NCBI GenBank assembly: GCA_010028705.1
Contig: RHAI01000002.1
Location: 580-64,579 of the forward strand
Source of the DNA: a bacterium
Lineage (GTDB): Bacteria > Margulisbacteria > Marinamargulisbacteria > SXXA01
DNA length: 64,000 bases
Direction of reading: 5' to 3'
The translations under genes were made by a program, and so were the position numbers. Below are positions 1-64,000 of this stretch, piece after piece; position 1 is the first letter of the stretch; every line of letters begins with the position of its first letter. Below the pieces are notes generated by a model that saw only the letters and a program-made list of their open reading frames with translations, made no database searches and was not told the DNA's origin.

Positions 1-1283
1 GGAAATAGGGATTTAATTGTGGCTACATCGAGCGTTTTAGAGGCGAGTGATACATGGATGGTATTTGGGTCGAAAGTTAAATATCCCGTAGCCACAATCG
101 GTGAATTAGCAATCTGACATTTTATACTATGAATCGATAGCCGGGTATTGGGATGGTTAAGCAGTGGGAATAGTCTCGGCGCGACACCTTTGAAGCGATT
201 GGGAAGGCGATTCTTTAGCTCGCCGACGGAATGAATCGTCGCATAAATATGGCCCTCCGAATCGATGATCCCGGTGTCGACCATTGACTTGATCAGGTGA
301 ATCGGCGTCTCTGGATGATTCCCCAAATGCATCACTTGATCCGATTCGATATGATTATTTGCCATTGTAATCATTCCGGACATTTTTGTCGCGCTCGCTG
401 GAAAGATCGGCATGCTGAGTGTGGTATCTCTAATGTGGCCGACGAGGTCATACCAAAACGGAAATTCATGCTGATTCGGTAAGTATTTGCTGTGAATATG
501 GACTTCAGCATCGAGTGTCCCGCCCATGACCGAAAGACTAGGATTATCGATCATGTACGGGCCCCATTTGGTCAGATTAAGGTCCGAAATATTGATTCGG
601 TAATCCCATTGACCATTGGTTGAATTGAGATTGCCGATGATTCGAAACGGGGCTTTAGTCAGACCTAATTTTCCTGAAAATACCATTTTTGCATCGCGGA
701 TATCGTGAAAATCAACGACGCCAGCGAGATCAGTAACGTGATCGACAAACGCTGAATTCGGTTGTGAATTCCCCCATCCTTTTTCGTCTCTGATTTCGAT
801 CGTACTGTCGTCGATATAGATGCGGCCAGTAAATGATAATGGAGGGGCCTGAGGTTCAGGTGGCGGCAGGATCATTAAGACGTTCCATTGGTCGGTTTTT
901 GTCCGAAGCGTTGTAACCGCTAATTTTCGGATCGTTAGGGTGTGGGTGCCCGCTGCAAAATCGCCGTTGTGCGCCATGACTTTTATTAAGTTGTAACGAG
1001 CCGTCGCTTCGCCAATCAAGACTACAGTTCCAGGCCGGTTAAGTGATGGATGATTATAAAATCGAATGCCTTCGAAATGGGCGACTGAAACGATGTTGCC
1101 CGACATTCGATCAATTGTGACCCGTTGTTTAAATATTTTGGACAGTTCGTGTTCAACCACGAGTTTTGCTATTCCATATGGGGCGGTCCGTATAATTGCC
1201 CCAACCCCAAAAATGATCCCTGCAACAGCGGTTATGGTTGCGATAAGTCTGATTTGGCGCTGCAGTCGTAGTATATCTCTCAT
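1..1283 (-). CDS. Partial CDS (N-terminal ~427 codons; 3' end lies beyond the window start): membrane-anchored AsmA/TamB-like protein
   Basis: My manual reverse-complement translation gives a long stop-free frame beginning MRDILRLQRQIRLIATITAVAGIIFGVGAII..., i.e. an N-terminal signal-anchor followed by a long beta-rich periplasmic-looking sequence. The ATG at 1283..1281 overlaps the upstream gene's TGA stop as ATGA (1280-1283). It is absent from the ORF track presumably because it is incomplete. Translation was done by eye, so residue-level errors are possible. Confidence 0.4.
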   Translation of the reverse strand, partial: MRDILRLQRQIRLIATITAVAGIIFGVGAIIRTAPYGIAKLVVEHELSKIFKQRVTIDRMSGNIVSVAHFEGIRFYNHPSLNRPGTVVLIGEATARYNLIKVMAHNGDFAAGTHTLTIRKLAVTTLRTKTDQWNVLMILPPPEPQAPPLSFTGRIYIDDSTIEIRDEKGWGNSQPNSAFVDHVTDLAGVVDFHDIRDAKMVFSGKLGLTKAPFRIIGNLNSTNGQWDYRINISDLNLTKWGPYMIDNPSLSVMGGTLDAEVHIHSKYLPNQHEFPFWYDLVGHIRDTTLSMPIFPASATKMSGMITMANNHIESDQVMHLGNHPETPIHLIKSMVDTGIIDSEGHIYATIHSVGELKNRLPNRFKGVAPRLFPLLNHPNTRLSIHSIKCQIANSPIVATGYLTFDPNTIHVSLASKTLDVATIKSLF

Positions 1284-2386
1284 TGCTCAAATAGATCCCG
1301 TGCAGAGTGGATAATTTGACTCGCCGCGTGCTGAGGTAGAGGTTCCCGCAGCGGAGGCAATTTAAGTGTTTCCATCACTTTGAGTGCAACGGTACTTGGA
1401 TGGTTTGTATCGACATATATTAAGTTGTTTCCCAATAATTTTTTCTGCTCATTAAAGCGAATGGGTAAACTTTGTGGGCCGGATCCTGGAAACGCGACTA
1501 CCCGTTTTCCAAGCCATACAGCCTGTTCGTTGGCGGTGCCCGCAAGCCCAATTACGACATCAGCTGCCCGCACAGCCGATGAAAAAGTGTGGGTGAAAGA
1601 GATGGTAATTCCGCTGGGATTCACCCATCGGTTTGAGTGAGTTTCGGTGTAGTTATGGGCGATTAATATCGATTTGTGTGGGTGGGTGTCCATGCTTTTA
1701 CTGGTGCAAATCCAAGCAAAAATCGGTTGGGACATGTGGTCGAGAACCCGGAGTTCCAGTTCCAAATTTTGGCTGGATTCGGATCGCGAACCGGGTAATA
1801 GCGCTAAATGAATTCCGTTTATTTCGCGTCGGAGCGGAGGTAAGTCGAGGAGGCCATCCATCATAGGGTTCCCTAAGTAATTAGCTGGTAATTCTCGTTC
1901 GTTAAATCGTGATGCGGTGATAGCATCTCGTGGGAATATTCGGTCGGCTAAACGTCGAATTATCCAGTATTCCAATGGCGTGTGTGGCATGAATAGGTCG
2001 CTTTTTGCCGTAGGTAGAAAAATGGCGGGCAATTTTTTTCCAGCGGTCGCTTGGATTAGGCAAAACACGTCTCCAACGGCCACGATGCCATGGCAGTGCG
2101 ATGCGGTCTGCGATATGATTCGTCGTTGACGCAGGCACGTGGCTACAATTCCGTTACGTAAATCACCAACGACATCACGCAATCGGCGCATGATTCCACC
2201 ACTGGGTGGAATGGGCGACGTTCCCACCCGATCAATTTGGTGTTCTAAATATGCAAAACCGGCCCCGACTAGCGGAAATGCTATGGGATAAAACCCGATC
2301 GATTTGGCAGCTAATGCGATATGTGCGCCGATAAGGTCCTCACCATATCCGTTCGACACAAAAAGGAGCGAGGGTGAGGTCGTCAT
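1280..2386 (-). CDS. Lipid-A-disaccharide synthase-like glycosyltransferase (GT19 / LpxB family)
   Basis: 368 aa. N-terminus LLFVSNGYGEDLIGAHIALAAK resembles the LpxB N-terminal G-rich donor-binding motif. Size and a C-terminal GT-B-like half are also consistent. The assignment is from memory of the family, not a database hit. Confidence 0.5.
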   Translation of the reverse strand: MTTSPSLLFVSNGYGEDLIGAHIALAAKSIGFYPIAFPLVGAGFAYLEHQIDRVGTSPIPPSGGIMRRLRDVVGDLRNGIVATCLRQRRIISQTASHCHGIVAVGDVFCLIQATAGKKLPAIFLPTAKSDLFMPHTPLEYWIIRRLADRIFPRDAITASRFNERELPANYLGNPMMDGLLDLPPLRREINGIHLALLPGSRSESSQNLELELRVLDHMSQPIFAWICTSKSMDTHPHKSILIAHNYTETHSNRWVNPSGITISFTHTFSSAVRAADVVIGLAGTANEQAVWLGKRVVAFPGSGPQSLPIRFNEQKKLLGNNLIYVDTNHPSTVALKVMETLKLPPLREPLPQHAASQIIHSARDLFEQ

Positions 2387-2510
2387 CGAGAGGGTGGGTA
2401 TGAGGTGATACCCGTGAGCAATAGGGCTGATGCCGCGTGGCTAACCGGGGACGGCGTCATAGCCAATTCCCCGTCTGAGGGCGGGTTTGGAAAAAGCGTG
2501 GCCCAACAAT

Positions 2511-3239
2511 TTATTTTCCGATTGAAATCAATTCCACTTCGAATATAAGTGTCGAGTTTGGCCCAATCAATCCCGCTCCGGATTCGCCGTAGGCCAGTTC
2601 GGAAGGAATATAAAATTCAAACTTGTCGCCTGTTTTCATAAGTTGAAGACCTTCCGTCCAACCGCGTATCACACCATTTAATGGGAACGACGCGGGTTGG
2701 TTACGTTTATACGAACTGTCGAATTCGGTACCATCGATTAAGGTCCCTCTGTAATGGACGGTGACTGTATCCGATGCTTTCGGAGATTTTCGGTTTTTTT
2801 CGGTTCCAGACGAAATTACTTTGTATTGGAGACCGCTCGATGTGCTTTTTACCCCTGATTTTGTTTTGTTTTGTGTCATGAATCGACGACCTGAGTCTAA
2901 GTTTTTGTCTCCGGCCTCCCTCATTTCAGCGTCACGGCGAGATTGCATTTCGGATTGAAATGCGGCAATTACATCTTGTTTTTCTTGATCGGTTAACTTG
3001 CCTTTGCCGGCAATGGCATCTCGGAATCCATCGGCGATAACATTGCCATCAAATTCTGTTCGGTTTTTAAAGGATTCTGCGATAGTCATCCCTACGGCAT
3101 AGCTTCGTTTTTCAATGTCTGATTTAAACATACTGTTACCTACTTCTGTATTCGATTTCGATGTAACGATCGATTGTTCCGCAACCGTTGGTACAGTAAT
3201 AAGGGTAAGGGCTAGGGCTCCGGCGATAATCGATTTCAT
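2511..3239 (-). CDS. fkpA: FKBP-type peptidyl-prolyl cis-trans isomerase (FkpA-like, periplasmic)
   Basis: Signal peptide MKSIIAGALALTLITVPTVA. Helical N-terminal dimerisation region. The C-terminal FKBP domain reads VTVHYRGTLIDGTEFDSS...GVIRGWTEGLQLMKTGDKFEFYIPSELAYGESGAG..STLIFEVELISIG. Confidence 0.85.
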   Translation of the reverse strand: MKSIIAGALALTLITVPTVAEQSIVTSKSNTEVGNSMFKSDIEKRSYAVGMTIAESFKNRTEFDGNVIADGFRDAIAGKGKLTDQEKQDVIAAFQSEMQSRRDAEMREAGDKNLDSGRRFMTQNKTKSGVKSTSSGLQYKVISSGTEKNRKSPKASDTVTVHYRGTLIDGTEFDSSYKRNQPASFPLNGVIRGWTEGLQLMKTGDKFEFYIPSELAYGESGAGLIGPNSTLIFEVELISIGK

Positions 3240-3373
3240 GGTGCTCCTTTGATTGGGAAATTCATTTTTTATTCAAAAAAACAACGATATGTTAGCACGA
3301 ATTCATCGTCAGCCATACTTTAATTTTAGAAAAATAAATTGATTGTTATTAGAAAATAATATAATTTTTATAA

Positions 3374-4060
3374 ATGTCACAATGTAAAATAATATTAAAA
3401 AATGACTCTCTGATCGTGGTTGAAATCCAAAAAGAATATGTGCTGGCGGATTTGATGCACGAGTCGGAGGCACTATCGGAATGGATGAATGATGTTGATG
3501 GTCAGCGGGTGTGCTTAGATATTTCTCGTGAGGCGTGTCATCGTCAACGTCGCTCCCGATGGGGTACCTCCTTTCATGTCCAAGTTCCTGATACCAGTGT
3601 GTACTTTCCAATTTTAGATTTATTTGATCGTAATGGAATTACTATCTCTAAAGTACTCCTTGGCGGTCGGAGTCCGTTCTATCCGTGGAATCGATTCATA
3701 GAGTGTGTGGCGCTCGGGGTCGGATTTATTGCCATGGGGGCTTCAATTTTTTGCTATACATCGTTGAATCAGTTAGACAATCGCGTCACATTGAAGCGCG
3801 CGGCACGCGATCGATTCGAAGCAAATAATCGTCATGTGATTTATCGGAATCACGAATTGCTGCATCGAATTGGGGTGGGTGCGGGATGGATTCAATCCCA
3901 TTATGGGGTGGTGCTAGCGATCCGGGCGACTCCAAAAATGACTGAGATTGCCGCCCTTTTTCCGTCCAATGAGGGTGTTGATAGCGATTCAAATTGGAGA
4001 TGTCAGAGTCGGGGGCTGTCTAGCGACTGGAACTATGTAGATGCTTCATCGATGGAGTGA
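3374..4060 (+). CDS. Hypothetical bitopic membrane protein (PilN/GspL-like?), first gene of the secretin module
   Basis: 228 aa with a single central TM helix (CVALGVGFIAMGASIFCY) followed by a ~100-aa periplasmic-type region. The start is uncertain: the first ~25 codons are very AT-rich, and an alternative Met at about 3454 is possible. Gene order hyp-hyp-secretin with 4-20 nt overlaps. Confidence 0.4.
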   Translation: MSQCKIILKNDSLIVVEIQKEYVLADLMHESEALSEWMNDVDGQRVCLDISREACHRQRRSRWGTSFHVQVPDTSVYFPILDLFDRNGITISKVLLGGRSPFYPWNRFIECVALGVGFIAMGASIFCYTSLNQLDNRVTLKRAARDRFEANNRHVIYRNHELLHRIGVGAGWIQSHYGVVLAIRATPKMTEIAALFPSNEGVDSDSNWRCQSRGLSSDWNYVDASSME

Positions 4061-4433
4061 TCCGTTCAGTGAAGATGTTTTTTTTCGCCATTTTGGGTTT
4101 TGTATTCTGGGTGCGATGGTCGTGTGTGCTGTCACCTTGGTTCCCCAGCTCATCCGCCGGAATAAACTCCAGTTTGAATATGCTCAGCTGATGCAGTCAG
4201 GTCGTGACCGTTCGGCACGCGGAGGAGTGGATTCAATAATCGATCGATTGGGACCCGCTGGGCAGGTGGTAGCGACAGATAATTGTATCCAAATCAGAAA
4301 TGGCTCACCTGACCGATGGGTGGAGATGCTGGCTGACATTCCGATCGAAGTACCTGTGTTGGCGGCTGATATAACTCTCGGGGACGGCATCTATACACTG
4401 ACTCTTCGACTAAGTTCTGCCAATGCTGACTAA
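4041..4433 (+). CDS. Hypothetical bitopic membrane protein (PilO/GspM-like?)
   Basis: 130 aa. N-terminal TM (FGFCILGAMVVCAVTLVPQLI) followed by a short helical then beta-rich C-terminus (ITLGDGIYTLTLRLSSA). This resembles the GspM/PilO topology. Overlaps both neighbours. Confidence 0.4.
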   Translation: MLHRWSDPFSEDVFFRHFGFCILGAMVVCAVTLVPQLIRRNKLQFEYAQLMQSGRDRSARGGVDSIIDRLGPAGQVVATDNCIQIRNGSPDRWVEMLADIPIEVPVLAADITLGDGIYTLTLRLSSANAD

Positions 4434-5451
4434 GTGTGCGATCGGTGCGCTAATCGGATTAGTAGGGTTCCAAGTCGGGTTGTATTCGGCTCCGTATCGT
4501 GGGGCCTTTGACTTGGACCGATTACGCGACGCGTTGCGGGTGCCGCCCCCATCGCCGGTCGCGCCAGTTTCTGATGGACTACCTCGAGCCGAACGGTTTG
4601 CTCAGGTCTTTGGCCAGTATCCGGTGCAATTTGTGCATCCCAATGACGTCAAACAACTCTTGAGTGAGCTGTTTCCAGATTCAAAATTTGTGGCTGATGT
4701 TAGGAACCGTCGGGTGTATTACCAGGTGGTTGCGTCAGATGAAGGGACGATCCGTGGCGCAATATCGTCGATTGACCATGAGCCCAATCAAATTCAAATC
4801 GAGGTGCAAATTATTGAAACCAGTGACGAATTTTCGGAATCACTTAAACGTTGGTTGGCCAATTTGAATACTCCGATTCAATGGTCGATTGATTTGACAC
4901 AGTATGCGGTGATGCCCGACACGGCCATCAGTGGATTTTTGGAATCGTTAAAAAACTCCGGACGGGCAAGTCTTTTAGCCCAACCGTCGATTACGGCATT
5001 GGATAATCAAACAGCGATAGTCAGAGTAGGTGAAAAAATACCGTTTTTGACCACTGTGGTGTCGGATCGAACGACATCCCTTCAGGTTAATAATGCGGAG
5101 ACAGGAATTTCGCTTGAGGTGACTCCACAGGTATCGACCCAAAATTTTGTGCAGGTGGATTTCAAGATTTGTGTCGATAACATTAAGCGATATCGTGAAT
5201 TGTCTGGGAATCAATATCCCGTCGTCACGCATCGATTAGCACAAAGTCGTGTTGGAATTCCAAGCGGTCAGACATTAGTTATAGCGGGGCTGATCGATAA
5301 TGAACAAAAATCCAGTCGGACAAGCGTGCCCGGTTTAGATGGGGTTCCGATTGTGGGGGAGCTGTTTTCAACCACAACGAAGGAGATGGTAACCAACAAC
5401 GTCGTCGTATTTATCACGCCGAAAATTATGAAGCCTGCCACCCGAAAATAA
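4423..5451 (+). CDS. Minimal secretin (type II/III secretion system / PilQ family), 342 aa
   Basis: N-terminal signal. One N-type domain (VQFVHPNDVKQLLSELFP...RVYYQVVASDEGTIRGAISSID). Then the canonical secretin domain beginning QIQIEVQIIETSDEF and ending GQTLVIAGLIDNEQKSSRTSVPGLDGVPIVGELFSTTTKEMVTNNVVVFITPKIM. Confidence 0.8.
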   Translation: MLTKCAIGALIGLVGFQVGLYSAPYRGAFDLDRLRDALRVPPPSPVAPVSDGLPRAERFAQVFGQYPVQFVHPNDVKQLLSELFPDSKFVADVRNRRVYYQVVASDEGTIRGAISSIDHEPNQIQIEVQIIETSDEFSESLKRWLANLNTPIQWSIDLTQYAVMPDTAISGFLESLKNSGRASLLAQPSITALDNQTAIVRVGEKIPFLTTVVSDRTTSLQVNNAETGISLEVTPQVSTQNFVQVDFKICVDNIKRYRELSGNQYPVVTHRLAQSRVGIPSGQTLVIAGLIDNEQKSSRTSVPGLDGVPIVGELFSTTTKEMVTNNVVVFITPKIMKPATRK

Positions 5452-5503
5452 AAAAAGGGAAGCTCTCAGATAGGGGGGGGATCTCCGAGAGCTTCCCTTT
5501 TTT
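5452..5503. terminator. Bidirectional rho-independent terminator
   Basis: aaaaaaGGGAAGCTCTCagataggggggggatctccGAGAGCTTCCCtttttt. An 11-bp GC-rich stem flanked by an A-tract and a T-tract, immediately after the secretin stop. Confidence 0.6.
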
Positions 5504-5726
5504 CTCCATCCAAATAAAACAAATTGTGGGTTGGAGAATAGAGTCTTATCTTTTGTGATTGCGTATAACAAATCTGTGAAGATAGTATTAAGGTATCAGC
5601 TGCTCACCCGGATGTAAAGGCGGAAAAAACATTTTTAGCAACGCTCGATCCTATTTCATTTCAACACCGACAACCCAACCCGTAATTGACGTATTATCCA
5701 ATTATTTTAAACGAGGAGATATTCAT

Positions 5727-6518
5727 GTGGACCGGATTCTTAAATCCGGCGGAGTGTGGCTCGATAATCAGCGTGTATACTCTCGTGATACAGTTATTTT
5801 GTCCGGTAAGACCCTCAAGGTTTTCATCAGTCCTACCCAAGACGTTCGATACGTGTTACCGGACTACTCGGTGGTCGATGAGACCGTTGATTGGATTGTT
5901 GTGCTAAAACCTAGAGGTTTATCCACGGTGCCTGATCGGGCATGCGAACGGTTTAATTTGACCGCTGCGGTCGAGTCGTATCTCAAAACCAAGGGGATAG
6001 GGTATGTGCCGACAGCGATTTCGCGTTTGGACTTGATGGTAGGTGGAATTGTAATTTTCCCTAAGCATAAACTAGCCGAGAAACGGTTGTTTGAAATGAT
6101 GCGCACCCATCAGATAGTCAAACGGTATCGAATGAAAATTTCTCGACCGGTTGAAGGCTGTATCAAAAATGTTGTGCTTCCGGTTGATTTTAATAGAAAA
6201 GCGATTGTTTGTGACCATGGGAAGCCCAGTCGGACCATTTTTATTCGTGATCAGCGGTTCGACAATGAATGGGTGGCCATTCCTGTCACTGGTCGCAGAC
6301 ACCAGATTCGTTTACACGCCGCGACAGTGTTGAGTCCGATTTTGGGGGACACGATGTACGGCGGACGACGTGCGAGCGAATTTGGATTGACCGCCACCGG
6401 ATTGAATTTTAATTGGGACGGTCACCGAGTTCGAGTGCGCTTTTCTGGTCCTGTCGACTCTATTCGTCAGGTGGAAGGTGCAATTGTTGGACCGGGTGTT
6501 CAGCCGGTTCCAGAGTAA
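5727..6518 (+). CDS. RluA-family pseudouridine synthase with N-terminal S4-like domain
   Basis: S4-like N-terminus (ILKSGGVWLDNQRVYSRDTVI). Catalytic region VVLKPRGLSTVPDRA...HQIRLHAATVLSPILGDTMYGG is typical of RluC/RluD-type enzymes. Confidence 0.8.
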   Translation: MDRILKSGGVWLDNQRVYSRDTVILSGKTLKVFISPTQDVRYVLPDYSVVDETVDWIVVLKPRGLSTVPDRACERFNLTAAVESYLKTKGIGYVPTAISRLDLMVGGIVIFPKHKLAEKRLFEMMRTHQIVKRYRMKISRPVEGCIKNVVLPVDFNRKAIVCDHGKPSRTIFIRDQRFDNEWVAIPVTGRRHQIRLHAATVLSPILGDTMYGGRRASEFGLTATGLNFNWDGHRVRVRFSGPVDSIRQVEGAIVGPGVQPVPE

Positions 6519-7212
6519 TGACTGATAGAGTTCTGTTTTGAATTATCGCATCACGACGGCGTGCGATGCCGTTATTTATGGTTGAATCTATCACAGCGGC
6601 GACTCCTATATTATGGGTGGCTGCCCATTGATTGAGTAGAAATGCGTGATTAACTGTATCGCCGATTACGTCGAGTTGGGCATAATCGCCGTACCCAATT
6701 CGGCCCAAATAAATGGGCCCCTGTTGGAGCGACACCGTCAGTCCCGGCAGTAATTCCAAACGGTTCAGCTGTATGGCCGCATCCCACGCACGTTGCACAT
6801 AATTGAATCCTGAGAAATAGGCCAGAAATCCGTCGCCCAAATATTTTACGGGCACACCACTATAATTTAATATCACTCGGGTTATACTGTGAAACATCCC
6901 GTTCAAAATGACCGCTACTTCGTCGGGAAATAACGTCGCCGCACGCTGCGCGAACCCTCGTACACTTGATGCAAGCACCACACCGGGAAATGTGCTTTGA
7001 ACTGGTACTCCGTCCCGAAGTAGGGTATCCAGGGAGACCTGTAAGACGGTGCTCAGCAGTGGGAGAACGGATAAGTCCGGCGCGTTCATTCCTCGTTCCC
7101 ATTTTGATACAGCTTGAGGCGAAATGTGTAGTGAGTTTGCCAATTGAAGTTGGCTTAGATTCATTGATTCTCGGAGTTTTCGAATCCGTATTCCTAGTCC
7201 CACTAAATTCAT
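6460..7212 (-). CDS. HTH-XRE DNA-binding domain fused to a class III adenylyl/guanylyl cyclase (CHD) domain
   Basis: MNLVGLGIRIRKLRESMNLSQLQLANSLHISPQAVSKWERG is a Cro/C1-type HTH. The C-terminal part (KYLGDGFLAYFSG...YAQLDVIGDTVNHAFLLNQWA) matches the cyclase homology domain. I chose the start at ATG 7212, which has an AGGA ribosome-binding site. The ORF-track start at 7305 would read through a T-tract hairpin. Confidence 0.7.
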   Translation of the reverse strand: MNLVGLGIRIRKLRESMNLSQLQLANSLHISPQAVSKWERGMNAPDLSVLPLLSTVLQVSLDTLLRDGVPVQSTFPGVVLASSVRGFAQRAATLFPDEVAVILNGMFHSITRVILNYSGVPVKYLGDGFLAYFSGFNYVQRAWDAAIQLNRLELLPGLTVSLQQGPIYLGRIGYGDYAQLDVIGDTVNHAFLLNQWAATHNIGVAAVIDSTINNGIARRRDAIIQNRTLSVITLEPAEHPVQQLHLPPDE

Positions 7213-7253
7213 AATATCCTGATAGTTTATGCGAACCGGGATAATAAAAAAAG

Positions 7254-7283
7254 CGCCGGTCAATGGAATGCTTTCGACCGGCG
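7254..7283 (-). promoter_or_regulatory. Terminator-like hairpin plus U-tract in the 5' leader of the HTH-cyclase gene
   Basis: On the minus strand, an 8-bp stem CGCCGGUC/GACCGGCG with a 14-nt loop is followed by UUUUUUUU. It lies ~35 nt upstream of the ATG at 7212. Possibly an attenuator. Confidence 0.35.
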
Positions 7284-7437
7284 ATTTTAACTCGGAGTCC
7301 CCCACCCTAGCGATCTGTTTGTTTCCCGAATGGCTGACTTATTAAACATCATGTTTTTTTGATAAGGTCGTTGGGGTCACACTCAACGACTGGGAATTTT
7401 TTTGAAATTTTTTTTGAAATAATTTCGATAACATAAT

Positions 7438-7899
7438 GTGAAACTGTTTAATTGGGGTATCGTTGTTGGGGTTCTTGTGATGTGTGCCGGTTGCGGTCAA
7501 TTAACACGGTTGACCGGGGACAATGGCACGTCGTCGACTCATCCGAGTACGTTGGATGGTTTGGATAAGGTCCAGTGGCTTGCGGAGGCACAGGCACGCC
7601 GCTTCGTGCGGATTTCGGCGATAACCGATTCCCCGACACCGATTGTTCTTGAAACGGGTGCCAGCCCACTGTATGGCTCAATTAACTACTATGACTCAAG
7701 TAATCGCGAATTGGACTCGGAACCATTGGGGATTGTTCAATCGATTCGAACGATTTCGCTATCGTCTAATACCCCTTTTGAGCAATTAATTACGCTGTAC
7801 CAATGTCCTAACGATGCGGCGTTTGCGGTGATCACGATTGGCTACTCTGTGGATAGTCAATGGGTGACCGAGGCAGTTCGAGTGGGCTTCGCCGACTAG
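7438..7899 (+). CDS. Hypothetical lipoprotein
   Basis: Signal peptide with lipobox LVMCAGC-G. 153 aa. No recognisable domain. Confidence 0.5.
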   Translation: MKLFNWGIVVGVLVMCAGCGQLTRLTGDNGTSSTHPSTLDGLDKVQWLAEAQARRFVRISAITDSPTPIVLETGASPLYGSINYYDSSNRELDSEPLGIVQSIRTISLSSNTPFEQLITLYQCPNDAAFAVITIGYSVDSQWVTEAVRVGFAD

Positions 7900-7911
7900 G
7901 TCTAGTCCGGG

Positions 7912-8445
7912 TTATCGACGGCGCCACACCTCAAATTGAACCGAATACCCCTCGGGTACGTTGATGATTCCGGTCTGTTGGGTGACGCGAAATTGGCTGG
8001 GAATCTCTGGAAAAAAGCAATCACATTCTGTCGTCGTAATGACTCTTGTGAGGTAAATACTGTCGAGCTTGTGGTGCAGCAATGCCGACTGATACAGCTG
8101 AGTGCCCCCGATCACAAATACTCGATGCACCGTGCGGTCTAATGAAATATGGGATAGTGCCTGTTCCAGGCTTGGGAAGCATGAAATATTGTGTGACGGG
8201 TAGTTTCTATTTTGGGTGATGACAACATTCATCCGACCGGGTAACGGCCGTACTGATTTAGGAAGTGATTCATAAGTATTTCGCCCCATGATAACGACGT
8301 TGTATTTTTCGGGAGGCGCCCACGAGGTCATGGTTTTGAAAAACTCTAAATCCGATCGAATGGACCAAGGTAATCGATTTTTGACGCCAATGCCGTTGCC
8401 AAGGTCAGTGGCAACGATAATACTAAAGTGACTCGGTGCGATCAC
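7912..8445 (-). CDS. folA: Dihydrofolate reductase
   Basis: IVATDLGNGIGVKNRLPWSIRSDLEFFKTMT...VVIMGRNTYESLP...RPLPGRMNVVITQN matches the DHFR signature (LPW...DL..F...T, IMGRKT.ES, PLPGR.N.V.T). Confidence 0.85.
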   Translation of the reverse strand: MIAPSHFSIIVATDLGNGIGVKNRLPWSIRSDLEFFKTMTSWAPPEKYNVVIMGRNTYESLPKSVRPLPGRMNVVITQNRNYPSHNISCFPSLEQALSHISLDRTVHRVFVIGGTQLYQSALLHHKLDSIYLTRVITTTECDCFFPEIPSQFRVTQQTGIINVPEGYSVQFEVWRRR

Positions 8446-9359
8446 GAGGCCTGAATATTATGCAGGGCGATTAGCAGTGTATCCCCAGGTCGAACGGATT
8501 CCCGAAATACAACCTTTTTAGTCCCGCGAAATACGCCCTTCCCATCGATGATTTCGGTTACAAATTCTTTAATATCGGCGATCAGGGCACCGTCGGACCG
8601 AATAATTTGGCAATCGCCGGTAACGTGTCCATTTAATAGGATTGGGCCAAGTCCGGCCGTAACAGTATCTTCAATTCCGAGAATTTGCATCACCCCCATC
8701 ATAATCGGGGTGTGAGGAAAGTGCCCTTTGGTTAGTGGATGGGTTGGGGGATATGTATATTTTCCAACCAGTCGGGTGTCGCCGAAGGGACGAACAATTT
8801 CATCGCAAACGACCATGTCCGACACTTTATTGAACCGGGTTTTATCGACTGGAATAGACGTTGTACATTCTGGCAACTCTACTAATTTTGGGGCTCCAGG
8901 TTCATCGGCAAGGACTATTTTTGGAATGATGAATGCCATTAATTCGCTGTCGGCGATGATTCCGGCATTCGATTCGACAACCCCCCGGCAACGGACAAAA
9001 TTGCCTTTATCTTTTAATTTGGTAACTGTTCCAAATAGCGGGGATTCAACGGAAGGTTTACGATGAATGACGAAATTACTAATTGACGCAAAAATGATCA
9101 CTGAATCATCGGGATAGTCGGTACAGACGATTGATGCAAGTGCTAAAATCTCGACTAAAAGTGTCGGAATGAGGGCGGATTGGGAATCGACGGTTTCTAG
9201 GAAAATATCTCTGGGTTGTTGTTGCCCGAATTGAACGGAAAATCGGCCCACGGTGGTGTCGTCAATTTTTTCACATTCGACATGGTCAAGGAGCATATTT
9301 TCGTGTCGATGAGGTATGCGTGCTTCGATGCCAACACGGTCGAAATGGGTGATTGTCAT
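8442..9359 (-). CDS. Tandem hotdog-fold FabA/FabZ-like dehydratase. The first domain lacks the catalytic His; the second carries it.
   Basis: Domain 1 has IPHRHENMLLDHV (compare FabZ PHRYPFLLVDRV) but FLETVDSQSALIPTLLVEILAL instead of GHFP...PVMPG. Domain 2 has GHFPHTPIMMGVMQILGIEDT...VRPGDTLL. 4-nt overlap with folA. Confidence 0.6.
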   Translation of the reverse strand: MTITHFDRVGIEARIPHRHENMLLDHVECEKIDDTTVGRFSVQFGQQQPRDIFLETVDSQSALIPTLLVEILALASIVCTDYPDDSVIIFASISNFVIHRKPSVESPLFGTVTKLKDKGNFVRCRGVVESNAGIIADSELMAFIIPKIVLADEPGAPKLVELPECTTSIPVDKTRFNKVSDMVVCDEIVRPFGDTRLVGKYTYPPTHPLTKGHFPHTPIMMGVMQILGIEDTVTAGLGPILLNGHVTGDCQIIRSDGALIADIKEFVTEIIDGKGVFRGTKKVVFRESVRPGDTLLIALHNIQAS

Positions 9360-9369
9360 GGGGGTCCCT

Positions 9370-10116
9370 TCAATGTTTGGTAATATGGTGTTTCAGCTCT
9401 TTGAGCGATGCGGTAAGTAGGCGAGAAATGTGCATCTGTGACAAGTTCAGCTTATCCGCGATCTCGCTCTGCGATAGGCCTCGATAAAACCGTAGAAAAA
9501 TTATTTTACGCTCGCGGTGACCGAGTTTAAGGATGGCCTCTCGGAGAGTTACTCGATTGATCATGGCGTCTTCTTTATGGTCCCCACCAAGACTATCCAA
9601 TAACGTTTGATTGGTACCGTCGCCTTTCGAGTTGCTTGAATAGGCTGGGGAGTCGAGGGACACGACAGTGCTGGATTGCCAGGCTTCTATTGATTCGAGG
9701 ACCGTTTCTTCGGGCAATTCGAGGGCGGAAGCAATTTGAGCAATCGTTGGACTCTTACCGTCGTCAGAATTTTCCTTAATGTAGCGCTTGATTCGCGAGT
9801 ATTGCTCTTGAAGTTTTCGGGGGACCTTTAAAATGCCACGTTTATCTCGAAAGTAGTGCTTGATTTCCCCAATAATATTGGGAGAAGCAAATGTCGAAAA
9901 ATCGACTTCCTTGGACGGTTCGAAGCGGTCAACCGATCTTAAAAGCCCAATTGTGCCGACCTGAACCAAGTCGTCGATGTCATCCCGCGTAAATGATAAT
10001 TTTCGGGCAATATATTCCACCAATGGCATGTAAGTTTCGACGATTTGGTCGCGGATAGCGATGTCACCAGTTTTGCGATATTGGAGGATTAGCGCGTCTT
10101 TGCTCGTCGAATTCAA
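9370..10116 (-). CDS. RNA polymerase sigma factor, sigma-70 group 3 (SigB/SigF/FliA-sigma28-like)
   Basis: Region 2: DIDDLVQVGTIGLLRSVDRFEPSKEVDFSTFASPNIIGEIKHYFRDK. Region 4 HTH: LSQSEIADKLNLSQMHISRLL. 248 aa. Confidence 0.8.
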   Translation of the reverse strand: MNSTSKDALILQYRKTGDIAIRDQIVETYMPLVEYIARKLSFTRDDIDDLVQVGTIGLLRSVDRFEPSKEVDFSTFASPNIIGEIKHYFRDKRGILKVPRKLQEQYSRIKRYIKENSDDGKSPTIAQIASALELPEETVLESIEAWQSSTVVSLDSPAYSSNSKGDGTNQTLLDSLGGDHKEDAMINRVTLREAILKLGHRERKIIFLRFYRGLSQSEIADKLNLSQMHISRLLTASLKELKHHITKH

Positions 10117-10203
10117 CTCGGTGTCCTTCTTGAAAATTTGATGGGTAAATGACCGTTTCGGGAGCGTGGTATACTAGCATGTCGGCTGCTATACTAGCAA
10201 ACC

Positions 10204-11376
10204 ATGGACTACCAAATTGATTCGAGAAAAATTCAACCGGGGGATGGTTTTTTGTGCCTGCCGGGTGGCGAACGTTTTGAGGCCGATGCTCGGGATCGGG
10301 GGGCCGTTGAAGTACGGTATCTGGATCGGTTAGAGCTGGCCCGGTTTGCGAATGAATATTTTGATTACCCGTCGCGGAATCTGCAGGTGGTTGGTGTAAC
10401 GGGTACGAACGGCAAGACGACGACAACTCATCTAATCTATAATGGTCTCAAAGCCGCTGGATTTTCACCCGAAATTTTAGGGACTTTAAATGCTGAATTG
10501 ACGACACCGGAAAGTTGGGACATCGCACGGCGAATGGCGGCACATCGGAATGTTGGGGGAACTCATTTTGTGATGGAGGTTTCCTCCCATGCCATTGATC
10601 AGCATCGCGTTGATGGAATCGATTTTGATGTCAAATTACTGACCAATATCACTCAGGACCATTTGGATTACCATAAGACATTTGAAGCCTATCGTGAGAC
10701 AAAATTGCGCTTTATGGCCGGTCCGGGGCGTTCCATTTTTCCTGCCGAATTTACTCAGACGGTGCTTGGTTTTCAGGTGCCCCTCCCTGGACGGTTTAAT
10801 ACGGAGAATTTCCAAGCAGCGGTGGCGGTATTACGTGCTTTAGACGTTTCGGATCACGTGATTTCATCCGCCATGGCATCGGCGAGCGCTCCTCCTGGAC
10901 GGTTTGAATTGGTGAAAGAGGGTCAGCCCTTCGATGTAATCGTAGATTATGCGCATACCCCCGATGGGCTGGAAAACGTCTGTCTGGAAGCCCAGCGAAT
11001 CGCACGGAATCGAAATGGCCAGTTTGTGGTGGTGTTTGGCTGTGGTGGCGATCGAGACCGATCCAAACGACCTAAAATGGGACGGATAGCCGAGCGATTG
11101 GCGGATCGGGTGATTGTGACATCCGATAATCCAAGGTCAGAAGTGCCGGGCGCAATTACTGATGATATTTTGGCGGGCCTAGAAGCGCCGGAGCGGGCGG
11201 TCGTGATCCTGGATCGACGTGAAGCGATTCGGGTAGCGATACAGCAGGCTAAACCTAACGATGTTGTTATGGTTGCCGGGAAAGGCCACGAGACCTACCA
11301 GATTTTAGGTTCTGAGACTATTCACTTTGACGATCGCGACGAATGCCGGAAGGCAATCGCGTCGTGCTTTCAATAA
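10204..11376 (+). CDS. murE: UDP-N-acetylmuramoyl-L-alanyl-D-glutamate--2,6-diaminopimelate ligase, N-terminally short
   Basis: VGVTGTNGKTTTTHLIYNGL P-loop. The DNPR motif (VIVTSDNPRSE) indicates meso-DAP specificity. In-frame stops at 10150 and 10195 preclude a longer N-terminus. 390 aa against a typical ~490. Confidence 0.85.
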   Translation: MDYQIDSRKIQPGDGFLCLPGGERFEADARDRGAVEVRYLDRLELARFANEYFDYPSRNLQVVGVTGTNGKTTTTHLIYNGLKAAGFSPEILGTLNAELTTPESWDIARRMAAHRNVGGTHFVMEVSSHAIDQHRVDGIDFDVKLLTNITQDHLDYHKTFEAYRETKLRFMAGPGRSIFPAEFTQTVLGFQVPLPGRFNTENFQAAVAVLRALDVSDHVISSAMASASAPPGRFELVKEGQPFDVIVDYAHTPDGLENVCLEAQRIARNRNGQFVVVFGCGGDRDRSKRPKMGRIAERLADRVIVTSDNPRSEVPGAITDDILAGLEAPERAVVILDRREAIRVAIQQAKPNDVVMVAGKGHETYQILGSETIHFDDRDECRKAIASCFQ

Positions 11377-11380
11377 CTGT

Positions 11381-12517
11381 ATGAAATATACGATCGATTC
11401 ACGCTTGGTTGAGCCTGGTGATTACTTTATTCCTTTCAAAGGCCCAAGATTCGATGGGCGCGATTTTATTCCAGACGTTATTAAAAATGGTGGCCGGGTA
11501 CTGGATGTTGACTTAGGTGCCTTTGCAAAAAAATATCGAAAAAAATTAAAATGTTCCGTTCTTGCCGTCACCGGCAGTGCCGGAAAGACAACGACCAAAG
11601 ACATGCTTTACGCCGTATTATCCCAAAAATATAAGGTTGTAAAAACAGAGGAGAATCAAAATAACGAGGTCGGCGTTCCGTTGACAATATTGCGCGCCGA
11701 TTTTTCAACCGAGATATTGATCCTTGAAATGGGGATGCGAGGATTAGGGCAGATTTCCGAACTAGCTCGCATCGCACGTCCGAGCCACGTTGTCATCACT
11801 AATATTGGCCTGGCCCATATCGAACTCCTCGGTAACCAAAAAAAAATTGCCCTAGCGAAATCGGAAGTATTTTTGAAGCGATTGGATTGGGAGCGTCCCA
11901 AGAGATTCGCTTTTCTGAACGCATCAACGGCGTACTACGACACCTTGGTTGCAAGGTCGAATCGAGTGGGGTTTGATGTGCTGCCGTTTGGCGGTAACGA
12001 TAAGCCCGAACAAAATATTAATTGTTGCTTTAGCGTTGGCCGTCATTTCGGACTTAGCGATGATGAAATTCATGACGGCCTTAAAACGTATCGACCATCA
12101 TCTCATCGAATGACACCACTAGAATTGCCCCACAACGTTACTGTGCTTGATGATACGTATAACGCAAATCCGGATGGAGTCATCTATTCGTTACAGTATT
12201 TACGGCGATATTCCGGGCGAAAAATCCTAGTCTTGGGTGACATGCTTGAACTCGGGGACTGGTCAGAGTCGGCCCATCAATCCATTGTTGATGTGGCGAT
12301 TGACGCTGGAGTCGAACTGCTGTTTACAACAGGCGAGCATACCCAAAAAATAACGATGGCTTCAGACTTGGTATGGATGGCCCATTTTGAATCGAAGGAT
12401 ACGCTAGTGCGTCAGTTAATTGATGAGGTAAAACCTGGGGATGTTATCCTAGTAAAAGGGTCCCGGGGTATGACGATGGAGACTGTCGTCAATGCGTTGG
12501 TGGAAGGGATAAGATGA
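11381..12517 (+). CDS. murF: UDP-N-acetylmuramoyl-tripeptide--D-alanyl-D-alanine ligase
   Basis: MKYTIDSRLVEPGDYFIPFKG...LAVTGSAGKTTTKDMLYAVLS. The start moved to ATG 11381, just after the murE stop. The track ORF at 11327 overlaps murE. Confidence 0.85.
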   Translation: MKYTIDSRLVEPGDYFIPFKGPRFDGRDFIPDVIKNGGRVLDVDLGAFAKKYRKKLKCSVLAVTGSAGKTTTKDMLYAVLSQKYKVVKTEENQNNEVGVPLTILRADFSTEILILEMGMRGLGQISELARIARPSHVVITNIGLAHIELLGNQKKIALAKSEVFLKRLDWERPKRFAFLNASTAYYDTLVARSNRVGFDVLPFGGNDKPEQNINCCFSVGRHFGLSDDEIHDGLKTYRPSSHRMTPLELPHNVTVLDDTYNANPDGVIYSLQYLRRYSGRKILVLGDMLELGDWSESAHQSIVDVAIDAGVELLFTTGEHTQKITMASDLVWMAHFESKDTLVRQLIDEVKPGDVILVKGSRGMTMETVVNALVEGIR

Positions 12518-13401
12518 CCATTGGATGGATTTTCTTAGCGACTCTTCCATGCTATTGGGGGTTGATAGTTGTCCTCCGGGTTCTAAAGGGTGTGCAGCGA
12601 ATATACGAGTTGTCGCCAGCCCAACATCAAGGTAAATCGGGGACGGTGTCGATGGGTGGCATCGGCATTGTTTGCTTGACCATATTGGCATCTGTTGCAA
12701 CTCGCCAACTCGCACCGACGGATATTTTTTTATTAGCCGTGCTGGCGGGCTTTGGAATCGTCGGTTTTATGGATGACGTTATGTCAATTCGTCGGCGGAA
12801 AAACCTGGGGCTGACCGCTTCGTACAAATTCCTAATTCAACTTGGGGTGTCTGTGGTGATGGTCCTTGCCTTTCACACGTGGATTCGCGCGTTGCCGGTC
12901 TGGCAACTTGGGTGGTACGTATTTATGATGACTGGGTTTTCGAACGCAACAAATTTAACCGATGGATTGGATGGATTGTTGGGTGGGTTGTCGCTGATTA
13001 CTTTGGGAGCCTTTCTTATTGGTGTCAGTGGCGTGGCCGGTGCATCAATTATAGGGGTTGCAATGGCCGTCGTCGCCGGGTTTTTGGTATTCAATGTTAA
13101 CCCCGCGAAAGTGTTTATGGGGGACACTGGCTCCTTAGCCTTGGGGGCTTTTTTTGTAGCCCTTTCCATGGTGATTAATCAGCCATTTATTATGCTGATC
13201 CTTGGGGGGGTGTATGTGATTGAAACGCTAAGTGTCATTCTTCAAGTCCTGTCGTTTAAGTGGCGCGGTAAACGGGTGTTTCGCATGGCACCCCTGCATC
13301 ACCATTTTGAATTGATGGGCTGGTCGGAACGAAAGGTTGTGACGGTCTTCTGGGTAGGCGGGATGGTATGTTCAGGGCTAGCGTGGTGGATATTCAACTA
13401 G
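12514..13401 (+). CDS. mraY: Phospho-N-acetylmuramoyl-pentapeptide transferase (compact, 295 aa)
   Basis: DDVMSIRRRKN, NATNLTDGLDGL, FMGDTGSLALG, ETLSVILQVLSFKWRGKRVFRMAPLHHHFEL. ATGA overlap with murF. Confidence 0.9.
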   Translation: MTIGWIFLATLPCYWGLIVVLRVLKGVQRIYELSPAQHQGKSGTVSMGGIGIVCLTILASVATRQLAPTDIFLLAVLAGFGIVGFMDDVMSIRRRKNLGLTASYKFLIQLGVSVVMVLAFHTWIRALPVWQLGWYVFMMTGFSNATNLTDGLDGLLGGLSLITLGAFLIGVSGVAGASIIGVAMAVVAGFLVFNVNPAKVFMGDTGSLALGAFFVALSMVINQPFIMLILGGVYVIETLSVILQVLSFKWRGKRVFRMAPLHHHFELMGWSERKVVTVFWVGGMVCSGLAWWIFN

Positions 13402-14609
13402 ATAAAGTCGCGGTGCTGGGAGATGGAATTACCGGACGAGCTGTTCGTGAGTACCTCCATGCCCATGGATTTGCTCCGGTGCCACCGACTGACGCGGAAG
13501 TCTTGGTTGTGAGTCCTGGCATTCATCCGTCACACTATCCATCGACGCCGGCTATTGTGATGTCGGAAATTGAATTTGCTTATCAGATGTTCAAAAAAAA
13601 ATTGAGGCCCCCAAAATTGGTAGCGGTTACGGGGACCAATGGGAAATCGACGATTACATCAATGATTGGCCACATCCTCGATGCTCCGATCTCGGGAAAT
13701 ATAGGGCGCCCGTTCATTGCCTGTGCTGATTTAGAGGATCCGATAATTATTGTTGAAGTTAGCAGTTATCAGTTAGAAACCGTTATCGAATTTTCGCCTA
13801 GTGTAAGCGTGGTGTCTAATATTACTCCGGATCATCTCGAGCGTCACGGGACAATGGCGGCTTATGCGGCCGCGAAGTCTCGTGTCTTTATGAATCAATT
13901 GGCTAAAGATGTACTCGTAGCCCATGGGTCCGATGTGATGGTTCAGTCGATAATTACTCAATGCCCCGCTCAACAAGTCCTGTTAACCCCAACGTCTGAA
14001 CTGACCCTCACCATCGCACGATTAGCTGCGGGCGCCCAAGCGAATGGAAACGCTCGAGGTCTGATTGGATCTCATAATCATTTAAATGGCGCCATGGCCG
14101 TTGCCGCCTCTGTGGCCCTTGGATGGCAAGAATCGGATGCCATCGAAAAACTCCTCTCTTACCTCCCTCTGCCTCACCGAATGGAATGGGTGCGGCACAT
14201 TGACGGGCGAGATTTTTTTAACGACTCCAAGGCAACCAACCCGGAGTCAACATTAGTGGCTGTGTCATCATTTGCCTCACCCGTTCATTTGTTGTTAGGG
14301 GGGAAAGACAAGGGGTTGGAAATGGCCGTTTTTTTACAACAGGTCAACCAGATGGTGGCCAGTATCACTGTTTATGGGGAAATCGGTGACAGAATTATAC
14401 GGACACTCGACAACGTATCCTGTACAATTCCCGTTAAACAGGTGGATACGTTGGACGCGGCCACGCTCTGGGCGTTCGAACATTCTGATCCGGGCAGCGT
14501 TATTCTGCTGTCACCGGCCTGTTCAAGCTTTGACCAATTTACGGATTTTAATCATCGAGGAGATCATTTTAAGGCATATGTCCACGCGATTCGTTCGGTC
14601 TCGGCCTGA
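13368..14609 (+). CDS. murD: UDP-N-acetylmuramoylalanine--D-glutamate ligase
   Basis: LVAVTGTNGKSTITSMIGHIL. Mur ligase central and C-terminal domains. Position between mraY and ftsW. Confidence 0.85.
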   Translation: MFRASVVDIQLDKVAVLGDGITGRAVREYLHAHGFAPVPPTDAEVLVVSPGIHPSHYPSTPAIVMSEIEFAYQMFKKKLRPPKLVAVTGTNGKSTITSMIGHILDAPISGNIGRPFIACADLEDPIIIVEVSSYQLETVIEFSPSVSVVSNITPDHLERHGTMAAYAAAKSRVFMNQLAKDVLVAHGSDVMVQSIITQCPAQQVLLTPTSELTLTIARLAAGAQANGNARGLIGSHNHLNGAMAVAASVALGWQESDAIEKLLSYLPLPHRMEWVRHIDGRDFFNDSKATNPESTLVAVSSFASPVHLLLGGKDKGLEMAVFLQQVNQMVASITVYGEIGDRIIRTLDNVSCTIPVKQVDTLDAATLWAFEHSDPGSVILLSPACSSFDQFTDFNHRGDHFKAYVHAIRSVSA

Positions 14610-15708
14610 TCTGCCGTTATTGTTAATCACCTTAGGCCTGATCGTCATTGGAGTAATTATGATTATTTCAACGAGTTCAGTGGTGGGATATACCGGTTAC
14701 AATGACAGCTATTACTTCATCAAAAAACATTTGCTATATCTCGTCATGGGTACCCTGACATTTACGCTGGGATTTAAGATTCCGCATACCCGGTATCAAA
14801 AATGGGCGGGTCGCGGCGTGGCCATTTGTAGCATTCTAGTCATCTTAACGATGATTCCGGGTATCGGGGTGATGGCCTTTGGGGCTCGACGATGGATCAA
14901 TCTAGGTTTTTTTAGTTTCCAGCCCGTTGAAACCTTAAAGTTTTTTGTAATAACTTATACGGCGTTAGTACTATCTCAGAAAAAAGAAAAAATTCGATCC
15001 ATTCAGCATGGATTGCTCCCTTTTTTTGGGGTCGTTGTGATTCCGATATTGTTGACGGCTAAGCAACCTGATTTGGGGAATACTGTGCTCATGGGAGTCG
15101 TTATTTTCGCGTTATTGTTCGTAGCGAAGTCACGACTAACTCATTTGTTTGGGTTGGTTGCCGCTGGATTGGGTGGCGTAGTGGGTAGTATTTTTTTGCA
15201 TCCGTATCAAATGCAGCGAATCAAGACTTTTTTGGATCCATTCGCCGATCCACTCGGTAAAAGTTATCACATTGTTCAAAGTTTTATTGCCATTGGTTCA
15301 GGCGGTTTTTGGGGTGTTGGTATTGGGCAGAGTCGTCTGAAATATTCGTATTTGCCGCTTCAATATTCGGATTTTATTTTCTCGATAATTTGCGAAGAAG
15401 GCGGATGGATCTTAGCGGTAACAGTTATTTTGCTGCTCCTGTTTTTTTTTCATCGTGGGATGAAAATTGCACTGAAATCTCATTCATTATTTTCTTACTA
15501 TTTAGCGATTGGATTGGCGTTACAGATTGTTCTCCAATCATTCATCAACATTGCAGTGGCCGTTGGGGTATTTCCGACCAAAGGAATTCCGTTAGCGTTT
15601 ATTAGTTTTGGGGGTACCTCATTAATTATGTCGATGTTTACGGTTGGTGTGATGATGAATATTTCCACGATGACGGCTCTCCCGAAAGAAAACCCGCGTG
15701 CCGGATAA
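14578..15708 (+). CDS. ftsW: SEDS-family peptidoglycan glycosyltransferase / cell-division protein FtsW
   Basis: A 10-TM SEDS protein (GIGVMAFGARRWINLGFFSFQPVE...QPDLGNTVLM...IAIGSGGFWGVGIGQS...DFIFSII). The start is set at Met 14578. The track start at 14374 lies deep inside murD. Confidence 0.8.
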   Translation: MSTRFVRSRPDLPLLLITLGLIVIGVIMIISTSSVVGYTGYNDSYYFIKKHLLYLVMGTLTFTLGFKIPHTRYQKWAGRGVAICSILVILTMIPGIGVMAFGARRWINLGFFSFQPVETLKFFVITYTALVLSQKKEKIRSIQHGLLPFFGVVVIPILLTAKQPDLGNTVLMGVVIFALLFVAKSRLTHLFGLVAAGLGGVVGSIFLHPYQMQRIKTFLDPFADPLGKSYHIVQSFIAIGSGGFWGVGIGQSRLKYSYLPLQYSDFIFSIICEEGGWILAVTVILLLLFFFHRGMKIALKSHSLFSYYLAIGLALQIVLQSFINIAVAVGVFPTKGIPLAFISFGGTSLIMSMFTVGVMMNISTMTALPKENPRAG

Positions 15709-16723
15709 ATTTATTGTTTCGTGCGGCGGAACCGGTGGCCATATCTATCCTGCAATTGCCGTTGCTCAGGAGATGTCGGAATTTCAAGCGGTGTTTCTGG
15801 GATCGACTGATCGCATAGACGGTGATATCGTTCGGCGCCACGGGTATCCATTCTATGGGGTGGCTTCCTCTCGATCGTCAATCGCTGCTCTGAGTGTTGG
15901 CATATTTCGAGCGCTTGGGCATATTCGTCGAGTTAAACCCCGTTGGGTGGTGTGCACGGGTGGTATGATTACCTTGCCGGTAGCGATCGCGGCCAAATTA
16001 TGTCGTGTTCCCATAATCGTACTAGAGCAAAATTCAATTACGGGTCGAACCAATCGGATCATTAGTTACATGGCATCGTTTGTGATTGGGGCGTTTCCAA
16101 CTACCAAAGGGTTGCCATCAGCGGTCCCGTTAGGGAATCCGGTTCGAAAGGTATTTTTGACCGATTCGTGGGTGGAGGCATTGGTTCCAATTCTAGAAAT
16201 TCAACGTGATGTGATTTTGGTATTCGGTGGGAGCCAGGGGTCCCATGGACTCAATAAGATTGTTCTCGATAACGTGCCCCAATTTGCGGTTCGCCATTGG
16301 TTTTTAGTCCATATTGTTGGCGATGCCGAATATCGCCGAATGGGCTATTCCGGGCCGATTCAGTCGCTTGTTACCCCAAGTGGAAAAATAATCGGCGTGA
16401 TCTTGCCGTACGCTGAATCGATGGATGTCTTGTATCGCTTTGCATCTGTTGTCGTGTGTCGGTCTGGGGCGACGTCACTGGCTGAATTATTGGAGTTTCA
16501 GAAGCCGTCAGTCTTGATACCATACCCGTACGCCACTGATGATCATCAGCGCTATAACGCTGAATTGATGGTGGAAAAGGGGGCGTCTGTCATGATTAGC
16601 GAGTCGTCATTGACGATCGACGGATTGATGGACGCCATTGATACGGCCCAACGCTGTCGGGTTCCGGCAGGGAGCGGGGGCGCGCGTGAGCGTATTGCAA
16701 CCATGATTCAAAAAATAAAGTAA
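15698..16723 (+). CDS. murG: Undecaprenyldiphospho-muramoylpentapeptide beta-N-acetylglucosaminyltransferase
   Basis: VSCGGTGGHIYPAIAVAQE N-terminal motif. GT-B architecture. C-terminal VVCRSGATSLAELLEFQKPSVLIPYPYATDDHQRYNAE. Confidence 0.85.
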   Translation: MPDKFIVSCGGTGGHIYPAIAVAQEMSEFQAVFLGSTDRIDGDIVRRHGYPFYGVASSRSSIAALSVGIFRALGHIRRVKPRWVVCTGGMITLPVAIAAKLCRVPIIVLEQNSITGRTNRIISYMASFVIGAFPTTKGLPSAVPLGNPVRKVFLTDSWVEALVPILEIQRDVILVFGGSQGSHGLNKIVLDNVPQFAVRHWFLVHIVGDAEYRRMGYSGPIQSLVTPSGKIIGVILPYAESMDVLYRFASVVVCRSGATSLAELLEFQKPSVLIPYPYATDDHQRYNAELMVEKGASVMISESSLTIDGLMDAIDTAQRCRVPAGSGGARERIATMIQKIK

Positions 16724-17552
16724 TGCGTATTGGTGTCGTCACACGAAATCCTCGCTTATATTCCTCGAAGCGATTAATTCAGGCGATACGCGATGTCGGG
16801 CACGAGGCTGTTATTATCGATCCATTTCGATGCGTTTTGCAGTGTAATCCATTAGCGATTCGCCATAAAAATAGACCCTTGCCTACTATGGCGTTTGTAA
16901 TTCCGCGAATTGCCACTCAGGGCTTTCCGGTGGTTATGGCGGTGTTGAGACATTTTGAAGCAATGGGCGTCCCCCTCGTAAATTCGACTTCAAGTATCGC
17001 GCTTGCGAGAGACAAATGGGCCACGCTCCAGACACTTGCGATGGCAGGGCTCCCCATTCCAACCTCGGTGTTTTCAACCGATCCGTTATATTCGAGCCAT
17101 TTGACACGGCATCTCGGATCGCCTGTCGTGTTGAAAACCCTCGATGGCACTCAGGGCGCTGGTGTTATGGTAGCAGAATCACGCCGGAGCGCCCGGAGTA
17201 TCGTCGAATGTTTGAATACCTCGCGGACTGATTTTATCGCTCAAGAATACATCGCTGAAGCTGGAAATTCTGATATTCGATGCCTAGTGCTTGACGGTAA
17301 AATACTTGCGGCAATGCAGCGAAAAAGTGCCGATGATGACTTTCGTGCCAATATTCATTTGGGAGGCGAAGCATCCGTAGTTCAGCTGTCAGCCGACGAA
17401 ATTCGAGTAGCGATTGCGGCGGCCCAAGTAGTGGGTGTGCGATTTGCCGGTGTCGATTTATTACGCCGGGTCTGGAAGGGATTGAATCCGTGAGTCAACG
17501 GGACATTTCTCATGCAGTCATTGAGTACATGTTCCGCCATTATGGGCTCTGA
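16723..17552 (+). pseudogene. rimK: rimK-family ATP-grasp alpha-L-glutamate ligase disrupted by a small deletion/frameshift near the 3' end
   Basis: Colinear with E. coli RimK from MRIGVVTRNPRLYSSKRLIQAIRDVGHEAVIIDP through ...VGVRFAGVDLLR. The frame then reads RVWKGLNP* (stop at 17491-17493). The expected C-terminus TPGLEGIESVSQRDISHAVIEYMFRHYGL* is encoded in the +2 frame (17463..17552). The intervening ~13 codons (E. coli ANRGPLVMEVNAS, carrying the metal-binding E/N) are missing. Confidence 0.7.
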
Positions 17553-17672
17553 ACATCTGATTCAGATAGACCTTAATGACGCCGTAAAAATCACGGTATC
17601 TTTAGGCAGACGAGGTGTGTACCGGAGTATTCGAGGACGGCGAGCGGAAATATAAGACGGCTATTGGCTTTG

Positions 17673-18620
17673 TCAGCAGCGCCCAAAAATTGTGCGATGG
17701 ATACTTTCTAGTTGGTCGATTGCACGGATAATCCCGACCAAAGGTGGCGAAAATGGCGCGATGTGTTCGGCGGTTAGGTGATCGATTCCCCCAATCGCTA
17801 CGTACGGAATATTGATTTTCTCCCGTGCGGCTTCCAAGTAGGCCAATCCGATCCCGGCTCGATTTGGCTTGGACGGGGTGTCCCAAATGGGTCCGACACT
17901 AATATAGTCGGCGCCGTTTGATTGTGCGTCTAGCCCCTGCTGAATACTATGAGTCGTGCGTCCCAGTAGCCGATGAGGTCCCATAAGTTTTCGTTGTGTC
18001 GCCAGGGGGATATCGTCTTGCCCAGTGTGTAGGCCATCCGCATTGACGGCCAATGCGATATCGAGAAAGTCATTAATTATTACCGGCACCTCTGGCGGTT
18101 TTTGTGTCACTAATTCCAATGCTTTGGTATAAATGACCGCCTTCGATGCCGATTTATCCCTCAGTTGAATCAGCACGGCTCCACGTCTTGCCGCGTCTAA
18201 CAATACGTTGACATCGTCCGATATGACATAAATTCCGGGGTTGATGGGAGGTTTTAATTGGGTAAGTACCAAAGTTTTTTCGATTTCGTACATTTTGTAT
18301 CGAATCGTGGTGAACTGGGGGGCCCCCGTATATTCTTCCAATACACGGGATGCTTCGGTTACTCGGTGGAAATTGGCGGCTAGTAGCTCGGTAATGGACT
18401 GCCGAGGGGGCGGCGGTTCGTGGGATCGTGTGTCTCGAAGTGTATCGCGGGCATTGAGTCGATCGGCGCTAATCCCATTGTACTGTCCAATCTGGTGGCG
18501 AAGCTCTGATAACTGGCTAGCGATTTTGGAATTACTGGCGACGAATCGAGCATATTCCTCAAGAACTCGTAACCCTTCACTTGCACGATTTAGATTAGCA
18601 TCTACAATTTCCGGAAACAT
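17673..18620 (-). CDS. thiE: Thiamine-phosphate synthase with a ~120-aa N-terminal extension containing an internal duplication
   Basis: C-terminal ThiE core: GIYVISDD...LIQLRDKS...INDFLDIALAVNADGLHTGQDD...ISVGPIWDTPSKP...YVAIGGI. The N-terminal region carries two related ~35-aa segments (LNRASEGLRVLEEYARF / FHRVTEASRVLEEYTGA). Confidence 0.8.
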   Translation of the reverse strand: MFPEIVDANLNRASEGLRVLEEYARFVASNSKIASQLSELRHQIGQYNGISADRLNARDTLRDTRSHEPPPPRQSITELLAANFHRVTEASRVLEEYTGAPQFTTIRYKMYEIEKTLVLTQLKPPINPGIYVISDDVNVLLDAARRGAVLIQLRDKSASKAVIYTKALELVTQKPPEVPVIINDFLDIALAVNADGLHTGQDDIPLATQRKLMGPHRLLGRTTHSIQQGLDAQSNGADYISVGPIWDTPSKPNRAGIGLAYLEAAREKINIPYVAIGGIDHLTAEHIAPFSPPLVGIIRAIDQLESIHRTIFGRC

Positions 18621-18747
18621 GGGTCCAGTTTACATCCCTAAGACGCTAATTAGCAAAATTTTCCAACGTTCTTATTATTTTCTAATTTTTTTTTAATTCA
18701 ATGTTTACTGTGCAACTGGTACTCTTACCGCATCTTTAAAGCAGGAG

Positions 18748-19035
18748 GTGACTCTAAAAATGAAAAAGTTATTCGTAGCCCTTTTCGCAGTTCTAGTAGC
18801 TGCTTCTGCGGTTGTTGCGTCGCCGAAAGCTGAAGCTAAAGCTGTTAAAGCTGAAGCTAAAACTGAAGCGAAAGCTGCTAAAACTGAAGCGAAAGCTGAA
18901 GCTAAAGCTGCTAAAACTGAAGTTAAAGCTGCTAAAACTGAAGCGAAAGCTGAAGCTAAAGCTGCAAAGACTGAAGCTAAAGCTGCTGAAAAGCAAGCTA
19001 AAGTTACAAGCTCTAAAAAAGCAGCTTCTAAGTAA
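18748..19035 (+). CDS. Small secreted Lys/Ala/Glu-rich tandem-repeat protein
   Basis: Strong ribosome-binding site AGGAGGT 8 nt upstream. Signal peptide MKKLFVALFAVLVAASAVVA|SPKAEA. The mature ~70 aa consist of alternating 7- and 11-residue units (KTEAKAA / KTEAKAEAKAA), giving an 18-residue super-repeat. A terminator follows. Confidence 0.6.
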   Translation: MTLKMKKLFVALFAVLVAASAVVASPKAEAKAVKAEAKTEAKAAKTEAKAEAKAAKTEVKAAKTEAKAEAKAAKTEAKAAEKQAKVTSSKKAASK

Positions 19036-19059
19036 GCTGTTTTCGGATTATCCGAACGT

Positions 19060-19093
19060 CACTAAGCCGGGAGAAATCCCGGTTTATTCGTTT
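19060..19093. terminator. Bidirectional terminator between convergent genes
   Basis: CCGGGA-gaaa-TCCCGG hairpin with a GNRA tetraloop followed by TTTATTCGTTT. It is preceded by a second small hairpin, TTCGGAttaTCCGAA. Confidence 0.55.
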
Positions 19094-19095
19094 AA

Positions 19096-19602
19096 TTAAA
19101 CCCCTAAATCTTCCAGTAATGCAGTGATTCGGAGCCGAAGTTCATTCATTTCGCGGCCACTGATTGACGCCCCGTTCCATACATCGTGGTTAATTTTATC
19201 TATCTCTTCATGGTCTACGTGTAAGTTGCTTTCGGTTGGGAATTGGGAATAGCAGGTGGCGTAGAGGCGGCTCAACGCGTGATAATGCTCTATGTTTGTA
19301 TTCGAGGGTGATCCAAAAAGTGACCCCCACGGTCCATCGTTTGAGTTCGTCGGATCGTCAACGTTCATTAACTTAGTTTCGGATTGATAATGGTTGTACG
19401 CTGAGCGGACAGTCTCAATATTTCTAGCACCGACCGGACAACCCGCTTCCAGATGATCCATTAAGATATTGTGGAGGTGATTATTAAATACGTCTCCAAA
19501 TTTTTTAAGACTTGATTCGGATGTGTTTTCGTTTGGTGGTGGATCGCGAAATATTGAATTGTGATCAAACGAGTAGATGTTTCCGCTAAATAACTCTGAC
19601 AT
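19096..19602 (-). CDS. Hypothetical protein (168 aa, His-rich motifs, no recognisable domain)
   Basis: ATG with a strong ribosome-binding site GGGGGAGA. No TM or signal. Contains HLHNILMDH and HVDHEEIDKINHD, which could be metal-binding. Confidence 0.5.
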   Translation of the reverse strand: MSELFSGNIYSFDHNSIFRDPPPNENTSESSLKKFGDVFNNHLHNILMDHLEAGCPVGARNIETVRSAYNHYQSETKLMNVDDPTNSNDGPWGSLFGSPSNTNIEHYHALSRLYATCYSQFPTESNLHVDHEEIDKINHDVWNGASISGREMNELRLRITALLEDLGV

Positions 19603-19870
19603 ATCTCCCCCTATTTAAGCATTCAGTATTATATAGCCGCCGATAGTTGTTCATCGTTTCAAACGTCTGAATATCGCTTCACACATTGCAATTCCTTACA
19701 ATATCATTTGGCTGCCATCGACTGTTGAGAGGTTTCCGAATTAATACTATCCTCGACAAATTTCCCAAATTCTACAAAGATTATTCATCGAAAAAATTCG
19801 TTTTTTAGTGGTGTTTGGGTGTAGAATCGGAGGGGAATCCTATGCTAACCTCAAAAACAGGAGGTAATTT

Positions 19871-20243
19871 TATGATTTGGAGACACATTTCTATGGATAT
19901 ACTACGAATAATTCAAAACCCTGAAGCATTTGATCGGTTTACTGAAGGGACTTATAAGCTTCTTGAAACCTGTCAAACAAGTCAGCTTTTAGTGACAAGC
20001 CCACCGAATAGTCAGGTGAAATATGAGATGATGGTGTGGCCAGACCATATAAAAATGAGAATCATCCGAAATGGATCAGAGTCTAAATATTCATGGTCTA
20101 AAGGGAAGGCTGATTTGTCCGTAAACGGGAATCCTATACCCACAACCAATGAAAATTTTCTTCGTGCAATGGTGACAATTTTTCAGGATGTCAAAAATGA
20201 GCAAGCCGGACTGTTAAAGGCTAAAGAGTCGACGCATCACTAA
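19871..20243 (+). CDS. Hypothetical protein (124 aa)
   Basis: AGGAGGT ribosome-binding site 7 nt before ATG 19871. The track ORF from 19815 probably begins too early. Divergent from the 19096..19602 gene across an AT-rich 268-nt spacer. Confidence 0.4.
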
Positions 20244-20970
20244 CCCGGGTGTCGGCAATCCAGCGAAGATAATCCAGGCTTCCACTTGAAATATCGGTTG
20301 CCTGGATTTCCGGCAAATCATACGGGTGCTGGGCCCTGATCATTGACTCTATTGCCGAAAACATATCTTTTCTTGATTTGATAGTTAATCGCCATTCGGT
20401 AGCCACCTCGATTTGACCGTGCCATTCGTAAATACTTCGTATCGGTTCGAATTGAACACAGCGTGATACATTGGACTGAACTAATCGATTCGCAATTAAT
20501 AACGCTAATTCCTCGTTTGGCACAGTAGTTTGAATTAAAATCGTCGGTGGCACCATATGGCTCTGAATAGTGTTCCGGTGGGATATTAAAAATTCCCGAT
20601 CCGCATCATTGGTTAAAATGGTGTGTGCCAGATCAAACGGTACCCATATAGGGAAGGAACGATCTATTTCACAGCTCCCAAGAACTGGGGTTCGCGAAAT
20701 AAATAAAAAAACGGTTATTTCTTTTAGTTCTCGAGTGTCGTCCCCACCATCTTTGGCAATTTTGTACCGCGAATATTGGCCGAGCGGTAAGATGTAATCC
20801 AATGTAGTGAGGCCCGTTTCTTCAGAAATTTCGCGATAAGCCGTGGCGAGGAGATCTTCTCCCTCGTCGCGATGTCCTTTGGGTAAACTCCAGCTATTTC
20901 GGTTTTGATTGACGATTAATAAATGATCCTGCCAAATAACGACTCCGGCGGCGCACTGGCTAATAATCAT
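20221..20970 (-). CDS. Nudix hydrolase fused to a CutA1 divalent-cation-tolerance domain
   Basis: Nudix box GHRDEGEDLLATAYREISEETGL (G-x5-E-x7-REUxEExGU). The C-terminal ~105 aa match CutA1: VQFEPIRSIYEWHGQIEVATEWRLTIKSRKDMFSAIESMIRAQHPYDLPEIQATDISSGSLDYLRWI. Confidence 0.7.
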   Translation of the reverse strand: MIISQCAAGVVIWQDHLLIVNQNRNSWSLPKGHRDEGEDLLATAYREISEETGLTTLDYILPLGQYSRYKIAKDGGDDTRELKEITVFLFISRTPVLGSCEIDRSFPIWVPFDLAHTILTNDADREFLISHRNTIQSHMVPPTILIQTTVPNEELALLIANRLVQSNVSRCVQFEPIRSIYEWHGQIEVATEWRLTIKSRKDMFSAIESMIRAQHPYDLPEIQATDISSGSLDYLRWIADTRVSDASTL

Positions 20971-20973
20971 GGC

Positions 20974-22656
20974 TTAAAAGCGATCAGTCACTGCACCTTC
21001 AGATGCCGACGTTACCGTTTGAGCATATTTTGCCAGAACCCCTCGGGTATACCGGGGTGTGGGGCGGGTCCAGCGGCGCAATCGTTGGTTAATTTCGGTG
21101 TCGTCACAATGAAGAGTTACCTGGCTTTTTTCGGCATCAATTGAGATTGTATCCCCATCTTGCACAATGGCAATTGGGCCGCCTTCAAATGCTTCGGGCG
21201 TGATGTGACCGACCACAAAGCCATGAGTTCCACCCGAAAAGCGACCGTCGGTAATTAGCGCCACATCTTTTCCGAGACCTTTACCCATTACCGCTGATGT
21301 TGGACTCAGCATTTCCCGCATTCCAGGCCCACCTTTGGGCCCCTCATATCGAATAACAATAACGTCCCCGGCAGCAATAGTTCCATTTAGGATAGCTGCA
21401 AGCGCGTCTTCTTCGGCGTCAAATACACGCGCCGTACCCTTAAACGACAAGCCTTCCTTCCCAGAAATTTTTGCGACAGAACCTCCAGGTGCCAAGTTGC
21501 CGTAGCAAATAACCAAATGGCTGTTCTTTTTGATGGGAGTGGATATTGGAACCACAACATCCTGGTTAATCGGATAATGTGGCGCATCAACCAGATTTTC
21601 GGCCAATGTCTTGCCGGTAACGGTTAGACAGTCTCCGTGTAGCAAACCGGCGTCGAGTAGCATTTTTAAAAGTGGGGTTAATCCTCCGATTTCAACCAAT
21701 TTTGCCATCGAATATTTTCCGCTGGGCCGTAGATCTGCCAATACCGGGGTCCTTGCGCCGATTCGTGTGAAATCGTCAATAGATAAGTCCACCTCGGCGG
21801 CATGGGCAATCGCCAGTAAGTGGAGCACCGCATTCGTCGAACCCCCGAGGGCAATGACGACGGTAATTGCATTCTCAAAGGCTTTTTTTGTAAGGATATC
21901 GCGGGGTCGGATATTTTTTTCGATCAGCCGTAACACTGCTTCTCCTGCTGAATGACAGTCCTTCCGTTTGGCATCTGAGATGGCGGCTTGGGCCGAACTA
22001 TTGGGTAAACTTAGTCCCAGCGCTTCGATTGCCGAAGCCATGGTATTTGCCGTATACATCCCGCCGCACGAGCCAGGTCCGGGAATGGCGCAGCTTTCGA
22101 TTTCATGGAGGGTCGAATCATCAATCTTAAGATTTGCGTGGGCACCAACAGCCTCAAATACGGATACAACATCGAGACTCTTTCCGTTTAAACATCCCGG
22201 CATTATCGTTCCGCCGTATACGAATACCGATGGTCGATTCAACCGTGCCATCGCGATGACGCATCCCGGCATATTTTTATCGCAGCCACCGATCGTCACA
22301 AATCCGTCATATCCTTGGCACCCAATAACGGTTTCAATTGAGTCGGCGATGACCTCACGTGATACCAAAGAATATTTCATTCCCTCAGTACCCATCGATA
22401 TGCCATCCGAGATAGTAATCGTGTTAAAAATAATTCCTTTCCCGCCGGCAGAATTGATCCCCTGTTCCACTTCAACCGCGAGATGGTTGATGTGCATGTT
22501 GCACGGCGTTACCATGGCCCAGGTTGAGGCCACCCCAACTTGAGGCTTTGTAAAATCGGTGTCGTTGAAGCCGACAGCACGAAGCATGGCTCTTGACGGG
22601 GCGCGGTCGGCGCCGTCAACAACTTGAGATGAAAATTCACGAGTTGAACTGGACAT
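20974..22656 (-). CDS. ilvD: Dihydroxy-acid dehydratase
   Basis: 560 aa, full-length colinearity with IlvD: [46 protein letters not shown], Fe-S cysteine ligands. Confidence 0.9.
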
Positions 22657-22772
22657 ATCTTAACTCCTTGGGGGCCTTTATTCAGGATCGTTTAAAATTA
22701 TTACTGATTTGGTGTAAGATAACCTCTTCGGTTGATTTTCACAATTTTTCTATCTTAGGAGGAAGCAGACGC

Positions 22773-23612
22773 ATGTCGAAGAATAAAGTTATAGGAGCCG
22801 TTCTAGCATCGATTATCGGTGCATCGCTTGTCGGATGTAATTTTGGTAAAGGATCAGACACTGTCGCCACGATTGGTGGAACGAAAATTACCGTACAAGA
22901 TTTGAACGATCGGATCGCTACATTTCCCGCAAACTATCAGCAGGCGCTGCAAAATAAAGACAATAAACTCAAAGTGCTCGATCAAATGATCGACGAAGAG
23001 GTTGTGCTCGAGGCGGCTCGGCGGCAAGGATTTGATAAAAATAAGGAATTGCAAAAACAGATTAAATCTAGCGAGCGGCAAATGCTTCTAAATTTTTATG
23101 TCCAGGAAAAAATTGATAAGACGATCAACGTGACGGATCAGGATCTTCGGAATTATTACAGTGCCAATAGCTCCCAATTCAAGGAGGCGGAACTTCGGCA
23201 CTTGAGTCATATTTTAGTGAAAACTCAAGCTGAGGCGAACGATATATTGGCGAGTTTAAAAGCCGGGAAAGATTTTGCGGCCCTTGCTAAAGCTAAATCC
23301 CAGGACACGACCGCCCAAAGTGGTGGCCAGTTAGGATGGGTTCAGCATGGCCAATTGGTTCCAGCTTTTGAGCAGGCTGCCTTTGCAATACCAAAAAAAG
23401 GTGGCTTGTCGGGGATCGTTCAGACTCAATTTGGATTCCATATTATTCGCCTGGACGATATTCGTACCCGTCCGCGATATGAATTTGAACAGGTCAAAGA
23501 GCAAATTCGTCAAATGGCCACCAACGAAAAGAAAAAGACTTTGACTACCGAGATGCTGGCAACCCTTAAAAAAGACATCAAAGTTCAACGTAAAGATGAA
23601 GCGGTAAAGTAG
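22773..23612 (+). CDS. Parvulin (PpiC)-type peptidyl-prolyl isomerase lipoprotein, PrsA/SurA-like foldase
   Basis: GGAGG ribosome-binding site then ATG 22773. Lipobox SLVGC. SurA-like N-terminal chaperone region. Parvulin domain HILVKTQAEANDILASLKAGKDFAALAKA...GGQLGWVQHGQLVPAFEQAAF...FGFHIIRLDD. Confidence 0.75.
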   Translation: MSKNKVIGAVLASIIGASLVGCNFGKGSDTVATIGGTKITVQDLNDRIATFPANYQQALQNKDNKLKVLDQMIDEEVVLEAARRQGFDKNKELQKQIKSSERQMLLNFYVQEKIDKTINVTDQDLRNYYSANSSQFKEAELRHLSHILVKTQAEANDILASLKAGKDFAALAKAKSQDTTAQSGGQLGWVQHGQLVPAFEQAAFAIPKKGGLSGIVQTQFGFHIIRLDDIRTRPRYEFEQVKEQIRQMATNEKKKTLTTEMLATLKKDIKVQRKDEAVK

Positions 23613-23627
23613 GCGCCGTGTCGACTT

Positions 23628-23654
23628 GGTAGCTAGGCGTTAAGCCTAGCTACC
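23628..23654. other. Perfect 11-bp inverted repeat (GGTAGCTAGGC-gttaa-GCCTAGCTACC)
   Basis: Read directly from the sequence between the PPIase stop and the ispE start. No T-tract follows. Confidence 0.5.
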
Positions 23655-23662
23655 CGTCGGGG

Positions 23663-24517
23663 TTGATATTGAAAACTGTTGTCAAATCATTTGCGAAATT
23701 AAACTTGTCCTTGAGGGTATATCGCCCTCGCTCAGATGGCTATCACCCGATCTATTCAGTGTTTCAAGAAATATCGCTCCACGATGAGCTCCTCATTGAG
23801 CCAATCTCCGTTCCGGTATGTCAAGTCCGTGTCCCCGGATCCGAATTAGATGGTAAACTCAATATTTTAAATCGATGTTTTGATGTGTTTAGGCCCCACT
23901 TATCCGAACATGCTGGCGTGTCAATCAATATTGTTAAGCGAATACCAATGGGGGCTGGGTTAGGTGGCGGGAGCTCCAATGCCGGCGCTCTCATTAGCTG
24001 GTGGGTCGCGACTCGCCGGCTGACTTTATCATCGGAAATGTTGGTTGGACTGGCGGCTACTGTAGGGGCGGACGTCCCATTTTTTCTCACCGGTGGAACC
24101 GCCATCGTACAGGGTATTGGTGAACAGGTTCAGTCGACTGACATCCCTGTCCCCGAGTGGTATGTCTTGGTCAACCCAAACAAGGTGTCGGACACCCGGA
24201 CGGTCTACGAGTGGTTTGATACCCGGTTTCCTAATGCCCCGGATGTTGCGGCTACTGAGCCTAATGCGGTGCCAGTGGTATTCGGTGAAAATAGTTTTGA
24301 AACAGTGGTCTGGGAATTGATTCCCGAGTTATCGGTTTTAGGGGGGTGGTCGATGGCTACATTTGGCAAACAAGCCCGATTGTCGGGTTCGGGAGCGACG
24401 GTTTTTTTTGAATTTTCCGACTACCAGGCGGCTCAACAGTTTATGGGGGCTGTGGGGGCACAATTTCCCACCATGTGGACATCGCTAGTATACCCAGTCG
24501 GTCGGGAGAAAAATTAA
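23663..24517 (+). CDS. ispE: 4-diphosphocytidyl-2-C-methyl-D-erythritol kinase
   Basis: TTG start. N-terminal AKLNLSLRVY. GHMP-kinase motif PMGAGLGGGSSNAGALI. 284 aa. Confidence 0.8.
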   Translation: MILKTVVKSFAKLNLSLRVYRPRSDGYHPIYSVFQEISLHDELLIEPISVPVCQVRVPGSELDGKLNILNRCFDVFRPHLSEHAGVSINIVKRIPMGAGLGGGSSNAGALISWWVATRRLTLSSEMLVGLAATVGADVPFFLTGGTAIVQGIGEQVQSTDIPVPEWYVLVNPNKVSDTRTVYEWFDTRFPNAPDVAATEPNAVPVVFGENSFETVVWELIPELSVLGGWSMATFGKQARLSGSGATVFFEFSDYQAAQQFMGAVGAQFPTMWTSLVYPVGREKN

Positions 24518-24607
24518 TCGACGACTGGATCATAACGGACTAATATAAAATGCAAGTTTTCTATTTTTTTTTACGATTACGGAAAAAAAAGACGGAGTTT
24601 ACAACGA

Positions 24608-25168
24608 ATGTCACCACTTAAATTAGTAATCCGAGGGGTAGTTTTACTCTCCATCCTAATGGTGGGCCGGTATACGTTTTCTGACTCTTATTTCGGGGGG
24701 GGGGAGATGTCCATTAACGATGGCCTAGTCTATAAACGTAGTTTGAATGCTAACTCGTACGGTCGAGGCTATGTCGGGATTGGACTATCGAATCCTACTC
24801 AGAACTTTGTCGTAAACGGTAGTGTTTTGGTGAGCGGCAACGTACTCAACTCCGAGCATTCGTATGCCGACGTTGGTAGTGGCGGAACCCTCACTCTTGA
24901 TTTGTCGGCTGGGAACCTGCAATGCGTGACGATTAACGGTACCGTCTCGCTCCAGATTACTAACCGTCCAAACGCGGCCGCACTTTACCGTATAACCATT
25001 GGAGGCCTTAATAATCCATCTATTAATTTTGGACAGTTGATTAAATTCCCGGAATCCCAGATTCCCATTCTTGCTACGAGTAATTGTTTGTACCTTTTTT
25101 ATGATGGGGCAACGAGCGAAAATGGATCGGATACGTTGTATGGCATACGAGAGTTGGGGCCCGAATGA
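24608..25168 (+). CDS. Secreted/anchored hypothetical protein, paralogue A of a tandem triad (tail-fibre-like motifs)
   Basis: N-terminal signal-anchor VIRGVVLLSILMVG. Motifs YVGIGLSNP, VLVSGNV, LDLSAGNLQCVTING...LQITNRPN, C-terminal CLYLFYDG. Shares architecture with the next two ORFs. Confidence 0.5.
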   Translation: MSPLKLVIRGVVLLSILMVGRYTFSDSYFGGGEMSINDGLVYKRSLNANSYGRGYVGIGLSNPTQNFVVNGSVLVSGNVLNSEHSYADVGSGGTLTLDLSAGNLQCVTINGTVSLQITNRPNAAALYRITIGGLNNPSINFGQLIKFPESQIPILATSNCLYLFYDGATSENGSDTLYGIRELGPE

Positions 25169-25749
25169 ACGCTTTTCGTACGTGCCTGAAATTCCTAATC
25201 GTTACCTTATTCATTCAGGGGGTGATCTTTGCAACCCATAGCACAGAGGGGCGCCTCGATGACACGTCGTTTGCTATTGAGGATGTTGGTTTCGCCGTCA
25301 ACGGAAGCCGTGTTGGGATTGGGACTAACAATGTCGGGGGGGAAACGCTGGAAGTTCGAGGTACAACCCGTTTGTCGGGATTGGTGACTTACCTCAATAA
25401 CCCCAGCTCCGAAGCAACAATTGATTGGACAAAGGGCAACTGTCAACGTGTCGTGATTTCCAATGATGGTCCGATAGGTATCATATTCGCAGCTAATCCT
25501 ACGACTGACGCCAACCTGATCCTGTCGGTAGCGTACGAGACTGACTCTCCTGGGAAAATGACGGTGAGTCTGGATCCCAATTTATCGGGTACTGGCTTGA
25601 AATGGGCGCGCAATGTGAGTATGAACAGCGTCGCTCCGATTAGTCACAATATTGATGTGCTCCGGTTCTCGTATCGGAAGTCGAAGTCCTTGTATCCGAA
25701 GGGTGAGTATTTCGGCTATGCCACGTTTTGGTATCGGGCGCCGCAATGA
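25165..25749 (+). CDS. Secreted hypothetical protein, paralogue B
   Basis: Signal LKFLIVTLFIQGVIFA. VGIGTNNVGGETLEVRGT (tail-fibre-like G-I-G-T...L.V.G). IDWTKGNCQRVVISNDGPIGIIFAANP. ATGA overlap with A. Confidence 0.5.
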   Translation: MNAFRTCLKFLIVTLFIQGVIFATHSTEGRLDDTSFAIEDVGFAVNGSRVGIGTNNVGGETLEVRGTTRLSGLVTYLNNPSSEATIDWTKGNCQRVVISNDGPIGIIFAANPTTDANLILSVAYETDSPGKMTVSLDPNLSGTGLKWARNVSMNSVAPISHNIDVLRFSYRKSKSLYPKGEYFGYATFWYRAPQ

Positions 25750-26312
25750 ACAGGCTGTTGAGAGTTGTTTTACTGATTATTACCGTGTTGGGCGTTGGTC
25801 GCCAGGTGATCGGGGTTAATTCCATGACACATAATGCGCTAACCCTAAGTTCAGGTAATGTGACGTATAAAAATGGGATGCTGGGCATCGGAATTACCTT
25901 TCCCATGGCGACAGTCCACGTCAGTGGCAATATTAAGTTTAGTACGGATAACAGTACTATAGCGAGTAGCAATGCATCCAACACCATTACATCCCGATTG
26001 GTAAAAGTAGTGGGAGGAAAAGTAGACTGGATTAAAGGCCATTTTCAAGAAGTCACTGTTGGTGGTGGGGCGGTTACGATGACCTTTGTTGATCCACCAG
26101 GCCCGTGCGGCCTCTTATTAAAAGTCAAGAGGACTGGGTCCTCGACACTGGCGTTTCCGGCGACAGTTTTGTGGCCGTATGCGAACCCCCTTGATCAGAC
26201 GTCATCTGAGCAAGGGGGTGGTTCGATCGCAAATCCAGTGGTTGATTTTGTGGGTTTTTACTTTGATGGTGTCAATTATTACGCTGACATGAACATTCTG
26301 TTTGGTAACTAG
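25728..26312 (+). CDS. Secreted hypothetical protein, paralogue C
   Basis: Signal LLRVVLLIITVLGVG. LGIGITFPMATVHVSGNI. VDWIKGHFQEVTVGGGAVTMTFVDPP. C-terminal FVGFYFDG. Overlaps B by 22 nt. Confidence 0.5.
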   Translation: MVSGAAMNRLLRVVLLIITVLGVGRQVIGVNSMTHNALTLSSGNVTYKNGMLGIGITFPMATVHVSGNIKFSTDNSTIASSNASNTITSRLVKVVGGKVDWIKGHFQEVTVGGGAVTMTFVDPPGPCGLLLKVKRTGSSTLAFPATVLWPYANPLDQTSSEQGGGSIANPVVDFVGFYFDGVNYYADMNILFGN

Positions 26313-26348
26313 TGTGAATCGGTTATTAGCGCATGTACCAGCGTCAAT

Positions 26349-27497
26349 GTGAGCCGCGACCGTATGTGTTTTTCACATTTTTTACTAGCGAAGATACATC
26401 GGTTTAATGCTAACGTGGCGGTGTTGCGTCTGGCTACCGTAGCGGTGGCCAGTCTTAGTGTTGCGGCGATGGATGTGGGTGCCGCGACACGCGACCTGAC
26501 AATCACTGGGAGTCCGATGGTGTTTTTCGACCGGACGCAGAATCCGACGGTGTCAATCGCCTCTAGGGTCACTGTAGCATCGGATCAACCGATTCAATAC
26601 GCGTCAGTGCGGATGTTTGGGTATGCCGGCCCGGACGACAAATTAGATATCAACCCGTATTATGCTCGACTGTCGTTATTTAATATCACATGGGATGCCG
26701 CGAAGCGAGAATTGAAAATACAAAAATCTGACAACAGTAATTTCTCTGGCTCCAATGATATCGCCAATTTAAATGAAGTGTTGAACCAATTGGTGTTTTT
26801 TTGGCCTGACAATAGTATCACCCACAATCCCACCCGCATGATTGAAATCAATCTTTGTGAGGCGAATAAGTCGTATGAACATCCTGATGGAACCTTGCAT
26901 TTTTACGACTATGTATCGTACAGCTCGAATTGGTCGAGCGCTAAAACCAATGCGGAAACAAAATATTATTATGGCAAGCGAGGGTACCTAGCCACGATCA
27001 CAGGAGTGGCTGAAAGTCAGTTTTCGAGAAAGCAAACAACGGCGACAGCTCAGGGATGGGCCGGAGGTAGTGATGCGGCGGTTGATGGCACATGGCGCTG
27101 GGTAACAGGCCCTGAAGGTTTGAGAATTAGTGGGAAAGATTCTCTGGCCGGTGCAGTATTTTGGGTCGGTAACTATACTCCGGGCGGAACTAAATATGTC
27201 GGTGACCTAATAGATTATGAGAACTGGAATGCCTCTGGCATAACATATACTGCGAGCGGGCACCGCAATACACCAACTATTCCTACGGAGCCAAACGGGG
27301 GCAATCATGCCGAAGATTATTTGCAGCTGGTTCCAGGGCAAGGTAACTCCGACTCAGAGGGGGTATGGAACGATCTGTCCGGGACGGCGACCTTGTCGGG
27401 ATACTTCATTGAATGGGGCGGAATGGGCGAGTCGGGAAACACAATCACGATTCACATTTTACCTTCAAATGCGTTTAAAAGCGCGATGGGAATGTGA
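26349..27497 (+). CDS. Secreted protein with a C-terminal C-type lectin-like domain (EPN and WND Ca/sugar-site motifs)
   Basis: Hydrophobic N-terminus (LRLATVAVASLSVAA). Residues ~210-375: YLATITGVAESQF...GWAGGSDAAVDGTWRWVTG...DYENWNASG...TEPNGGNHAEDYLQLV...GVWNDLSG...GYFIEWG. This matches the CTLD pattern WIGL.D...W.W.DG...NW..GEPN...EDC...WND....FICE, but without cysteines. Confidence 0.6.
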   Translation: MSRDRMCFSHFLLAKIHRFNANVAVLRLATVAVASLSVAAMDVGAATRDLTITGSPMVFFDRTQNPTVSIASRVTVASDQPIQYASVRMFGYAGPDDKLDINPYYARLSLFNITWDAAKRELKIQKSDNSNFSGSNDIANLNEVLNQLVFFWPDNSITHNPTRMIEINLCEANKSYEHPDGTLHFYDYVSYSSNWSSAKTNAETKYYYGKRGYLATITGVAESQFSRKQTTATAQGWAGGSDAAVDGTWRWVTGPEGLRISGKDSLAGAVFWVGNYTPGGTKYVGDLIDYENWNASGITYTASGHRNTPTIPTEPNGGNHAEDYLQLVPGQGNSDSEGVWNDLSGTATLSGYFIEWGGMGESGNTITIHILPSNAFKSAMGM

Positions 27498-27574
27498 CCC
27501 GCCTGAGTTGATTGCGTTGACGGGCGCGATTCTCACTTGATAGGATCTAATAATATTATTTCCACAGCAACTAA

Positions 27575-27600
27575 GTGGGCCGTCCCACTTTTTTGATTTT
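27575..27600 (+). terminator. Rho-independent terminator after the lectin gene
   Basis: GTGGG-ccgt-CCCAC followed by TTTTTTGATTTTTT. Confidence 0.65.
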
Positions 27601-27667
27601 TTAGGAGGTTTTTTCCTAAAAGTATGGATCACTGGCTGCCACATCGCGTGGCGTGGAAGGGAACACT

Positions 27668-29002
27668 ATGATCGTTATTGATAATTTTAGTCAAGTTGCG
27701 GCGCAAATTGAAAATGAACGTGGGATCTCAAAAGAAACGTTGGCTAGCGCTATCGAACAAGCTCTGGTCTCAGCGTGTCGCCGTAAATTCCACGAGGAAT
27801 CAGTTTTGGAAGGTCAGTTGGACCAGGAATCTGGCGAGGCCCGTATTTTCCAAGTTTGGCAAATAGTTGATGCCGTGTCGAATGAATATACGGAAATGAC
27901 TGTTGATGAGGCGAGAAATTTCCGTCCCGCAGTTGAAATCGGGGATGTGATTCGAAATGAAGTCACCCCTCAGGATTTTGGCCGCATCGCGGCACAAACC
28001 GCCAAGCAGGTAATTATTCAACGGATTCGGGAAGCCGAAAAAAACGCAATTTACGCTGAGTTTAAGGATAAAGTTGGGCAAATTCTTGTCGGGACAGTAC
28101 AGCGGGTTGAAAACCGAAATTATTTAATAAATCTCGGTAAAGCCGAAGCCATTCTTAATTTTAAGGACCAAATTCCCGGTGAACGGTTTATGCCCAAGGA
28201 GAAAATCCGGGTGTATATTTCAGGCGTGGATAAAAATAGTCGGGGTACGTTTATTAACATATCTCGGTCACATCCTGGACTTCTGAAGCGATTGTTTGAA
28301 CTTGAGATCCCTGAAATTCAGGATGGAATTATTGAGTTGGTGAGTGTGTCTCGGGAACCTGGAAAACGGGCAAAGGTGGCGGTAAAGTCTAATAACCCGT
28401 CGATAGGGGCTGTGGGGACCTGTGTTGGACATTTGGGCGCTCGGATTCAATCGATTATCAAGGAACTGGGTGTTGAGAAAATTGACGTTCTCGAGTGGGA
28501 TGAAAACCCTAAAGTCTATATCTCAAATGCATTGAAACCCGCGAAAGTTGATCAGGTGATTATTACCGATATTGCGGCTAAAACGGCGGTGGTGGTGGTT
28601 CCCAATGATCAGCTCTCGTTGGCGATAGGGAAAAGCGGGATTAATGTTCGGCTAACTGTGAAGTTAACCAGCTGGAAGGTGGATATACTCAGTACCGACG
28701 AATTCGGGAAAAAAGCCGGTGAAATTCGAGAAGAAAATCACCTGTCGATTGTAGATAAGATTAGAAAATCGAAAGAAGCCGATGAAGCGGATGAGTTAGC
28801 CGCCTCTGCCATCGCTAAGGCGATGGTAGATTCCGATGACGGAGTACCTGACCATCAGCTTAAAGCCTCCGAGTTCGCAAAGATTTTGAAAATTAAAACA
28901 AAGGATTTGATCGAACGCGCAAAAACAGTTGGAATCGAAATCGCAAGTGTCCGTAGCGTATTGTCTCCTGAACAAGTTGAATTATTAAAAGAAAAGATAT
29001 AA
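27668..29002 (+). CDS. nusA: Transcription termination/antitermination factor NusA
   Basis: MIVIDNFSQVAAQIENERGISKETLASAIEQALVSACRRKF. S1 and two KH domains. C-terminal acidic repeats. The start is taken at ATG 27668; the track's GTG at 27653 is also possible. Confidence 0.9.
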   Translation: MIVIDNFSQVAAQIENERGISKETLASAIEQALVSACRRKFHEESVLEGQLDQESGEARIFQVWQIVDAVSNEYTEMTVDEARNFRPAVEIGDVIRNEVTPQDFGRIAAQTAKQVIIQRIREAEKNAIYAEFKDKVGQILVGTVQRVENRNYLINLGKAEAILNFKDQIPGERFMPKEKIRVYISGVDKNSRGTFINISRSHPGLLKRLFELEIPEIQDGIIELVSVSREPGKRAKVAVKSNNPSIGAVGTCVGHLGARIQSIIKELGVEKIDVLEWDENPKVYISNALKPAKVDQVIITDIAAKTAVVVVPNDQLSLAIGKSGINVRLTVKLTSWKVDILSTDEFGKKAGEIREENHLSIVDKIRKSKEADEADELAASAIAKAMVDSDDGVPDHQLKASEFAKILKIKTKDLIERAKTVGIEIASVRSVLSPEQVELLKEKI

Positions 29003-29006
29003 TACA

Positions 29007-30953
29007 TTGAAATTAATAGACCTTTCAAAGTCGTTGGGAAAATCGCCGAAAGAGGTGATGTCTCTACTCTCCGACCTAAACATCCGAATAAAGTCACCCA
29101 ATCAAAAACTGGACGCTGGATTAGTTCAGCAGGTTAAAGACCTGTATCGCGGCGAAGACGCTCAGGATGATGGGATCGTGCCCCCGAAAGTGATCAAGGT
29201 TTCGGGTGATCGCTTGCTTATTAAAGATCTAGCCAGTCTTATAGACTGTGATTTGGGTAAATTGATGAAAGCCGTCCTTGAGAAAGGAATGTTGCTTAAT
29301 CTTAACTCGGAAATAGACATTTCGTTGGCGGTCGAGTTAGCCGCTAAGCTAAATGTTGTTCTTGATGTTGAAGGTGTCCAATCTGAGGCGCCAATGGATA
29401 TTAGATCCTCCTTGGAAAAAATCGAAGAAGCGGAACTTGATCGTGATCCTGACGCTCTCACCGAGCGCCCACCGGTTGTGACCATTATGGGGCACGTTGA
29501 TCATGGAAAGACGTTGTTACTTGATACTATTCGGAAATCGAATATTATTTCGGGGGAAGCTGGGGGGATCACTCAGCACATTGGAGCATATCAAGTAGTG
29601 GCGAAAGGAAAGAAAATTACTTTTCTTGATACGCCTGGACACGCCGCATTTACCTCACTGCGCGCTCGTGGATCGCAGATTACGGACGTTACGATTTTGG
29701 TTGTAGCGGCGGATGAAGGTATAAAGCCTCAAACCGTTGAGGCGATCCACCACGCCAAGGCAGCCGCTGTTCCGATTATTGTTGCAATAAATAAGATGGA
29801 TAAGCCAGATGCCGACCCTGAACGGGTTAAACAACAGCTTGTAGAGCATGATCTCGTTCCTGAAGAATGGGGAGGAAAGACGATCATGGTTCCGATTTCC
29901 GCTAAAGCAAAAACGGGAATATCAGAGCTTCTAGACATGATTTTATTAGTGGCTGAAATGGCTGAGTTGCGTGCGGACTCAACTTGCTTAGCAAAAGCCG
30001 TCGTTATCGAGTCTCGGTTGTCCAGAAAAAAAGGTCCGATTGCTACGGTGTTGGTAAAGTCCGGTACCTTGAGAGTGGGGGATTTTTTTGTGATTGGTAC
30101 CACCTCGGGAAAAGTTCGCGCGCTATTAAACGACCTCGGCGAGAAGGTAGATTCAGCGGGGCCCGGCGCACCGGTTGAAGTGCTAGGTATTTCTGAGGTT
30201 CCGGCTCCCGGTTCGATTCTTGAGTGTATGGTGACTGAGCGAGATACAAAAGAAGAAATGGAGCAACGCCTTCTGGCGATTGAAGGGCAAACTGGGTTTA
30301 AAACGATTACCTTGGAGGCGTTGTCCGAACAAGTCGAAAAGGGCGAAGCCCAGCGACTAAACCTGATTATAAAGGCGGACGTTAATGGGTCGTTAGAGGC
30401 CATTATTACCTCGGTTCAACAGGTGCATTCGCCAGAGGTGACGGTTAGTATTATTCATGCGGCGACCGGGCCGATTAACGAAAATGATATTCTCCTGGCA
30501 AGAGCCTCATCGGCGATTATTGTCGGGTTTGGCATAACAATAAATGGTGAAGCGCAATTGTTGGCTGAATCAGAGGGTGTCGAAATCAAGATGTACAGTA
30601 TTATTTACCAGATTCTTGATGATTTGAACCGTGCCGTACAGGGATTGTTGAAGCCTGTATTTGAAGAGGTCGAACATGGCCGGGCAGAGGTCAGGCAATT
30701 GTTTCGATTTTCTAAAGTGGGTACCATCGCGGGCTCATATGTTTTATCAGGTAAGATTTTCCGTACCAGTCAAGTTAGAGTTATTCGTAACAAGCAGGTT
30801 GTCCATGAAGGAAAATTGGGTAGCTTAAAGCGGTTTCAGGAAGATGTTAAAGAGGTTGCCACTGGGTTTGAGTGTGGGATAGTCGTTGAGGATTGGGATG
30901 TAGCGGTTGGTGATGTGATCTTCTGTTACACAATTCAGGAAAAGAAACGCTAA
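29007..30953 (+). CDS. infB: Translation initiation factor IF-2 (short form, 648 aa)
   Basis: G domain [47 protein letters not shown]-terminal beta-barrels. Position after nusA. Confidence 0.9.
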
Positions 30954-30956
30954 ACG

Positions 30957-31313
30957 ATGCCGATTCGGTTAGATCGTTATGGTTCCGTACTTCGAAAAGA
31001 AATATCCGATATTTTGTTTAAAAAGATGCAAGACCAAGGGTTGGGACTTGTGAGTGTGACGCATATCAAAATTTCGAAGGACGTATCTCAGGCCTCGGTC
31101 TATTTTAGCGTCCTTGGCGGCGATCAGGAAAAAGCAAAAGTCTATCGAAAATTGAACGATGCGGCTAAGTTTATCAAAGGTGAGATCAGTAGAGTCATTC
31201 GTAACGTTACAATTCCTGATCTGATTTTTGTGTATGATGATTCGCTGGATCGTGGCGTGCGGATGTCCCAGCGCATTGATGAAATTATCCGAGAAGACTC
31301 AAGCAACCGCTGA
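30957..31313 (+). CDS. rbfA: Ribosome-binding factor A
   Basis: RLDRYGSVLRKEISDILFKKMQDQGLGLVSVTHIKISKDVSQASVYFSVLG. 118 aa. Confidence 0.85.
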   Translation: MPIRLDRYGSVLRKEISDILFKKMQDQGLGLVSVTHIKISKDVSQASVYFSVLGGDQEKAKVYRKLNDAAKFIKGEISRVIRNVTIPDLIFVYDDSLDRGVRMSQRIDEIIREDSSNR

Positions 31314-32259
31314 CGAGATTCGGACGTTAGCGTTACAGTCCAAACAATGCCTAGTCACTGTTCACCAGGATCCGGATGCTGATGCTATTGGTTCAGCAAT
31401 CGCATGGGCCCATTTATTAAGGCAATTTGGTTGCAACGTAACGGTTTGGGCAGAGGACCCACTCGATGACTATTTGCTATGCTTGCCGGGTGCTGAAACG
31501 GTTTCTCAACACATTGACATGTCGGTTAACTATGATTCCATTTGGGTGTTGGATAATACGTCAATTGAACGGATTCGGGGGTTTGAATTATTGGTACCCA
31601 TGTTGTCGGCTGTTCCTGTTGTAAATATTGACCACCATCGGGATAACACAATGTTTGGGATGTATAATATCGTGGAGGACATTTCATCAGTTGGGGAGTT
31701 GGTCACTTGGATTGCTCGCCGTTGGAATATTCCCTTGCCGCCGGGTATTGCGGCGTGTCTTTACGCGGCAATTGCGTGTGATACTGGTCGGTTTTTATAT
31801 TCGAATACGACAGCCTCCACATTTGAAGCCGCTAGCTTTTTAATTGCGCAAGGGGTAGATCCCAGCGAATGGGGTACTCGCCTATTTGAATCCCTTCCGG
31901 CACAGGCAATGGTGACGTTAAACAGCGCATTACACAACTTAGTGATCGATTTCGAACATCGGTTTGCGTATACCACGCTCCCGTTGGGGGCCGGACCAGA
32001 CCTTGTTAAACCAATCGATTTTATTCGCCAAATTAAAGAGGCCGACGTTTTTGCGGTATTCAGGGAAGAGGCCGATCACTCGGTTCGAATTAACTTGCGC
32101 TCTAAGGGCTCGGTGATTGTATCACGTGTCGCCCATCAGTTCGGTGGGGGTGGGCATCCGAAGGCCGCAGGAATTCGATTAAGCGGTCCGTTAGATTGCG
32201 CGGTGGCTCGTGTTGTGGCCGCAGTGCTTGATGAGATAAACGATGTGGCTAATCATTGA
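31279..32259 (+). CDS. nrnA: DHH/DHHA1 phosphoesterase, NrnA-like oligoribonuclease/pAp phosphatase
   Basis: DHH motif NIDHHRDNTMFG. DHHA1 GGGGHPKAAGIRL. The start is placed at ATG 31279 (MKLSEKTQ...); the track start at 31228 overlaps rbfA more deeply. Confidence 0.75.
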   Translation: MKLSEKTQATADEIRTLALQSKQCLVTVHQDPDADAIGSAIAWAHLLRQFGCNVTVWAEDPLDDYLLCLPGAETVSQHIDMSVNYDSIWVLDNTSIERIRGFELLVPMLSAVPVVNIDHHRDNTMFGMYNIVEDISSVGELVTWIARRWNIPLPPGIAACLYAAIACDTGRFLYSNTTASTFEAASFLIAQGVDPSEWGTRLFESLPAQAMVTLNSALHNLVIDFEHRFAYTTLPLGAGPDLVKPIDFIRQIKEADVFAVFREEADHSVRINLRSKGSVIVSRVAHQFGGGGHPKAAGIRLSGPLDCAVARVVAAVLDEINDVANH

Positions 32260-32914
32260 TAAGCCGGTTGGATTTTCCTCGTTCCAGGTTGTGGCTGCCG
32301 TCCGTAAAAAGACCGGTGTAAAAAAAGTAGGGCATGCGGGCACTTTGGATCCTTTTGCATCCGGTGTCTTGGTCGTCGCAGTTGGTCGGGAATTTACTCG
32401 GTTAATCGATACGGTTCAAAGTGCCGAAAAAGAGTATTTAGTTCGTCTTGTATTCGGGATTGAGACGGAAACATTTGACCCCGAGGGAAAAATTACTGCA
32501 ATTGATACAAAAATTTCTACGAATTCTGATGTCGCACAATTTATCAATGACCCCTCGTTTCAAGATCGAATTTTACACGAGTTTATTGGGAACATTAATC
32601 AGTTTCCACCCAGATTTTCCGCTAAAAAAATAAACGGAGTACCGATGTATTCTTTAGCGAGAGCGCAGAAAGATTTTGAGGTAAAGCCTAACCGGGTGAC
32701 TATTTCGGAGTTAAGAATCGTTCGAGTGCGTAATACATCCTTCCCGTCACTAGATCTCTATGTTCGTTGTGGCAAAGGCACGTATATTCGTAGCCTAGTA
32801 AGAGATTTAGCTCGAAAGTTAAATACGGTGGCATTTGCACAATTGTTGGTAAGAACCCGTGTCGGCAACTACCGCATCGGCGATGCGATAACGCTGGAAC
32901 AATTATGCGGTTAA
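32243..32914 (+). CDS. truB: tRNA pseudouridine(55) synthase
   Basis: IIDKPVGFSSFQVVAAVRKKTGVKKVGHAGTLDPFASGVLVVAVG. Confidence 0.85.
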   Translation: MWLIIDKPVGFSSFQVVAAVRKKTGVKKVGHAGTLDPFASGVLVVAVGREFTRLIDTVQSAEKEYLVRLVFGIETETFDPEGKITAIDTKISTNSDVAQFINDPSFQDRILHEFIGNINQFPPRFSAKKINGVPMYSLARAQKDFEVKPNRVTISELRIVRVRNTSFPSLDLYVRCGKGTYIRSLVRDLARKLNTVAFAQLLVRTRVGNYRIGDAITLEQLCG

Positions 32915-33753
32915 TCGGAACGATCCCGAGGGGGGCGGCCATTGGACTGGGTGTGTTTGATGGTGTCCACTTGGGCCATCGTGAGATCGTACAGAAATCC
33001 GACGCCATTTTAACCTTTCATCCCCATCCAGATCGGGTTCTGAATAAAAATAGTCAATTAGAGTATTTGACCTCACTTAGGGAAATGCGTGCCCTGCTAC
33101 AGACATTGGCCGTGTTTCGGTTTACGACGCGAACTTCAAAATTGCCTCACGGCACATTTTTGGAGTACATTGCCCATGATATTTGTCCGTCCAAAATAAT
33201 AGTTGGCGATGATTTTCGATTTGGGTACAACCAACTCGGCACCTCTGACTTCCTGAGTGAATGGGCTAAAACAAAGGGAATAGGCGTGGAGGTTGTCGGG
33301 TTGCGTGGGGATGGCAATCAAGTAATAAAAAGCACAGTTATCCGCACCTGGATTTCCAGTGGAGATGTTGATCGGGCCTGTCAGTGGCTGGGGCATCCCT
33401 ACCCCTTATTTGGGACGGTTATTCGGGGAAAAGGTACCGGTAAAACGTTAGGATTCCCAACTGCCAACTTGGTCCTATCTCGACACAAATGTGTTCCAGG
33501 TTTTGGGGTTTATAATGCGGTGGCTCAATGGGGTGAAAAACGGGTATCGGGTATCGTGTATATTGGTCGGCGGCCAACGCTTGGATATGGTTTTGCTGTC
33601 GAATTACATATACCGGGATTTTCTGGTGATTTATATGGCCGACGATTACAGGTTTGGATAAATAGGCGTATTCGGGGAGAAATGAAATTCGAAAATGTAG
33701 CTGATTTAGTCGATCAAATTACTAGGGATATTCGAGAGTTATCCCCGTTTTAG
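32905..33753 (+). CDS. ribF: Bifunctional riboflavin kinase / FMN adenylyltransferase
   Basis: GVFDGVHLGH nucleotidyltransferase motif. C-terminal riboflavin kinase (GFPTANL...PGFGVY...DLYG). Confidence 0.85.
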   Translation: MRLIGTIPRGAAIGLGVFDGVHLGHREIVQKSDAILTFHPHPDRVLNKNSQLEYLTSLREMRALLQTLAVFRFTTRTSKLPHGTFLEYIAHDICPSKIIVGDDFRFGYNQLGTSDFLSEWAKTKGIGVEVVGLRGDGNQVIKSTVIRTWISSGDVDRACQWLGHPYPLFGTVIRGKGTGKTLGFPTANLVLSRHKCVPGFGVYNAVAQWGEKRVSGIVYIGRRPTLGYGFAVELHIPGFSGDLYGRRLQVWINRRIRGEMKFENVADLVDQITRDIRELSPF

Positions 33754-33782
33754 CCAGGAATTCCATCGATAATTTACGCGGG

Positions 33783-34523
33783 CTATTGTAGATCGGGTTC
33801 GACTTTGGATTCTTTTATTGTGGATGTGGGTACAATGGTCTCGGGGAGCATCTCGGATATGGTTTGGGTTGATAAATCGGCTACGACGTATTGGACGGGA
33901 TCACCCGTATCTAAATTGCCGTTATGATTGATGTCGACCGTGACTTTATAAATTAGCCCGGGCCCTTGGCGAGATATCCCATCAGCGGTTGATATGCCGT
34001 CAAGGGTACCAACTAATTGAGTGAAATTGTAAATCGGTTTGGAAAATTGATGTATTTCTCCCGATACAGCTCGATAGTAATAAAGTTGATGGTTATCGAG
34101 TGGGTCAATCCTTCCATTTCGGTTCGTATCTTCTACCGCCATACCGAAGACTAAAATCGATTCGCCGTTTGATAGTCCAGCAGATAGTCCAATAATCGAC
34201 ACCGCGCGGTTAAATAAAATATGTTGCTGACCAGTTTTTCTGTTATAAATTGCTAAATTCGTTACCGATTTATTAGTTAGCAGGGGGATACATACAATGC
34301 CCATCCCCTTATCGACAATTAATGGAGTGCCAGGAATTGTCCGTACCGGGGCGCTAGATTGAGTAGATGGATGTAGCGACTTGTGGGTCGGTACAATTGA
34401 ACGATAGATTCTTAGACCCCCAAGAATAATTACACCTGCCACAATCGTGAAGAGGGCGATCCTAAAATACAGTCGTGTCGTCGCTCGACGTTTATGAGAT
34501 TCCGATTTGTAACTGCTCATCAC
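33783..34523 (-). CDS. Hypothetical single-pass membrane protein with two dockerin/EF-hand-like Ca-binding loops
   Basis: TM LYFRIALFTIVAGVIILGGL. Loops DTNRNGRIDPLD and DINHNGNLDTGD (D-x-N-x-N-G-x-[IL]-D-x-x-D). Confidence 0.45.
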   Translation of the reverse strand: MMSSYKSESHKRRATTRLYFRIALFTIVAGVIILGGLRIYRSIVPTHKSLHPSTQSSAPVRTIPGTPLIVDKGMGIVCIPLLTNKSVTNLAIYNRKTGQQHILFNRAVSIIGLSAGLSNGESILVFGMAVEDTNRNGRIDPLDNHQLYYYRAVSGEIHQFSKPIYNFTQLVGTLDGISTADGISRQGPGLIYKVTVDINHNGNLDTGDPVQYVVADLSTQTISEMLPETIVPTSTIKESKVEPDLQ

Positions 34524-34731
34524 TCCAAAGTATACATTAGGGGGCCATTATAAAAAAAGTATCCAATCCCTATCGGCCGAAGATAAGGTAATGGTGTTTA
34601 CTTGTTTTGAAAGAGATAAAGTCATCGGATGCTCCTAAATTAAATGGATTACTGCGTTAGGGGAATACATGTCATTCGACACATTCCGTGGTTATCAAAC
34701 ATCGAAGTTTTTGCGATAAACGATTCCTGCT

Positions 34732-35529
34732 ATGATAGCGAGCATGAATGGTCCATTGGGTAAGGTATGGTTTGTGGGTGCCGGACCAGGAGATCCTGGC
34801 TTGATGACAGTGGCAGGCGCTACGGCGTTGTCGGATGCTACCGTGGTCCTTTATGACTATTTGATTCACCCGTCGATACTCAATTATTCCCCGAACGCCG
34901 ATTTGGTCGTTGTCGGAAAAAGTCGGGGGTACCATAGTAAAAAACAAGACGAAATAAATAGCCTTTTACTTAAATACGCTCAAGATGGGCACCGTGTCGT
35001 TCGTTTAAAAGGCGGGGATCCCTGTATATTTGGCCGTTTAGGTGAAGAATTGGAAATCCTGATTGAGAACGGAATTCCATTTGAGATTATCCCTGGAGTC
35101 ACAGCGGGTACCGCCGCTGCGATATATTCTGGAATACCGTTAACCTATCGTGAGATTTCGCGATCAGTTGCGTTTGTTACAGCGTCCACGTTTTCAAATA
35201 TTGATCAACTTGGGGATCTCCACATTCCAATTGCGGATACGATTGTGTTTTTTATGCCATTGGCCCATTTAGATGCACTGTCTGCACGTATTCCAATCGT
35301 CACACATTTTACTCTGGACACCCCGGCCGCATTAATTTCGGATGGGACTACTCAGGCCCATCGCCATGTTGTTGGAACATTAGCGACTATTGGCGAATTA
35401 TCCCGTCAACTCAATTTTAGATCTCCATCGTTGTTAATTGTCGGTGAGGTGTGTCGCTTCTCAAAGACCTTGTCCTGGTTTTCCCCTTCAGGAGACTCAA
35501 GCCCATTTTCATTTAGGAGAAATCGATAA
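34732..35529 (+). CDS. cobA: Uroporphyrinogen-III C-methyltransferase (SUMT)
   Basis: VWFVGAGPGDPGLMTVAGATALSDATVVLYDYLI plus the remainder of the tetrapyrrole methylase fold. 265 aa. Confidence 0.75.
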   Translation: MIASMNGPLGKVWFVGAGPGDPGLMTVAGATALSDATVVLYDYLIHPSILNYSPNADLVVVGKSRGYHSKKQDEINSLLLKYAQDGHRVVRLKGGDPCIFGRLGEELEILIENGIPFEIIPGVTAGTAAAIYSGIPLTYREISRSVAFVTASTFSNIDQLGDLHIPIADTIVFFMPLAHLDALSARIPIVTHFTLDTPAALISDGTTQAHRHVVGTLATIGELSRQLNFRSPSLLIVGEVCRFSKTLSWFSPSGDSSPFSFRRNR

Positions 35530-36797
35530 TGGATAATTTAGTAAATTTACTGAAGCGAAAAGGTACGGGGCCCACAATGAGTAAGTCTTTGTCCCATGAA
35601 GACCTGTTGCAAATCGATCAGTTTCTAGCCGATTCATCGCAATCACTGACGACGTTAAGTACCCTGCTAACGGCCATCGTAACGTTGGCCCCGAGTCCGG
35701 TCGAGTTGGACTGGATCAACCGTTCACGAATGAATTTAACAAAAATCCCCTATGAACTGAGGTGGCTACTGTCACAAACGCCTGAATCGGAATTTCAGCG
35801 CGTGATATTAGACTGCATTTCAGGAACGAACTTATCCCGAGTTGAGGCACGCCGTTGGATGGATAAATTATTTAGTGATACTCCCGATTGGGAAAAAGCA
35901 GCGTTTTTAGAGGCGCTTCGACTACGCCGGGAATCACCTGAAGAAAATCAAGCGGCACATGAGATGTGTTTGGAGCGGAGTCATCGTATCTCAACGTCAT
36001 GGCCTGAAATTATTGATATATCTAATGGCTATGATGGCTTTAATCGTACCCCTTATTTGGCACCATTTGTCGCCTCTGTTATCGCCGCGTTGGGCGTTCG
36101 AGTGGTCTTACATGGGATTGATGAGGTATCGCCTAAACAAGGAATCACGACCCACAAATTGTTAGCGGCAGCTGGGAAAAATGCGATACGTTATCCTGCG
36201 GATATCTGCCATGATCTGGAGCGAGTAGGGTGGACCTACATCGATCAGACCATATTCTCTCCGGATATAGCGAGTTTGAAACCCCTGCGAATGGCCATGG
36301 TCAAACGACCAATTCTAGCCACGGTAGAAAAATTATGCCTACCTGTTACCGGCGCATGGACAGGTATGGTCACGGGGTATACCCACCCGCCTTACAAAAG
36401 TAAGACCGTGGCGTTAATCGCCAATCTGCCACTGGAATCGGGTGTCATCATTCGAGGTAGCGAAGGTAGTTCACAGCCTCCGTTGGATCGTCGATGTCCT
36501 CAGATTCGGATGGGTAATCAGCAAATCATCGACGATGGGTTTGTCCGTCCTGAGGATTTTCACTTGCAAACACTCACTTCGCTTCCATGGGAATCAATGT
36601 CGGTGGAACGTAATCTTCAAGAGGGTATAGACGGATTGGCTAATCCCCAAGGGATCAGCACTGATCTGATTCGATACCACACGATGCAATTATTAGCGGC
36701 TGTATCACCACCGAGTTTGCAGGGTAAGAATCTGGAAACTATTGTTCAAAATGTGATTCAATCAGGTAAGGCGTTAGAGCGATGGGCCCTGTTTTAG
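35529..36797 (+). CDS. Glycosyltransferase family 3 (TrpD/YbiB-like) protein with a degenerate PRPP-binding motif and a ~150-aa N-terminal extension
   Basis: DISNGYDGFNRTPYLAPFVASVIAALGVRVVLHGIDEVSPKQGITTHKLLAAAG aligns with TrpD [52 protein letters not shown] (from memory). GTGGDG is replaced by SNGYDG. Confidence 0.4.
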   Translation: MDNLVNLLKRKGTGPTMSKSLSHEDLLQIDQFLADSSQSLTTLSTLLTAIVTLAPSPVELDWINRSRMNLTKIPYELRWLLSQTPESEFQRVILDCISGTNLSRVEARRWMDKLFSDTPDWEKAAFLEALRLRRESPEENQAAHEMCLERSHRISTSWPEIIDISNGYDGFNRTPYLAPFVASVIAALGVRVVLHGIDEVSPKQGITTHKLLAAAGKNAIRYPADICHDLERVGWTYIDQTIFSPDIASLKPLRMAMVKRPILATVEKLCLPVTGAWTGMVTGYTHPPYKSKTVALIANLPLESGVIIRGSEGSSQPPLDRRCPQIRMGNQQIIDDGFVRPEDFHLQTLTSLPWESMSVERNLQEGIDGLANPQGISTDLIRYHTMQLLAAVSPPSLQGKNLETIVQNVIQSGKALERWALF

Positions 36798-37363
36798 GCA
36801 TCGCTATCTGGCGACTCAAGTGTGCATTGAATTGGGCGATGGTGTATTCTGGGGCGGCACATCGGTACGAGTGGCGTCATTACTTTGGGGATTCGAATGC
36901 AATAACCCCTGGCGAGACGCCCGAACCTGTTCTCAAAATGATTGCGTTGGCCGCTGGATTTCGATCAGGAATGCGTGTGCTCGATTTAGGATGTGGACGT
37001 GGGACTGCCCTGGCATATTGGTCAATGCTTTACGGCATCCACCCTATCGGTATCGAGCGGGTACGATCCGTAGCGCACGCGGCGCGCCTCTTGTTACAAT
37101 CGATTATCGCCACATCCGAGATTCTCACTGGGGACTTTTTCGGTATCGTATGGCCAGAGGTTGACGCCGTGGTGGTGTCGACGACGTGTTTTTCTGCCCA
37201 GGACCTAGACCAGCTGATGCATCGGTATAGGCAATTGCCAACGGGTACAGTTGTTGTCCAAATATCGAATGATGTACCGATGAACGAATTGAAATGTATT
37301 TGGCGTGGGAGTCACCGTTTTCCTTGGGGAAATTGTCCGATCAGTGTATTTAGATGCGTGTGA
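36782..37363 (+). CDS. Class I SAM-dependent methyltransferase
   Basis: Motif I VLDLGCGRGTALAYW. Post-I acidic residue. ~190 aa. Confidence 0.55.
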   Translation: MGPVLGIAIWRLKCALNWAMVYSGAAHRYEWRHYFGDSNAITPGETPEPVLKMIALAAGFRSGMRVLDLGCGRGTALAYWSMLYGIHPIGIERVRSVAHAARLLLQSIIATSEILTGDFFGIVWPEVDAVVVSTTCFSAQDLDQLMHRYRQLPTGTVVVQISNDVPMNELKCIWRGSHRFPWGNCPISVFRCV

Positions 37364-37398
37364 CCCGCCCGTCCATATCCACTGATATTATGGCCCAA

Positions 37399-39603
37399 TC
37401 AAGGCGTTCGACGGCGTTCGGAGGCATATTGTGAAACGATGCCTTGTTTTTCGAGATCTTCCATGAGTCGCGCCGCCCGGTTGTACCCAATTCGGAGTTT
37501 CCGCTGTAAATAGGATGTTGATGCATATTGGGTGCTAATAATAATTTGTTTCGCTTCTTCAAAGAGTTCGTCTTGGTCTGGTGGGGGGGCTTCGCTTGGT
37601 TCTAATGGCTCCACTTCCATCGCGGCTTCGAAGTACTGTGGGGATGCCTGTGCTTTGATGAATTGAACCACGGATTTAACTTCTTTCTCGCTGACATAGA
37701 CTCCTTGGACTCGTTGGGGTTTAAATGAACCGACGGGAGAGTAGAGCATATCTCCTTTACCCAGTAATTTTTCGGCACCTGCCATATCTAGAATGGTTCG
37801 AGAGTCGATTTGGGACTGCAAAAAGAAGCTGACTCGAGACGGAACATTCGCCTTAATTAATCCAGTGACCACATCAACGCTCGGTCGTTGAGTGGCGATG
37901 ACCAGATGAATTCCGGTGGCTCTCGACATTTGAGCGAGGCGACAAATCGTATTTTCGACCTCTTGCGACGCGACCATCATCAAGTCAGCTAACTCGTCGA
38001 TGATTACGACGATATAAGGGTATTTTTGGTAAATAGTATGAGTTGATTGCTCAACTGAATCTTGGAGTGGGGAACCTTTTTCCTGATCGATCACCCACTG
38101 ATTAAATCCCTCAATATTTTTTACACCTACTTTTGAGAATACTTCGTAACGGCGTTCCATCTCGACTAATGCCCATTTGTTTAATGTGGCGGCGGCTTTG
38201 TGTGGGTCTGTGACAACGGGCGCCACCAAATGGGGTATTCCTTCGTATAAACTGAGCTCAACTTTTTTGGGGTCTATCATCAAAAATTTGACTTCATCCG
38301 GTGTGGCTTTCAAAAGGATCGATAATATTAAACCGTTGACACATACGCTTTTGCCGGCTCCAGTAGCACCTGCAATCAGGACATGGGGCATTTTTGCTAA
38401 ATCCATTAAGACCGGCTCTCCGGTAATTGTCAGGCCGATACCAGTCAATAGTTTGGTTGGGCTTTTGAAAAAGTCGGTTTTTTCTAAAAGGCCACGCAGT
38501 GTGACCAAATCCGTTTGTGCGTTGGGTACCTCGATGCCCACTAGAGCCTTGCCAGGAATTGGGGCTTCAATTCGAACATCCGGTGCGGCAAGTTTCAGTG
38601 CGAGATCTTTATTCAGCGAGGTGATTTTTGCTACTTTGACCCCGACCCCAGGTTCGAGTTCGAAGCGTGTAATCGAAGGCCCTGGTGTAATATTCACTAC
38701 CTTGGCACTGACTTGGAAGCTGGCTAATGTTTCTTCTAGAACGCGTCCTTGGTCTTGGCGGCGTTTTATATTTTCTTTGGAGTTAATTACGCTGGCGCCA
38801 CTAGGTTCCAATAGAGCGATCGGTGGAAATTGGTAGTCCGAGGGATTGGGCTCGATGATCAACAGTGGGGCGTTACTTTTTTTTCGTTTTGTTTCAGGGA
38901 TTGGGGCTTCGTCCGTGGTGACGTTAGGGGAGTCGATTAGGTCGGCCTGGGATATTGGGAAGTTGCTGTCCGTTGTGTCGCTAATTGTATCTAACGGTAA
39001 AGGTTTTCGCTCAAACTCATCGTCTGAGAAAATCTTAGGGGACACTTTCGTGTTGACTTTCTTCGGTGATGAAGCCTGCGTATTAATCGTCGAAGATGGA
39101 GTGAGGGCCGCTAACATCTGCTTCACTATCCCGATCCACGACATGTTTAGCATTGCCCCCATGCCAATAATAACTGCACCAGTTGTCCATAATATTGTTC
39201 CCATATTACCCAGTAAATTGAACGATCCCCAGTACAATAGCCATCCGATGATGCCCCCGCCATGGTGTGATATTGGCCATGCCCAGTCTTGGGGGATTTT
39301 AAAAAGCGCTGCGTCGAGCAATACGCTAACCCCAATCATTGTCAGGATCCCTCCGGATATCATCCGTTTCCAATGGTTTCGTCCTGCGATGGTCGACATA
39401 CTGGTTAACAACCCAATGACGGGGATAATAATCGATGATCTTCCGAACAGAGTGACGCTTGTCCATCGGACTATCCATATACCAACCCAACCGGTCCATT
39501 CGGGTCGAATTAATGCCATTCCCCAGAATATGCTGGCTAGTAGAGTGCCAAACCCTATCCACTCGCTTCGGTGACTGGATCGTGAGGATAATTTATTGGC
39601 CAT
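37399..39603 (-). CDS. ftsK: DNA translocase FtsK/SpoIIIE
   Basis: N-terminal 4-TM region. Pro/Ser-rich linker. Motor domain with Walker A GATGAGKSV and DELADLMM. C-terminal gamma winged-helix (QYASTSYLQRKLRIGYNRAARLMEDLEKQGIVS). Confidence 0.9.
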   Translation of the reverse strand: MANKLSSRSSHRSEWIGFGTLLASIFWGMALIRPEWTGWVGIWIVRWTSVTLFGRSSIIIPVIGLLTSMSTIAGRNHWKRMISGGILTMIGVSVLLDAALFKIPQDWAWPISHHGGGIIGWLLYWGSFNLLGNMGTILWTTGAVIIGMGAMLNMSWIGIVKQMLAALTPSSTINTQASSPKKVNTKVSPKIFSDDEFERKPLPLDTISDTTDSNFPISQADLIDSPNVTTDEAPIPETKRKKSNAPLLIIEPNPSDYQFPPIALLEPSGASVINSKENIKRRQDQGRVLEETLASFQVSAKVVNITPGPSITRFELEPGVGVKVAKITSLNKDLALKLAAPDVRIEAPIPGKALVGIEVPNAQTDLVTLRGLLEKTDFFKSPTKLLTGIGLTITGEPVLMDLAKMPHVLIAGATGAGKSVCVNGLILSILLKATPDEVKFLMIDPKKVELSLYEGIPHLVAPVVTDPHKAAATLNKWALVEMERRYEVFSKVGVKNIEGFNQWVIDQEKGSPLQDSVEQSTHTIYQKYPYIVVIIDELADLMMVASQEVENTICRLAQMSRATGIHLVIATQRPSVDVVTGLIKANVPSRVSFFLQSQIDSRTILDMAGAEKLLGKGDMLYSPVGSFKPQRVQGVYVSEKEVKSVVQFIKAQASPQYFEAAMEVEPLEPSEAPPPDQDELFEEAKQIIISTQYASTSYLQRKLRIGYNRAARLMEDLEKQGIVSQYASERRRTP

Positions 39604-40043
39604 TATATATTGATTTTTACGTTGTCGCCGATAGAAAATCCGTTGGCCTGACTCGATCCGCCGCGGATTTCAAGGACCCAGCGAGCATTGCTACTCGGAA
39701 CGATCGGAATTTCGGAGAAAGGGACAGCGTTACGCTTGATAAAAGCGATTTGTTTGTTGCTCCCGATCCAAATTATATCTAACGGGATTGGCGTGTTTTT
39801 CATCCAAAATGCATAAATACCATCGGATGGAAAAATAAAAAGCATCCCGGAACGGCTTCCCAGACGAGCGCGATGCATGAGGCCTCGCTGGTGCTCAACG
39901 TTTGTTTTAGCGAGTTCTACTGAGTAGGTTACGCCACGAATGGTAACAGAGGAGGCGATTGCAGGGGCAAATAATAGGCCCCAAGCTATCGCTACCCCAT
40001 AAATAGCTCGTCGACTACGCTGAAGCGTTGAGAGCCCGAGCAA
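39603..40043 (-). CDS. DUF192 (COG1430) family secreted protein
   Basis: Signal peptide. MLFIFPSDGIYAFWMKNTPIPLDIIWIGSNKQIAFIKRNAVP...WVLEIRGG. Confidence 0.7.
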   Translation of the reverse strand: MLGLSTLQRSRRAIYGVAIAWGLLFAPAIASSVTIRGVTYSVELAKTNVEHQRGLMHRARLGSRSGMLFIFPSDGIYAFWMKNTPIPLDIIWIGSNKQIAFIKRNAVPFSEIPIVPSSNARWVLEIRGGSSQANGFSIGDNVKINI

Positions 40044-40275
40044 GTCGAGACTTACGGCGAGCCGCCGCCTTTTTGTGCGTTACGCCTTTGGTGACTGTTT
40101 TGTCGATCGTTCGCATTGCGTTTTTGACTATCTCTGCCTTGCCTTCAGTATTTTCGCTGATAGCCGATAATGCTCGTTTAATAACCGACTTAACGAGTGT
40201 CTTGTATTTTAAATTGCGCTGCCGATTACGCTCATTAATTAGAATATTCTTCTTCGACGATTTGTTATTTGCCAC
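40015..40275 (-). CDS. rpsT: 30S ribosomal protein S20
   Basis: MANNKSSKKNILINERNRQRNLKYKTLVKSVIKRA...KKAAARRKSRLARALNA. Confidence 0.85.
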   Translation of the reverse strand: MANNKSSKKNILINERNRQRNLKYKTLVKSVIKRALSAISENTEGKAEIVKNAMRTIDKTVTKGVTHKKAAARRKSRLARALNASA

Positions 40276-40344
40276 TGTAACTCCTTAAAGTAAACCTGTA
40301 CCGAACTAAATTGCGCGGAATGTCATGTCGATGACCGCCCCGGT

Positions 40345-40374
40345 TTGACATGAATCCCGAGGGCTGGTTATGAT
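40345..40374 (+). promoter_or_regulatory. Sigma70-type promoter upstream of accD
   Basis: TTGACA (40345-40350), 18-nt spacer, TATGAT (40369-40374), ~35 nt before the accD ATG. Confidence 0.45.
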
Positions 40375-40406
40375 GGACCCAAAATTTTATCTCTTACAAA
40401 TTTCCT

Positions 40407-41273
40407 ATGTCAATCATTGATTGGTTCGCTAAAAAAGAAAAAAATATCAGCTCGGCTGAGCGACTAAACATTCCTGGAGATGTGTGGGTTAAGTGTACCA
40501 GTTGTTCTGAGATTTTGTTTCAGAAAGATCTGGATTCTCACTGCAAGGTGTGCTCCAAATGTGGGTTTCATTTTCGGATATCCCCGGCTGAGCGAATTCG
40601 GTATATTTTCGATCACGAATCTTTCGTAGAATACGACTCCAATGTCGGCCCCGTCGATTTCCTGGGTTTTTTTGACACCGAAAGTTACTCTGATCGGATA
40701 CGGAAGGCTCAACAGAAATTTGACCGAAATGATGCGATTGTTTCGGGAGTAGGTAGTATTGGATCTGTTCCAGTTAATGCATCAATAATGGATTTCTTTT
40801 ATATGGGTGGCTCCATGGGGTCGGTTGTGGGTGAGAAAATTACCCGAACAATCGAGCGCAGCATTGATGATTTAAAGCCCGTTGTCGTATTTACCTCGTC
40901 TGGCGGTGCTCGGATGCAGGAAGGTATTATGAGTCTGATGCAAATGGCTAAGACGAGCGCGGCATTAGAACGCCTTGCCGAAAAACGCGTGCCGTATATT
41001 TCAGTTCTTTGTGATCCAACAACAGGTGGCACCTCGGCGAGTTTTGCAATTTTAGGGGACGTCAATATCGCCGAGCCCGGGGCTCTCATTTCGTTTGCTG
41101 GTCCCCGAGTTATTGAACAGACAATTCGTCAAAAGTTGCCCAAAGGTTTTCAGCGTGCTGAGTTTTTATTAAAACATGGCATGGTGGATATGGTGGTTGA
41201 TCGGCGGCAATTAAGGGAGACTCTACAGACTCTGCTACAAGCATTAAATCCGCACGGAGTCCTCGCGAAATGA
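40407..41273 (+). CDS. accD: Acetyl-CoA carboxylase carboxyltransferase beta subunit
   Basis: Zn ribbon CTSCSE...CKVCSKC. Carboxyltransferase domain (GGSMGSVVGEKI...SSGGARMQEG). Confidence 0.9.
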   Translation: MSIIDWFAKKEKNISSAERLNIPGDVWVKCTSCSEILFQKDLDSHCKVCSKCGFHFRISPAERIRYIFDHESFVEYDSNVGPVDFLGFFDTESYSDRIRKAQQKFDRNDAIVSGVGSIGSVPVNASIMDFFYMGGSMGSVVGEKITRTIERSIDDLKPVVVFTSSGGARMQEGIMSLMQMAKTSAALERLAEKRVPYISVLCDPTTGGTSASFAILGDVNIAEPGALISFAGPRVIEQTIRQKLPKGFQRAEFLLKHGMVDMVVDRRQLRETLQTLLQALNPHGVLAK

Positions 41274-42220
41274 AATTGCTACCGTTTGAAAAACCTTTAG
41301 CCGAGTTGTACGACAAGATTGAGCAGCTTCGAAAATTATCTGAAGAGGGTAATATTGATCTGTCGGGTGAAATTTTAAAAATTGAACAACGCGCCGAGAA
41401 ATTACGTTTAGAAATTTACAAAAATTTAAATCCAAGTCAGATTGTTCAGATCGCGCGACATCCGAACCGGCCCGACTCGGGCAGCTTAATCCGACTGATT
41501 TTTGATACATTTATTGAACTTCATGGTGATCGATTATTCGCTGATGATCCAGCGATTGTTGGAGGAGTAGGAACCCTGGGGGCTGCGAGAGTTGTCATTG
41601 TGGGCCATCAAAAGGGGCATGATACGAAAGAAAATATATTTCGTAATTTTGGGATGCCAAATCCGGATGGGTATCGAAAAGCATTGCGGTTGATGCAGAT
41701 GGCAGAACGATTCCGTATGCCAATCATCACATTTATAGATACTCCAGGTGCTTACCCTGGCCTGGAAGCTGAAGAGAGGGGCCAAGCCGAGGCTATCGCT
41801 AGAAATTTGCGGGAAATGGCGGGCTTTTCGGTACCAATTATTTCGTTTGTCATTGGCGAGGGAGGGTCCGGTGGCGCTTTAGGGATTGGTGTCGCTAACA
41901 AGTTGTACATGCTTGAGAATGCGGTGTATTCGGTGATTTCCCCTGAGGGATGTGCATCCATTTTGTTTCGGGACGCCAAAAAGGCCGACGTAGCGGCGAA
42001 TGCCATGAAAATTACGGCGCCTGAGATTGTAAAGCTTGGGGTGGCTGATGGTATTATCCCGGAACCGTTAGGTGGTGGGCACCATGACTGGAAGGCTGTG
42101 GCCTTTGAAATTGAACGCGCCATTACATCCGACCTAGACATCTTTAAAAGTAAAGCGGAGTCTGAGATTAAGCAGCAACGTTACGATAAATTCCGGAAAA
42201 TGGGTGTCTTCGTTAGTTAG
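41270..42220 (+). CDS. accA: Acetyl-CoA carboxylase carboxyltransferase alpha subunit
   Basis: LPFEKPLAELYDKIEQLRKL...IVGGVGTLGAARVVIVGHQKG...IITFIDTPGAYPG. ATGA overlap with accD. Confidence 0.9.
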   Translation: MKLLPFEKPLAELYDKIEQLRKLSEEGNIDLSGEILKIEQRAEKLRLEIYKNLNPSQIVQIARHPNRPDSGSLIRLIFDTFIELHGDRLFADDPAIVGGVGTLGAARVVIVGHQKGHDTKENIFRNFGMPNPDGYRKALRLMQMAERFRMPIITFIDTPGAYPGLEAEERGQAEAIARNLREMAGFSVPIISFVIGEGGSGGALGIGVANKLYMLENAVYSVISPEGCASILFRDAKKADVAANAMKITAPEIVKLGVADGIIPEPLGGGHHDWKAVAFEIERAITSDLDIFKSKAESEIKQQRYDKFRKMGVFVS

Positions 42221-42244
42221 CATCCATCGAGTGGTTAAGCGAAA

Positions 42245-43885
42245 ATGTTAACCCACCTCCGAATCCATAATTTTGCAGTAATATCCGAATTGGAGCTTGA
42301 TCTGAACGCTGGATACACGGTTCTAACCGGTGAGACTGGAGCCGGGAAGTCCATATTAGTCGATGCGTTGGGGTTGTTGTTGGGAAATAGTGGTAGCGAC
42401 GATTTGGTGCGGAATGGTCAGGAGTTTGCCTTGATCGAGGGCCATTTTAGGCTTTCCCAGCTAAATGGCGAAATCGCAGAATGGGTTGAATCTGATGGGC
42501 GCATGGTAGTGTTACGTAAAATTGTGAAGGGACGTCCATCTGTCACCCGGATTAACGGGCAAACCGTGCCCCTGAAAACCCTTAAAACGATCATGAAAGG
42601 TGTAATTGGGATCACTGGTCAGCATGAACAAATGGGGCTTTTTGAGACGGGGGTGCAGTTGCGCATTATCGATTCATTTTTAGATCCCGATTGCGAGCAC
42701 CTTAGGTTGGACGTATCGAAACAGTTTGCCGATTGGAAAGCCTCGGACACTCGCTTACAGTCCATAGAGACGAGTGAACGTAATGTCGATCAAAAAATTG
42801 AATTTTTAAAATTCCAAATTGCAGATATCGAGTCATTTGGCTTTCAGGACGGTGAGGAAGAGTTGTTAAATCAGGCCAAGAAACAGCTCATTCACGCAGA
42901 TATCTTGAAAGAGTCGACTGCAGCGGCGCTCACATCGACGGATCTCATTCGGGCTGAATTGTATCGATTAGGAGTGGCGGTTAAAAAAATTGCATCGACC
43001 CATCCCGAATTCGGTGACGTATCGGTAGCGATTAGTGAAATGGATGTCGTGGTGGCTGACTGGGATCAACGGCTTTCGTCGGTCCGGAGTAATATAAATT
43101 CGGGACATAGCTACGATATAGACAGCCTGGAAGCGCGGTTGGATTTGATTTTTAGAGCCAAAAATAGGTATAAAGTTAATTCCTTAGACGCCTTGTTTGG
43201 GATTTTAAACCATGCCAAACAGGAATTGTCGGTGTTATTAGACCGAGATAAATTAATGGCTGAATGTCTGGCTGAGACGTCGCGGTTGAGGGTAGTATTG
43301 CAGGACAGTGCGTATCGATTGCATTGTGCTCGCGAGACCAAGGCGTTGGAACTTAGTCAAAAAGTTTCTGAACGATTAGCTGATTTGGGATTTTACGGAG
43401 CCATCCTAGATATTGGTGTCCGATATGATGCCGATACGCTTAACAGTAACGGTGGGACATCGGTAGAGTTTAAGATTGCTCCAAATCCTGGAGACGGCTT
43501 GAAATCCTTGGATCGAATTGCGTCCGGCGGAGAACTGTCTCGGATTATGTTGGCATTTAATTCGGTCTTTTTTGAAAAAAAACCGACGCCTACGTTAGTA
43601 TTTGACGAAGTCGATACCGGGGTTGGGGGCTTAACAGCGTTGAAAATAGGTGAACTTTTAAAATTAACCTCCGCATCAATTCAAGTCTTAGTTGTGACAC
43701 ATTTGCCTCAGATAGCGGCAATGGCAGATCATCATCTACTACTTGAAAAGCAAGTAATTGACGGACGGACCCACACAATAGTCCGTTCATTAGAGCCGTC
43801 TGTCCGAGCGACTGAACTGAAACGCATGGTAGGCGGTGAAGATGTCTTGCAGCATATCCACCAGGCCAATACCGATATGCGTTAG
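42245..43885 (+). CDS. recN: DNA repair protein RecN
   Basis: MLTHLRIHNFAVISELELDLNAGYTVLTGETGAGKSILVDALGLLLG. Long coiled coil. C-terminal SMC signature LSRIASGGELSRIMLA...LVFDEVDTGVGG. Confidence 0.9.
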   Translation: MLTHLRIHNFAVISELELDLNAGYTVLTGETGAGKSILVDALGLLLGNSGSDDLVRNGQEFALIEGHFRLSQLNGEIAEWVESDGRMVVLRKIVKGRPSVTRINGQTVPLKTLKTIMKGVIGITGQHEQMGLFETGVQLRIIDSFLDPDCEHLRLDVSKQFADWKASDTRLQSIETSERNVDQKIEFLKFQIADIESFGFQDGEEELLNQAKKQLIHADILKESTAAALTSTDLIRAELYRLGVAVKKIASTHPEFGDVSVAISEMDVVVADWDQRLSSVRSNINSGHSYDIDSLEARLDLIFRAKNRYKVNSLDALFGILNHAKQELSVLLDRDKLMAECLAETSRLRVVLQDSAYRLHCARETKALELSQKVSERLADLGFYGAILDIGVRYDADTLNSNGGTSVEFKIAPNPGDGLKSLDRIASGGELSRIMLAFNSVFFEKKPTPTLVFDEVDTGVGGLTALKIGELLKLTSASIQVLVVTHLPQIAAMADHHLLLEKQVIDGRTHTIVRSLEPSVRATELKRMVGGEDVLQHIHQANTDMR

Positions 43886-43900
43886 CGAGTTACGCCGGGT

Positions 43901-45535
43901 CTACCGTACATTCGATTGGGGGGTAACGATAAGCGATGATTCATAGTCCATTGGCGCATCAAATCCTAGAAGATTGCATAACGTTGCGGCGACATTTGCG
44001 AGTCCGGCAGTTGGAATTGGGGCCAATTGATAGGGTTGGTCGGGATTAGAATCCACGATAGCAAACGGAACCGGATTTAATGTGTGAGCAGTTTTTGGGG
44101 TACGCAATCCATTTTTCTCAGTAAACATTTCGTCTGCGTTTCCATGGTCCGCTAATATCACGGTAATCCCATTCTGGGCGATTACAGAGTCAATAATTCG
44201 CCGAACACTTTGGTCGGTGATCTCGACCGATTCAATGGTGGCAGAAAGATTGCCAGTATGGCCGACCATGTCGCCATTGGGGTAATTTATCCGGCCAAAA
44301 TCAAAACAACCCGATTCGATTAATTCGATCGCTTTATCGGTTATTTCGATGGCCTTCATGGCGGGGCGTTGATCAAATTGAATCGTATCTGAGGGGATTT
44401 CGATATAGGTTTCGAGTGATTTGTCCAGATATCCGGAATTATTACCGTTCCAAAAATAAGTGACGTGACCATATTTTTGAGTTTCAGAAATCGCAAAAGA
44501 CTTCAGGCCGGATTGACACATATAGTATCCAATTGAGTTTGAAATAGTTGGCGGATTTACGAGATATCGTTCGGGTAATTTTAGGTCGCCGTCATATTGC
44601 ATCATGCCCGCGAACAATACTTTTGGACGGCGTATACGGTCGAAGTATGGGAACGTGTCGTTCTCAAATGCCATGGTCAATTCAATCGCCCGATCTCCTC
44701 TAAAATTAAACATGACAACACTGTCATTATCATAAATACAGCCGATGGGGCCCGACTCATCGCAAATGGTAAACGACGGCAAATATTGATCGGTAATGTT
44801 GGGGTCTTCCGAGTAAAATGTTGATACGGCAACTGAGGCATCCTGAAACGGACGTGCCTTTCCTAGGACGTGGGCGTTCCAACCGCGCTCGACGATGGAC
44901 CAATCAGCGTTGTAGCGGTCCATCGTGGTCACCATCCGACCGCCTCCTGAGGCGATTCGGAAGTCAGCTCCCATTAAATTGATGGATGCGAGGGCCATAT
45001 TGAGTCGACCAATGTAGGTGAGTGCCGATTTTTCGGCGACGTCACGCCCGTCGAGTAATATATGAACTCGTCCCCGTTTGACTCCATTAGCGGCGGCGTC
45101 TTGGATCATGGCGATTAAATGGTCAATATGGGAATGAACATTGCCATCAGAAAGCAATCCGATCCAATGAAATGTTGATTGATGCTGTATTGTGTTGTGA
45201 ACCATATCCGTCCATACCGGGCCCGTCAGTAATGAGCCGGTTTCAATGGCTCGTTTAACGAGCGAGGCACCTTGATCAAATACTCGGCCCGCACCGAGGG
45301 CGTTGTGGCCGACTTCGCTATTCCCCATATCCTCATCACTTGGCATTCCCACCGCTGTTCCGTGCGCTTTCAGAAGTCGATAGGTGGGTAGTGTTTGCAG
45401 CCAGTCAAGCGTCGGTGTTTTTGCCATGTAAACGGCATTGGCGGCGGTCGGTTTTCCGATACCGACTCCATCCATAATAATGAGGACAACTGGCTTACGT
45501 CGCGTAAACCGCGAACTTGGCTGTAGGGTGGGCAT
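43901..45535 (-). CDS. gpmI: 2,3-bisphosphoglycerate-independent phosphoglycerate mutase
   Basis: RKPVVLIIMDGVGIG...SEVGHNALGAGR...ADHGNADEM. 544 aa. Confidence 0.9.
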   Translation of the reverse strand: MPTLQPSSRFTRRKPVVLIIMDGVGIGKPTAANAVYMAKTPTLDWLQTLPTYRLLKAHGTAVGMPSDEDMGNSEVGHNALGAGRVFDQGASLVKRAIETGSLLTGPVWTDMVHNTIQHQSTFHWIGLLSDGNVHSHIDHLIAMIQDAAANGVKRGRVHILLDGRDVAEKSALTYIGRLNMALASINLMGADFRIASGGGRMVTTMDRYNADWSIVERGWNAHVLGKARPFQDASVAVSTFYSEDPNITDQYLPSFTICDESGPIGCIYDNDSVVMFNFRGDRAIELTMAFENDTFPYFDRIRRPKVLFAGMMQYDGDLKLPERYLVNPPTISNSIGYYMCQSGLKSFAISETQKYGHVTYFWNGNNSGYLDKSLETYIEIPSDTIQFDQRPAMKAIEITDKAIELIESGCFDFGRINYPNGDMVGHTGNLSATIESVEITDQSVRRIIDSVIAQNGITVILADHGNADEMFTEKNGLRTPKTAHTLNPVPFAIVDSNPDQPYQLAPIPTAGLANVAATLCNLLGFDAPMDYESSLIVTPQSNVR

Positions 45536-45537
45536 GG

Positions 45538-46671
45538 TTACTCCTTTAGAAAATGGGTGGCGATATATGAAATGATTGTGTCAGAGGCGTGGCCATCGCC
45601 ATACGGATTAGAGGCAGAAGCCATTGAATGGTAATGAGTCGGATTGCACAATAGGTTTGTGACCGATGTGACAATCTGGAAACGAGTCGTTCCAACCAAT
45701 GCGGCGCACCCTGCAGCTACTCCCTCGGGGCGCTCGGTGACGTCTCTCATAACTAATACCGGTTTGTTTAATGATGGGGCCTCTTCTTGTAAACCGCCCG
45801 AGTCGGTGAGAACTAATGTTGATTGCGTCATAATCCATAGTAATTGGTCGTACGGCAAAGGATCTAATAGCTTGATTTGATGGATACCTGAGAGTTCAGA
45901 ATAGATCGTTGAGTAGAATTGTGGGTTTTTGTGAACGGGCAACATGATGTCGATAGTCGGATGCTGGCTCGCTATCTCTTTGAGGGCCGCACAGATTTCT
46001 ACCAGCGGATCTCCGGCGTTTTCCCGTCGATGAGTGGTCACTAAAATGGAACGACGATCAGGTGATCCACCGATCGATGAATACCAGTCGTGATACCTCT
46101 GGTGACCTCGTTGATCAATCAACCGAAGCCCAAGGAATAATGCGTCAATGACTGTATTCCCGACGTTGACGGCGTGATCTTTTTTTCCTTCGCGGATTAG
46201 CCGATTGAGAGATTCTGGAGTCGGTGCAAATTTTGCTGTAGCTACCTCGTCGATTACTCGGCGATTAAATTCTTCCGGATAAGGCGCATAAAGGTCATCA
46301 GTGCGTAAGCCAGCTTCGACGTGAAAAACGTCAAGTTTATTGTAAAATCCGACCATCGCTCCAGCCAAAGCTGAGGTTGTATCGCCCTGAGCAATAATTC
46401 CATTTAGGTGGTATTTAGATACTAAGGGGTCCAATTCTGAAAGTAGCTTCGAATTAAGCTGTGATAGTGATTGCCCAGGTACAATGACGTTCAGTTGGAC
46501 ATCTGGAGTAATATCAAAAAATGACAGGACCGGATGTAATAATGTGTCATGTTGACCAGTGATAATCACGGTTGTTGTAAATCGACTATCGGATCGTAAT
46601 GTATTGATTATGGGGGCTAATTTTATGGCTTCCGGACGGGTTCCGATAATAACCCCGATCGAATAGGTCAT
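45538..46671 (-). CDS. wecB: UDP-N-acetylglucosamine 2-epimerase (non-hydrolysing)
   Basis: IGVIIGTRPEAIKLAPII...HVEAGLRT...DSGGLQEEAPSLNKPVLVMRDVTERPEG. Confidence 0.85.
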   Translation of the reverse strand: MTYSIGVIIGTRPEAIKLAPIINTLRSDSRFTTTVIITGQHDTLLHPVLSFFDITPDVQLNVIVPGQSLSQLNSKLLSELDPLVSKYHLNGIIAQGDTTSALAGAMVGFYNKLDVFHVEAGLRTDDLYAPYPEEFNRRVIDEVATAKFAPTPESLNRLIREGKKDHAVNVGNTVIDALFLGLRLIDQRGHQRYHDWYSSIGGSPDRRSILVTTHRRENAGDPLVEICAALKEIASQHPTIDIMLPVHKNPQFYSTIYSELSGIHQIKLLDPLPYDQLLWIMTQSTLVLTDSGGLQEEAPSLNKPVLVMRDVTERPEGVAAGCAALVGTTRFQIVTSVTNLLCNPTHYHSMASASNPYGDGHASDTIISYIATHFLKE

Positions 46672-47987
46672 GCGCGGCCAATTCCGTAGTAGTTAAAACC
46701 AGCTGCAGCTGCGACGTTCGGATCGATCACCCGACGAGTGTCGACAATCAAGTTTCCCTCCATGACACGTTTGACGGAGTAAAGGTCGATATCAAAGAAT
46801 TCGTTCCATTCGGTTAATATTAACAATAAATGAGCCCCCGTTGCAGTCTCCAATGGCGATGATTTAAATTGAACAGTGTCTCCAAAAATCAGTTTGGCAT
46901 TGGATTCTGCTTCGGGATCATATGCGGCGATGCGGATGCCACGTTTAAGCAATGGGGGTAAAATATCCAGCGACGGAGCATCTCGCATATCATCGGTATT
47001 GGCCTTGAATGCAACCCCTAAAACAGCAATCACGGGCGACTTTATTCCAGCGATTCTATCTTGAATTTGAGTGATAACATGCTGTTTCTGACGATGATTT
47101 ATGGCTTCAACCGATTCGATCATTTTCATTTGCAGTCCATTGCATGCACCGACGGCCCCTAAGGCCCGAATATCTTTTGGAAAACATGATCCTCCGAATC
47201 CTGGACCTGGGGCCAAAAATGATGGCCCGATTCGTGGATCGAGTCCCATCCCCCGCGCAACTTCAAGGACGTCAGTGTGTGTGGATTCACAAAGTAGCGC
47301 CAATTCGTTAATAAACGATATTTTGGTAGCTAAAAATGCGTTCGAAGCATATTTGATATGTTCGGCAGCGAATAGGGAAACTTCCAAAATTGGAATTTTT
47401 CTGGCGATGTAGGAATGATAGATATTTTTCATTCGTTGAAATCCCTCAGGGCAAGATGCTCCGATGACGATTCTATCTGGATTGATACAATCCGAAATCG
47501 CCGCGCCTTCGCGTAAAAATTCGGGATTTGAGACGACGATTGCTTTGTCAGTTAACCCGGCGGTATTAAACCGATCTTGCACCAATTGGTTGGTGCCGAC
47601 CGGAACGGTACTTTTGATGGCAATCACGGCGGGATATTCCGTTGTCCGACTCGAAAGTATCGGAATGAGCTGATCAACGGCGTTAAATAAGTACGATAAA
47701 TCGGCGTCGCCAGTGGAACTCGCGGGAGTGCTTACGGCGATAAAGATCACGTCGCATTGGTTCAGTCGTGGGCCATCCAGTGTGGTGCTAAACCACAGGC
47801 GCTTGCTCTCGGTATTGCGGACTATCATGGGCTCAATACCCGGTTCAAAAATTGGGCTCACTCCGTTTTGAAGTAACCGAATACGATCCGGATTAATATC
47901 AATTAATTCCACTCGATGCCCAAACTCAGCGAGGCATACACCAGTAACTAAGCCGACGTAGCCTGCCCCAATAACAGAAATATCCAT
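46668..47987 (-). CDS. Nucleotide-sugar dehydrogenase (UDP-glucose/UDP-ManNAc dehydrogenase family; wecC-like given the wecB neighbour)
   Basis: MDISVIGAGYVGLVTGVCLAEFGHRV Rossmann start. Catalytic Cys region GFGGSCFPKD. 4-nt overlap with wecB. Confidence 0.75.
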   Translation of the reverse strand: MDISVIGAGYVGLVTGVCLAEFGHRVELIDINPDRIRLLQNGVSPIFEPGIEPMIVRNTESKRLWFSTTLDGPRLNQCDVIFIAVSTPASSTGDADLSYLFNAVDQLIPILSSRTTEYPAVIAIKSTVPVGTNQLVQDRFNTAGLTDKAIVVSNPEFLREGAAISDCINPDRIVIGASCPEGFQRMKNIYHSYIARKIPILEVSLFAAEHIKYASNAFLATKISFINELALLCESTHTDVLEVARGMGLDPRIGPSFLAPGPGFGGSCFPKDIRALGAVGACNGLQMKMIESVEAINHRQKQHVITQIQDRIAGIKSPVIAVLGVAFKANTDDMRDAPSLDILPPLLKRGIRIAAYDPEAESNAKLIFGDTVQFKSSPLETATGAHLLLILTEWNEFFDIDLYSVKRVMEGNLIVDTRRVIDPNVAAAAGFNYYGIGRA

Positions 47988-47992
47988 CGCTT

Positions 47993-49816
47993 TTATTCGA
48001 CCGTAACCGACTTGGCGAGATTGCGAGGCTGATCGACGTCGCAGTCTAGTTTGACGGCAATATAATACGATAACAGCTGCATCGGGATGACCGTTAAAAT
48101 AGGTGTTAATTCTTCTGAAACGTGAGGGATCCGAATAATATCGTCAGCAAATTCCTCAATGCTGTGATCGCCTTCCGTTGCAATAACGATGGTTTTCCCT
48201 TTTCGAGCCCTTACTTCTTGGATGTTGCTAATCATTTTGTCATATGTGGGGCTTTGGGGGGCGATGCAAACAACGGGTAAATGCTCGTCAATTAATGCGA
48301 TCGGACCGTGCTTCAATTCACCAGCGGCGTATCCGGTGGCATGAATATATGATATTTCTTTGAGTTTTAGCGCACCCTCAAGAGCGCTAGGATAATTCAG
48401 GCCCCGACCAATAAATAAAAATTCACGGTGTTGGTAATATTTGTCGGCGATTGCTCGAATCGATTCTTTTTGTTCTAAAATTTGGTCAATATAATCGGGT
48501 ATCCGTTTCAACTCAGAAATCATCGTCACAAGATCATTGCTCGAGATCGACCATTTTAAATGGGATAAATACAGAGTGAAAAGGTACAACGTGACGAGTT
48601 GAGCGACATAATTTTTAGTCGATGCCACCCCGACCTCAGGTCCGGAATTAGTATATATGATGCCGTCTGATTCGCGGTCAATCGTTGATCCTTGGACATT
48701 AACGAATGACAGTACCTTGAAAAATTTACTCTTCGCTTCACGGATACAGGCAAGCGTATCAGCGGTTTCTCCCGATTGCGAAATGGCGACCACAATATCA
48801 TTGATGCCGGTGATCATTTGACGATACCTAAATTCGGACGAGATATCTACTTCAGTTAATACGCGAGCGTAGCGCTCCATCAGGTATTTGGCGACTAGTC
48901 CAGCGTGCCAGGATGTGCCACATGCTTGAATGATAAATCGAGTTGTTTTTATAAGCTCTTCATTACTCATTCGAAGGGAATCAAATTTGATGTGATCACC
49001 GTCAATTGTTTTGGAAATAATGTTTCGAATAATCGTGGGCTGCTCAAATATTTCTTTGAGCATATAATGATCATATCCATTTTTATCCGCAGACGTGGCA
49101 TCCCAAGTGATGTGGTGGATTTCTTTTTCAATATAAGCCCCGCCCAGCTTTTTGAACAAAACGGCCTGGGATTCCACGATCGCGATATCCATATCATCCA
49201 TGTAAATTACATCTTTGGTGTGTGGAATGACCGCATTTAAGTCCGATGAAATAAAGTTTTCATTTTTTCCTATTCCAATAATTAGCGGGCTGCCCTTTTT
49301 CGCAACAATGACCTTGTCGGGTTCTTTTTCGGCAATTACGGCAAACGCGTATGTGCCCTCAAGATCCAACATCGCGCGCTCAACGGCTTCAAGCAAGTTG
49401 TCCTGCAGATATCGAGCGATGAGATGGACAATGACCTCTGAATCGGTTTGGGACCTAAACAGGAATCCCTCTGATAGTAATTTTGATTTGAGGGACTGGT
49501 AATTTTCTATAATGCCATTATGGACAATCGCAATTTTATGGGGAGCATTAATCTGAGGGTGAGCATTGACTTCGTTGGGCTCACCGTGAGTTGACCATCG
49601 AGTATGTCCAATTCCTACATGGCCTTGGATGCTCATATTTTGAAGTAGTTTTTCTAATTCGTGGATTTTACCCGGTGTTTTCCAGTAACTGAGTTCTCCG
49701 TCGGAAATAATAGCAATGCCGGATGAATCATATCCACGGTAGCTGAGGCGTTCGAGGCCTACCAATAGAACGGATTCTAGATTTCTATAGCCGACGTAGC
49801 CAACAATTCCGCACAT
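47993..49816 (-). CDS. glmS: Glutamine--fructose-6-phosphate aminotransferase
   Basis: MCGIVGYVGY N-terminal nucleophile. Two SIS domains. C-terminal ...AKSVTVE. Confidence 0.9.
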   Translation of the reverse strand: MCGIVGYVGYRNLESVLLVGLERLSYRGYDSSGIAIISDGELSYWKTPGKIHELEKLLQNMSIQGHVGIGHTRWSTHGEPNEVNAHPQINAPHKIAIVHNGIIENYQSLKSKLLSEGFLFRSQTDSEVIVHLIARYLQDNLLEAVERAMLDLEGTYAFAVIAEKEPDKVIVAKKGSPLIIGIGKNENFISSDLNAVIPHTKDVIYMDDMDIAIVESQAVLFKKLGGAYIEKEIHHITWDATSADKNGYDHYMLKEIFEQPTIIRNIISKTIDGDHIKFDSLRMSNEELIKTTRFIIQACGTSWHAGLVAKYLMERYARVLTEVDISSEFRYRQMITGINDIVVAISQSGETADTLACIREAKSKFFKVLSFVNVQGSTIDRESDGIIYTNSGPEVGVASTKNYVAQLVTLYLFTLYLSHLKWSISSNDLVTMISELKRIPDYIDQILEQKESIRAIADKYYQHREFLFIGRGLNYPSALEGALKLKEISYIHATGYAAGELKHGPIALIDEHLPVVCIAPQSPTYDKMISNIQEVRARKGKTIVIATEGDHSIEEFADDIIRIPHVSEELTPILTVIPMQLLSYYIAVKLDCDVDQPRNLAKSVTVE

Positions 49817-49890
49817 AGTGTCTCCTTAAAAATTCGATTCAAAAAGTTTATTATATGTAATTAATCCAACTCTCGCTAGGTCGAGAGCGA

Positions 49891-52800
49891 TTATCGATCC
49901 AGCCAAAAGTGGCCATCCCCGACAAGGTCTTTTAGTCGAGAAAAACAAAGCTCATCGTCAGCGACCCAGTATTTTCGATGCGCAAGGATCGTGGTGTCAT
50001 CCAGAGTAAAACACACTGGCGTATGTCCATGGTGCTGTTCGAGGATGCGTCGAATATCGGCTAACACGTCGTCGGATTCGATGTTATTGAGATCAATTTT
50101 GACCGTTTTACTTTGAAGAAAGTAATCCACGGGCTGAATATCGTCGACGGCGAGTGTGATTTCGTCCTGATTGACGCGAATTTTTCCAGTAATTTTCACA
50201 ATGGCATCATCAACGAATTGAGGGGCTTTTTCGTCAAATCCATTCCCCATCTGAAACATCATGACGGTCACCGATCCATGATAGTCTTCGAGATTCGCTA
50301 ACACCATTTCCCGTTTGCTTTTGGTGATAATTCTACGGCATTCGGTGAGTTGTCCAATGATGGTGACTACTTTGCCATTATCGTCCGACTTTAAGGTTGC
50401 CGTTGAATGGGGTAACTTGTTGATTGCCTCTTGAATATGATCGAGTGGATGGCCGGAAATATAGAGTCCTAACATTTCTTTTTCCATCCTGAGGCGGTCA
50501 ACGTTGGATAAAATGTGATGCTCACCCCGTTTTATTACATCACGCGCGATTGGGGCCGATAGTGGCATGTCGCCAAAGAGTCCGACTTGCCCGTTACTAC
50601 GCTCTCGAATCGCAATTTGAGCAGACTCCAGGACCGATTCGTACGTTTCCAGTAAATCGGCCCGGTCACCCAACTGGTCCATTGCCCCACTTTTTATCAA
50701 ACTCTCGATGACTCGCTTATTCGTTTGTTTCAGATCAACTCTCAGGCAAAAATCCATCAAATCTTTAAACGGAGTGTCACGATTATTGATGATACTTTCG
50801 ATGGCGCCTTCGCCAACATTTTTTACGGCGCCTAAGCCAAAACGAATCGCGGCACTCCCGGTTTCCTGCTGCACGATTGTAAAATCGATACCCGATTCAT
50901 TGACGCTTGGAGGTAAGATGTCGATGCCCATTGACCGACATTCCTGAATATAAATCGATGTGCGGTCACCGATCCCGAGAATTGACGATAGTAAAGCGGC
51001 CATATATTCAACGGAAAAATTTGCTTTCAAGTAGGCAGTTTGGTACGAAATAAGTGCATAGGCGGCACTGTGGGATTTGTTAAATCCGTACTCGGCGAAT
51101 TTATAACATAAATCAAAGATGTTTGTTGATTTTTCAATGTCATTGCCGTTTCGTTCAGCCCCAGCGATAAATTCGTCCCGAAGACGGTCCATTTCGTCCT
51201 TTTTCTTTTTTCCCATCGCTCGGCGGAGCATGTCGGATTGCCCCAGACTAAATCCTGCGACGCTGGAGGCAATTTGCATGACTTGTTCTTGATACACGAT
51301 GAGTCCGTAGGTTTCTTCAAGAATCGGTTTCAGCTGCGGCAATGTGTATTTTACGTCGGTCTGGCCGGATTTATTTGACACAAATTCACTGACCATTCCG
51401 GATCCCAGGGGGCCTGGACGATACAGTGCCAGCAGGGCGATAATGTCTTCGAATACTCGTGGCTGCATATCTTTAATCAGTTGTCGCATGCCTCGACCCT
51501 CGAGCTGGAACACCCCGGCGGTCTCACCCGAACATAGTAAGTCGTAGGTCGGTAAGTCATCGACGTCGAGTTGATTAAGGTCAACTGAGATTTTGCGGCG
51601 CGTTTTAATTAATTTGAGGCAATCGTCGACAACGGTTAAATTTCGTAAGCCAAGGATATCCATTTTTAGCAGGCCCACTTTTTCAAGATCCGACATCTGA
51701 AACTGTGTGACAACTTGACCATCATTTTTGATCAATGGCACAACGGTGGACAGTGGGTCCCGTGAAATAACCACCCCGGCAGCGTGAGTCGATGTATGCC
51801 GTCCCAAACCCTCAAGTTGAATTCCAATATCGATTAATCGTTTAATCGCTGGATTGGTATCAACGGCCGATTTAAGTTCGGGCACTTGTTCGAGTGCTTC
51901 AGTGATACTGGTATATTGACCGGGTGTTGATGGAATGAGCTTGGCAATGCGATCGACATCGGGGAGTGGAATATTTAACACTCGGCCAACATCCCGAATA
52001 ACGCCACGAGATGCCATGGTGCCAAACGTTACAATTTGGGATACTCGGTCCATTCCATATTTTGTGACAATGTAATCAATTACTTCGCTCCGTCGGCGAA
52101 TGCAGAAATCTAAATCGATATCGGGCATTGACACCCGCTCCGGGTTTAAGAATCGTTCAAAAAGCAGTTTGTATCGAATCGGGTCAATTTTTGTGATATT
52201 CAACGCGTAGGCCACAAGAGAACCAGCGGCCGATCCCCGACCTGGCCCTACCGGAATGGCCTGTTTAACGCAGAAATCAAGAAAATCAAATATAATTAAA
52301 AAATATGGGGCATAGTGCATTTTGTTGATTACTTCGAGTTCAATCGTAGCTCGTTTTTCAAGCTCTGGAGTAATCGTTCCATATTTTTTTCGAATTCCCT
52401 CCCAAACCAGTTCATTCAAATATTCCTCGGCGGATTGTCCATTGGGACACTTAAAATGAGGTAACATCACTTGTTCGGTTTCAATCACTAAATTACAGCT
52501 ATCGGCAATCTTATGAGTGTTTTCGATCGCGGCGGGAAGATCAGAAAAGAGTGCCTCCATTTGCTCTGAGGACTTGAAGAATCGTTCGTCGTCATCGGCG
52601 ATTCGAGTTTCCTCATCGATTCGACGCCCGGTTTGAATGCAATTTAATATTTGGCGTAATTCGGTTTCTCCCGCGTTGAGATCAACAACATCATTGGTGA
52701 CTACCACTGGAATATCCAGCCGTTCCCCCAGGGAAACGGATCCGTCAACCACAAAGTCATCCATTGAAGACCCATGGCGCGATAACCCGAGGTAAAAGCG

Positions 52801-53280
52801 ATGGCCATAAATTTCTTTTAATTCTAGTGCCGATTTTTCGGCCAAGTCGATATTATGTGATCGGATTAGAGACGCGACAACACCGCGGTTGCCAGGCGAA
52901 ATAGCAATGAGGGATTCCGAATATTGAGATAAATGCTCAAGGTCAATACGTGGGCGATAATAGAATCCATCGAGATGAGCGATCGTGACCAGCTGAATTA
53001 AATTCTGGTACCCCTTGAAATCTTGAGCCAGAAGAATTAACCGTGTTAAGCCTCGTTCTTTTTGACGTATCGTGTTGGTAACGTACATCTCGCATCCAAT
53101 AATGGGCTTGATCCCCTTTTTTTTACACGACAAATAAAAGTCAATTACCCCGTACATTGTGCCATTTTCAGTCATGGCGACAGCGGGCATTTCAAATTGA
53201 ATGCATTTATCCAGTAGCTGATCTATCCGAATGGGACTTTCTAATAATGAATATTCGGTATGCACATGAAGATGAATCAT
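49891..53280 (-). CDS. dnaE: DNA polymerase III alpha subunit
   Basis: 1129 aa. PHP domain MIHLHVHTEYSLLES. Palm and fingers (GRGSAAGSLVAYALNITKIDPI, FLNPERVSMPDIDLDF). OB fold. Confidence 0.9.
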   Translation of the reverse strand: MIHLHVHTEYSLLESPIRIDQLLDKCIQFEMPAVAMTENGTMYGVIDFYLSCKKKGIKPIIGCEMYVTNTIRQKERGLTRLILLAQDFKGYQNLIQLVTIAHLDGFYYRPRIDLEHLSQYSESLIAISPGNRGVVASLIRSHNIDLAEKSALELKEIYGHRFYLGLSRHGSSMDDFVVDGSVSLGERLDIPVVVTNDVVDLNAGETELRQILNCIQTGRRIDEETRIADDDERFFKSSEQMEALFSDLPAAIENTHKIADSCNLVIETEQVMLPHFKCPNGQSAEEYLNELVWEGIRKKYGTITPELEKRATIELEVINKMHYAPYFLIIFDFLDFCVKQAIPVGPGRGSAAGSLVAYALNITKIDPIRYKLLFERFLNPERVSMPDIDLDFCIRRRSEVIDYIVTKYGMDRVSQIVTFGTMASRGVIRDVGRVLNIPLPDVDRIAKLIPSTPGQYTSITEALEQVPELKSAVDTNPAIKRLIDIGIQLEGLGRHTSTHAAGVVISRDPLSTVVPLIKNDGQVVTQFQMSDLEKVGLLKMDILGLRNLTVVDDCLKLIKTRRKISVDLNQLDVDDLPTYDLLCSGETAGVFQLEGRGMRQLIKDMQPRVFEDIIALLALYRPGPLGSGMVSEFVSNKSGQTDVKYTLPQLKPILEETYGLIVYQEQVMQIASSVAGFSLGQSDMLRRAMGKKKKDEMDRLRDEFIAGAERNGNDIEKSTNIFDLCYKFAEYGFNKSHSAAYALISYQTAYLKANFSVEYMAALLSSILGIGDRTSIYIQECRSMGIDILPPSVNESGIDFTIVQQETGSAAIRFGLGAVKNVGEGAIESIINNRDTPFKDLMDFCLRVDLKQTNKRVIESLIKSGAMDQLGDRADLLETYESVLESAQIAIRERSNGQVGLFGDMPLSAPIARDVIKRGEHHILSNVDRLRMEKEMLGLYISGHPLDHIQEAINKLPHSTATLKSDDNGKVVTIIGQLTECRRIITKSKREMVLANLEDYHGSVTVMMFQMGNGFDEKAPQFVDDAIVKITGKIRVNQDEITLAVDDIQPVDYFLQSKTVKIDLNNIESDDVLADIRRILEQHHGHTPVCFTLDDTTILAHRKYWVADDELCFSRLKDLVGDGHFWLDR

Positions 53281-53286
53281 TCGATA

Positions 53287-54237
53287 TTAGTTATCCTCTT
53301 GAGGGGTTGTCGTGATGCGAAGATAGCGTCTCTCAATTTTTTTTAATTCTTTGATGGATGTCTCTAATAGTGTAATTCTCATTTGGGCTTGCGCGAGTTT
53401 GCGTTTTTCGGCCTTGCTGGCCGCCGTGATTTTTTCGTCGACGGTGAGTTGGGTTGACCGAAGTGCTCGACGGGTCTCAATCGATTCTGTGATGTCTTTG
53501 AGTCCAAGTACAGCCCCGGTTATCGTGTTTTGGGTGTCCGTTAGTGCGCTGATACTTAAATTGACCCACCGGGATTCGGTGCCCAATACCATTAGCCTCA
53601 TTTTATCGTAAACCTGAGGTGTTCCGCGGTGTAGTGTTAGTTCAACGGGGTGGGTCCTCAATGGCACCATCGTTTCATCTAAAAATTGGAGAGTTTGCTG
53701 GAGCGGTTCTCCCAATAGTGATGTTTTCGATACCCCGACAATCGACTCTGCGGCGGGATTGATATAGCTAATACGGCCCGTTGGATCCGTGGCAATAACG
53801 GCGCTATTGATGCTATTCAGTACCGATTCAATCCATTTTTCCCGACTAATAATGTATCGGTTGCTCTGATACTTGTGATACGCAATTTCGATACTGATCT
53901 GAAGCATCCGCTCGTCAAATGGTTTTAGAATATATCCAAAGGGATCCGTGAGTTTTGCACGGTCCAACGTGGCGGCATCTGCAAATGCCGTAAGATATAC
54001 GACTGGAAGGTCCAGGGTTTCTTTAATAATGCGAGCAGTTTCAATGCCGTCCATAGATCCCCTGAGATGAATGTCCATCAGGATAATGTCGGGGTGACAT
54101 TCGGTAGCCAGTTGAACGGCATCGGAACCAGTTGATGCAGACCCGACGATTTCATAGCCCATGTCAATAAGTCTAAATTCTAAATCTTTGGCGACAATCG
54201 CTTCGTCTTCAACGATAAGGACCCGTTTGACTGTCAT
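53287..54237 (-). CDS. Response regulator with REC and PAS domains (no DNA-binding output) and a C-terminal coiled coil
   Basis: REC: VLIVEDEAIVAKDLEFRLIDMGYEIVG...IILMDIHLRG. PAS: NSINSAVIATDPTGRISYINPAAESIVG. Stop 7 nt before the dnaE start. Confidence 0.75.
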   Translation of the reverse strand: MTVKRVLIVEDEAIVAKDLEFRLIDMGYEIVGSASTGSDAVQLATECHPDIILMDIHLRGSMDGIETARIIKETLDLPVVYLTAFADAATLDRAKLTDPFGYILKPFDERMLQISIEIAYHKYQSNRYIISREKWIESVLNSINSAVIATDPTGRISYINPAAESIVGVSKTSLLGEPLQQTLQFLDETMVPLRTHPVELTLHRGTPQVYDKMRLMVLGTESRWVNLSISALTDTQNTITGAVLGLKDITESIETRRALRSTQLTVDEKITAASKAEKRKLAQAQMRITLLETSIKELKKIERRYLRITTTPQEDN

Positions 54238-54251
54238 ATTAAATCCTTTCT

Positions 54252-55349
54252 CTACAGGGATCGCTCGGAGAAAACGAGGGTAAACGACGTGCCGTTGATT
54301 TTGTCGATTTCAATCTCAGCGTCTAATTGACGACTCAACGTCATGACAAGTTCCAGTCCCATCGAATTGCTTTTTTTGATATCGATACCCCGTGGTAACC
54401 CAATGCCATTATCTCGAACGGTGAGTAGATATTTGGAGTCATGCTCGATTAGTGTGACCCATAATTGACCCGATGCCCGCCCCTCAAACGCATATTTGAA
54501 CGCATTTGTAACTAATTCGTTGACAATCAGACCACAGGCTACGGCCGTGTCGATGTGGAATGATACCTCTGGTACCAAAATAGTGACATCGACAGTGTGA
54601 GAAATTTCTCGATATGTTGCGGCAATACGATTCACTAAGTTTTTGATGTAGGTCGAAAATTCGATGTTCGCTAGGCTTTTCGATTGGTACAGAGTTTCGT
54701 GAACAAGGGCCATTGAGCGAATTCTGTTCTGGCATTCCTTAAACACCGCTTTGACATGGGGATCCCCAAAGTAGTGGCCTTGGATATTGAGCATGCTGGA
54801 GATGATTTGGAGATTGTTTTTTACGCGGTGATGGATTTCTTTCAATAACACGTCTTTTTCATCGACGGATTGCTGGAGTTCTTGCAGTGTTCGGATCCGT
54901 TCGCTGATATCCCGCGCAACAATAATTGCTCGGGGCTCTGTCTGGTCGCCATTCGATGGGATGAGGTTAATTCGACATTCAAACGGAATATAATATCCGT
55001 CGGAATGGGCAATTCGGAGAATGATCGTCGCGGTTTTGGTCTCGGGTAAATGGGATAAAATTGTTCTGATTTCAGGGAGATCATCCGGATGCACAAACGA
55101 AAATCCATCTGAATATAGGACTGTCGAAATCGAGTATCCCAATTGAGCAATTGATGGGGAAATAAACTCAACGCGACCGCTTAGTGGCCCCTCAATAATG
55201 AGATCAGATGTCGCATCGGCAAGGTGATCAATCATCGAATGCGTTGTCTCCAGGAGAATGGGTGCAACGGGGTTGGGTTCGAGTGCAGATAGTCGTTCTT
55301 CAATACGGTGAAGTTGTTGGGTAATTGAAAGTAAGATATCCGTAGTCAT
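54252..55349 (-). CDS. Cytoplasmic PAS sensor histidine kinase (HisKA_2/HWE-type H-box)
   Basis: H-box EIHHRVKNNLQIISSMLNIQ. HATPase (VNELVTNAFKYAF...VRDNGIGLP...GLELV). No TM segments. Confidence 0.75.
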   Translation of the reverse strand: MTTDILLSITQQLHRIEERLSALEPNPVAPILLETTHSMIDHLADATSDLIIEGPLSGRVEFISPSIAQLGYSISTVLYSDGFSFVHPDDLPEIRTILSHLPETKTATIILRIAHSDGYYIPFECRINLIPSNGDQTEPRAIIVARDISERIRTLQELQQSVDEKDVLLKEIHHRVKNNLQIISSMLNIQGHYFGDPHVKAVFKECQNRIRSMALVHETLYQSKSLANIEFSTYIKNLVNRIAATYREISHTVDVTILVPEVSFHIDTAVACGLIVNELVTNAFKYAFEGRASGQLWVTLIEHDSKYLLTVRDNGIGLPRGIDIKKSNSMGLELVMTLSRQLDAEIEIDKINGTSFTLVFSERSL

Positions 55350-56362
55350 TAGTCCCTAATGGTAGAGGGTCTCGTCATAAACGCCAACAGTACATCAATG
55401 TGACAGGGAATGAGTTTCCACCCTGACGTCGTGATCGCCCATAGCCGCTCGTGGTCTGGAAAGCGGAATTTTAGCTTAAATTGAGTCAGGCTTTCGGCGT
55501 CGTAGAACGCGCGTGTTGCCATTCGCCCTAATCGATATAGACATCTTTCCAGTCGAATTGGGGAGAGTTGTGGGGATACCATCAGCGGGCATAATCCCAT
55601 GGTGACAGTATGGGTAGTCCCAGTTGTGAGCTCCCGTATGGCAGTATGCACTAGCAATTCGATGGTGCCATTCGGCGCGTCGGGAGCACGGACCCATTGT
55701 TCAAGTAACCAACCGGGTCGGTGTGGCACAGGAGAAGAGATGAGATATCCAACCAGGGCCTCATTGATATGAGCGACCCAAACGACTCGCGAGTCTGGGT
55801 GCAGTGCAATGTCGGGGTCGGTCATAAAGTAGAGGTTAATCGGAAATTTGCAGGTTTTCCATTGGGATAAAACCCGGCTAATTTGTGTAAGGTCACTTCC
55901 TACGAATCGCCGAATTTGGACCCCTTTGGCGGTGGCCCGTCGCAATTGATATCGGAGGGACGCGGACGTTGACAGGACCCCGTCCCACTGATCTCCACGA
56001 ATCATCGTTTGAAATCCAATGGGCAAGTGGGTCCTGGGATGTAATGGGCGAAATTTTTGGGAAAACGTGGTCGATGCCCCAAACCACGTTACCCGATTAA
56101 ATAAGGATTCGAAGCAGAGCGCCTCGTTCACTTGAACGTCTGGGGGGCCAATTGGTTCCCCAACTACCACAGCCCCTGACCCAACAGCCCGATATCCAAT
56201 TAGCGTTTCCGAATCAGCTGATATCCAATGAGAGATGCCCGGATTAAATACTTGCCAACACGTAACGTTGTGACCCCATTTTTTGACGATTGCTTCCGCT
56301 AATCGACGATTAGTCACGAGGATGTTAACGTGGCATGGGTCGTTGGATGACCTGAGCTCCAA
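55349..56362 (-). CDS. Stand-alone DUF2156 / aminoacyl-phosphatidylglycerol-synthase C-terminal-like domain protein (GNAT fold)
   Basis: GSGAVVVGEPIGPPD resembles the MprF synthase-domain GDPVG motif. The C-terminal ESLTQFKLKFRFPDHERLWAITTSG resembles the conserved FK.KF.P.W.PRYL segment. No membrane flippase portion. Assignment from memory of the family. Confidence 0.5.
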   Translation of the reverse strand: MELRSSNDPCHVNILVTNRRLAEAIVKKWGHNVTCWQVFNPGISHWISADSETLIGYRAVGSGAVVVGEPIGPPDVQVNEALCFESLFNRVTWFGASTTFSQKFRPLHPRTHLPIGFQTMIRGDQWDGVLSTSASLRYQLRRATAKGVQIRRFVGSDLTQISRVLSQWKTCKFPINLYFMTDPDIALHPDSRVVWVAHINEALVGYLISSPVPHRPGWLLEQWVRAPDAPNGTIELLVHTAIRELTTGTTHTVTMGLCPLMVSPQLSPIRLERCLYRLGRMATRAFYDAESLTQFKLKFRFPDHERLWAITTSGWKLIPCHIDVLLAFMTRPSTIRD

Positions 56363-57194
56363 CGGAACCTAAGACGATCAAAAATCCTCCGAACCATTGG
56401 ATCGGAGTGTAATGTTCATTCAAAAATAAGGTCGCAATGATTAAGGTAAATACAATCTCTATATACGACAAAATGGCCGCTTGACCGGTGGGTATTTTAC
56501 GAAGTGCGGAAAAAAATAGTGCAAATCCGACAACGCCCACGATCACAGCCATGATAATGCTAATTCCAGTACGAACCGGAGAAACGTTGACTACATCCCT
56601 TAAAAACACTGGTAGAAACACCAGCCCTCCAAAACAATTCTGAATAAACACTTGCTCGGTTTTAGATATCGGCTGCGGGGTGCGTTGCAAAGTCAAAATC
56701 ATTCCCGCGTTGCACATCGCTGCAATAATCACGCCGATGCTACCGAGTATCACACGTTCGGTGGGCATCGCCATTGGTTGGACCTCAATTAGAATGATCC
56801 CAACCAATGCGGTGATTGCCATTGCCCATTGAAATAGGGTGAGCCGTTCCTTGAATAGGATCCAATTCAAGAGCGAAATAATGATTGGCCAGGTGTAAAT
56901 TAATAGGATCGCGTGCCCAACGGGCAACACAGAAAACCCCCAGAAATAAAGAATGGATCGCACGAGATTAAACAGGCTGGCCATCGTGGTATGCCAGGAC
57001 CATACCCCTCCATAGGACGCGGGCGTAAAGATGCGTCGGATCCCTAAGTTCGAGTAAATGATGCCTCCCATGACGAGTGTCGGTACCAAGCAACGGATCG
57101 AGGTTAAGTAGGGTATCGGCAGTCCAATCCATTTGACGTAGGGAGCGCTAAGGCTCCAGCACAATGCTGCCCCAATAATTTGTAAAAAACCCAA
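56325..57194 (-). CDS. DMT-superfamily (EamA) transporter, 10 TM
   Basis: Two EamA-type repeats. 289 aa. 38-nt overlap with the DUF2156 gene. Confidence 0.75.
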   Translation of the reverse strand: MGFLQIIGAALCWSLSAPYVKWIGLPIPYLTSIRCLVPTLVMGGIIYSNLGIRRIFTPASYGGVWSWHTTMASLFNLVRSILYFWGFSVLPVGHAILLIYTWPIIISLLNWILFKERLTLFQWAMAITALVGIILIEVQPMAMPTERVILGSIGVIIAAMCNAGMILTLQRTPQPISKTEQVFIQNCFGGLVFLPVFLRDVVNVSPVRTGISIIMAVIVGVVGFALFFSALRKIPTGQAAILSYIEIVFTLIIATLFLNEHYTPIQWFGGFLIVLGSVGAQVIQRPMPR

Positions 57195-57428
57195 CTATCG
57201 TTCCCTCCATCGAATATGGCCTTTGAGGTTTAATCCAAATAAAACAATATTTCCAAAAACAACACCCCAGCTGCTGGCCAAAAACCCAAACGAAATCCAG
57301 AATATATTTCCGATCATACCGGCCATAAACCCTATACGTTTTCGTTCTCCGACGTAATGCATCGAGGCAAATGTAAAGCAGGTCGCAATCCAATCTAACG
57401 CGTAATAGTTTAAAATATGGGCAATCAT
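57195..57428 (-). CDS. Small 2-TM membrane protein; possibly a PnuC-like N-terminal fragment
   Basis: 77 aa: LDWIATCFTFASMHYVGERKRIGFMAGMIGNIFWISFGFLASSWGVVFGNIVLFGL resembles the start of PnuC nicotinamide-riboside transporters. Stops 1 nt before the EamA ATG. Weak call. Confidence 0.3.
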   Translation of the reverse strand: MIAHILNYYALDWIATCFTFASMHYVGERKRIGFMAGMIGNIFWISFGFLASSWGVVFGNIVLFGLNLKGHIRWRER

Positions 57429-57796
57429 TCGTTGTTTCCTAATCTATAAGTTACGATCGCGAGACAAATCCAATGAACTACCCAGGTGCATCCCCAGTAA
57501 ATCCATCCGATGTACCCGTAAGCGTCATATCCAAATTGACCGCGAATCGTTCCGGGGGATGTCGTGTCCCAACGCCACTCTAAGTAGGCGCGTCCGAGCC
57601 ATGTCCGTCCGTCCCAACGGTAGTGCCCGGGCGCGGACAAGCTAGGCGTCCATTGCCACAACCAGTGTCCCAGGAGCCAGCCATAACGGCTCACCATCGA
57701 GTCGAGGGCCCGTGCGACTCGGTCCGGTAATGATCGACGCGGCTGGGTTACTTTCATCGTGACACGAGTCAAGGACATGGGCGGTAAGTCGATCAT
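57425..57796 (-). CDS. Hypothetical Trp-rich protein with a C-terminal TM helix
   Basis: 123 aa. HWLWQWTPS...YRWDGRTWLGRAYLEWRWD...YGYIGWIYWGCTWVVHWICLAIVTY. 4-nt overlaps with both neighbours. Confidence 0.35.
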   Translation of the reverse strand: MIDLPPMSLTRVTMKVTQPRRSLPDRVARALDSMVSRYGWLLGHWLWQWTPSLSAPGHYRWDGRTWLGRAYLEWRWDTTSPGTIRGQFGYDAYGYIGWIYWGCTWVVHWICLAIVTYRLGNNE

Positions 57797-58242
57797 GGTC
57801 GGTGTCGTGAGTCGAGGATCATTGTCACGGGACCCATGTTAGTCAAAGAAACAGACATGTCTGCACCGAATTCGCCAGTGTGTAACCGTGGAAATCGTGA
57901 TCGCCAAGCGGAAACGATCATATCGTAAAGTGGACGAGCTTCTGACGGTGTCGCCGCTTGATCGAAGCTGGGACGACGACCTTTTTCACAATCTGCCAGC
58001 AGGGTAAATTGGGACACCAGAAGCAGATCCCCATTAATGTCTGTAATGGATTTGTCGAACCGGCCAGACTGATCGGGAAATAGCCTAAGGGTCGTGATTT
58101 TATTAAAAATGTAATCCGAGTCGGCCGTTGAATCCCCTTTGGCTATCCCGAGAAAAACAACCAGCCCCACCCCAATACGACTGATTGTGTGGTTATTTAC
58201 GGTCACCGATGCTTTGGTGACGCGTTGCGCGACAATTTTCAT
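57793..58242 (-). CDS. dtd: D-aminoacyl-tRNA deacylase
   Basis: MKIVAQRV...GVGLVVFLGI...LLVSQFTLLAD...SNMGPVTMILDS. The SQFTL motif is present. Confidence 0.85.
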   Translation of the reverse strand: MKIVAQRVTKASVTVNNHTISRIGVGLVVFLGIAKGDSTADSDYIFNKITTLRLFPDQSGRFDKSITDINGDLLLVSQFTLLADCEKGRRPSFDQAATPSEARPLYDMIVSAWRSRFPRLHTGEFGADMSVSLTNMGPVTMILDSRHRP

Positions 58243-58308
58243 GCTGATTTCGCCGATGTCATAATTTTAAATTGTAGGGGAAGCCTGATTTTTATTAAAC
58301 TATAGGAT

Positions 58309-59064
58309 ATGAAACGCCAGTTATGGGTGATGATGATCATTGTGGGAGCTTGGGCCGTATCGGTGCGTGGCCAAGTCGCCGTTGAGTCGTTTCGAAAATC
58401 CAAGTTAAATGCGGATACGTCTCAGTCGTTGGGACTTCAGTTCGATTATCTTTCCGGGAATAGCGAAATTTTAATGTTGAAACCCACGTATCGGATTGAT
58501 TTTATGACGCCCGTCGGCCAAAGTTTTGTGGTGGCGAATCTACAGTATGGAAATCGGTCGGGGGTTAACTCCGTTAATCAGGGCCTGATCCATTGGCGGG
58601 TAATGCAGCCGTGGTCAGAGCACACATTTGGGGAACTTTTTTTCCAAAAAGAATACAACGATTTTCGGTTAATTTCGGATCGTATGTTATTCGGCCTGAG
58701 CTATCGATATGTATGGGCCGATTTACTAGATAACATGGGGGTACGTTTAGCAACCGGTGTTGGAATTATGAATGAACGAGAGACCGAGAATAGAGTGGCC
58801 ACAACCGAGCATTTACGACTATCGACCTATGTGGCCATTGTACTGGCCGAGTCGGATATGACATTCACATCGGCGACCTATGTCCAGCCATCGTTAGTCG
58901 ATATCAATGATTTCCGGGTACTGTCTGACAACCAATTCACGTTTCAGTTACGTCCCAATGTATCGTTCAGGTGTAGTGCGGTGGTGTCGTATGACAATTC
59001 CCCGGCTCCCGGGGTAAAGACTCTCGATCTATCGGTATCGAACGGCATCGCTCTAAATTTCTAA
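58309..59064 (+). CDS. Putative outer-membrane beta-barrel protein (DUF481/YdiY-like?)
   Basis: Signal peptide MKRQLWVMMIIVGAWAVSVRG. Alternating amphipathic beta-strand pattern. C-terminal ...GIALNF ends in an aromatic residue, typical of OMP barrels. Confidence 0.45.
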   Translation: MKRQLWVMMIIVGAWAVSVRGQVAVESFRKSKLNADTSQSLGLQFDYLSGNSEILMLKPTYRIDFMTPVGQSFVVANLQYGNRSGVNSVNQGLIHWRVMQPWSEHTFGELFFQKEYNDFRLISDRMLFGLSYRYVWADLLDNMGVRLATGVGIMNERETENRVATTEHLRLSTYVAIVLAESDMTFTSATYVQPSLVDINDFRVLSDNQFTFQLRPNVSFRCSAVVSYDNSPAPGVKTLDLSVSNGIALNF

Positions 59065-60131
59065 TGAGACAAGAGGATGTGCGTGAATTATTAGACTGGT
59101 TTTTACATCATCAACGGGAGATGCCGTGGCGGTCTAATCCCATCCCGTATTGGGTTTGGATCAGCGAAGCGATGTTACAGCAAACTCAAGTAGCGACCGT
59201 TATTCCCTATTTTCATCGTTTTATTCAGCGGTTTCCCACGGTGGACTCGCTAGCGGGTGCAGATTTGCAGGATATTCTTAAAATGTGGGAGGGGTTGGGG
59301 TACTACAGCCGGGCCCGGAATTTACACCGTGCGGCGATATCAATTATGACGCAGTTTAACGGCCAAATTCCTGATGATTATGTAACCTTACAAACTTTAC
59401 CCGGATTTGGGCCGTATATTGCGGCCGCCGTTGTTTCAATTGCTTTCGAAAAGGCGGTCCCCGTAGTCGATGGAAATGTGTTGCGCGTGTTTTCTCGGTA
59501 TTGGGCGATAGCAGATGACATTTCCGCTGGACGTACGAGGTCGGCTATTTTTTCCCGATTAGTACCTGTGATTCAACACGTTAGGCCCAGTCAATTTAAC
59601 CAGGCGATTATGGAATTAGGGGCGCTTTATTGTACGCCGAAATCCCCTGCATGCCCGAAATGTCCGGTGAGATCGGGATGCGAGGCAAACGCTACCCAAC
59701 AAGTCGATCGTTTCCCAGTAAAAGCGAAGAAGGCGGCCGTTCCCCATTTTACGATTGGGGTGGGTGTAATTTGGCATGGGGGTCGACTATTAGTCACGCG
59801 CCGGAAGGAAGATCAAATGCTCGGAGGCCTATGGGAGTTTCCAGGGGGAAAACAACTGCCTGGGGAAGGAATTGTCGATACAATTCGTCGTGAGATTACT
59901 GAAGAGTTGGACATTTCGGTCACCGTTGGAGATCCGATTCAAGTGGTGAAACATGCCTATTCTCATTTTAAAATTACGATGATTGCCCACCATTGCACCT
60001 TCGATCATGGGGATATTAAGTTAAAATCGGCATCGGCGATGAAATGGGTGTGGCCCCATGAATTACAGGAGTTGCCATTTCCAAAAGCAAATACAAAAAT
60101 AATCGATACCCTATTAAAGGAGTGCCCATGA
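59064..60131 (+). CDS. mutY: A/G-specific adenine DNA glycosylase
   Basis: HhH-GPD glycosylase: WEGLGYYSRARNLHRAA. 4Fe-4S cluster loop CTPKSPACPKCPVRSGC. C-terminal Nudix-like domain. Confidence 0.85.
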   Translation: MRQEDVRELLDWFLHHQREMPWRSNPIPYWVWISEAMLQQTQVATVIPYFHRFIQRFPTVDSLAGADLQDILKMWEGLGYYSRARNLHRAAISIMTQFNGQIPDDYVTLQTLPGFGPYIAAAVVSIAFEKAVPVVDGNVLRVFSRYWAIADDISAGRTRSAIFSRLVPVIQHVRPSQFNQAIMELGALYCTPKSPACPKCPVRSGCEANATQQVDRFPVKAKKAAVPHFTIGVGVIWHGGRLLVTRRKEDQMLGGLWEFPGGKQLPGEGIVDTIRREITEELDISVTVGDPIQVVKHAYSHFKITMIAHHCTFDHGDIKLKSASAMKWVWPHELQELPFPKANTKIIDTLLKECP

Positions 60132-60685
60132 TTCAGGTTGTCAGTGATATCGATTTTACTATTTCAGTACCTCAGAAGACGCAGGTGCCATTTAACGCCC
60201 GGTGCCTCGCTTCTGGATCCGAACAGTGCCCAATATTTGAGTTTGAAAATCGGTTCCCGTGTGAACAGGGACGATGCGTACCTCGAGGTGATTCGGAATT
60301 CCACCGCTCGATGGGATGTGCACACCGAGACGCTTTTTCTGAAGAGTTTTATACATGGTTGGCCTCTTTGGATGTTGATCGTGACGAACCTATTCAATCG
60401 ACGATTGATTTCATTAGGTCGTTTGAAAGACCAGCAATTTTGCTGACTAACCGTGACGAGCAATGCCGAGAAAAGACAATCCAATTTATGAATCACCACC
60501 AGGTGCCATTCACCCAATTGAGGATGCGCGCGACCGGTGACTTGCGCCCACTGTGGGAGTTTAAGTTGGAGCAAATGGCGGATTTAGCAGCGGTATATAC
60601 AAAAATTATTTGGTTGGATGACCAACGGCCGCCGATCACCTTCCCCAATGTTGAGTGGCGCCATCCCGATTCACTGAATCACTAA
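60122..60685 (+). CDS. HAD-superfamily phosphatase-like protein (possible nucleotide/DNA 3'-phosphatase) with an N-terminal Cys cluster
   Basis: Motif I VVSDIDFTIS (DxDxT). A later LLTNRDE (motif II-like T) and WLDDQ (motif IV DD). Cysteines C..C..C..C between residues 28-76. 10-nt overlap with mutY. Confidence 0.4.
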   Translation: MPMIQVVSDIDFTISVPQKTQVPFNARCLASGSEQCPIFEFENRFPCEQGRCVPRGDSEFHRSMGCAHRDAFSEEFYTWLASLDVDRDEPIQSTIDFIRSFERPAILLTNRDEQCREKTIQFMNHHQVPFTQLRMRATGDLRPLWEFKLEQMADLAAVYTKIIWLDDQRPPITFPNVEWRHPDSLNH

Positions 60686-60796
60686 GACGAACTATTGGTA
60701 TCCACTGGACGCCCGTGGTTGAGGTTTTAGAGGTGCCTTCGCACCCACTGTGTTCGGTTCCCTAGGCTAGCCGCTGAGGCTTTAAGGTTATATATT

Positions 60797-61261
60797 GTGG
60801 TGATGAATCACGTGCTTCGTCGGCAAATTGCGTCTAATCGTCGCGCTTTTTTTGACTATGAAATTCTGGAAAAAATAGAAGCTGGCATCGTACTGCTGGG
60901 ACCCGAGATTAAATCGATACGTTCGGGACATGTCAGCATTAACGAAGCGTATGCCTATATCGATAGCGGCGAAGTGTGGTTGCTGAACTGTAACATTCGC
61001 GAGTACGACAAAATTGCTCACGAACACATTGAGCCAACGAGAACTCGAAAATTACTGATGCATTCTCGGCAGATTTCTAAATGGAAAGGTAAAACGGCTG
61101 AGAAAGGATACACGATTGTGCCGCTCCAACTTTATTTTTCAAAAAATATAGTCAAGATTGAATTAGGCCTTGCGAAGTCAAAAAAACTGTACGACAAGCG
61201 GCAATCGATTAAAGATCGGGAGGCCAAACGAGAAGCCGATCGAGCGTCAAAAAATTATTAA
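60797..61261 (+). CDS. smpB: SsrA-binding protein
   Basis: IASNRRAFFDYEILEKIEAGIVLLGPEIKSIRSGHVSINEAYAYID...KLLMHSRQISKW. Confidence 0.85.
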   Translation: MVMNHVLRRQIASNRRAFFDYEILEKIEAGIVLLGPEIKSIRSGHVSINEAYAYIDSGEVWLLNCNIREYDKIAHEHIEPTRTRKLLMHSRQISKWKGKTAEKGYTIVPLQLYFSKNIVKIELGLAKSKKLYDKRQSIKDREAKREADRASKNY

Positions 61262-61270
61262 GGAACTCTT

Positions 61271-61978
61271 ATGATCAAATCCGTAGTCACGTCCCAATTT
61301 TTAACGTTTGGATACCTCCCGGTAGCCATGATGCTTGGGGGGTTACACGCGTTGGAACCGGGCCACGCCAAAACCTTAACGGCGGCGTATTTAATCGGGA
61401 TTAAGGGGACCCGATCGGATGCTGTTTTGTTGGGTTTAGCCGTGGCGATTACCCACACTGCTGTTGTGATCGCACTCGCCATTGGGGTAGTGATAATGGG
61501 ACAAAATTCATTGTCCGAAGTGGGTGTGCGGTGGCTGGAGGTTGGCAGTGCAGTGATTGTTATTGCGTTGGGAACCTGGATGTTGTTGAGTCGCTGGCTT
61601 CATAGGCTTAGACACCATAACGGCCACGATCATCACCATCACGAATTACCGGATTACGTGGGGACAAACCACCGCCCGGGTCGTCTGCAAATTATTCTAT
61701 TTGGTGCGGCTGGAGGGCTTTTGCCATGCCCCGCATCAATTACCGTTATGTTGCTGGCCTTATCGGTCGGGCAACCAATTTCGGGTCTCTTAGCGGTTAT
61801 CGGCTTTAGTATTGGCTTGGCGCTGACCCTCGTCGCGTTTGGCGTCATGGTTGTTACGGGGATAAGTCGGTTTACGCAGTCAACGGGTAGATTAAATCGT
61901 ATTTCCCAGTGGTCGCCATTGATCAGTGCTCTGATGGTGATTGCCTCAGGAATAGCGGCCCTAATGATCCATTATTAA
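61271..61978 (+). CDS. NicO/RcnA-family nickel/cobalt transporter
   Basis: GLHALEPGHAKT signature. His-rich loop HHNGHDHHHHE. Second half GLLPCPASITVML. Confidence 0.75.
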   Translation: MIKSVVTSQFLTFGYLPVAMMLGGLHALEPGHAKTLTAAYLIGIKGTRSDAVLLGLAVAITHTAVVIALAIGVVIMGQNSLSEVGVRWLEVGSAVIVIALGTWMLLSRWLHRLRHHNGHDHHHHELPDYVGTNHRPGRLQIILFGAAGGLLPCPASITVMLLALSVGQPISGLLAVIGFSIGLALTLVAFGVMVVTGISRFTQSTGRLNRISQWSPLISALMVIASGIAALMIHY

Positions 61979-62736
61979 TGTTCTTTATTGTGTCTAAATT
62001 AGTGTCATGGCTCATTGATCCTATGACATGGGTGGTGGGTGGATTAATTATGGCTGCAATTGGCGTTCTATCGTCCAGGTCGGTTCTAATTCAGTCGGGT
62101 ATTATCGTTGCATTGGGGCTGGTTTTTTTAATTGGATGGACGCCAATTTCTCAATATTGCCTTCGTCAGCTCGAAATATCAGTACCGAACCCGAGTATTG
62201 ATTACGCTTCGGTGGCGGGGATTATAGTGTTGGGTGGGGCGATTGATGCCCCCTCGTCCCCTATGATATCCCGTGATATCCCACTCAATTCGAATGCTGA
62301 GCGAATGACCCGTACAGTGGAGCTTGCGAAACACTACCCTCACCTTCCCATTATTTTTACGGGGGATTCATCGGCATTGCGTGGGTCGTATCAATCTGAA
62401 GCGCAGTTGGCGGCTCAGTTTTTTCAAGATCAGGGAATAAAAAATGAACGGATTATCATCGAAGCGCGATCTCGAAACACATTGGAAAACGCTCGCTACT
62501 GCTCATATTTAATATCGAGTCGACGGCCCTGGGTGATCGTCACCTCCGCCTACCACATGCATCGGTCTCTGCAGGTGTTTAGGCGTTATCATCTTAATGT
62601 GGTTCCGCTATCAGTGGATTTTAGATCACCCGCTGATTTGGAATGGCTCGACTTTAGTTTCGAGCAGGGGTATAGTCGATGGAAGTTGGTTTTGCATGAA
62701 CGGGTGGGGGAATTCGTTTATAGATATGTCAAATGA
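61978..62736 (+). CDS. DUF218 (YdcF/ElyC/SanA-family) protein
   Basis: The start is set at ATG 61978, overlapping the preceding TAA as TAATG. N-terminal TM. IIVLGGAID...SAYHMHRSLQVFRRY. Confidence 0.7.
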   Translation: MFFIVSKLVSWLIDPMTWVVGGLIMAAIGVLSSRSVLIQSGIIVALGLVFLIGWTPISQYCLRQLEISVPNPSIDYASVAGIIVLGGAIDAPSSPMISRDIPLNSNAERMTRTVELAKHYPHLPIIFTGDSSALRGSYQSEAQLAAQFFQDQGIKNERIIIEARSRNTLENARYCSYLISSRRPWVIVTSAYHMHRSLQVFRRYHLNVVPLSVDFRSPADLEWLDFSFEQGYSRWKLVLHERVGEFVYRYVK

Positions 62737-62754
62737 GTCGCCAAAGGAAAATCT

Positions 62755-63789
62755 ATGACGTTATTTTATGCATTCATCGTGGCGCTACTCATCGCAATTT
62801 TGACGACTCCATTGATGCGCTGGATTGCCTGTCGATATTCGATACTTGATCGACCGGGGGGGCGTAAAGTGCACCGAAAATCCATTCCCTACTTGGGTGG
62901 AGGGGGAATATTTATTGGATTTGTCGTTGCGGTGTTTTTATTCTGTGACTCACCCAGCTCGATGCTAATACTGGTCGGAGCTTCCGCAACAACACTCTTG
63001 GGCGTTATTGACGATGTGACGATCATGTCGTCAAAAGTTAAGTTGTTGGGGCAAATTGTTATAGCATTAGGCACGTGTATCGGGGGAATATCGATTGATT
63101 ACTTGACGTCGCCGTTTGGAGGCACAATTTATTTGGGGGCGTTCAGTTGGACAATTACCATTTTATGGATTATTAGCTTAATGAATGTCGTCAACCTTAT
63201 TGATGGACTGGATGGATTAGCCGGAGGAGTTTCGGCCATATCAGCTGTCATGATTGCGATCGTCTCGGTTCAAACTGGGCAGTGGTCTGCGGCGATAGTA
63301 GCGATTGCACTTGCCGGGGCCTCACTGGGATTTCTCCGGTTTAATTTTCCTCCGGCAACTATTTTTATGGGGGATGCTGGCTCGATGCTATTAGGGTACG
63401 TTTTAAGCGTCGTCACAATTGTGGGAGTTCTTAAAAGTGAATTTGTGATTTCAATGGGTATCCCTATTATCGCGTTAGCCGTTCCAATTTTAGACACAAC
63501 GTTCGCGATCATTCGGCGTTTAAAAAAAGGGCAATCAATTATGAGCCCGGATAAAGAACATTTCCATCATCAATTATTAGATGCTGGACTGAACGTTAAG
63601 CAGGCGGTAATACTGATTTACGCGTGCACTTTTATGTTAGGCTTAGCCGCGATAATTGTTGGATATCTTGATGGAGTGGCTGCATTAGGATTTGTATTAA
63701 GTGTCACAATTATTGCGACGGGGATTTTTAAGTATTTAAAGCGTCGTTCCAAACATATTCGGACTCTTGTTCGGATGATTTCAGACTAA
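62755..63789 (+). CDS. Glycosyltransferase family 4 UDP-HexNAc:undecaprenyl-phosphate HexNAc-1-phosphate transferase (WecA/TagO/WbpL family)
   Basis: 11-TM MraY-like. DDVTIMSSKVK...NVVNLIDGLDGLAGG...FMGDAGSMLLGY. Confidence 0.8.
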   Translation: MTLFYAFIVALLIAILTTPLMRWIACRYSILDRPGGRKVHRKSIPYLGGGGIFIGFVVAVFLFCDSPSSMLILVGASATTLLGVIDDVTIMSSKVKLLGQIVIALGTCIGGISIDYLTSPFGGTIYLGAFSWTITILWIISLMNVVNLIDGLDGLAGGVSAISAVMIAIVSVQTGQWSAAIVAIALAGASLGFLRFNFPPATIFMGDAGSMLLGYVLSVVTIVGVLKSEFVISMGIPIIALAVPILDTTFAIIRRLKKGQSIMSPDKEHFHHQLLDAGLNVKQAVILIYACTFMLGLAAIIVGYLDGVAALGFVLSVTIIATGIFKYLKRRSKHIRTLVRMISD

Positions 63790-63838
63790 AAATATTTCCG
63801 TGAGTGATAGAGGCCGAAAGGTTCCCGCCGCTTAGGCA

Positions 63839-64000
63839 TTACTGGAGATGGGTCTTAACGCTGAGCGGCCGATCGTACCATGATTGCACGAAGTATTCCT
63901 TGGCGAGGTCGTCGTTCGTAATTGGTATCAGTTGGCCGTTCCCTGCAGCAAAAATCTTGGTGGAGTGTTGAGCGACCCAATCCAAATTGTGACCGCTCAC
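63839..64000 (-). CDS. Partial CDS (C-terminal end only); function unknown
   Basis: The minus-strand frame reads ...VSGHNLDWVAQHSTKIFAAGNGQLIPITNDDLAKEYFVQSWYDRPLSVKTHLQ* with the stop at 63839-63841. The gene continues beyond the window. Confidence 0.35.
   Translation of the reverse strand: MSGHNLDWVAQHSTKIFAAGNGQLIPITNDDLAKEYFVQSWYDRPLSVKTHLQ

Follow-up and report, generated by a model that had tools for sequence, protein, structure and literature searches.

A secretin gene preceded by two genes for small membrane proteins, with no pilus or secretion genes close by, raises the question of whether the three products form a channel in their own right or belong to a familiar type of envelope machine. 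This question was addressed for a locus of the contig RHAI01000002.1, which derives from an uncultured bacterium of freshwater (lineage Marinamargulisbacteria), within a stretch of 64,000 nucleotides, which is referred to as the window throughout. A preliminary description of this DNA had presented the trio as an orphan mini-secretin module.

Layout and Conservation of the Operon

Three overlapping open reading frames were found at the locus (Table 1), the first two encoding proteins with one hydrophobic helix each and the third a secretin, as initially described. The overlap between orf1 and orf2 was 20 nt and that between orf2 and the secretin gene 11 nt, and no Shine-Dalgarno sequence was present in the window 5' of any of the three genes. 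The same orf1-orf2-secretin trio was found in about eight lineages of unclassified freshwater bacteria (loci L005, L006/L016, L009, L010, L020, L021, and L022), and the lengths of the proteins and the positions of their membrane helices were fixed across these lineages. Identity between lineages was 42–54% for the secretin (42–52% to the window copy in a seven-lineage alignment) and only 23–35% for Orf1 and Orf2. The dN/dS values, obtained from the comparison of L009 with L010, were 0.16 for orf1, 0.22 for orf2, and 0.09 for the secretin gene; all three genes are under purifying selection. The conservation of the trio across lineages, together with these values, indicated that the genes are real. 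The results supported a conserved, self-contained module built around an unusually small secretin with a single N-type domain.

Table 1. Features of the trio locus and its flanks (window positions; protein parts in residues).
Feature	Position	Strand	Description and evidence
fkpA	2511-3239	-	Pfam FKBP_C 5.5e-32, FKBP_N 1.1e-23; NCBIfam PRK10902 8.7e-59
Intergenic region	3240-3373	.	GC 0.239 vs 0.47 for the window
orf1	3374-4060	+	228 aa; NCBI NDC82145.1, "hypothetical protein"; ORF call
Parts of Orf1	residues		cytoplasmic alpha/beta domain of ~105 aa; helix ~107-128; helical stretch ~130-170; beta-rich C-terminal domain ~175-228
orf2	4041-4433	+	130 aa; NCBI NDC82146.1; ORF call
Mini-secretin gene	4423-5451	+	342 aa; NCBI NDC82147.1, "hypothetical protein"; ORF call and Pfam
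Parts of the secretin	residues		signal peptide ~1-23; Pro-rich linker ~31-60; N3-type domain ~61-125; secretin domain ~126-340
Terminator hairpin	5451-5503	.	folding: 17+5 bp stem, dG -31 kcal/mol, z = -3.4
RluA-family gene	5727-6518		flank

The AT-rich promoter region that had been proposed upstream of orf1 was borne out as to its composition (GC 0.24), but promoter-like sites overall were no more frequent than in shuffled sequences. One candidate promoter may be read from the sequence of the + strand, with TTGATT (3339-3344), a spacer of 15 nt, and TATAAT (3360-3365) ending 8 nt before the ATG of orf1; the consensus scan did not report it because of its 15-nt spacer. A similar geometry, TTGATA-N17-TAnAAT-N6-ATG, was found in L009 and L010. 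If this candidate were used, the orf1 mRNA would be leaderless or nearly so. At the other end, the strong terminator suggested to close the operon was recovered by folding, and its stability was matched by only 1 of 200 shuffled sequences. The hairpin is preceded by A7 and followed by U6, so that it could act in both directions. With so long a composite stem and loop, it had escaped a simple terminator scan.

The Last Gene Encodes a Small Secretin

The reading of the last gene as a genuine but small secretin was upheld by a Pfam match to the Secretin domain (PF00263) at residues 176–337, which scored 135.2 bits (cut-off 27.5; E = 2.1e-39). The VPGLxxxPxxGxLF motif of this domain was present and conserved in the seven-lineage alignment. 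The protein begins with a hydrophobic stretch (residues 5–23), followed by a conserved mature N-terminal motif, Y-x-G-[PA]-F-D (residues 25–30), invariant in the secretin alignment, and it is exported by Sec.

The single N-type domain previously assigned to it was also retained. In the window copy, the Secretin_N match remained sub-threshold (E = 0.028, 15.1 bits against 28.2), but this domain was matched in the homologues P0002, P0004, and L021. Furthermore, the profile of f1 pIV from a PDB profile search aligned to both the N3 and the secretin domains (query 60–340), and the PHROG profile "protein IV of M13" (phrog_1012) covered residues 61–337 with E = 3e-35. The domain was accepted on the basis of these three results; its region also aligned to the SctC profile. 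In contrast to N3, the N0, AMIN, and S domains were absent; for N0, there was no match to PF21305, PF07660, or STN. Only about 38 residues separate the signal peptide from the N3-type domain, which leaves no room for N0, and the pIV profiles aligned only from their position ~105–107 onward. N0 is canonical in the secretins of the T2SS, the T3SS, and type IVa pili and in pIV; it is thus common, but not defining. From its membership in the family, the protein should form a gated multimeric outer-membrane beta-barrel above one N3-type ring. Few known secretin channels of the outer membrane are as small.

None of the NCBIfam subfamilies claimed the protein. GspD (TIGR02517) gave the highest score, yet far below the cut-off (135.7 against 351.35) and over model positions 414–591 only, followed by PilQ (TIGR02515, 120 against 284.35) and SctC (86.5 against 238). 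Among PDB profiles, GspD was the best match (8e-29) and PilQ reached 2e-25. The closest relatives outside its own family were proteins annotated as PilQ. In a crude neighbor-joining tree, the mini-secretins formed a monophyletic clade whose sister was of the PilQ type and included Acinetobacter baumannii PilQ and a HofQ-like protein. The mean distance to Tad-type secretins was 0.78, against 0.73 to the PilQ type. Secretins that are short and lack N0 have been described before, among them KilC of Myxococcus xanthus; this protein works within a Tad-type type IV filament machine (PMC8460266) and sets a precedent for a minimal secretin such as that of the trio. KilC is of the CpaC/RcpA (Tad) type, and its gene is clustered with those for an ATPase, a prepilin peptidase, and a CpaB homologue, whereas no CpaB-like gene was found at the trio locus.

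The alignments to pIV led to the consideration of a domesticated export module of a filamentous phage (inovirus), in which a pIV-like secretin would act with partners similar to pI and pXI. The mini-secretin is small like pIV and aligned with it end to end across the N3 and secretin domains; Pf3 pIV was 27.6% identical over residues 68–336. The longer and the shorter bitopic partners likewise recall pI and pXI, two inner-membrane proteins of unequal length. Nevertheless, pI carries a Zot-type ATPase domain, and pXI is an in-frame fragment of pI; no Walker A motif was found on inspection of the Orf1 sequence. Phage pIV keeps N0, and Pf3 pIV (430 aa) has about 124 N-terminal residues ahead of the matched region, presumably N0, that are missing in the mini-secretin, whose similarity to pIV was no higher than that to cellular PilQ or GspD. 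Instead of a phage context, the trio occupies a conserved chromosomal locus without phage genes in its flanks and with a synteny fixed across deeply diverged lineages. Searches of 2.9 million viral contigs with the secretin and Orf1 profiles returned no relatives. The housekeeping flanks, the lack of any PHROG match for Orf1 and Orf2, and this absence from viral contigs largely refuted a phage origin, which is regarded as highly improbable.

The Two Partner Proteins

Orf1 and Orf2 are bitopic inner-membrane proteins. A short cytoplasmic N-terminus had been attributed to both; this holds for Orf2, whose single membrane helix spans residues ~18–40 in every family member, but not for Orf1, in which about 105 conserved residues precede the single hydrophobic helix found in eight of eight members. 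The invariant columns of Orf1 were G64, P72, Y77, P79, D82, V94, P101, N151, N159, G178, and W219, and H154 was present in at least 90% of the members. In Orf2, the N-terminal tail carried the motif W-[ST]-D-P-F-S, with D7, P8, and F9 invariant in the seven-lineage alignment. The partner families are tiny, with eight representatives among 1.84 billion proteins, those of Orf1 all measuring 228–231 aa.

Both proteins had been likened to the alignment subunits PilN/PilO or GspL/GspM, and the outcome was divided. Gene order, topology, and the predicted fold of Orf2 agreed with this likeness, while sequence and profile methods and Foldseek did not bring it out. No match to Orf1 or Orf2 was obtained in Pfam, NCBIfam, PHROG, or PDB sequences. 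In Pfam and NCBIfam searches, neither PilN (PF05137) nor PilO (PF04350) was matched by the 12 members of the Orf1 family or the 5–7 members of the Orf2 family, even at E <= 10, and GspL (PF05134/PF12693) and GspM (PF04612) were not matched by either family. Sequence and profile methods gave no kinship with PilP or GspC either. The profile comparison proposed earlier for these two proteins against PilN, PilO, and GspM yielded no link: hhalign probabilities against small reference alignments were <= 7%, in a setting without power in which the true pairs PilN/GspL, PilO/GspM, and PilM/PilM-N fusion failed as well.

The AF2 model of Orf1 was unusable (pLDDT 33), with a low-confidence order b-b-b-a-b-a for the cytoplasmic domain, and a GspL-like or PilM-like nature of this domain is therefore conjecture. 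For Orf2, the model reached a pLDDT of 65 overall and ~66–82 in the periplasmic domain. It consisted of the membrane helix, a short coiled coil, and a domain of ~65 aa with the order alpha-beta-beta-alpha-beta-beta (modelled elements H60-73, E75-78, E82-86, H90-98, E106-114, and E117-124), a predicted fold of the PilO/GspM type at moderate confidence. When this model was compared by Foldseek with 350,542 chains, PilO (2rjz_B) appeared at rank 6 (E = 0.13, probability 0.44) and the T2SS inner-membrane protein PulL (5hl8_A) at rank 33 (E = 0.32); none of the matches reached significance. Ferredoxin-like folds are common.

Orf1 and Orf2 might alternatively be factors for the assembly or anchoring of the secretin, analogous to GspA/GspB (ExeA/B, OutB) or to pilotins. 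Such factors would fasten the secretin, which has no N0, to the inner membrane or the cell wall and aid its insertion, possibly with FkpA. GspA/ExeA and GspB/OutB are, like Orf1 and Orf2, small bitopic inner-membrane proteins encoded beside a secretin. GspB/OutB anchors its secretin both to the inner membrane and to peptidoglycan (PMC9239104), and Orf2 matched this protein in size and topology. The mini-secretin lacks an S domain, no pilotin gene was present at the locus, and fkpA is an invariant divergent neighbor, all of which would suit this function. Nevertheless, GspB/OutB binds the N0 domain of its secretin, precisely the domain that is absent here. Moreover, neither protein matched GspB/T2SSB or peptidoglycan-binding domains in Pfam, and the Orf2 model showed the alpha-beta-beta-alpha-beta-beta order rather than a beta-sandwich like that of the GspC HR domain. 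This explanation was considered decidedly unlikely.

Genomic Context

The absence of pilus and secretion partner genes, initially noticed over 5 kb, was extended to about 70 kb, comprising the 64-kb window and the ~5.6 kb upstream of it, where neither a pilin, pilM, pilP, ATPase, or platform gene nor any gene of a T2SS or T3SS turned up. Likewise, no type IV filament gene occurred within about 10 kb of the trio in L009, L010, and L021, and a scan for prepilin motifs detected none in any of these regions and 3–4 in each control locus. Nevertheless, pilin and ATPase genes were just as distant from the canonical pilMNOPQ operon of Acinetobacter (L023) and from a hofMNOPQ-like operon (L014). The separation of the trio from pilus genes is hence ordinary, and the emphasis placed on its orphan status was overstated.

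The flanking genes named in the preliminary description, fkpA and an rluA-family gene, were confirmed by Pfam and NCBIfam matches. The fkpA gene encodes a periplasmic PPIase/chaperone with FKBP_N and FKBP_C domains and has a Shine-Dalgarno sequence (AAAGGAG). It was found divergent beside orf1 in every related locus reaching that far (L005, L006/L016, L009, L010, L020, and L021), and we infer that it may be functionally tied to the trio. Envelope-biogenesis genes in the arrangement bamA-tamB-lpxB-like-fkpA adjoined the trio both in the window and in L021, the most divergent lineage. The conserved neighborhood also holds unrelated housekeeping genes, namely rluA and an HTH-cyclase gene, so the synteny reflects shared ancestry rather than function.

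These observations bear on the possibility of an autonomous three-component channel, in which the mini-secretin and two inner-membrane tethers would work without a type IV filament motor. Orf1 and Orf2 would control, from the inner membrane, a gated conduit in the outer membrane that might serve DNA uptake, the export of a polymer or slime, or another substrate. The results spoke neither for nor against the unusual substrate that the preliminary description had suggested. The lack of pilin, ATPase, and platform genes in ~70 kb and in the related flanks is consistent with it, as are the missing N0, PilP, and GspC, through which a platform would be coupled, the partner families without detectable relatives, and the adjoining bamA-tamB-lpxB-like-fkpA genes. 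However, pilMNOPQ-type operons are normally just as remote from motor genes, and the shared neighborhood is explained by ancestry. Conserved parts on the cytoplasmic side, namely the domain of Orf1 and the D-P-F tail of Orf2, point to a partner in the cytoplasm. We know of no well-characterized secretin that works without a dedicated inner-membrane machine. A channel of this kind was judged unlikely. It is also quite improbable that the trio is a complete conduit dispensing with pilus ATPase, platform, and pilin, in which two members of a new inner-membrane family would gate or anchor a minimal secretin without N0, in a deep-branching lineage of uncultured freshwater bacteria and possibly as part of a bamA-tamB-fkpA neighborhood for outer-membrane biogenesis or export.

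Discussion

The best reading of the trio is a minimal PilN/PilO-PilQ-like or GspL/M/D-like module, most likely a stripped-down alignment complex with its pore rather than a new type of machine. More specifically, we consider the chances about even that this vertically inherited, translationally coupled operon encodes two parts of a reduced envelope machine of the type IV filament kind, namely its pore in the outer membrane and its anchoring (alignment) part in the inner membrane.

The type IVa pilus operons (pilMNOPQ/hofMNOPQ/comABCDE) share with the trio the order of two bitopic proteins coupled upstream of the secretin, and the pilN-pilO-(pilP)-pilQ order of L023 and L014 matched that of the trio. 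Orf2 is predicted to resemble PilO in its membrane helix, coiled coil, and alpha-beta-beta-alpha-beta-beta domain, and the short conserved peptide at its N-terminus is reminiscent of the one by which PilN binds PilM. Nevertheless, PilM and PilP are missing from the operon, PilN has no cytoplasmic domain comparable to the ~105 aa of Orf1, and the secretins of these systems measure ~415–720 aa with N0/AMIN domains, against 342 aa with neither. Regarding the T2SS, the gspL-gspM-x-gspD order of Skermanella (L024) resembled the trio. At the level of topology, Orf1 shares with GspL a cytoplasmic domain, one membrane helix, and a small periplasmic domain, and Orf2 has the size and topology of GspM. 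The cytoplasmic domain of GspL is, however, much larger, since that protein has ~400–425 aa (L024, L025) and Orf1 only 228 aa, and GspC, the N0-N1-N2 domains, and adjacent gspE-K genes are all missing at the trio locus.

By analogy with PilN/PilO or GspL/GspM, Orf1 and Orf2 would pair by way of their membrane helices, their coiled segments, and small periplasmic domains with a ferredoxin-like fold. Orf1 would be GspL-like, with a PilN-like part to which a cytoplasmic domain is joined, and Orf2 would correspond to PilO or GspM. Since the secretin lacks N0 and the operon lacks PilP and GspC, contact with the secretin could be made through its Y-x-G-P-F-D peptide and the proline-rich tether of ~30 residues. 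The N-terminus of PilN binds PilM, and GspL binds GspE; by the same analogy, a cytoplasmic partner may dock onto the D-P-F tail of Orf2 and onto the Orf1 domain on that side of the membrane. Genes for the motor ATPase, the platform, and the pilins would then lie in other parts of the genome, the usual situation for pilMNOPQ-type operons, and the product would be a pilus, a competence pseudopilus, or a T2SS-like piston.

Several observations count against this reading of a reduced filament-type machine. Sequence and profile methods linked neither Orf1 nor Orf2 to the alignment subunits, the Foldseek matches of Orf2 were non-significant, and the Orf1 model had a pLDDT of 33. No filament gene was found in the ~70 kb or near the trio in L009, L010, and L021; the usual coupling elements, N0 and PilP/GspC, are absent; and the secretin scored about equally against phage pIV profiles.

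For now, the trio represents a divergent form of a well-known theme, found in a lineage that is unclassified. If the minimal PilN/PilO-PilQ-like or GspL/M/D-like reading is true, it would be about the smallest natural set of a secretin and its anchor seen, with one N3-type ring and neither N0, PilP/GspC, nor a pilotin. It would then offer a minimal model for the coupling of a secretin to the inner membrane and for the parts of the alignment complex that are dispensable, and a role would be given to two orphan protein families now annotated as hypothetical. If instead these genomes prove to have no type IV filament motors, the trio would represent a new type of secretin system, the first of its kind.

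Organization and Conservation of the Module

Three overlapping genes, the last of them encoding a secretin (Pfam Secretin, E = 2e-39, residues 176-337), were found as the preliminary description had proposed, and so were the flanking fkpA and RluA-family genes. The AT-rich upstream region and the hairpin terminator were also confirmed: the 134 bp between fkpA and orf1 have a GC content of 0.24, compared with 0.47 for the window, and the RluA-family gene comes next, downstream of the hairpin. The features are collected in the table.

Features of the module, of its protein products and of other genes of the window
Feature	Location	Strand or orientation	Description
fkpA	2511-3239	divergent from orf1	FKBP_N + FKBP_C
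orf1	3374-4060	+	228 aa ORF
orf2	4041-4433	+	130 aa ORF; 20 nt overlap with orf1
mini-secretin gene	4423-5451	+	342 aa ORF; 11 nt overlap with orf2
hairpin	5451-5503		directly 3' of the mini-secretin stop codon; fold -31 kcal/mol, z = -3.4; A7 and U6 runs on flanks
signal peptide	mini-secretin residues ~1-23		
Y-x-G-[PA]-F-D motif	predicted mature N-terminus of mini-secretin		invariant in family
proline-rich linker	mini-secretin		~30 residues
N3-type domain	mini-secretin		single copy
secretin domain	mini-secretin		ends a few residues past canonical VPGLxxxPxxGxLF motif
tandem paralogues	24608-25168, 25165-25749, 25728-26312		~186-194 aa; ordinary signal peptides, no Pfam match

A clear Shine-Dalgarno sequence was observed for fkpA and rluA, and none was found before orf1, orf2 or the mini-secretin gene. 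At orf2 and the mini-secretin gene this fits translational coupling of both, and at orf1 it fits an mRNA leader that is very short or absent. Upstream of orf1 (3339-3376), a TTGATT-N15-TATAAT pair ends 8 nt 5' of the ATG, and TTGATA-N17-TAnAAT-N6-ATG precedes orf1 in L009 (8886-8948) and L010 (8797-8936), two loci of other lineages with the same module. Since a consensus promoter scan gave no promoter-like sites above chance, this is a putative promoter only. With a -35/-10-like pair 6-9 nt from the ATG, a geometry shared by these two loci, and no Shine-Dalgarno sequence at orf1, the operon mRNA may be leaderless.

Among 5.8 billion clustered proteins, only three close relatives of the mini-secretin were found (53, 50 and 44% identity), after which identity fell to 25-28%. 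Three more loci came from scans of GTDB species representatives and JGI metagenomes: L009 (CAIPHK01, "uncultured bacterium KT_bin-0310"), L010 (CANIAP01, "MAG: bacterium RE-9nov16-181") and L016. Assemblies with the module also include an NCBI MAG with locus tags EB093_* and the 143-kb contig ERZ27247967:k141_37913. With orf1 and orf2 as queries, word-indexed searches gave self-matches only; a phmmer scan with orf1 across all 1.84 billion representatives gave a family of eight members, all of 228-231 aa, plus two spurious matches.

In every locus of sufficient length, a divergent fkpA was followed by orf1, orf2 and the mini-secretin gene, usually with rluA and a convergent HTH-cyclase gene after them. 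Identity to the window copy was 42-52% for the mini-secretin, 23-27% for orf1 and 23-35% for orf2, with lengths, membrane-helix positions and a set of invariant residues retained across the family. The dN/dS values between L009 and L010 (orf1 0.16, orf2 0.22, mini-secretin 0.09) are rough, because dS is near saturation. The three genes are real and co-inherited. Taken together, the analysis showed a Sec-exported mini-secretin, two single-pass inner-membrane proteins (orf1 and orf2), and co-transcription and co-evolution of the three genes.

Additionally, the RluA-family gene (+) and a gene encoding an HTH_3 and adenylate/guanylate-cyclase-like protein (-) were seen to be convergent, with an overlap of about 59 nt (5727-7305), and L009, L010 and L021 also keep this pair 3' of the module. 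In L021, the most divergent lineage, the upstream order bamA-tamB-lpxB-like-(HAD)-fkpA was as in L001, the genome of the window. Here bamA (POTRA/Omp85), a TamB-like gene of about 1650-1700 aa and an LpxB-related gene (TIGR03492) lie in a row adjoining fkpA and the module (window 1280-2386 and L001 18-6861, upstream of the window start; L021 855-8552); the 350-aa protein at the LpxB position in L021 had no Pfam match. This neighborhood is one of outer-membrane biogenesis and shows that the organism has two membranes. The L021 locus comes from GCA_013572995.1 (contig JACCDX011839394.1), whose contig numbers exceed 1.8 million; this suggests a bulk or host-associated assembly, possibly of a eukaryote, and the lineage may therefore be present as a contaminant or symbiont as well.

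The Mini-Secretin and Its Relatives

The mini-secretin (NDC82147.1, annotated by NCBI as "hypothetical protein") consists of one N3-type and one secretin domain, an architecture based on Pfam, pIV and PHROG profile alignments. Secretin_N was sub-threshold on the window copy (E = 0.028, residues 66-119) and was listed for the homologues P0002 and P0004 and for the L021 protein; the family profile aligned with f1 pIV (query 60-340 to chain 105-412), and the PHROG profile "protein IV of M13" matched residues 61-337 (profile 107-401 of 403, E = 3e-35). No N0, STN, AMIN or S domain was found in the protein, and its scores lay below the NCBIfam subfamily cut-offs for GspD (136 bits vs 351), PilQ (120 vs 284), SctC (87 vs 238) and MshL (84 vs 250). 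It is a genuine secretin at superfamily level and falls into no curated subfamily. A short secretin lacking N0 is not new, KilC of Myxococcus being a published precedent within a Tad-like machine (PMC8460266).

The nearest proteins outside the family had about 450-485 aa and an N0, an N3 and a secretin domain; many of them are annotated as PilQ, e.g., in Syntrophorhabdaceae. A crude neighbor-joining tree built on the last 270 residues placed the seven mini-secretins in a monophyletic group next to a PilQ-type sister clade, to which the PilQ of A. baumannii and P0054, a HofQ-like protein, belong; Tad-type secretins and GspD references were farther away than this clade.

The phage pIV proteins were at about the same distance from the mini-secretin as its cellular relatives; Pf3 pIV (430 aa), for example, showed 27.6% identity over residues 68-336 (87 bits). 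This distance and the PHROG match to protein IV of M13 are what an inovirus origin of the module would have in its favor. Nevertheless, searches of 2.9 million viral contigs with the mini-secretin and orf1 profiles found no relatives, orf1 and orf2 had no PHROG match, and the locus of the module is stable and chromosomal. A phage origin is therefore not supported, and we consider it very improbable.

The C-terminal tail K-K-K-E-A-L-R was identical in five of the seven mini-secretins (P0003, P0004, L009:10001-11044, L010:9989-11035 and L021:11072-12082), whose overall identity is just about 45-80%, and could represent a short conserved signal for docking or sorting; the tails of the window protein and P0002 differ. 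In L013 (895-4370), one of the nearest outgroup loci, two tandem secretin genes were observed, the first of 679 aa with AMIN, STN and Secretin_N and the second of 474 aa with STN and Secretin_N.

The Partner Proteins orf1 and orf2

A short cytoplasmic N-terminus had been described for both partners. This was the case for orf2, in which a short tail with W-[ST]-D-P-F-S (D-P-F invariant) precedes one membrane helix (~18-40) and about 90 further residues, but not for orf1, in which an N-terminal domain of about 105 conserved residues (invariant G64, P72, Y77, P79, D82, V94 and P101) comes before the single membrane helix (~107-128). Next comes a helical stretch, in which N151 and N159 are invariant and at least 90% of members have H154, and then a C-terminal part rich in beta structure. 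The C-terminal half of orf1 is probably periplasmic, since a folded domain of 105 residues without a signal peptide must stay cytoplasmic.

No match to Pfam, NCBIfam or PHROGs was found for orf1 or orf2, either with the window proteins or with any family member, and PDB-sequence HMM searches with 3-, 5- and 12-sequence profiles gave chance matches only. When the two families were compared by hhalign with PilM/N/O/P, GspL/M/C and PilM-N fusion references (small alignments built from the loci L012, L014, L023, L024 and L025), probabilities were at most 7%, but known homologous pairs were equally undetected, so that this comparison has no discriminating power. The hhalign comparison of the C-terminal half of orf1 with orf2, for paralogy, was not significant (probability 12%).

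AlphaFold2 models were obtained from single sequences. That of orf1 had a pLDDT of 33, at which a Foldseek result is meaningless. The orf2 model (mean pLDDT 65; 66-82 over most of the C-terminal domain) showed a long membrane helix and a coiled segment, then H60-73, E75-78, E82-86, H90-98, E106-114 and E117-124. This order, alpha-beta-beta-alpha-beta-beta, corresponds to the fold type known from PilO, PilN and GspM. When the model was compared by Foldseek with 350,542 PDB chains, no match reached significance (best E = 0.05); PilO of P. aeruginosa (2rjz_B) stood sixth (E = 0.13, 104 aligned columns, not significant) and an inner-membrane protein of a Klebsiella T2SS (5hl8_A) stood 33rd (not significant), amid generic ACT and ferredoxin-like domains. 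The predicted model and its Foldseek ranking are suggestive of a PilO/GspM-type fold.

None of the tests that could be run placed orf1 or orf2 among PilN, PilO, GspL or GspM. The likeness to these proteins proposed in the preliminary description held for gene order and topology, and for orf2 also in predicted fold, but had no sequence-based match or significant Foldseek match behind it.

Absence of Nearby Filament Genes and Probable Mode of Action

No genes of T4P-type filaments, T2SS or T3SS were found in the 64-kb window, whose content includes dcw genes, ilvD, nusA/infB, ftsK, accAD, recN, glmS and dnaE. Nor were any such genes found in about 5.6 kb further upstream or, for L009, L010 and L021, at distances up to about 10 kb from the module. 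A prepilin-leader scan found none in the window, the upstream stretch or these flanks, and 3-4 per control T4P/T2SS locus. The module was thus correctly called an orphan as far as nearby pilin, ATPase and secretion partner genes are concerned, but not if this is meant as an unusual trait. Such a separation is ordinary, since the pilMNOPQ operon of Acinetobacter (L023, between ponA and aroK) and a hofMNOPQ-like operon (L014, adjoining a PBP1a gene) also lie away from pilin and ATPase genes. The unusual trait lies in what the operon encodes: PilM and PilP/GspC are missing, and so is N0. An L-M-x-D gene order also occurs in an alphaproteobacterial T2SS (L024, Skermanella).

Candidates for missing components were rejected. 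The ORFs at 43.9-49.8 kb, of a size suitable for pilB/T/C, encode iPGM, UDP-GlcNAc 2-epimerase, UDP-sugar dehydrogenase and GlmS, and the three secreted paralogues of about 190 aa have no prepilin motif. These paralogues are followed by a 382-aa secreted protein (26349-27497), and the proteins of 24608-27497 may constitute a small protein family that is secreted or exposed at the surface. No rRNA or tRNA was found in the window. The cell-wall synthesis cluster (10204-17493) begins at murE, without ftsL or ftsI directly upstream and with a divergent sigma-factor gene there; its MurE ORF is short, at 390 aa, and gave no match to the Mur_ligase N-terminal domain, and murG is followed by a RimK-type ATP-grasp gene instead of ftsQ/A/Z.

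An autonomous channel, with the module working by itself, is unlikely in our judgment. Somewhat less likely still, orf1 and orf2 could be assembly or anchoring factors of the secretin, in the manner outlined for GspB/OutB (PMC9239104). The best reading, to which we give about an even chance, is that of a minimal alignment and pore set, in which orf1 and orf2 would form a PilN/PilO- or GspL/GspM-like heterodimer that extends upward from the inner membrane. Since the module lacks N0 and PilP/GspC, contact with the pore would probably be made through the invariant mature N-terminal peptide of the mini-secretin on its proline-rich tether. The cytoplasmic domain of orf1 and the D-P-F tail of orf2 would be docking sites for a partner in the cytoplasm whose gene lies elsewhere, presumably an ATPase of PilB/GspE type or a protein like PilM.
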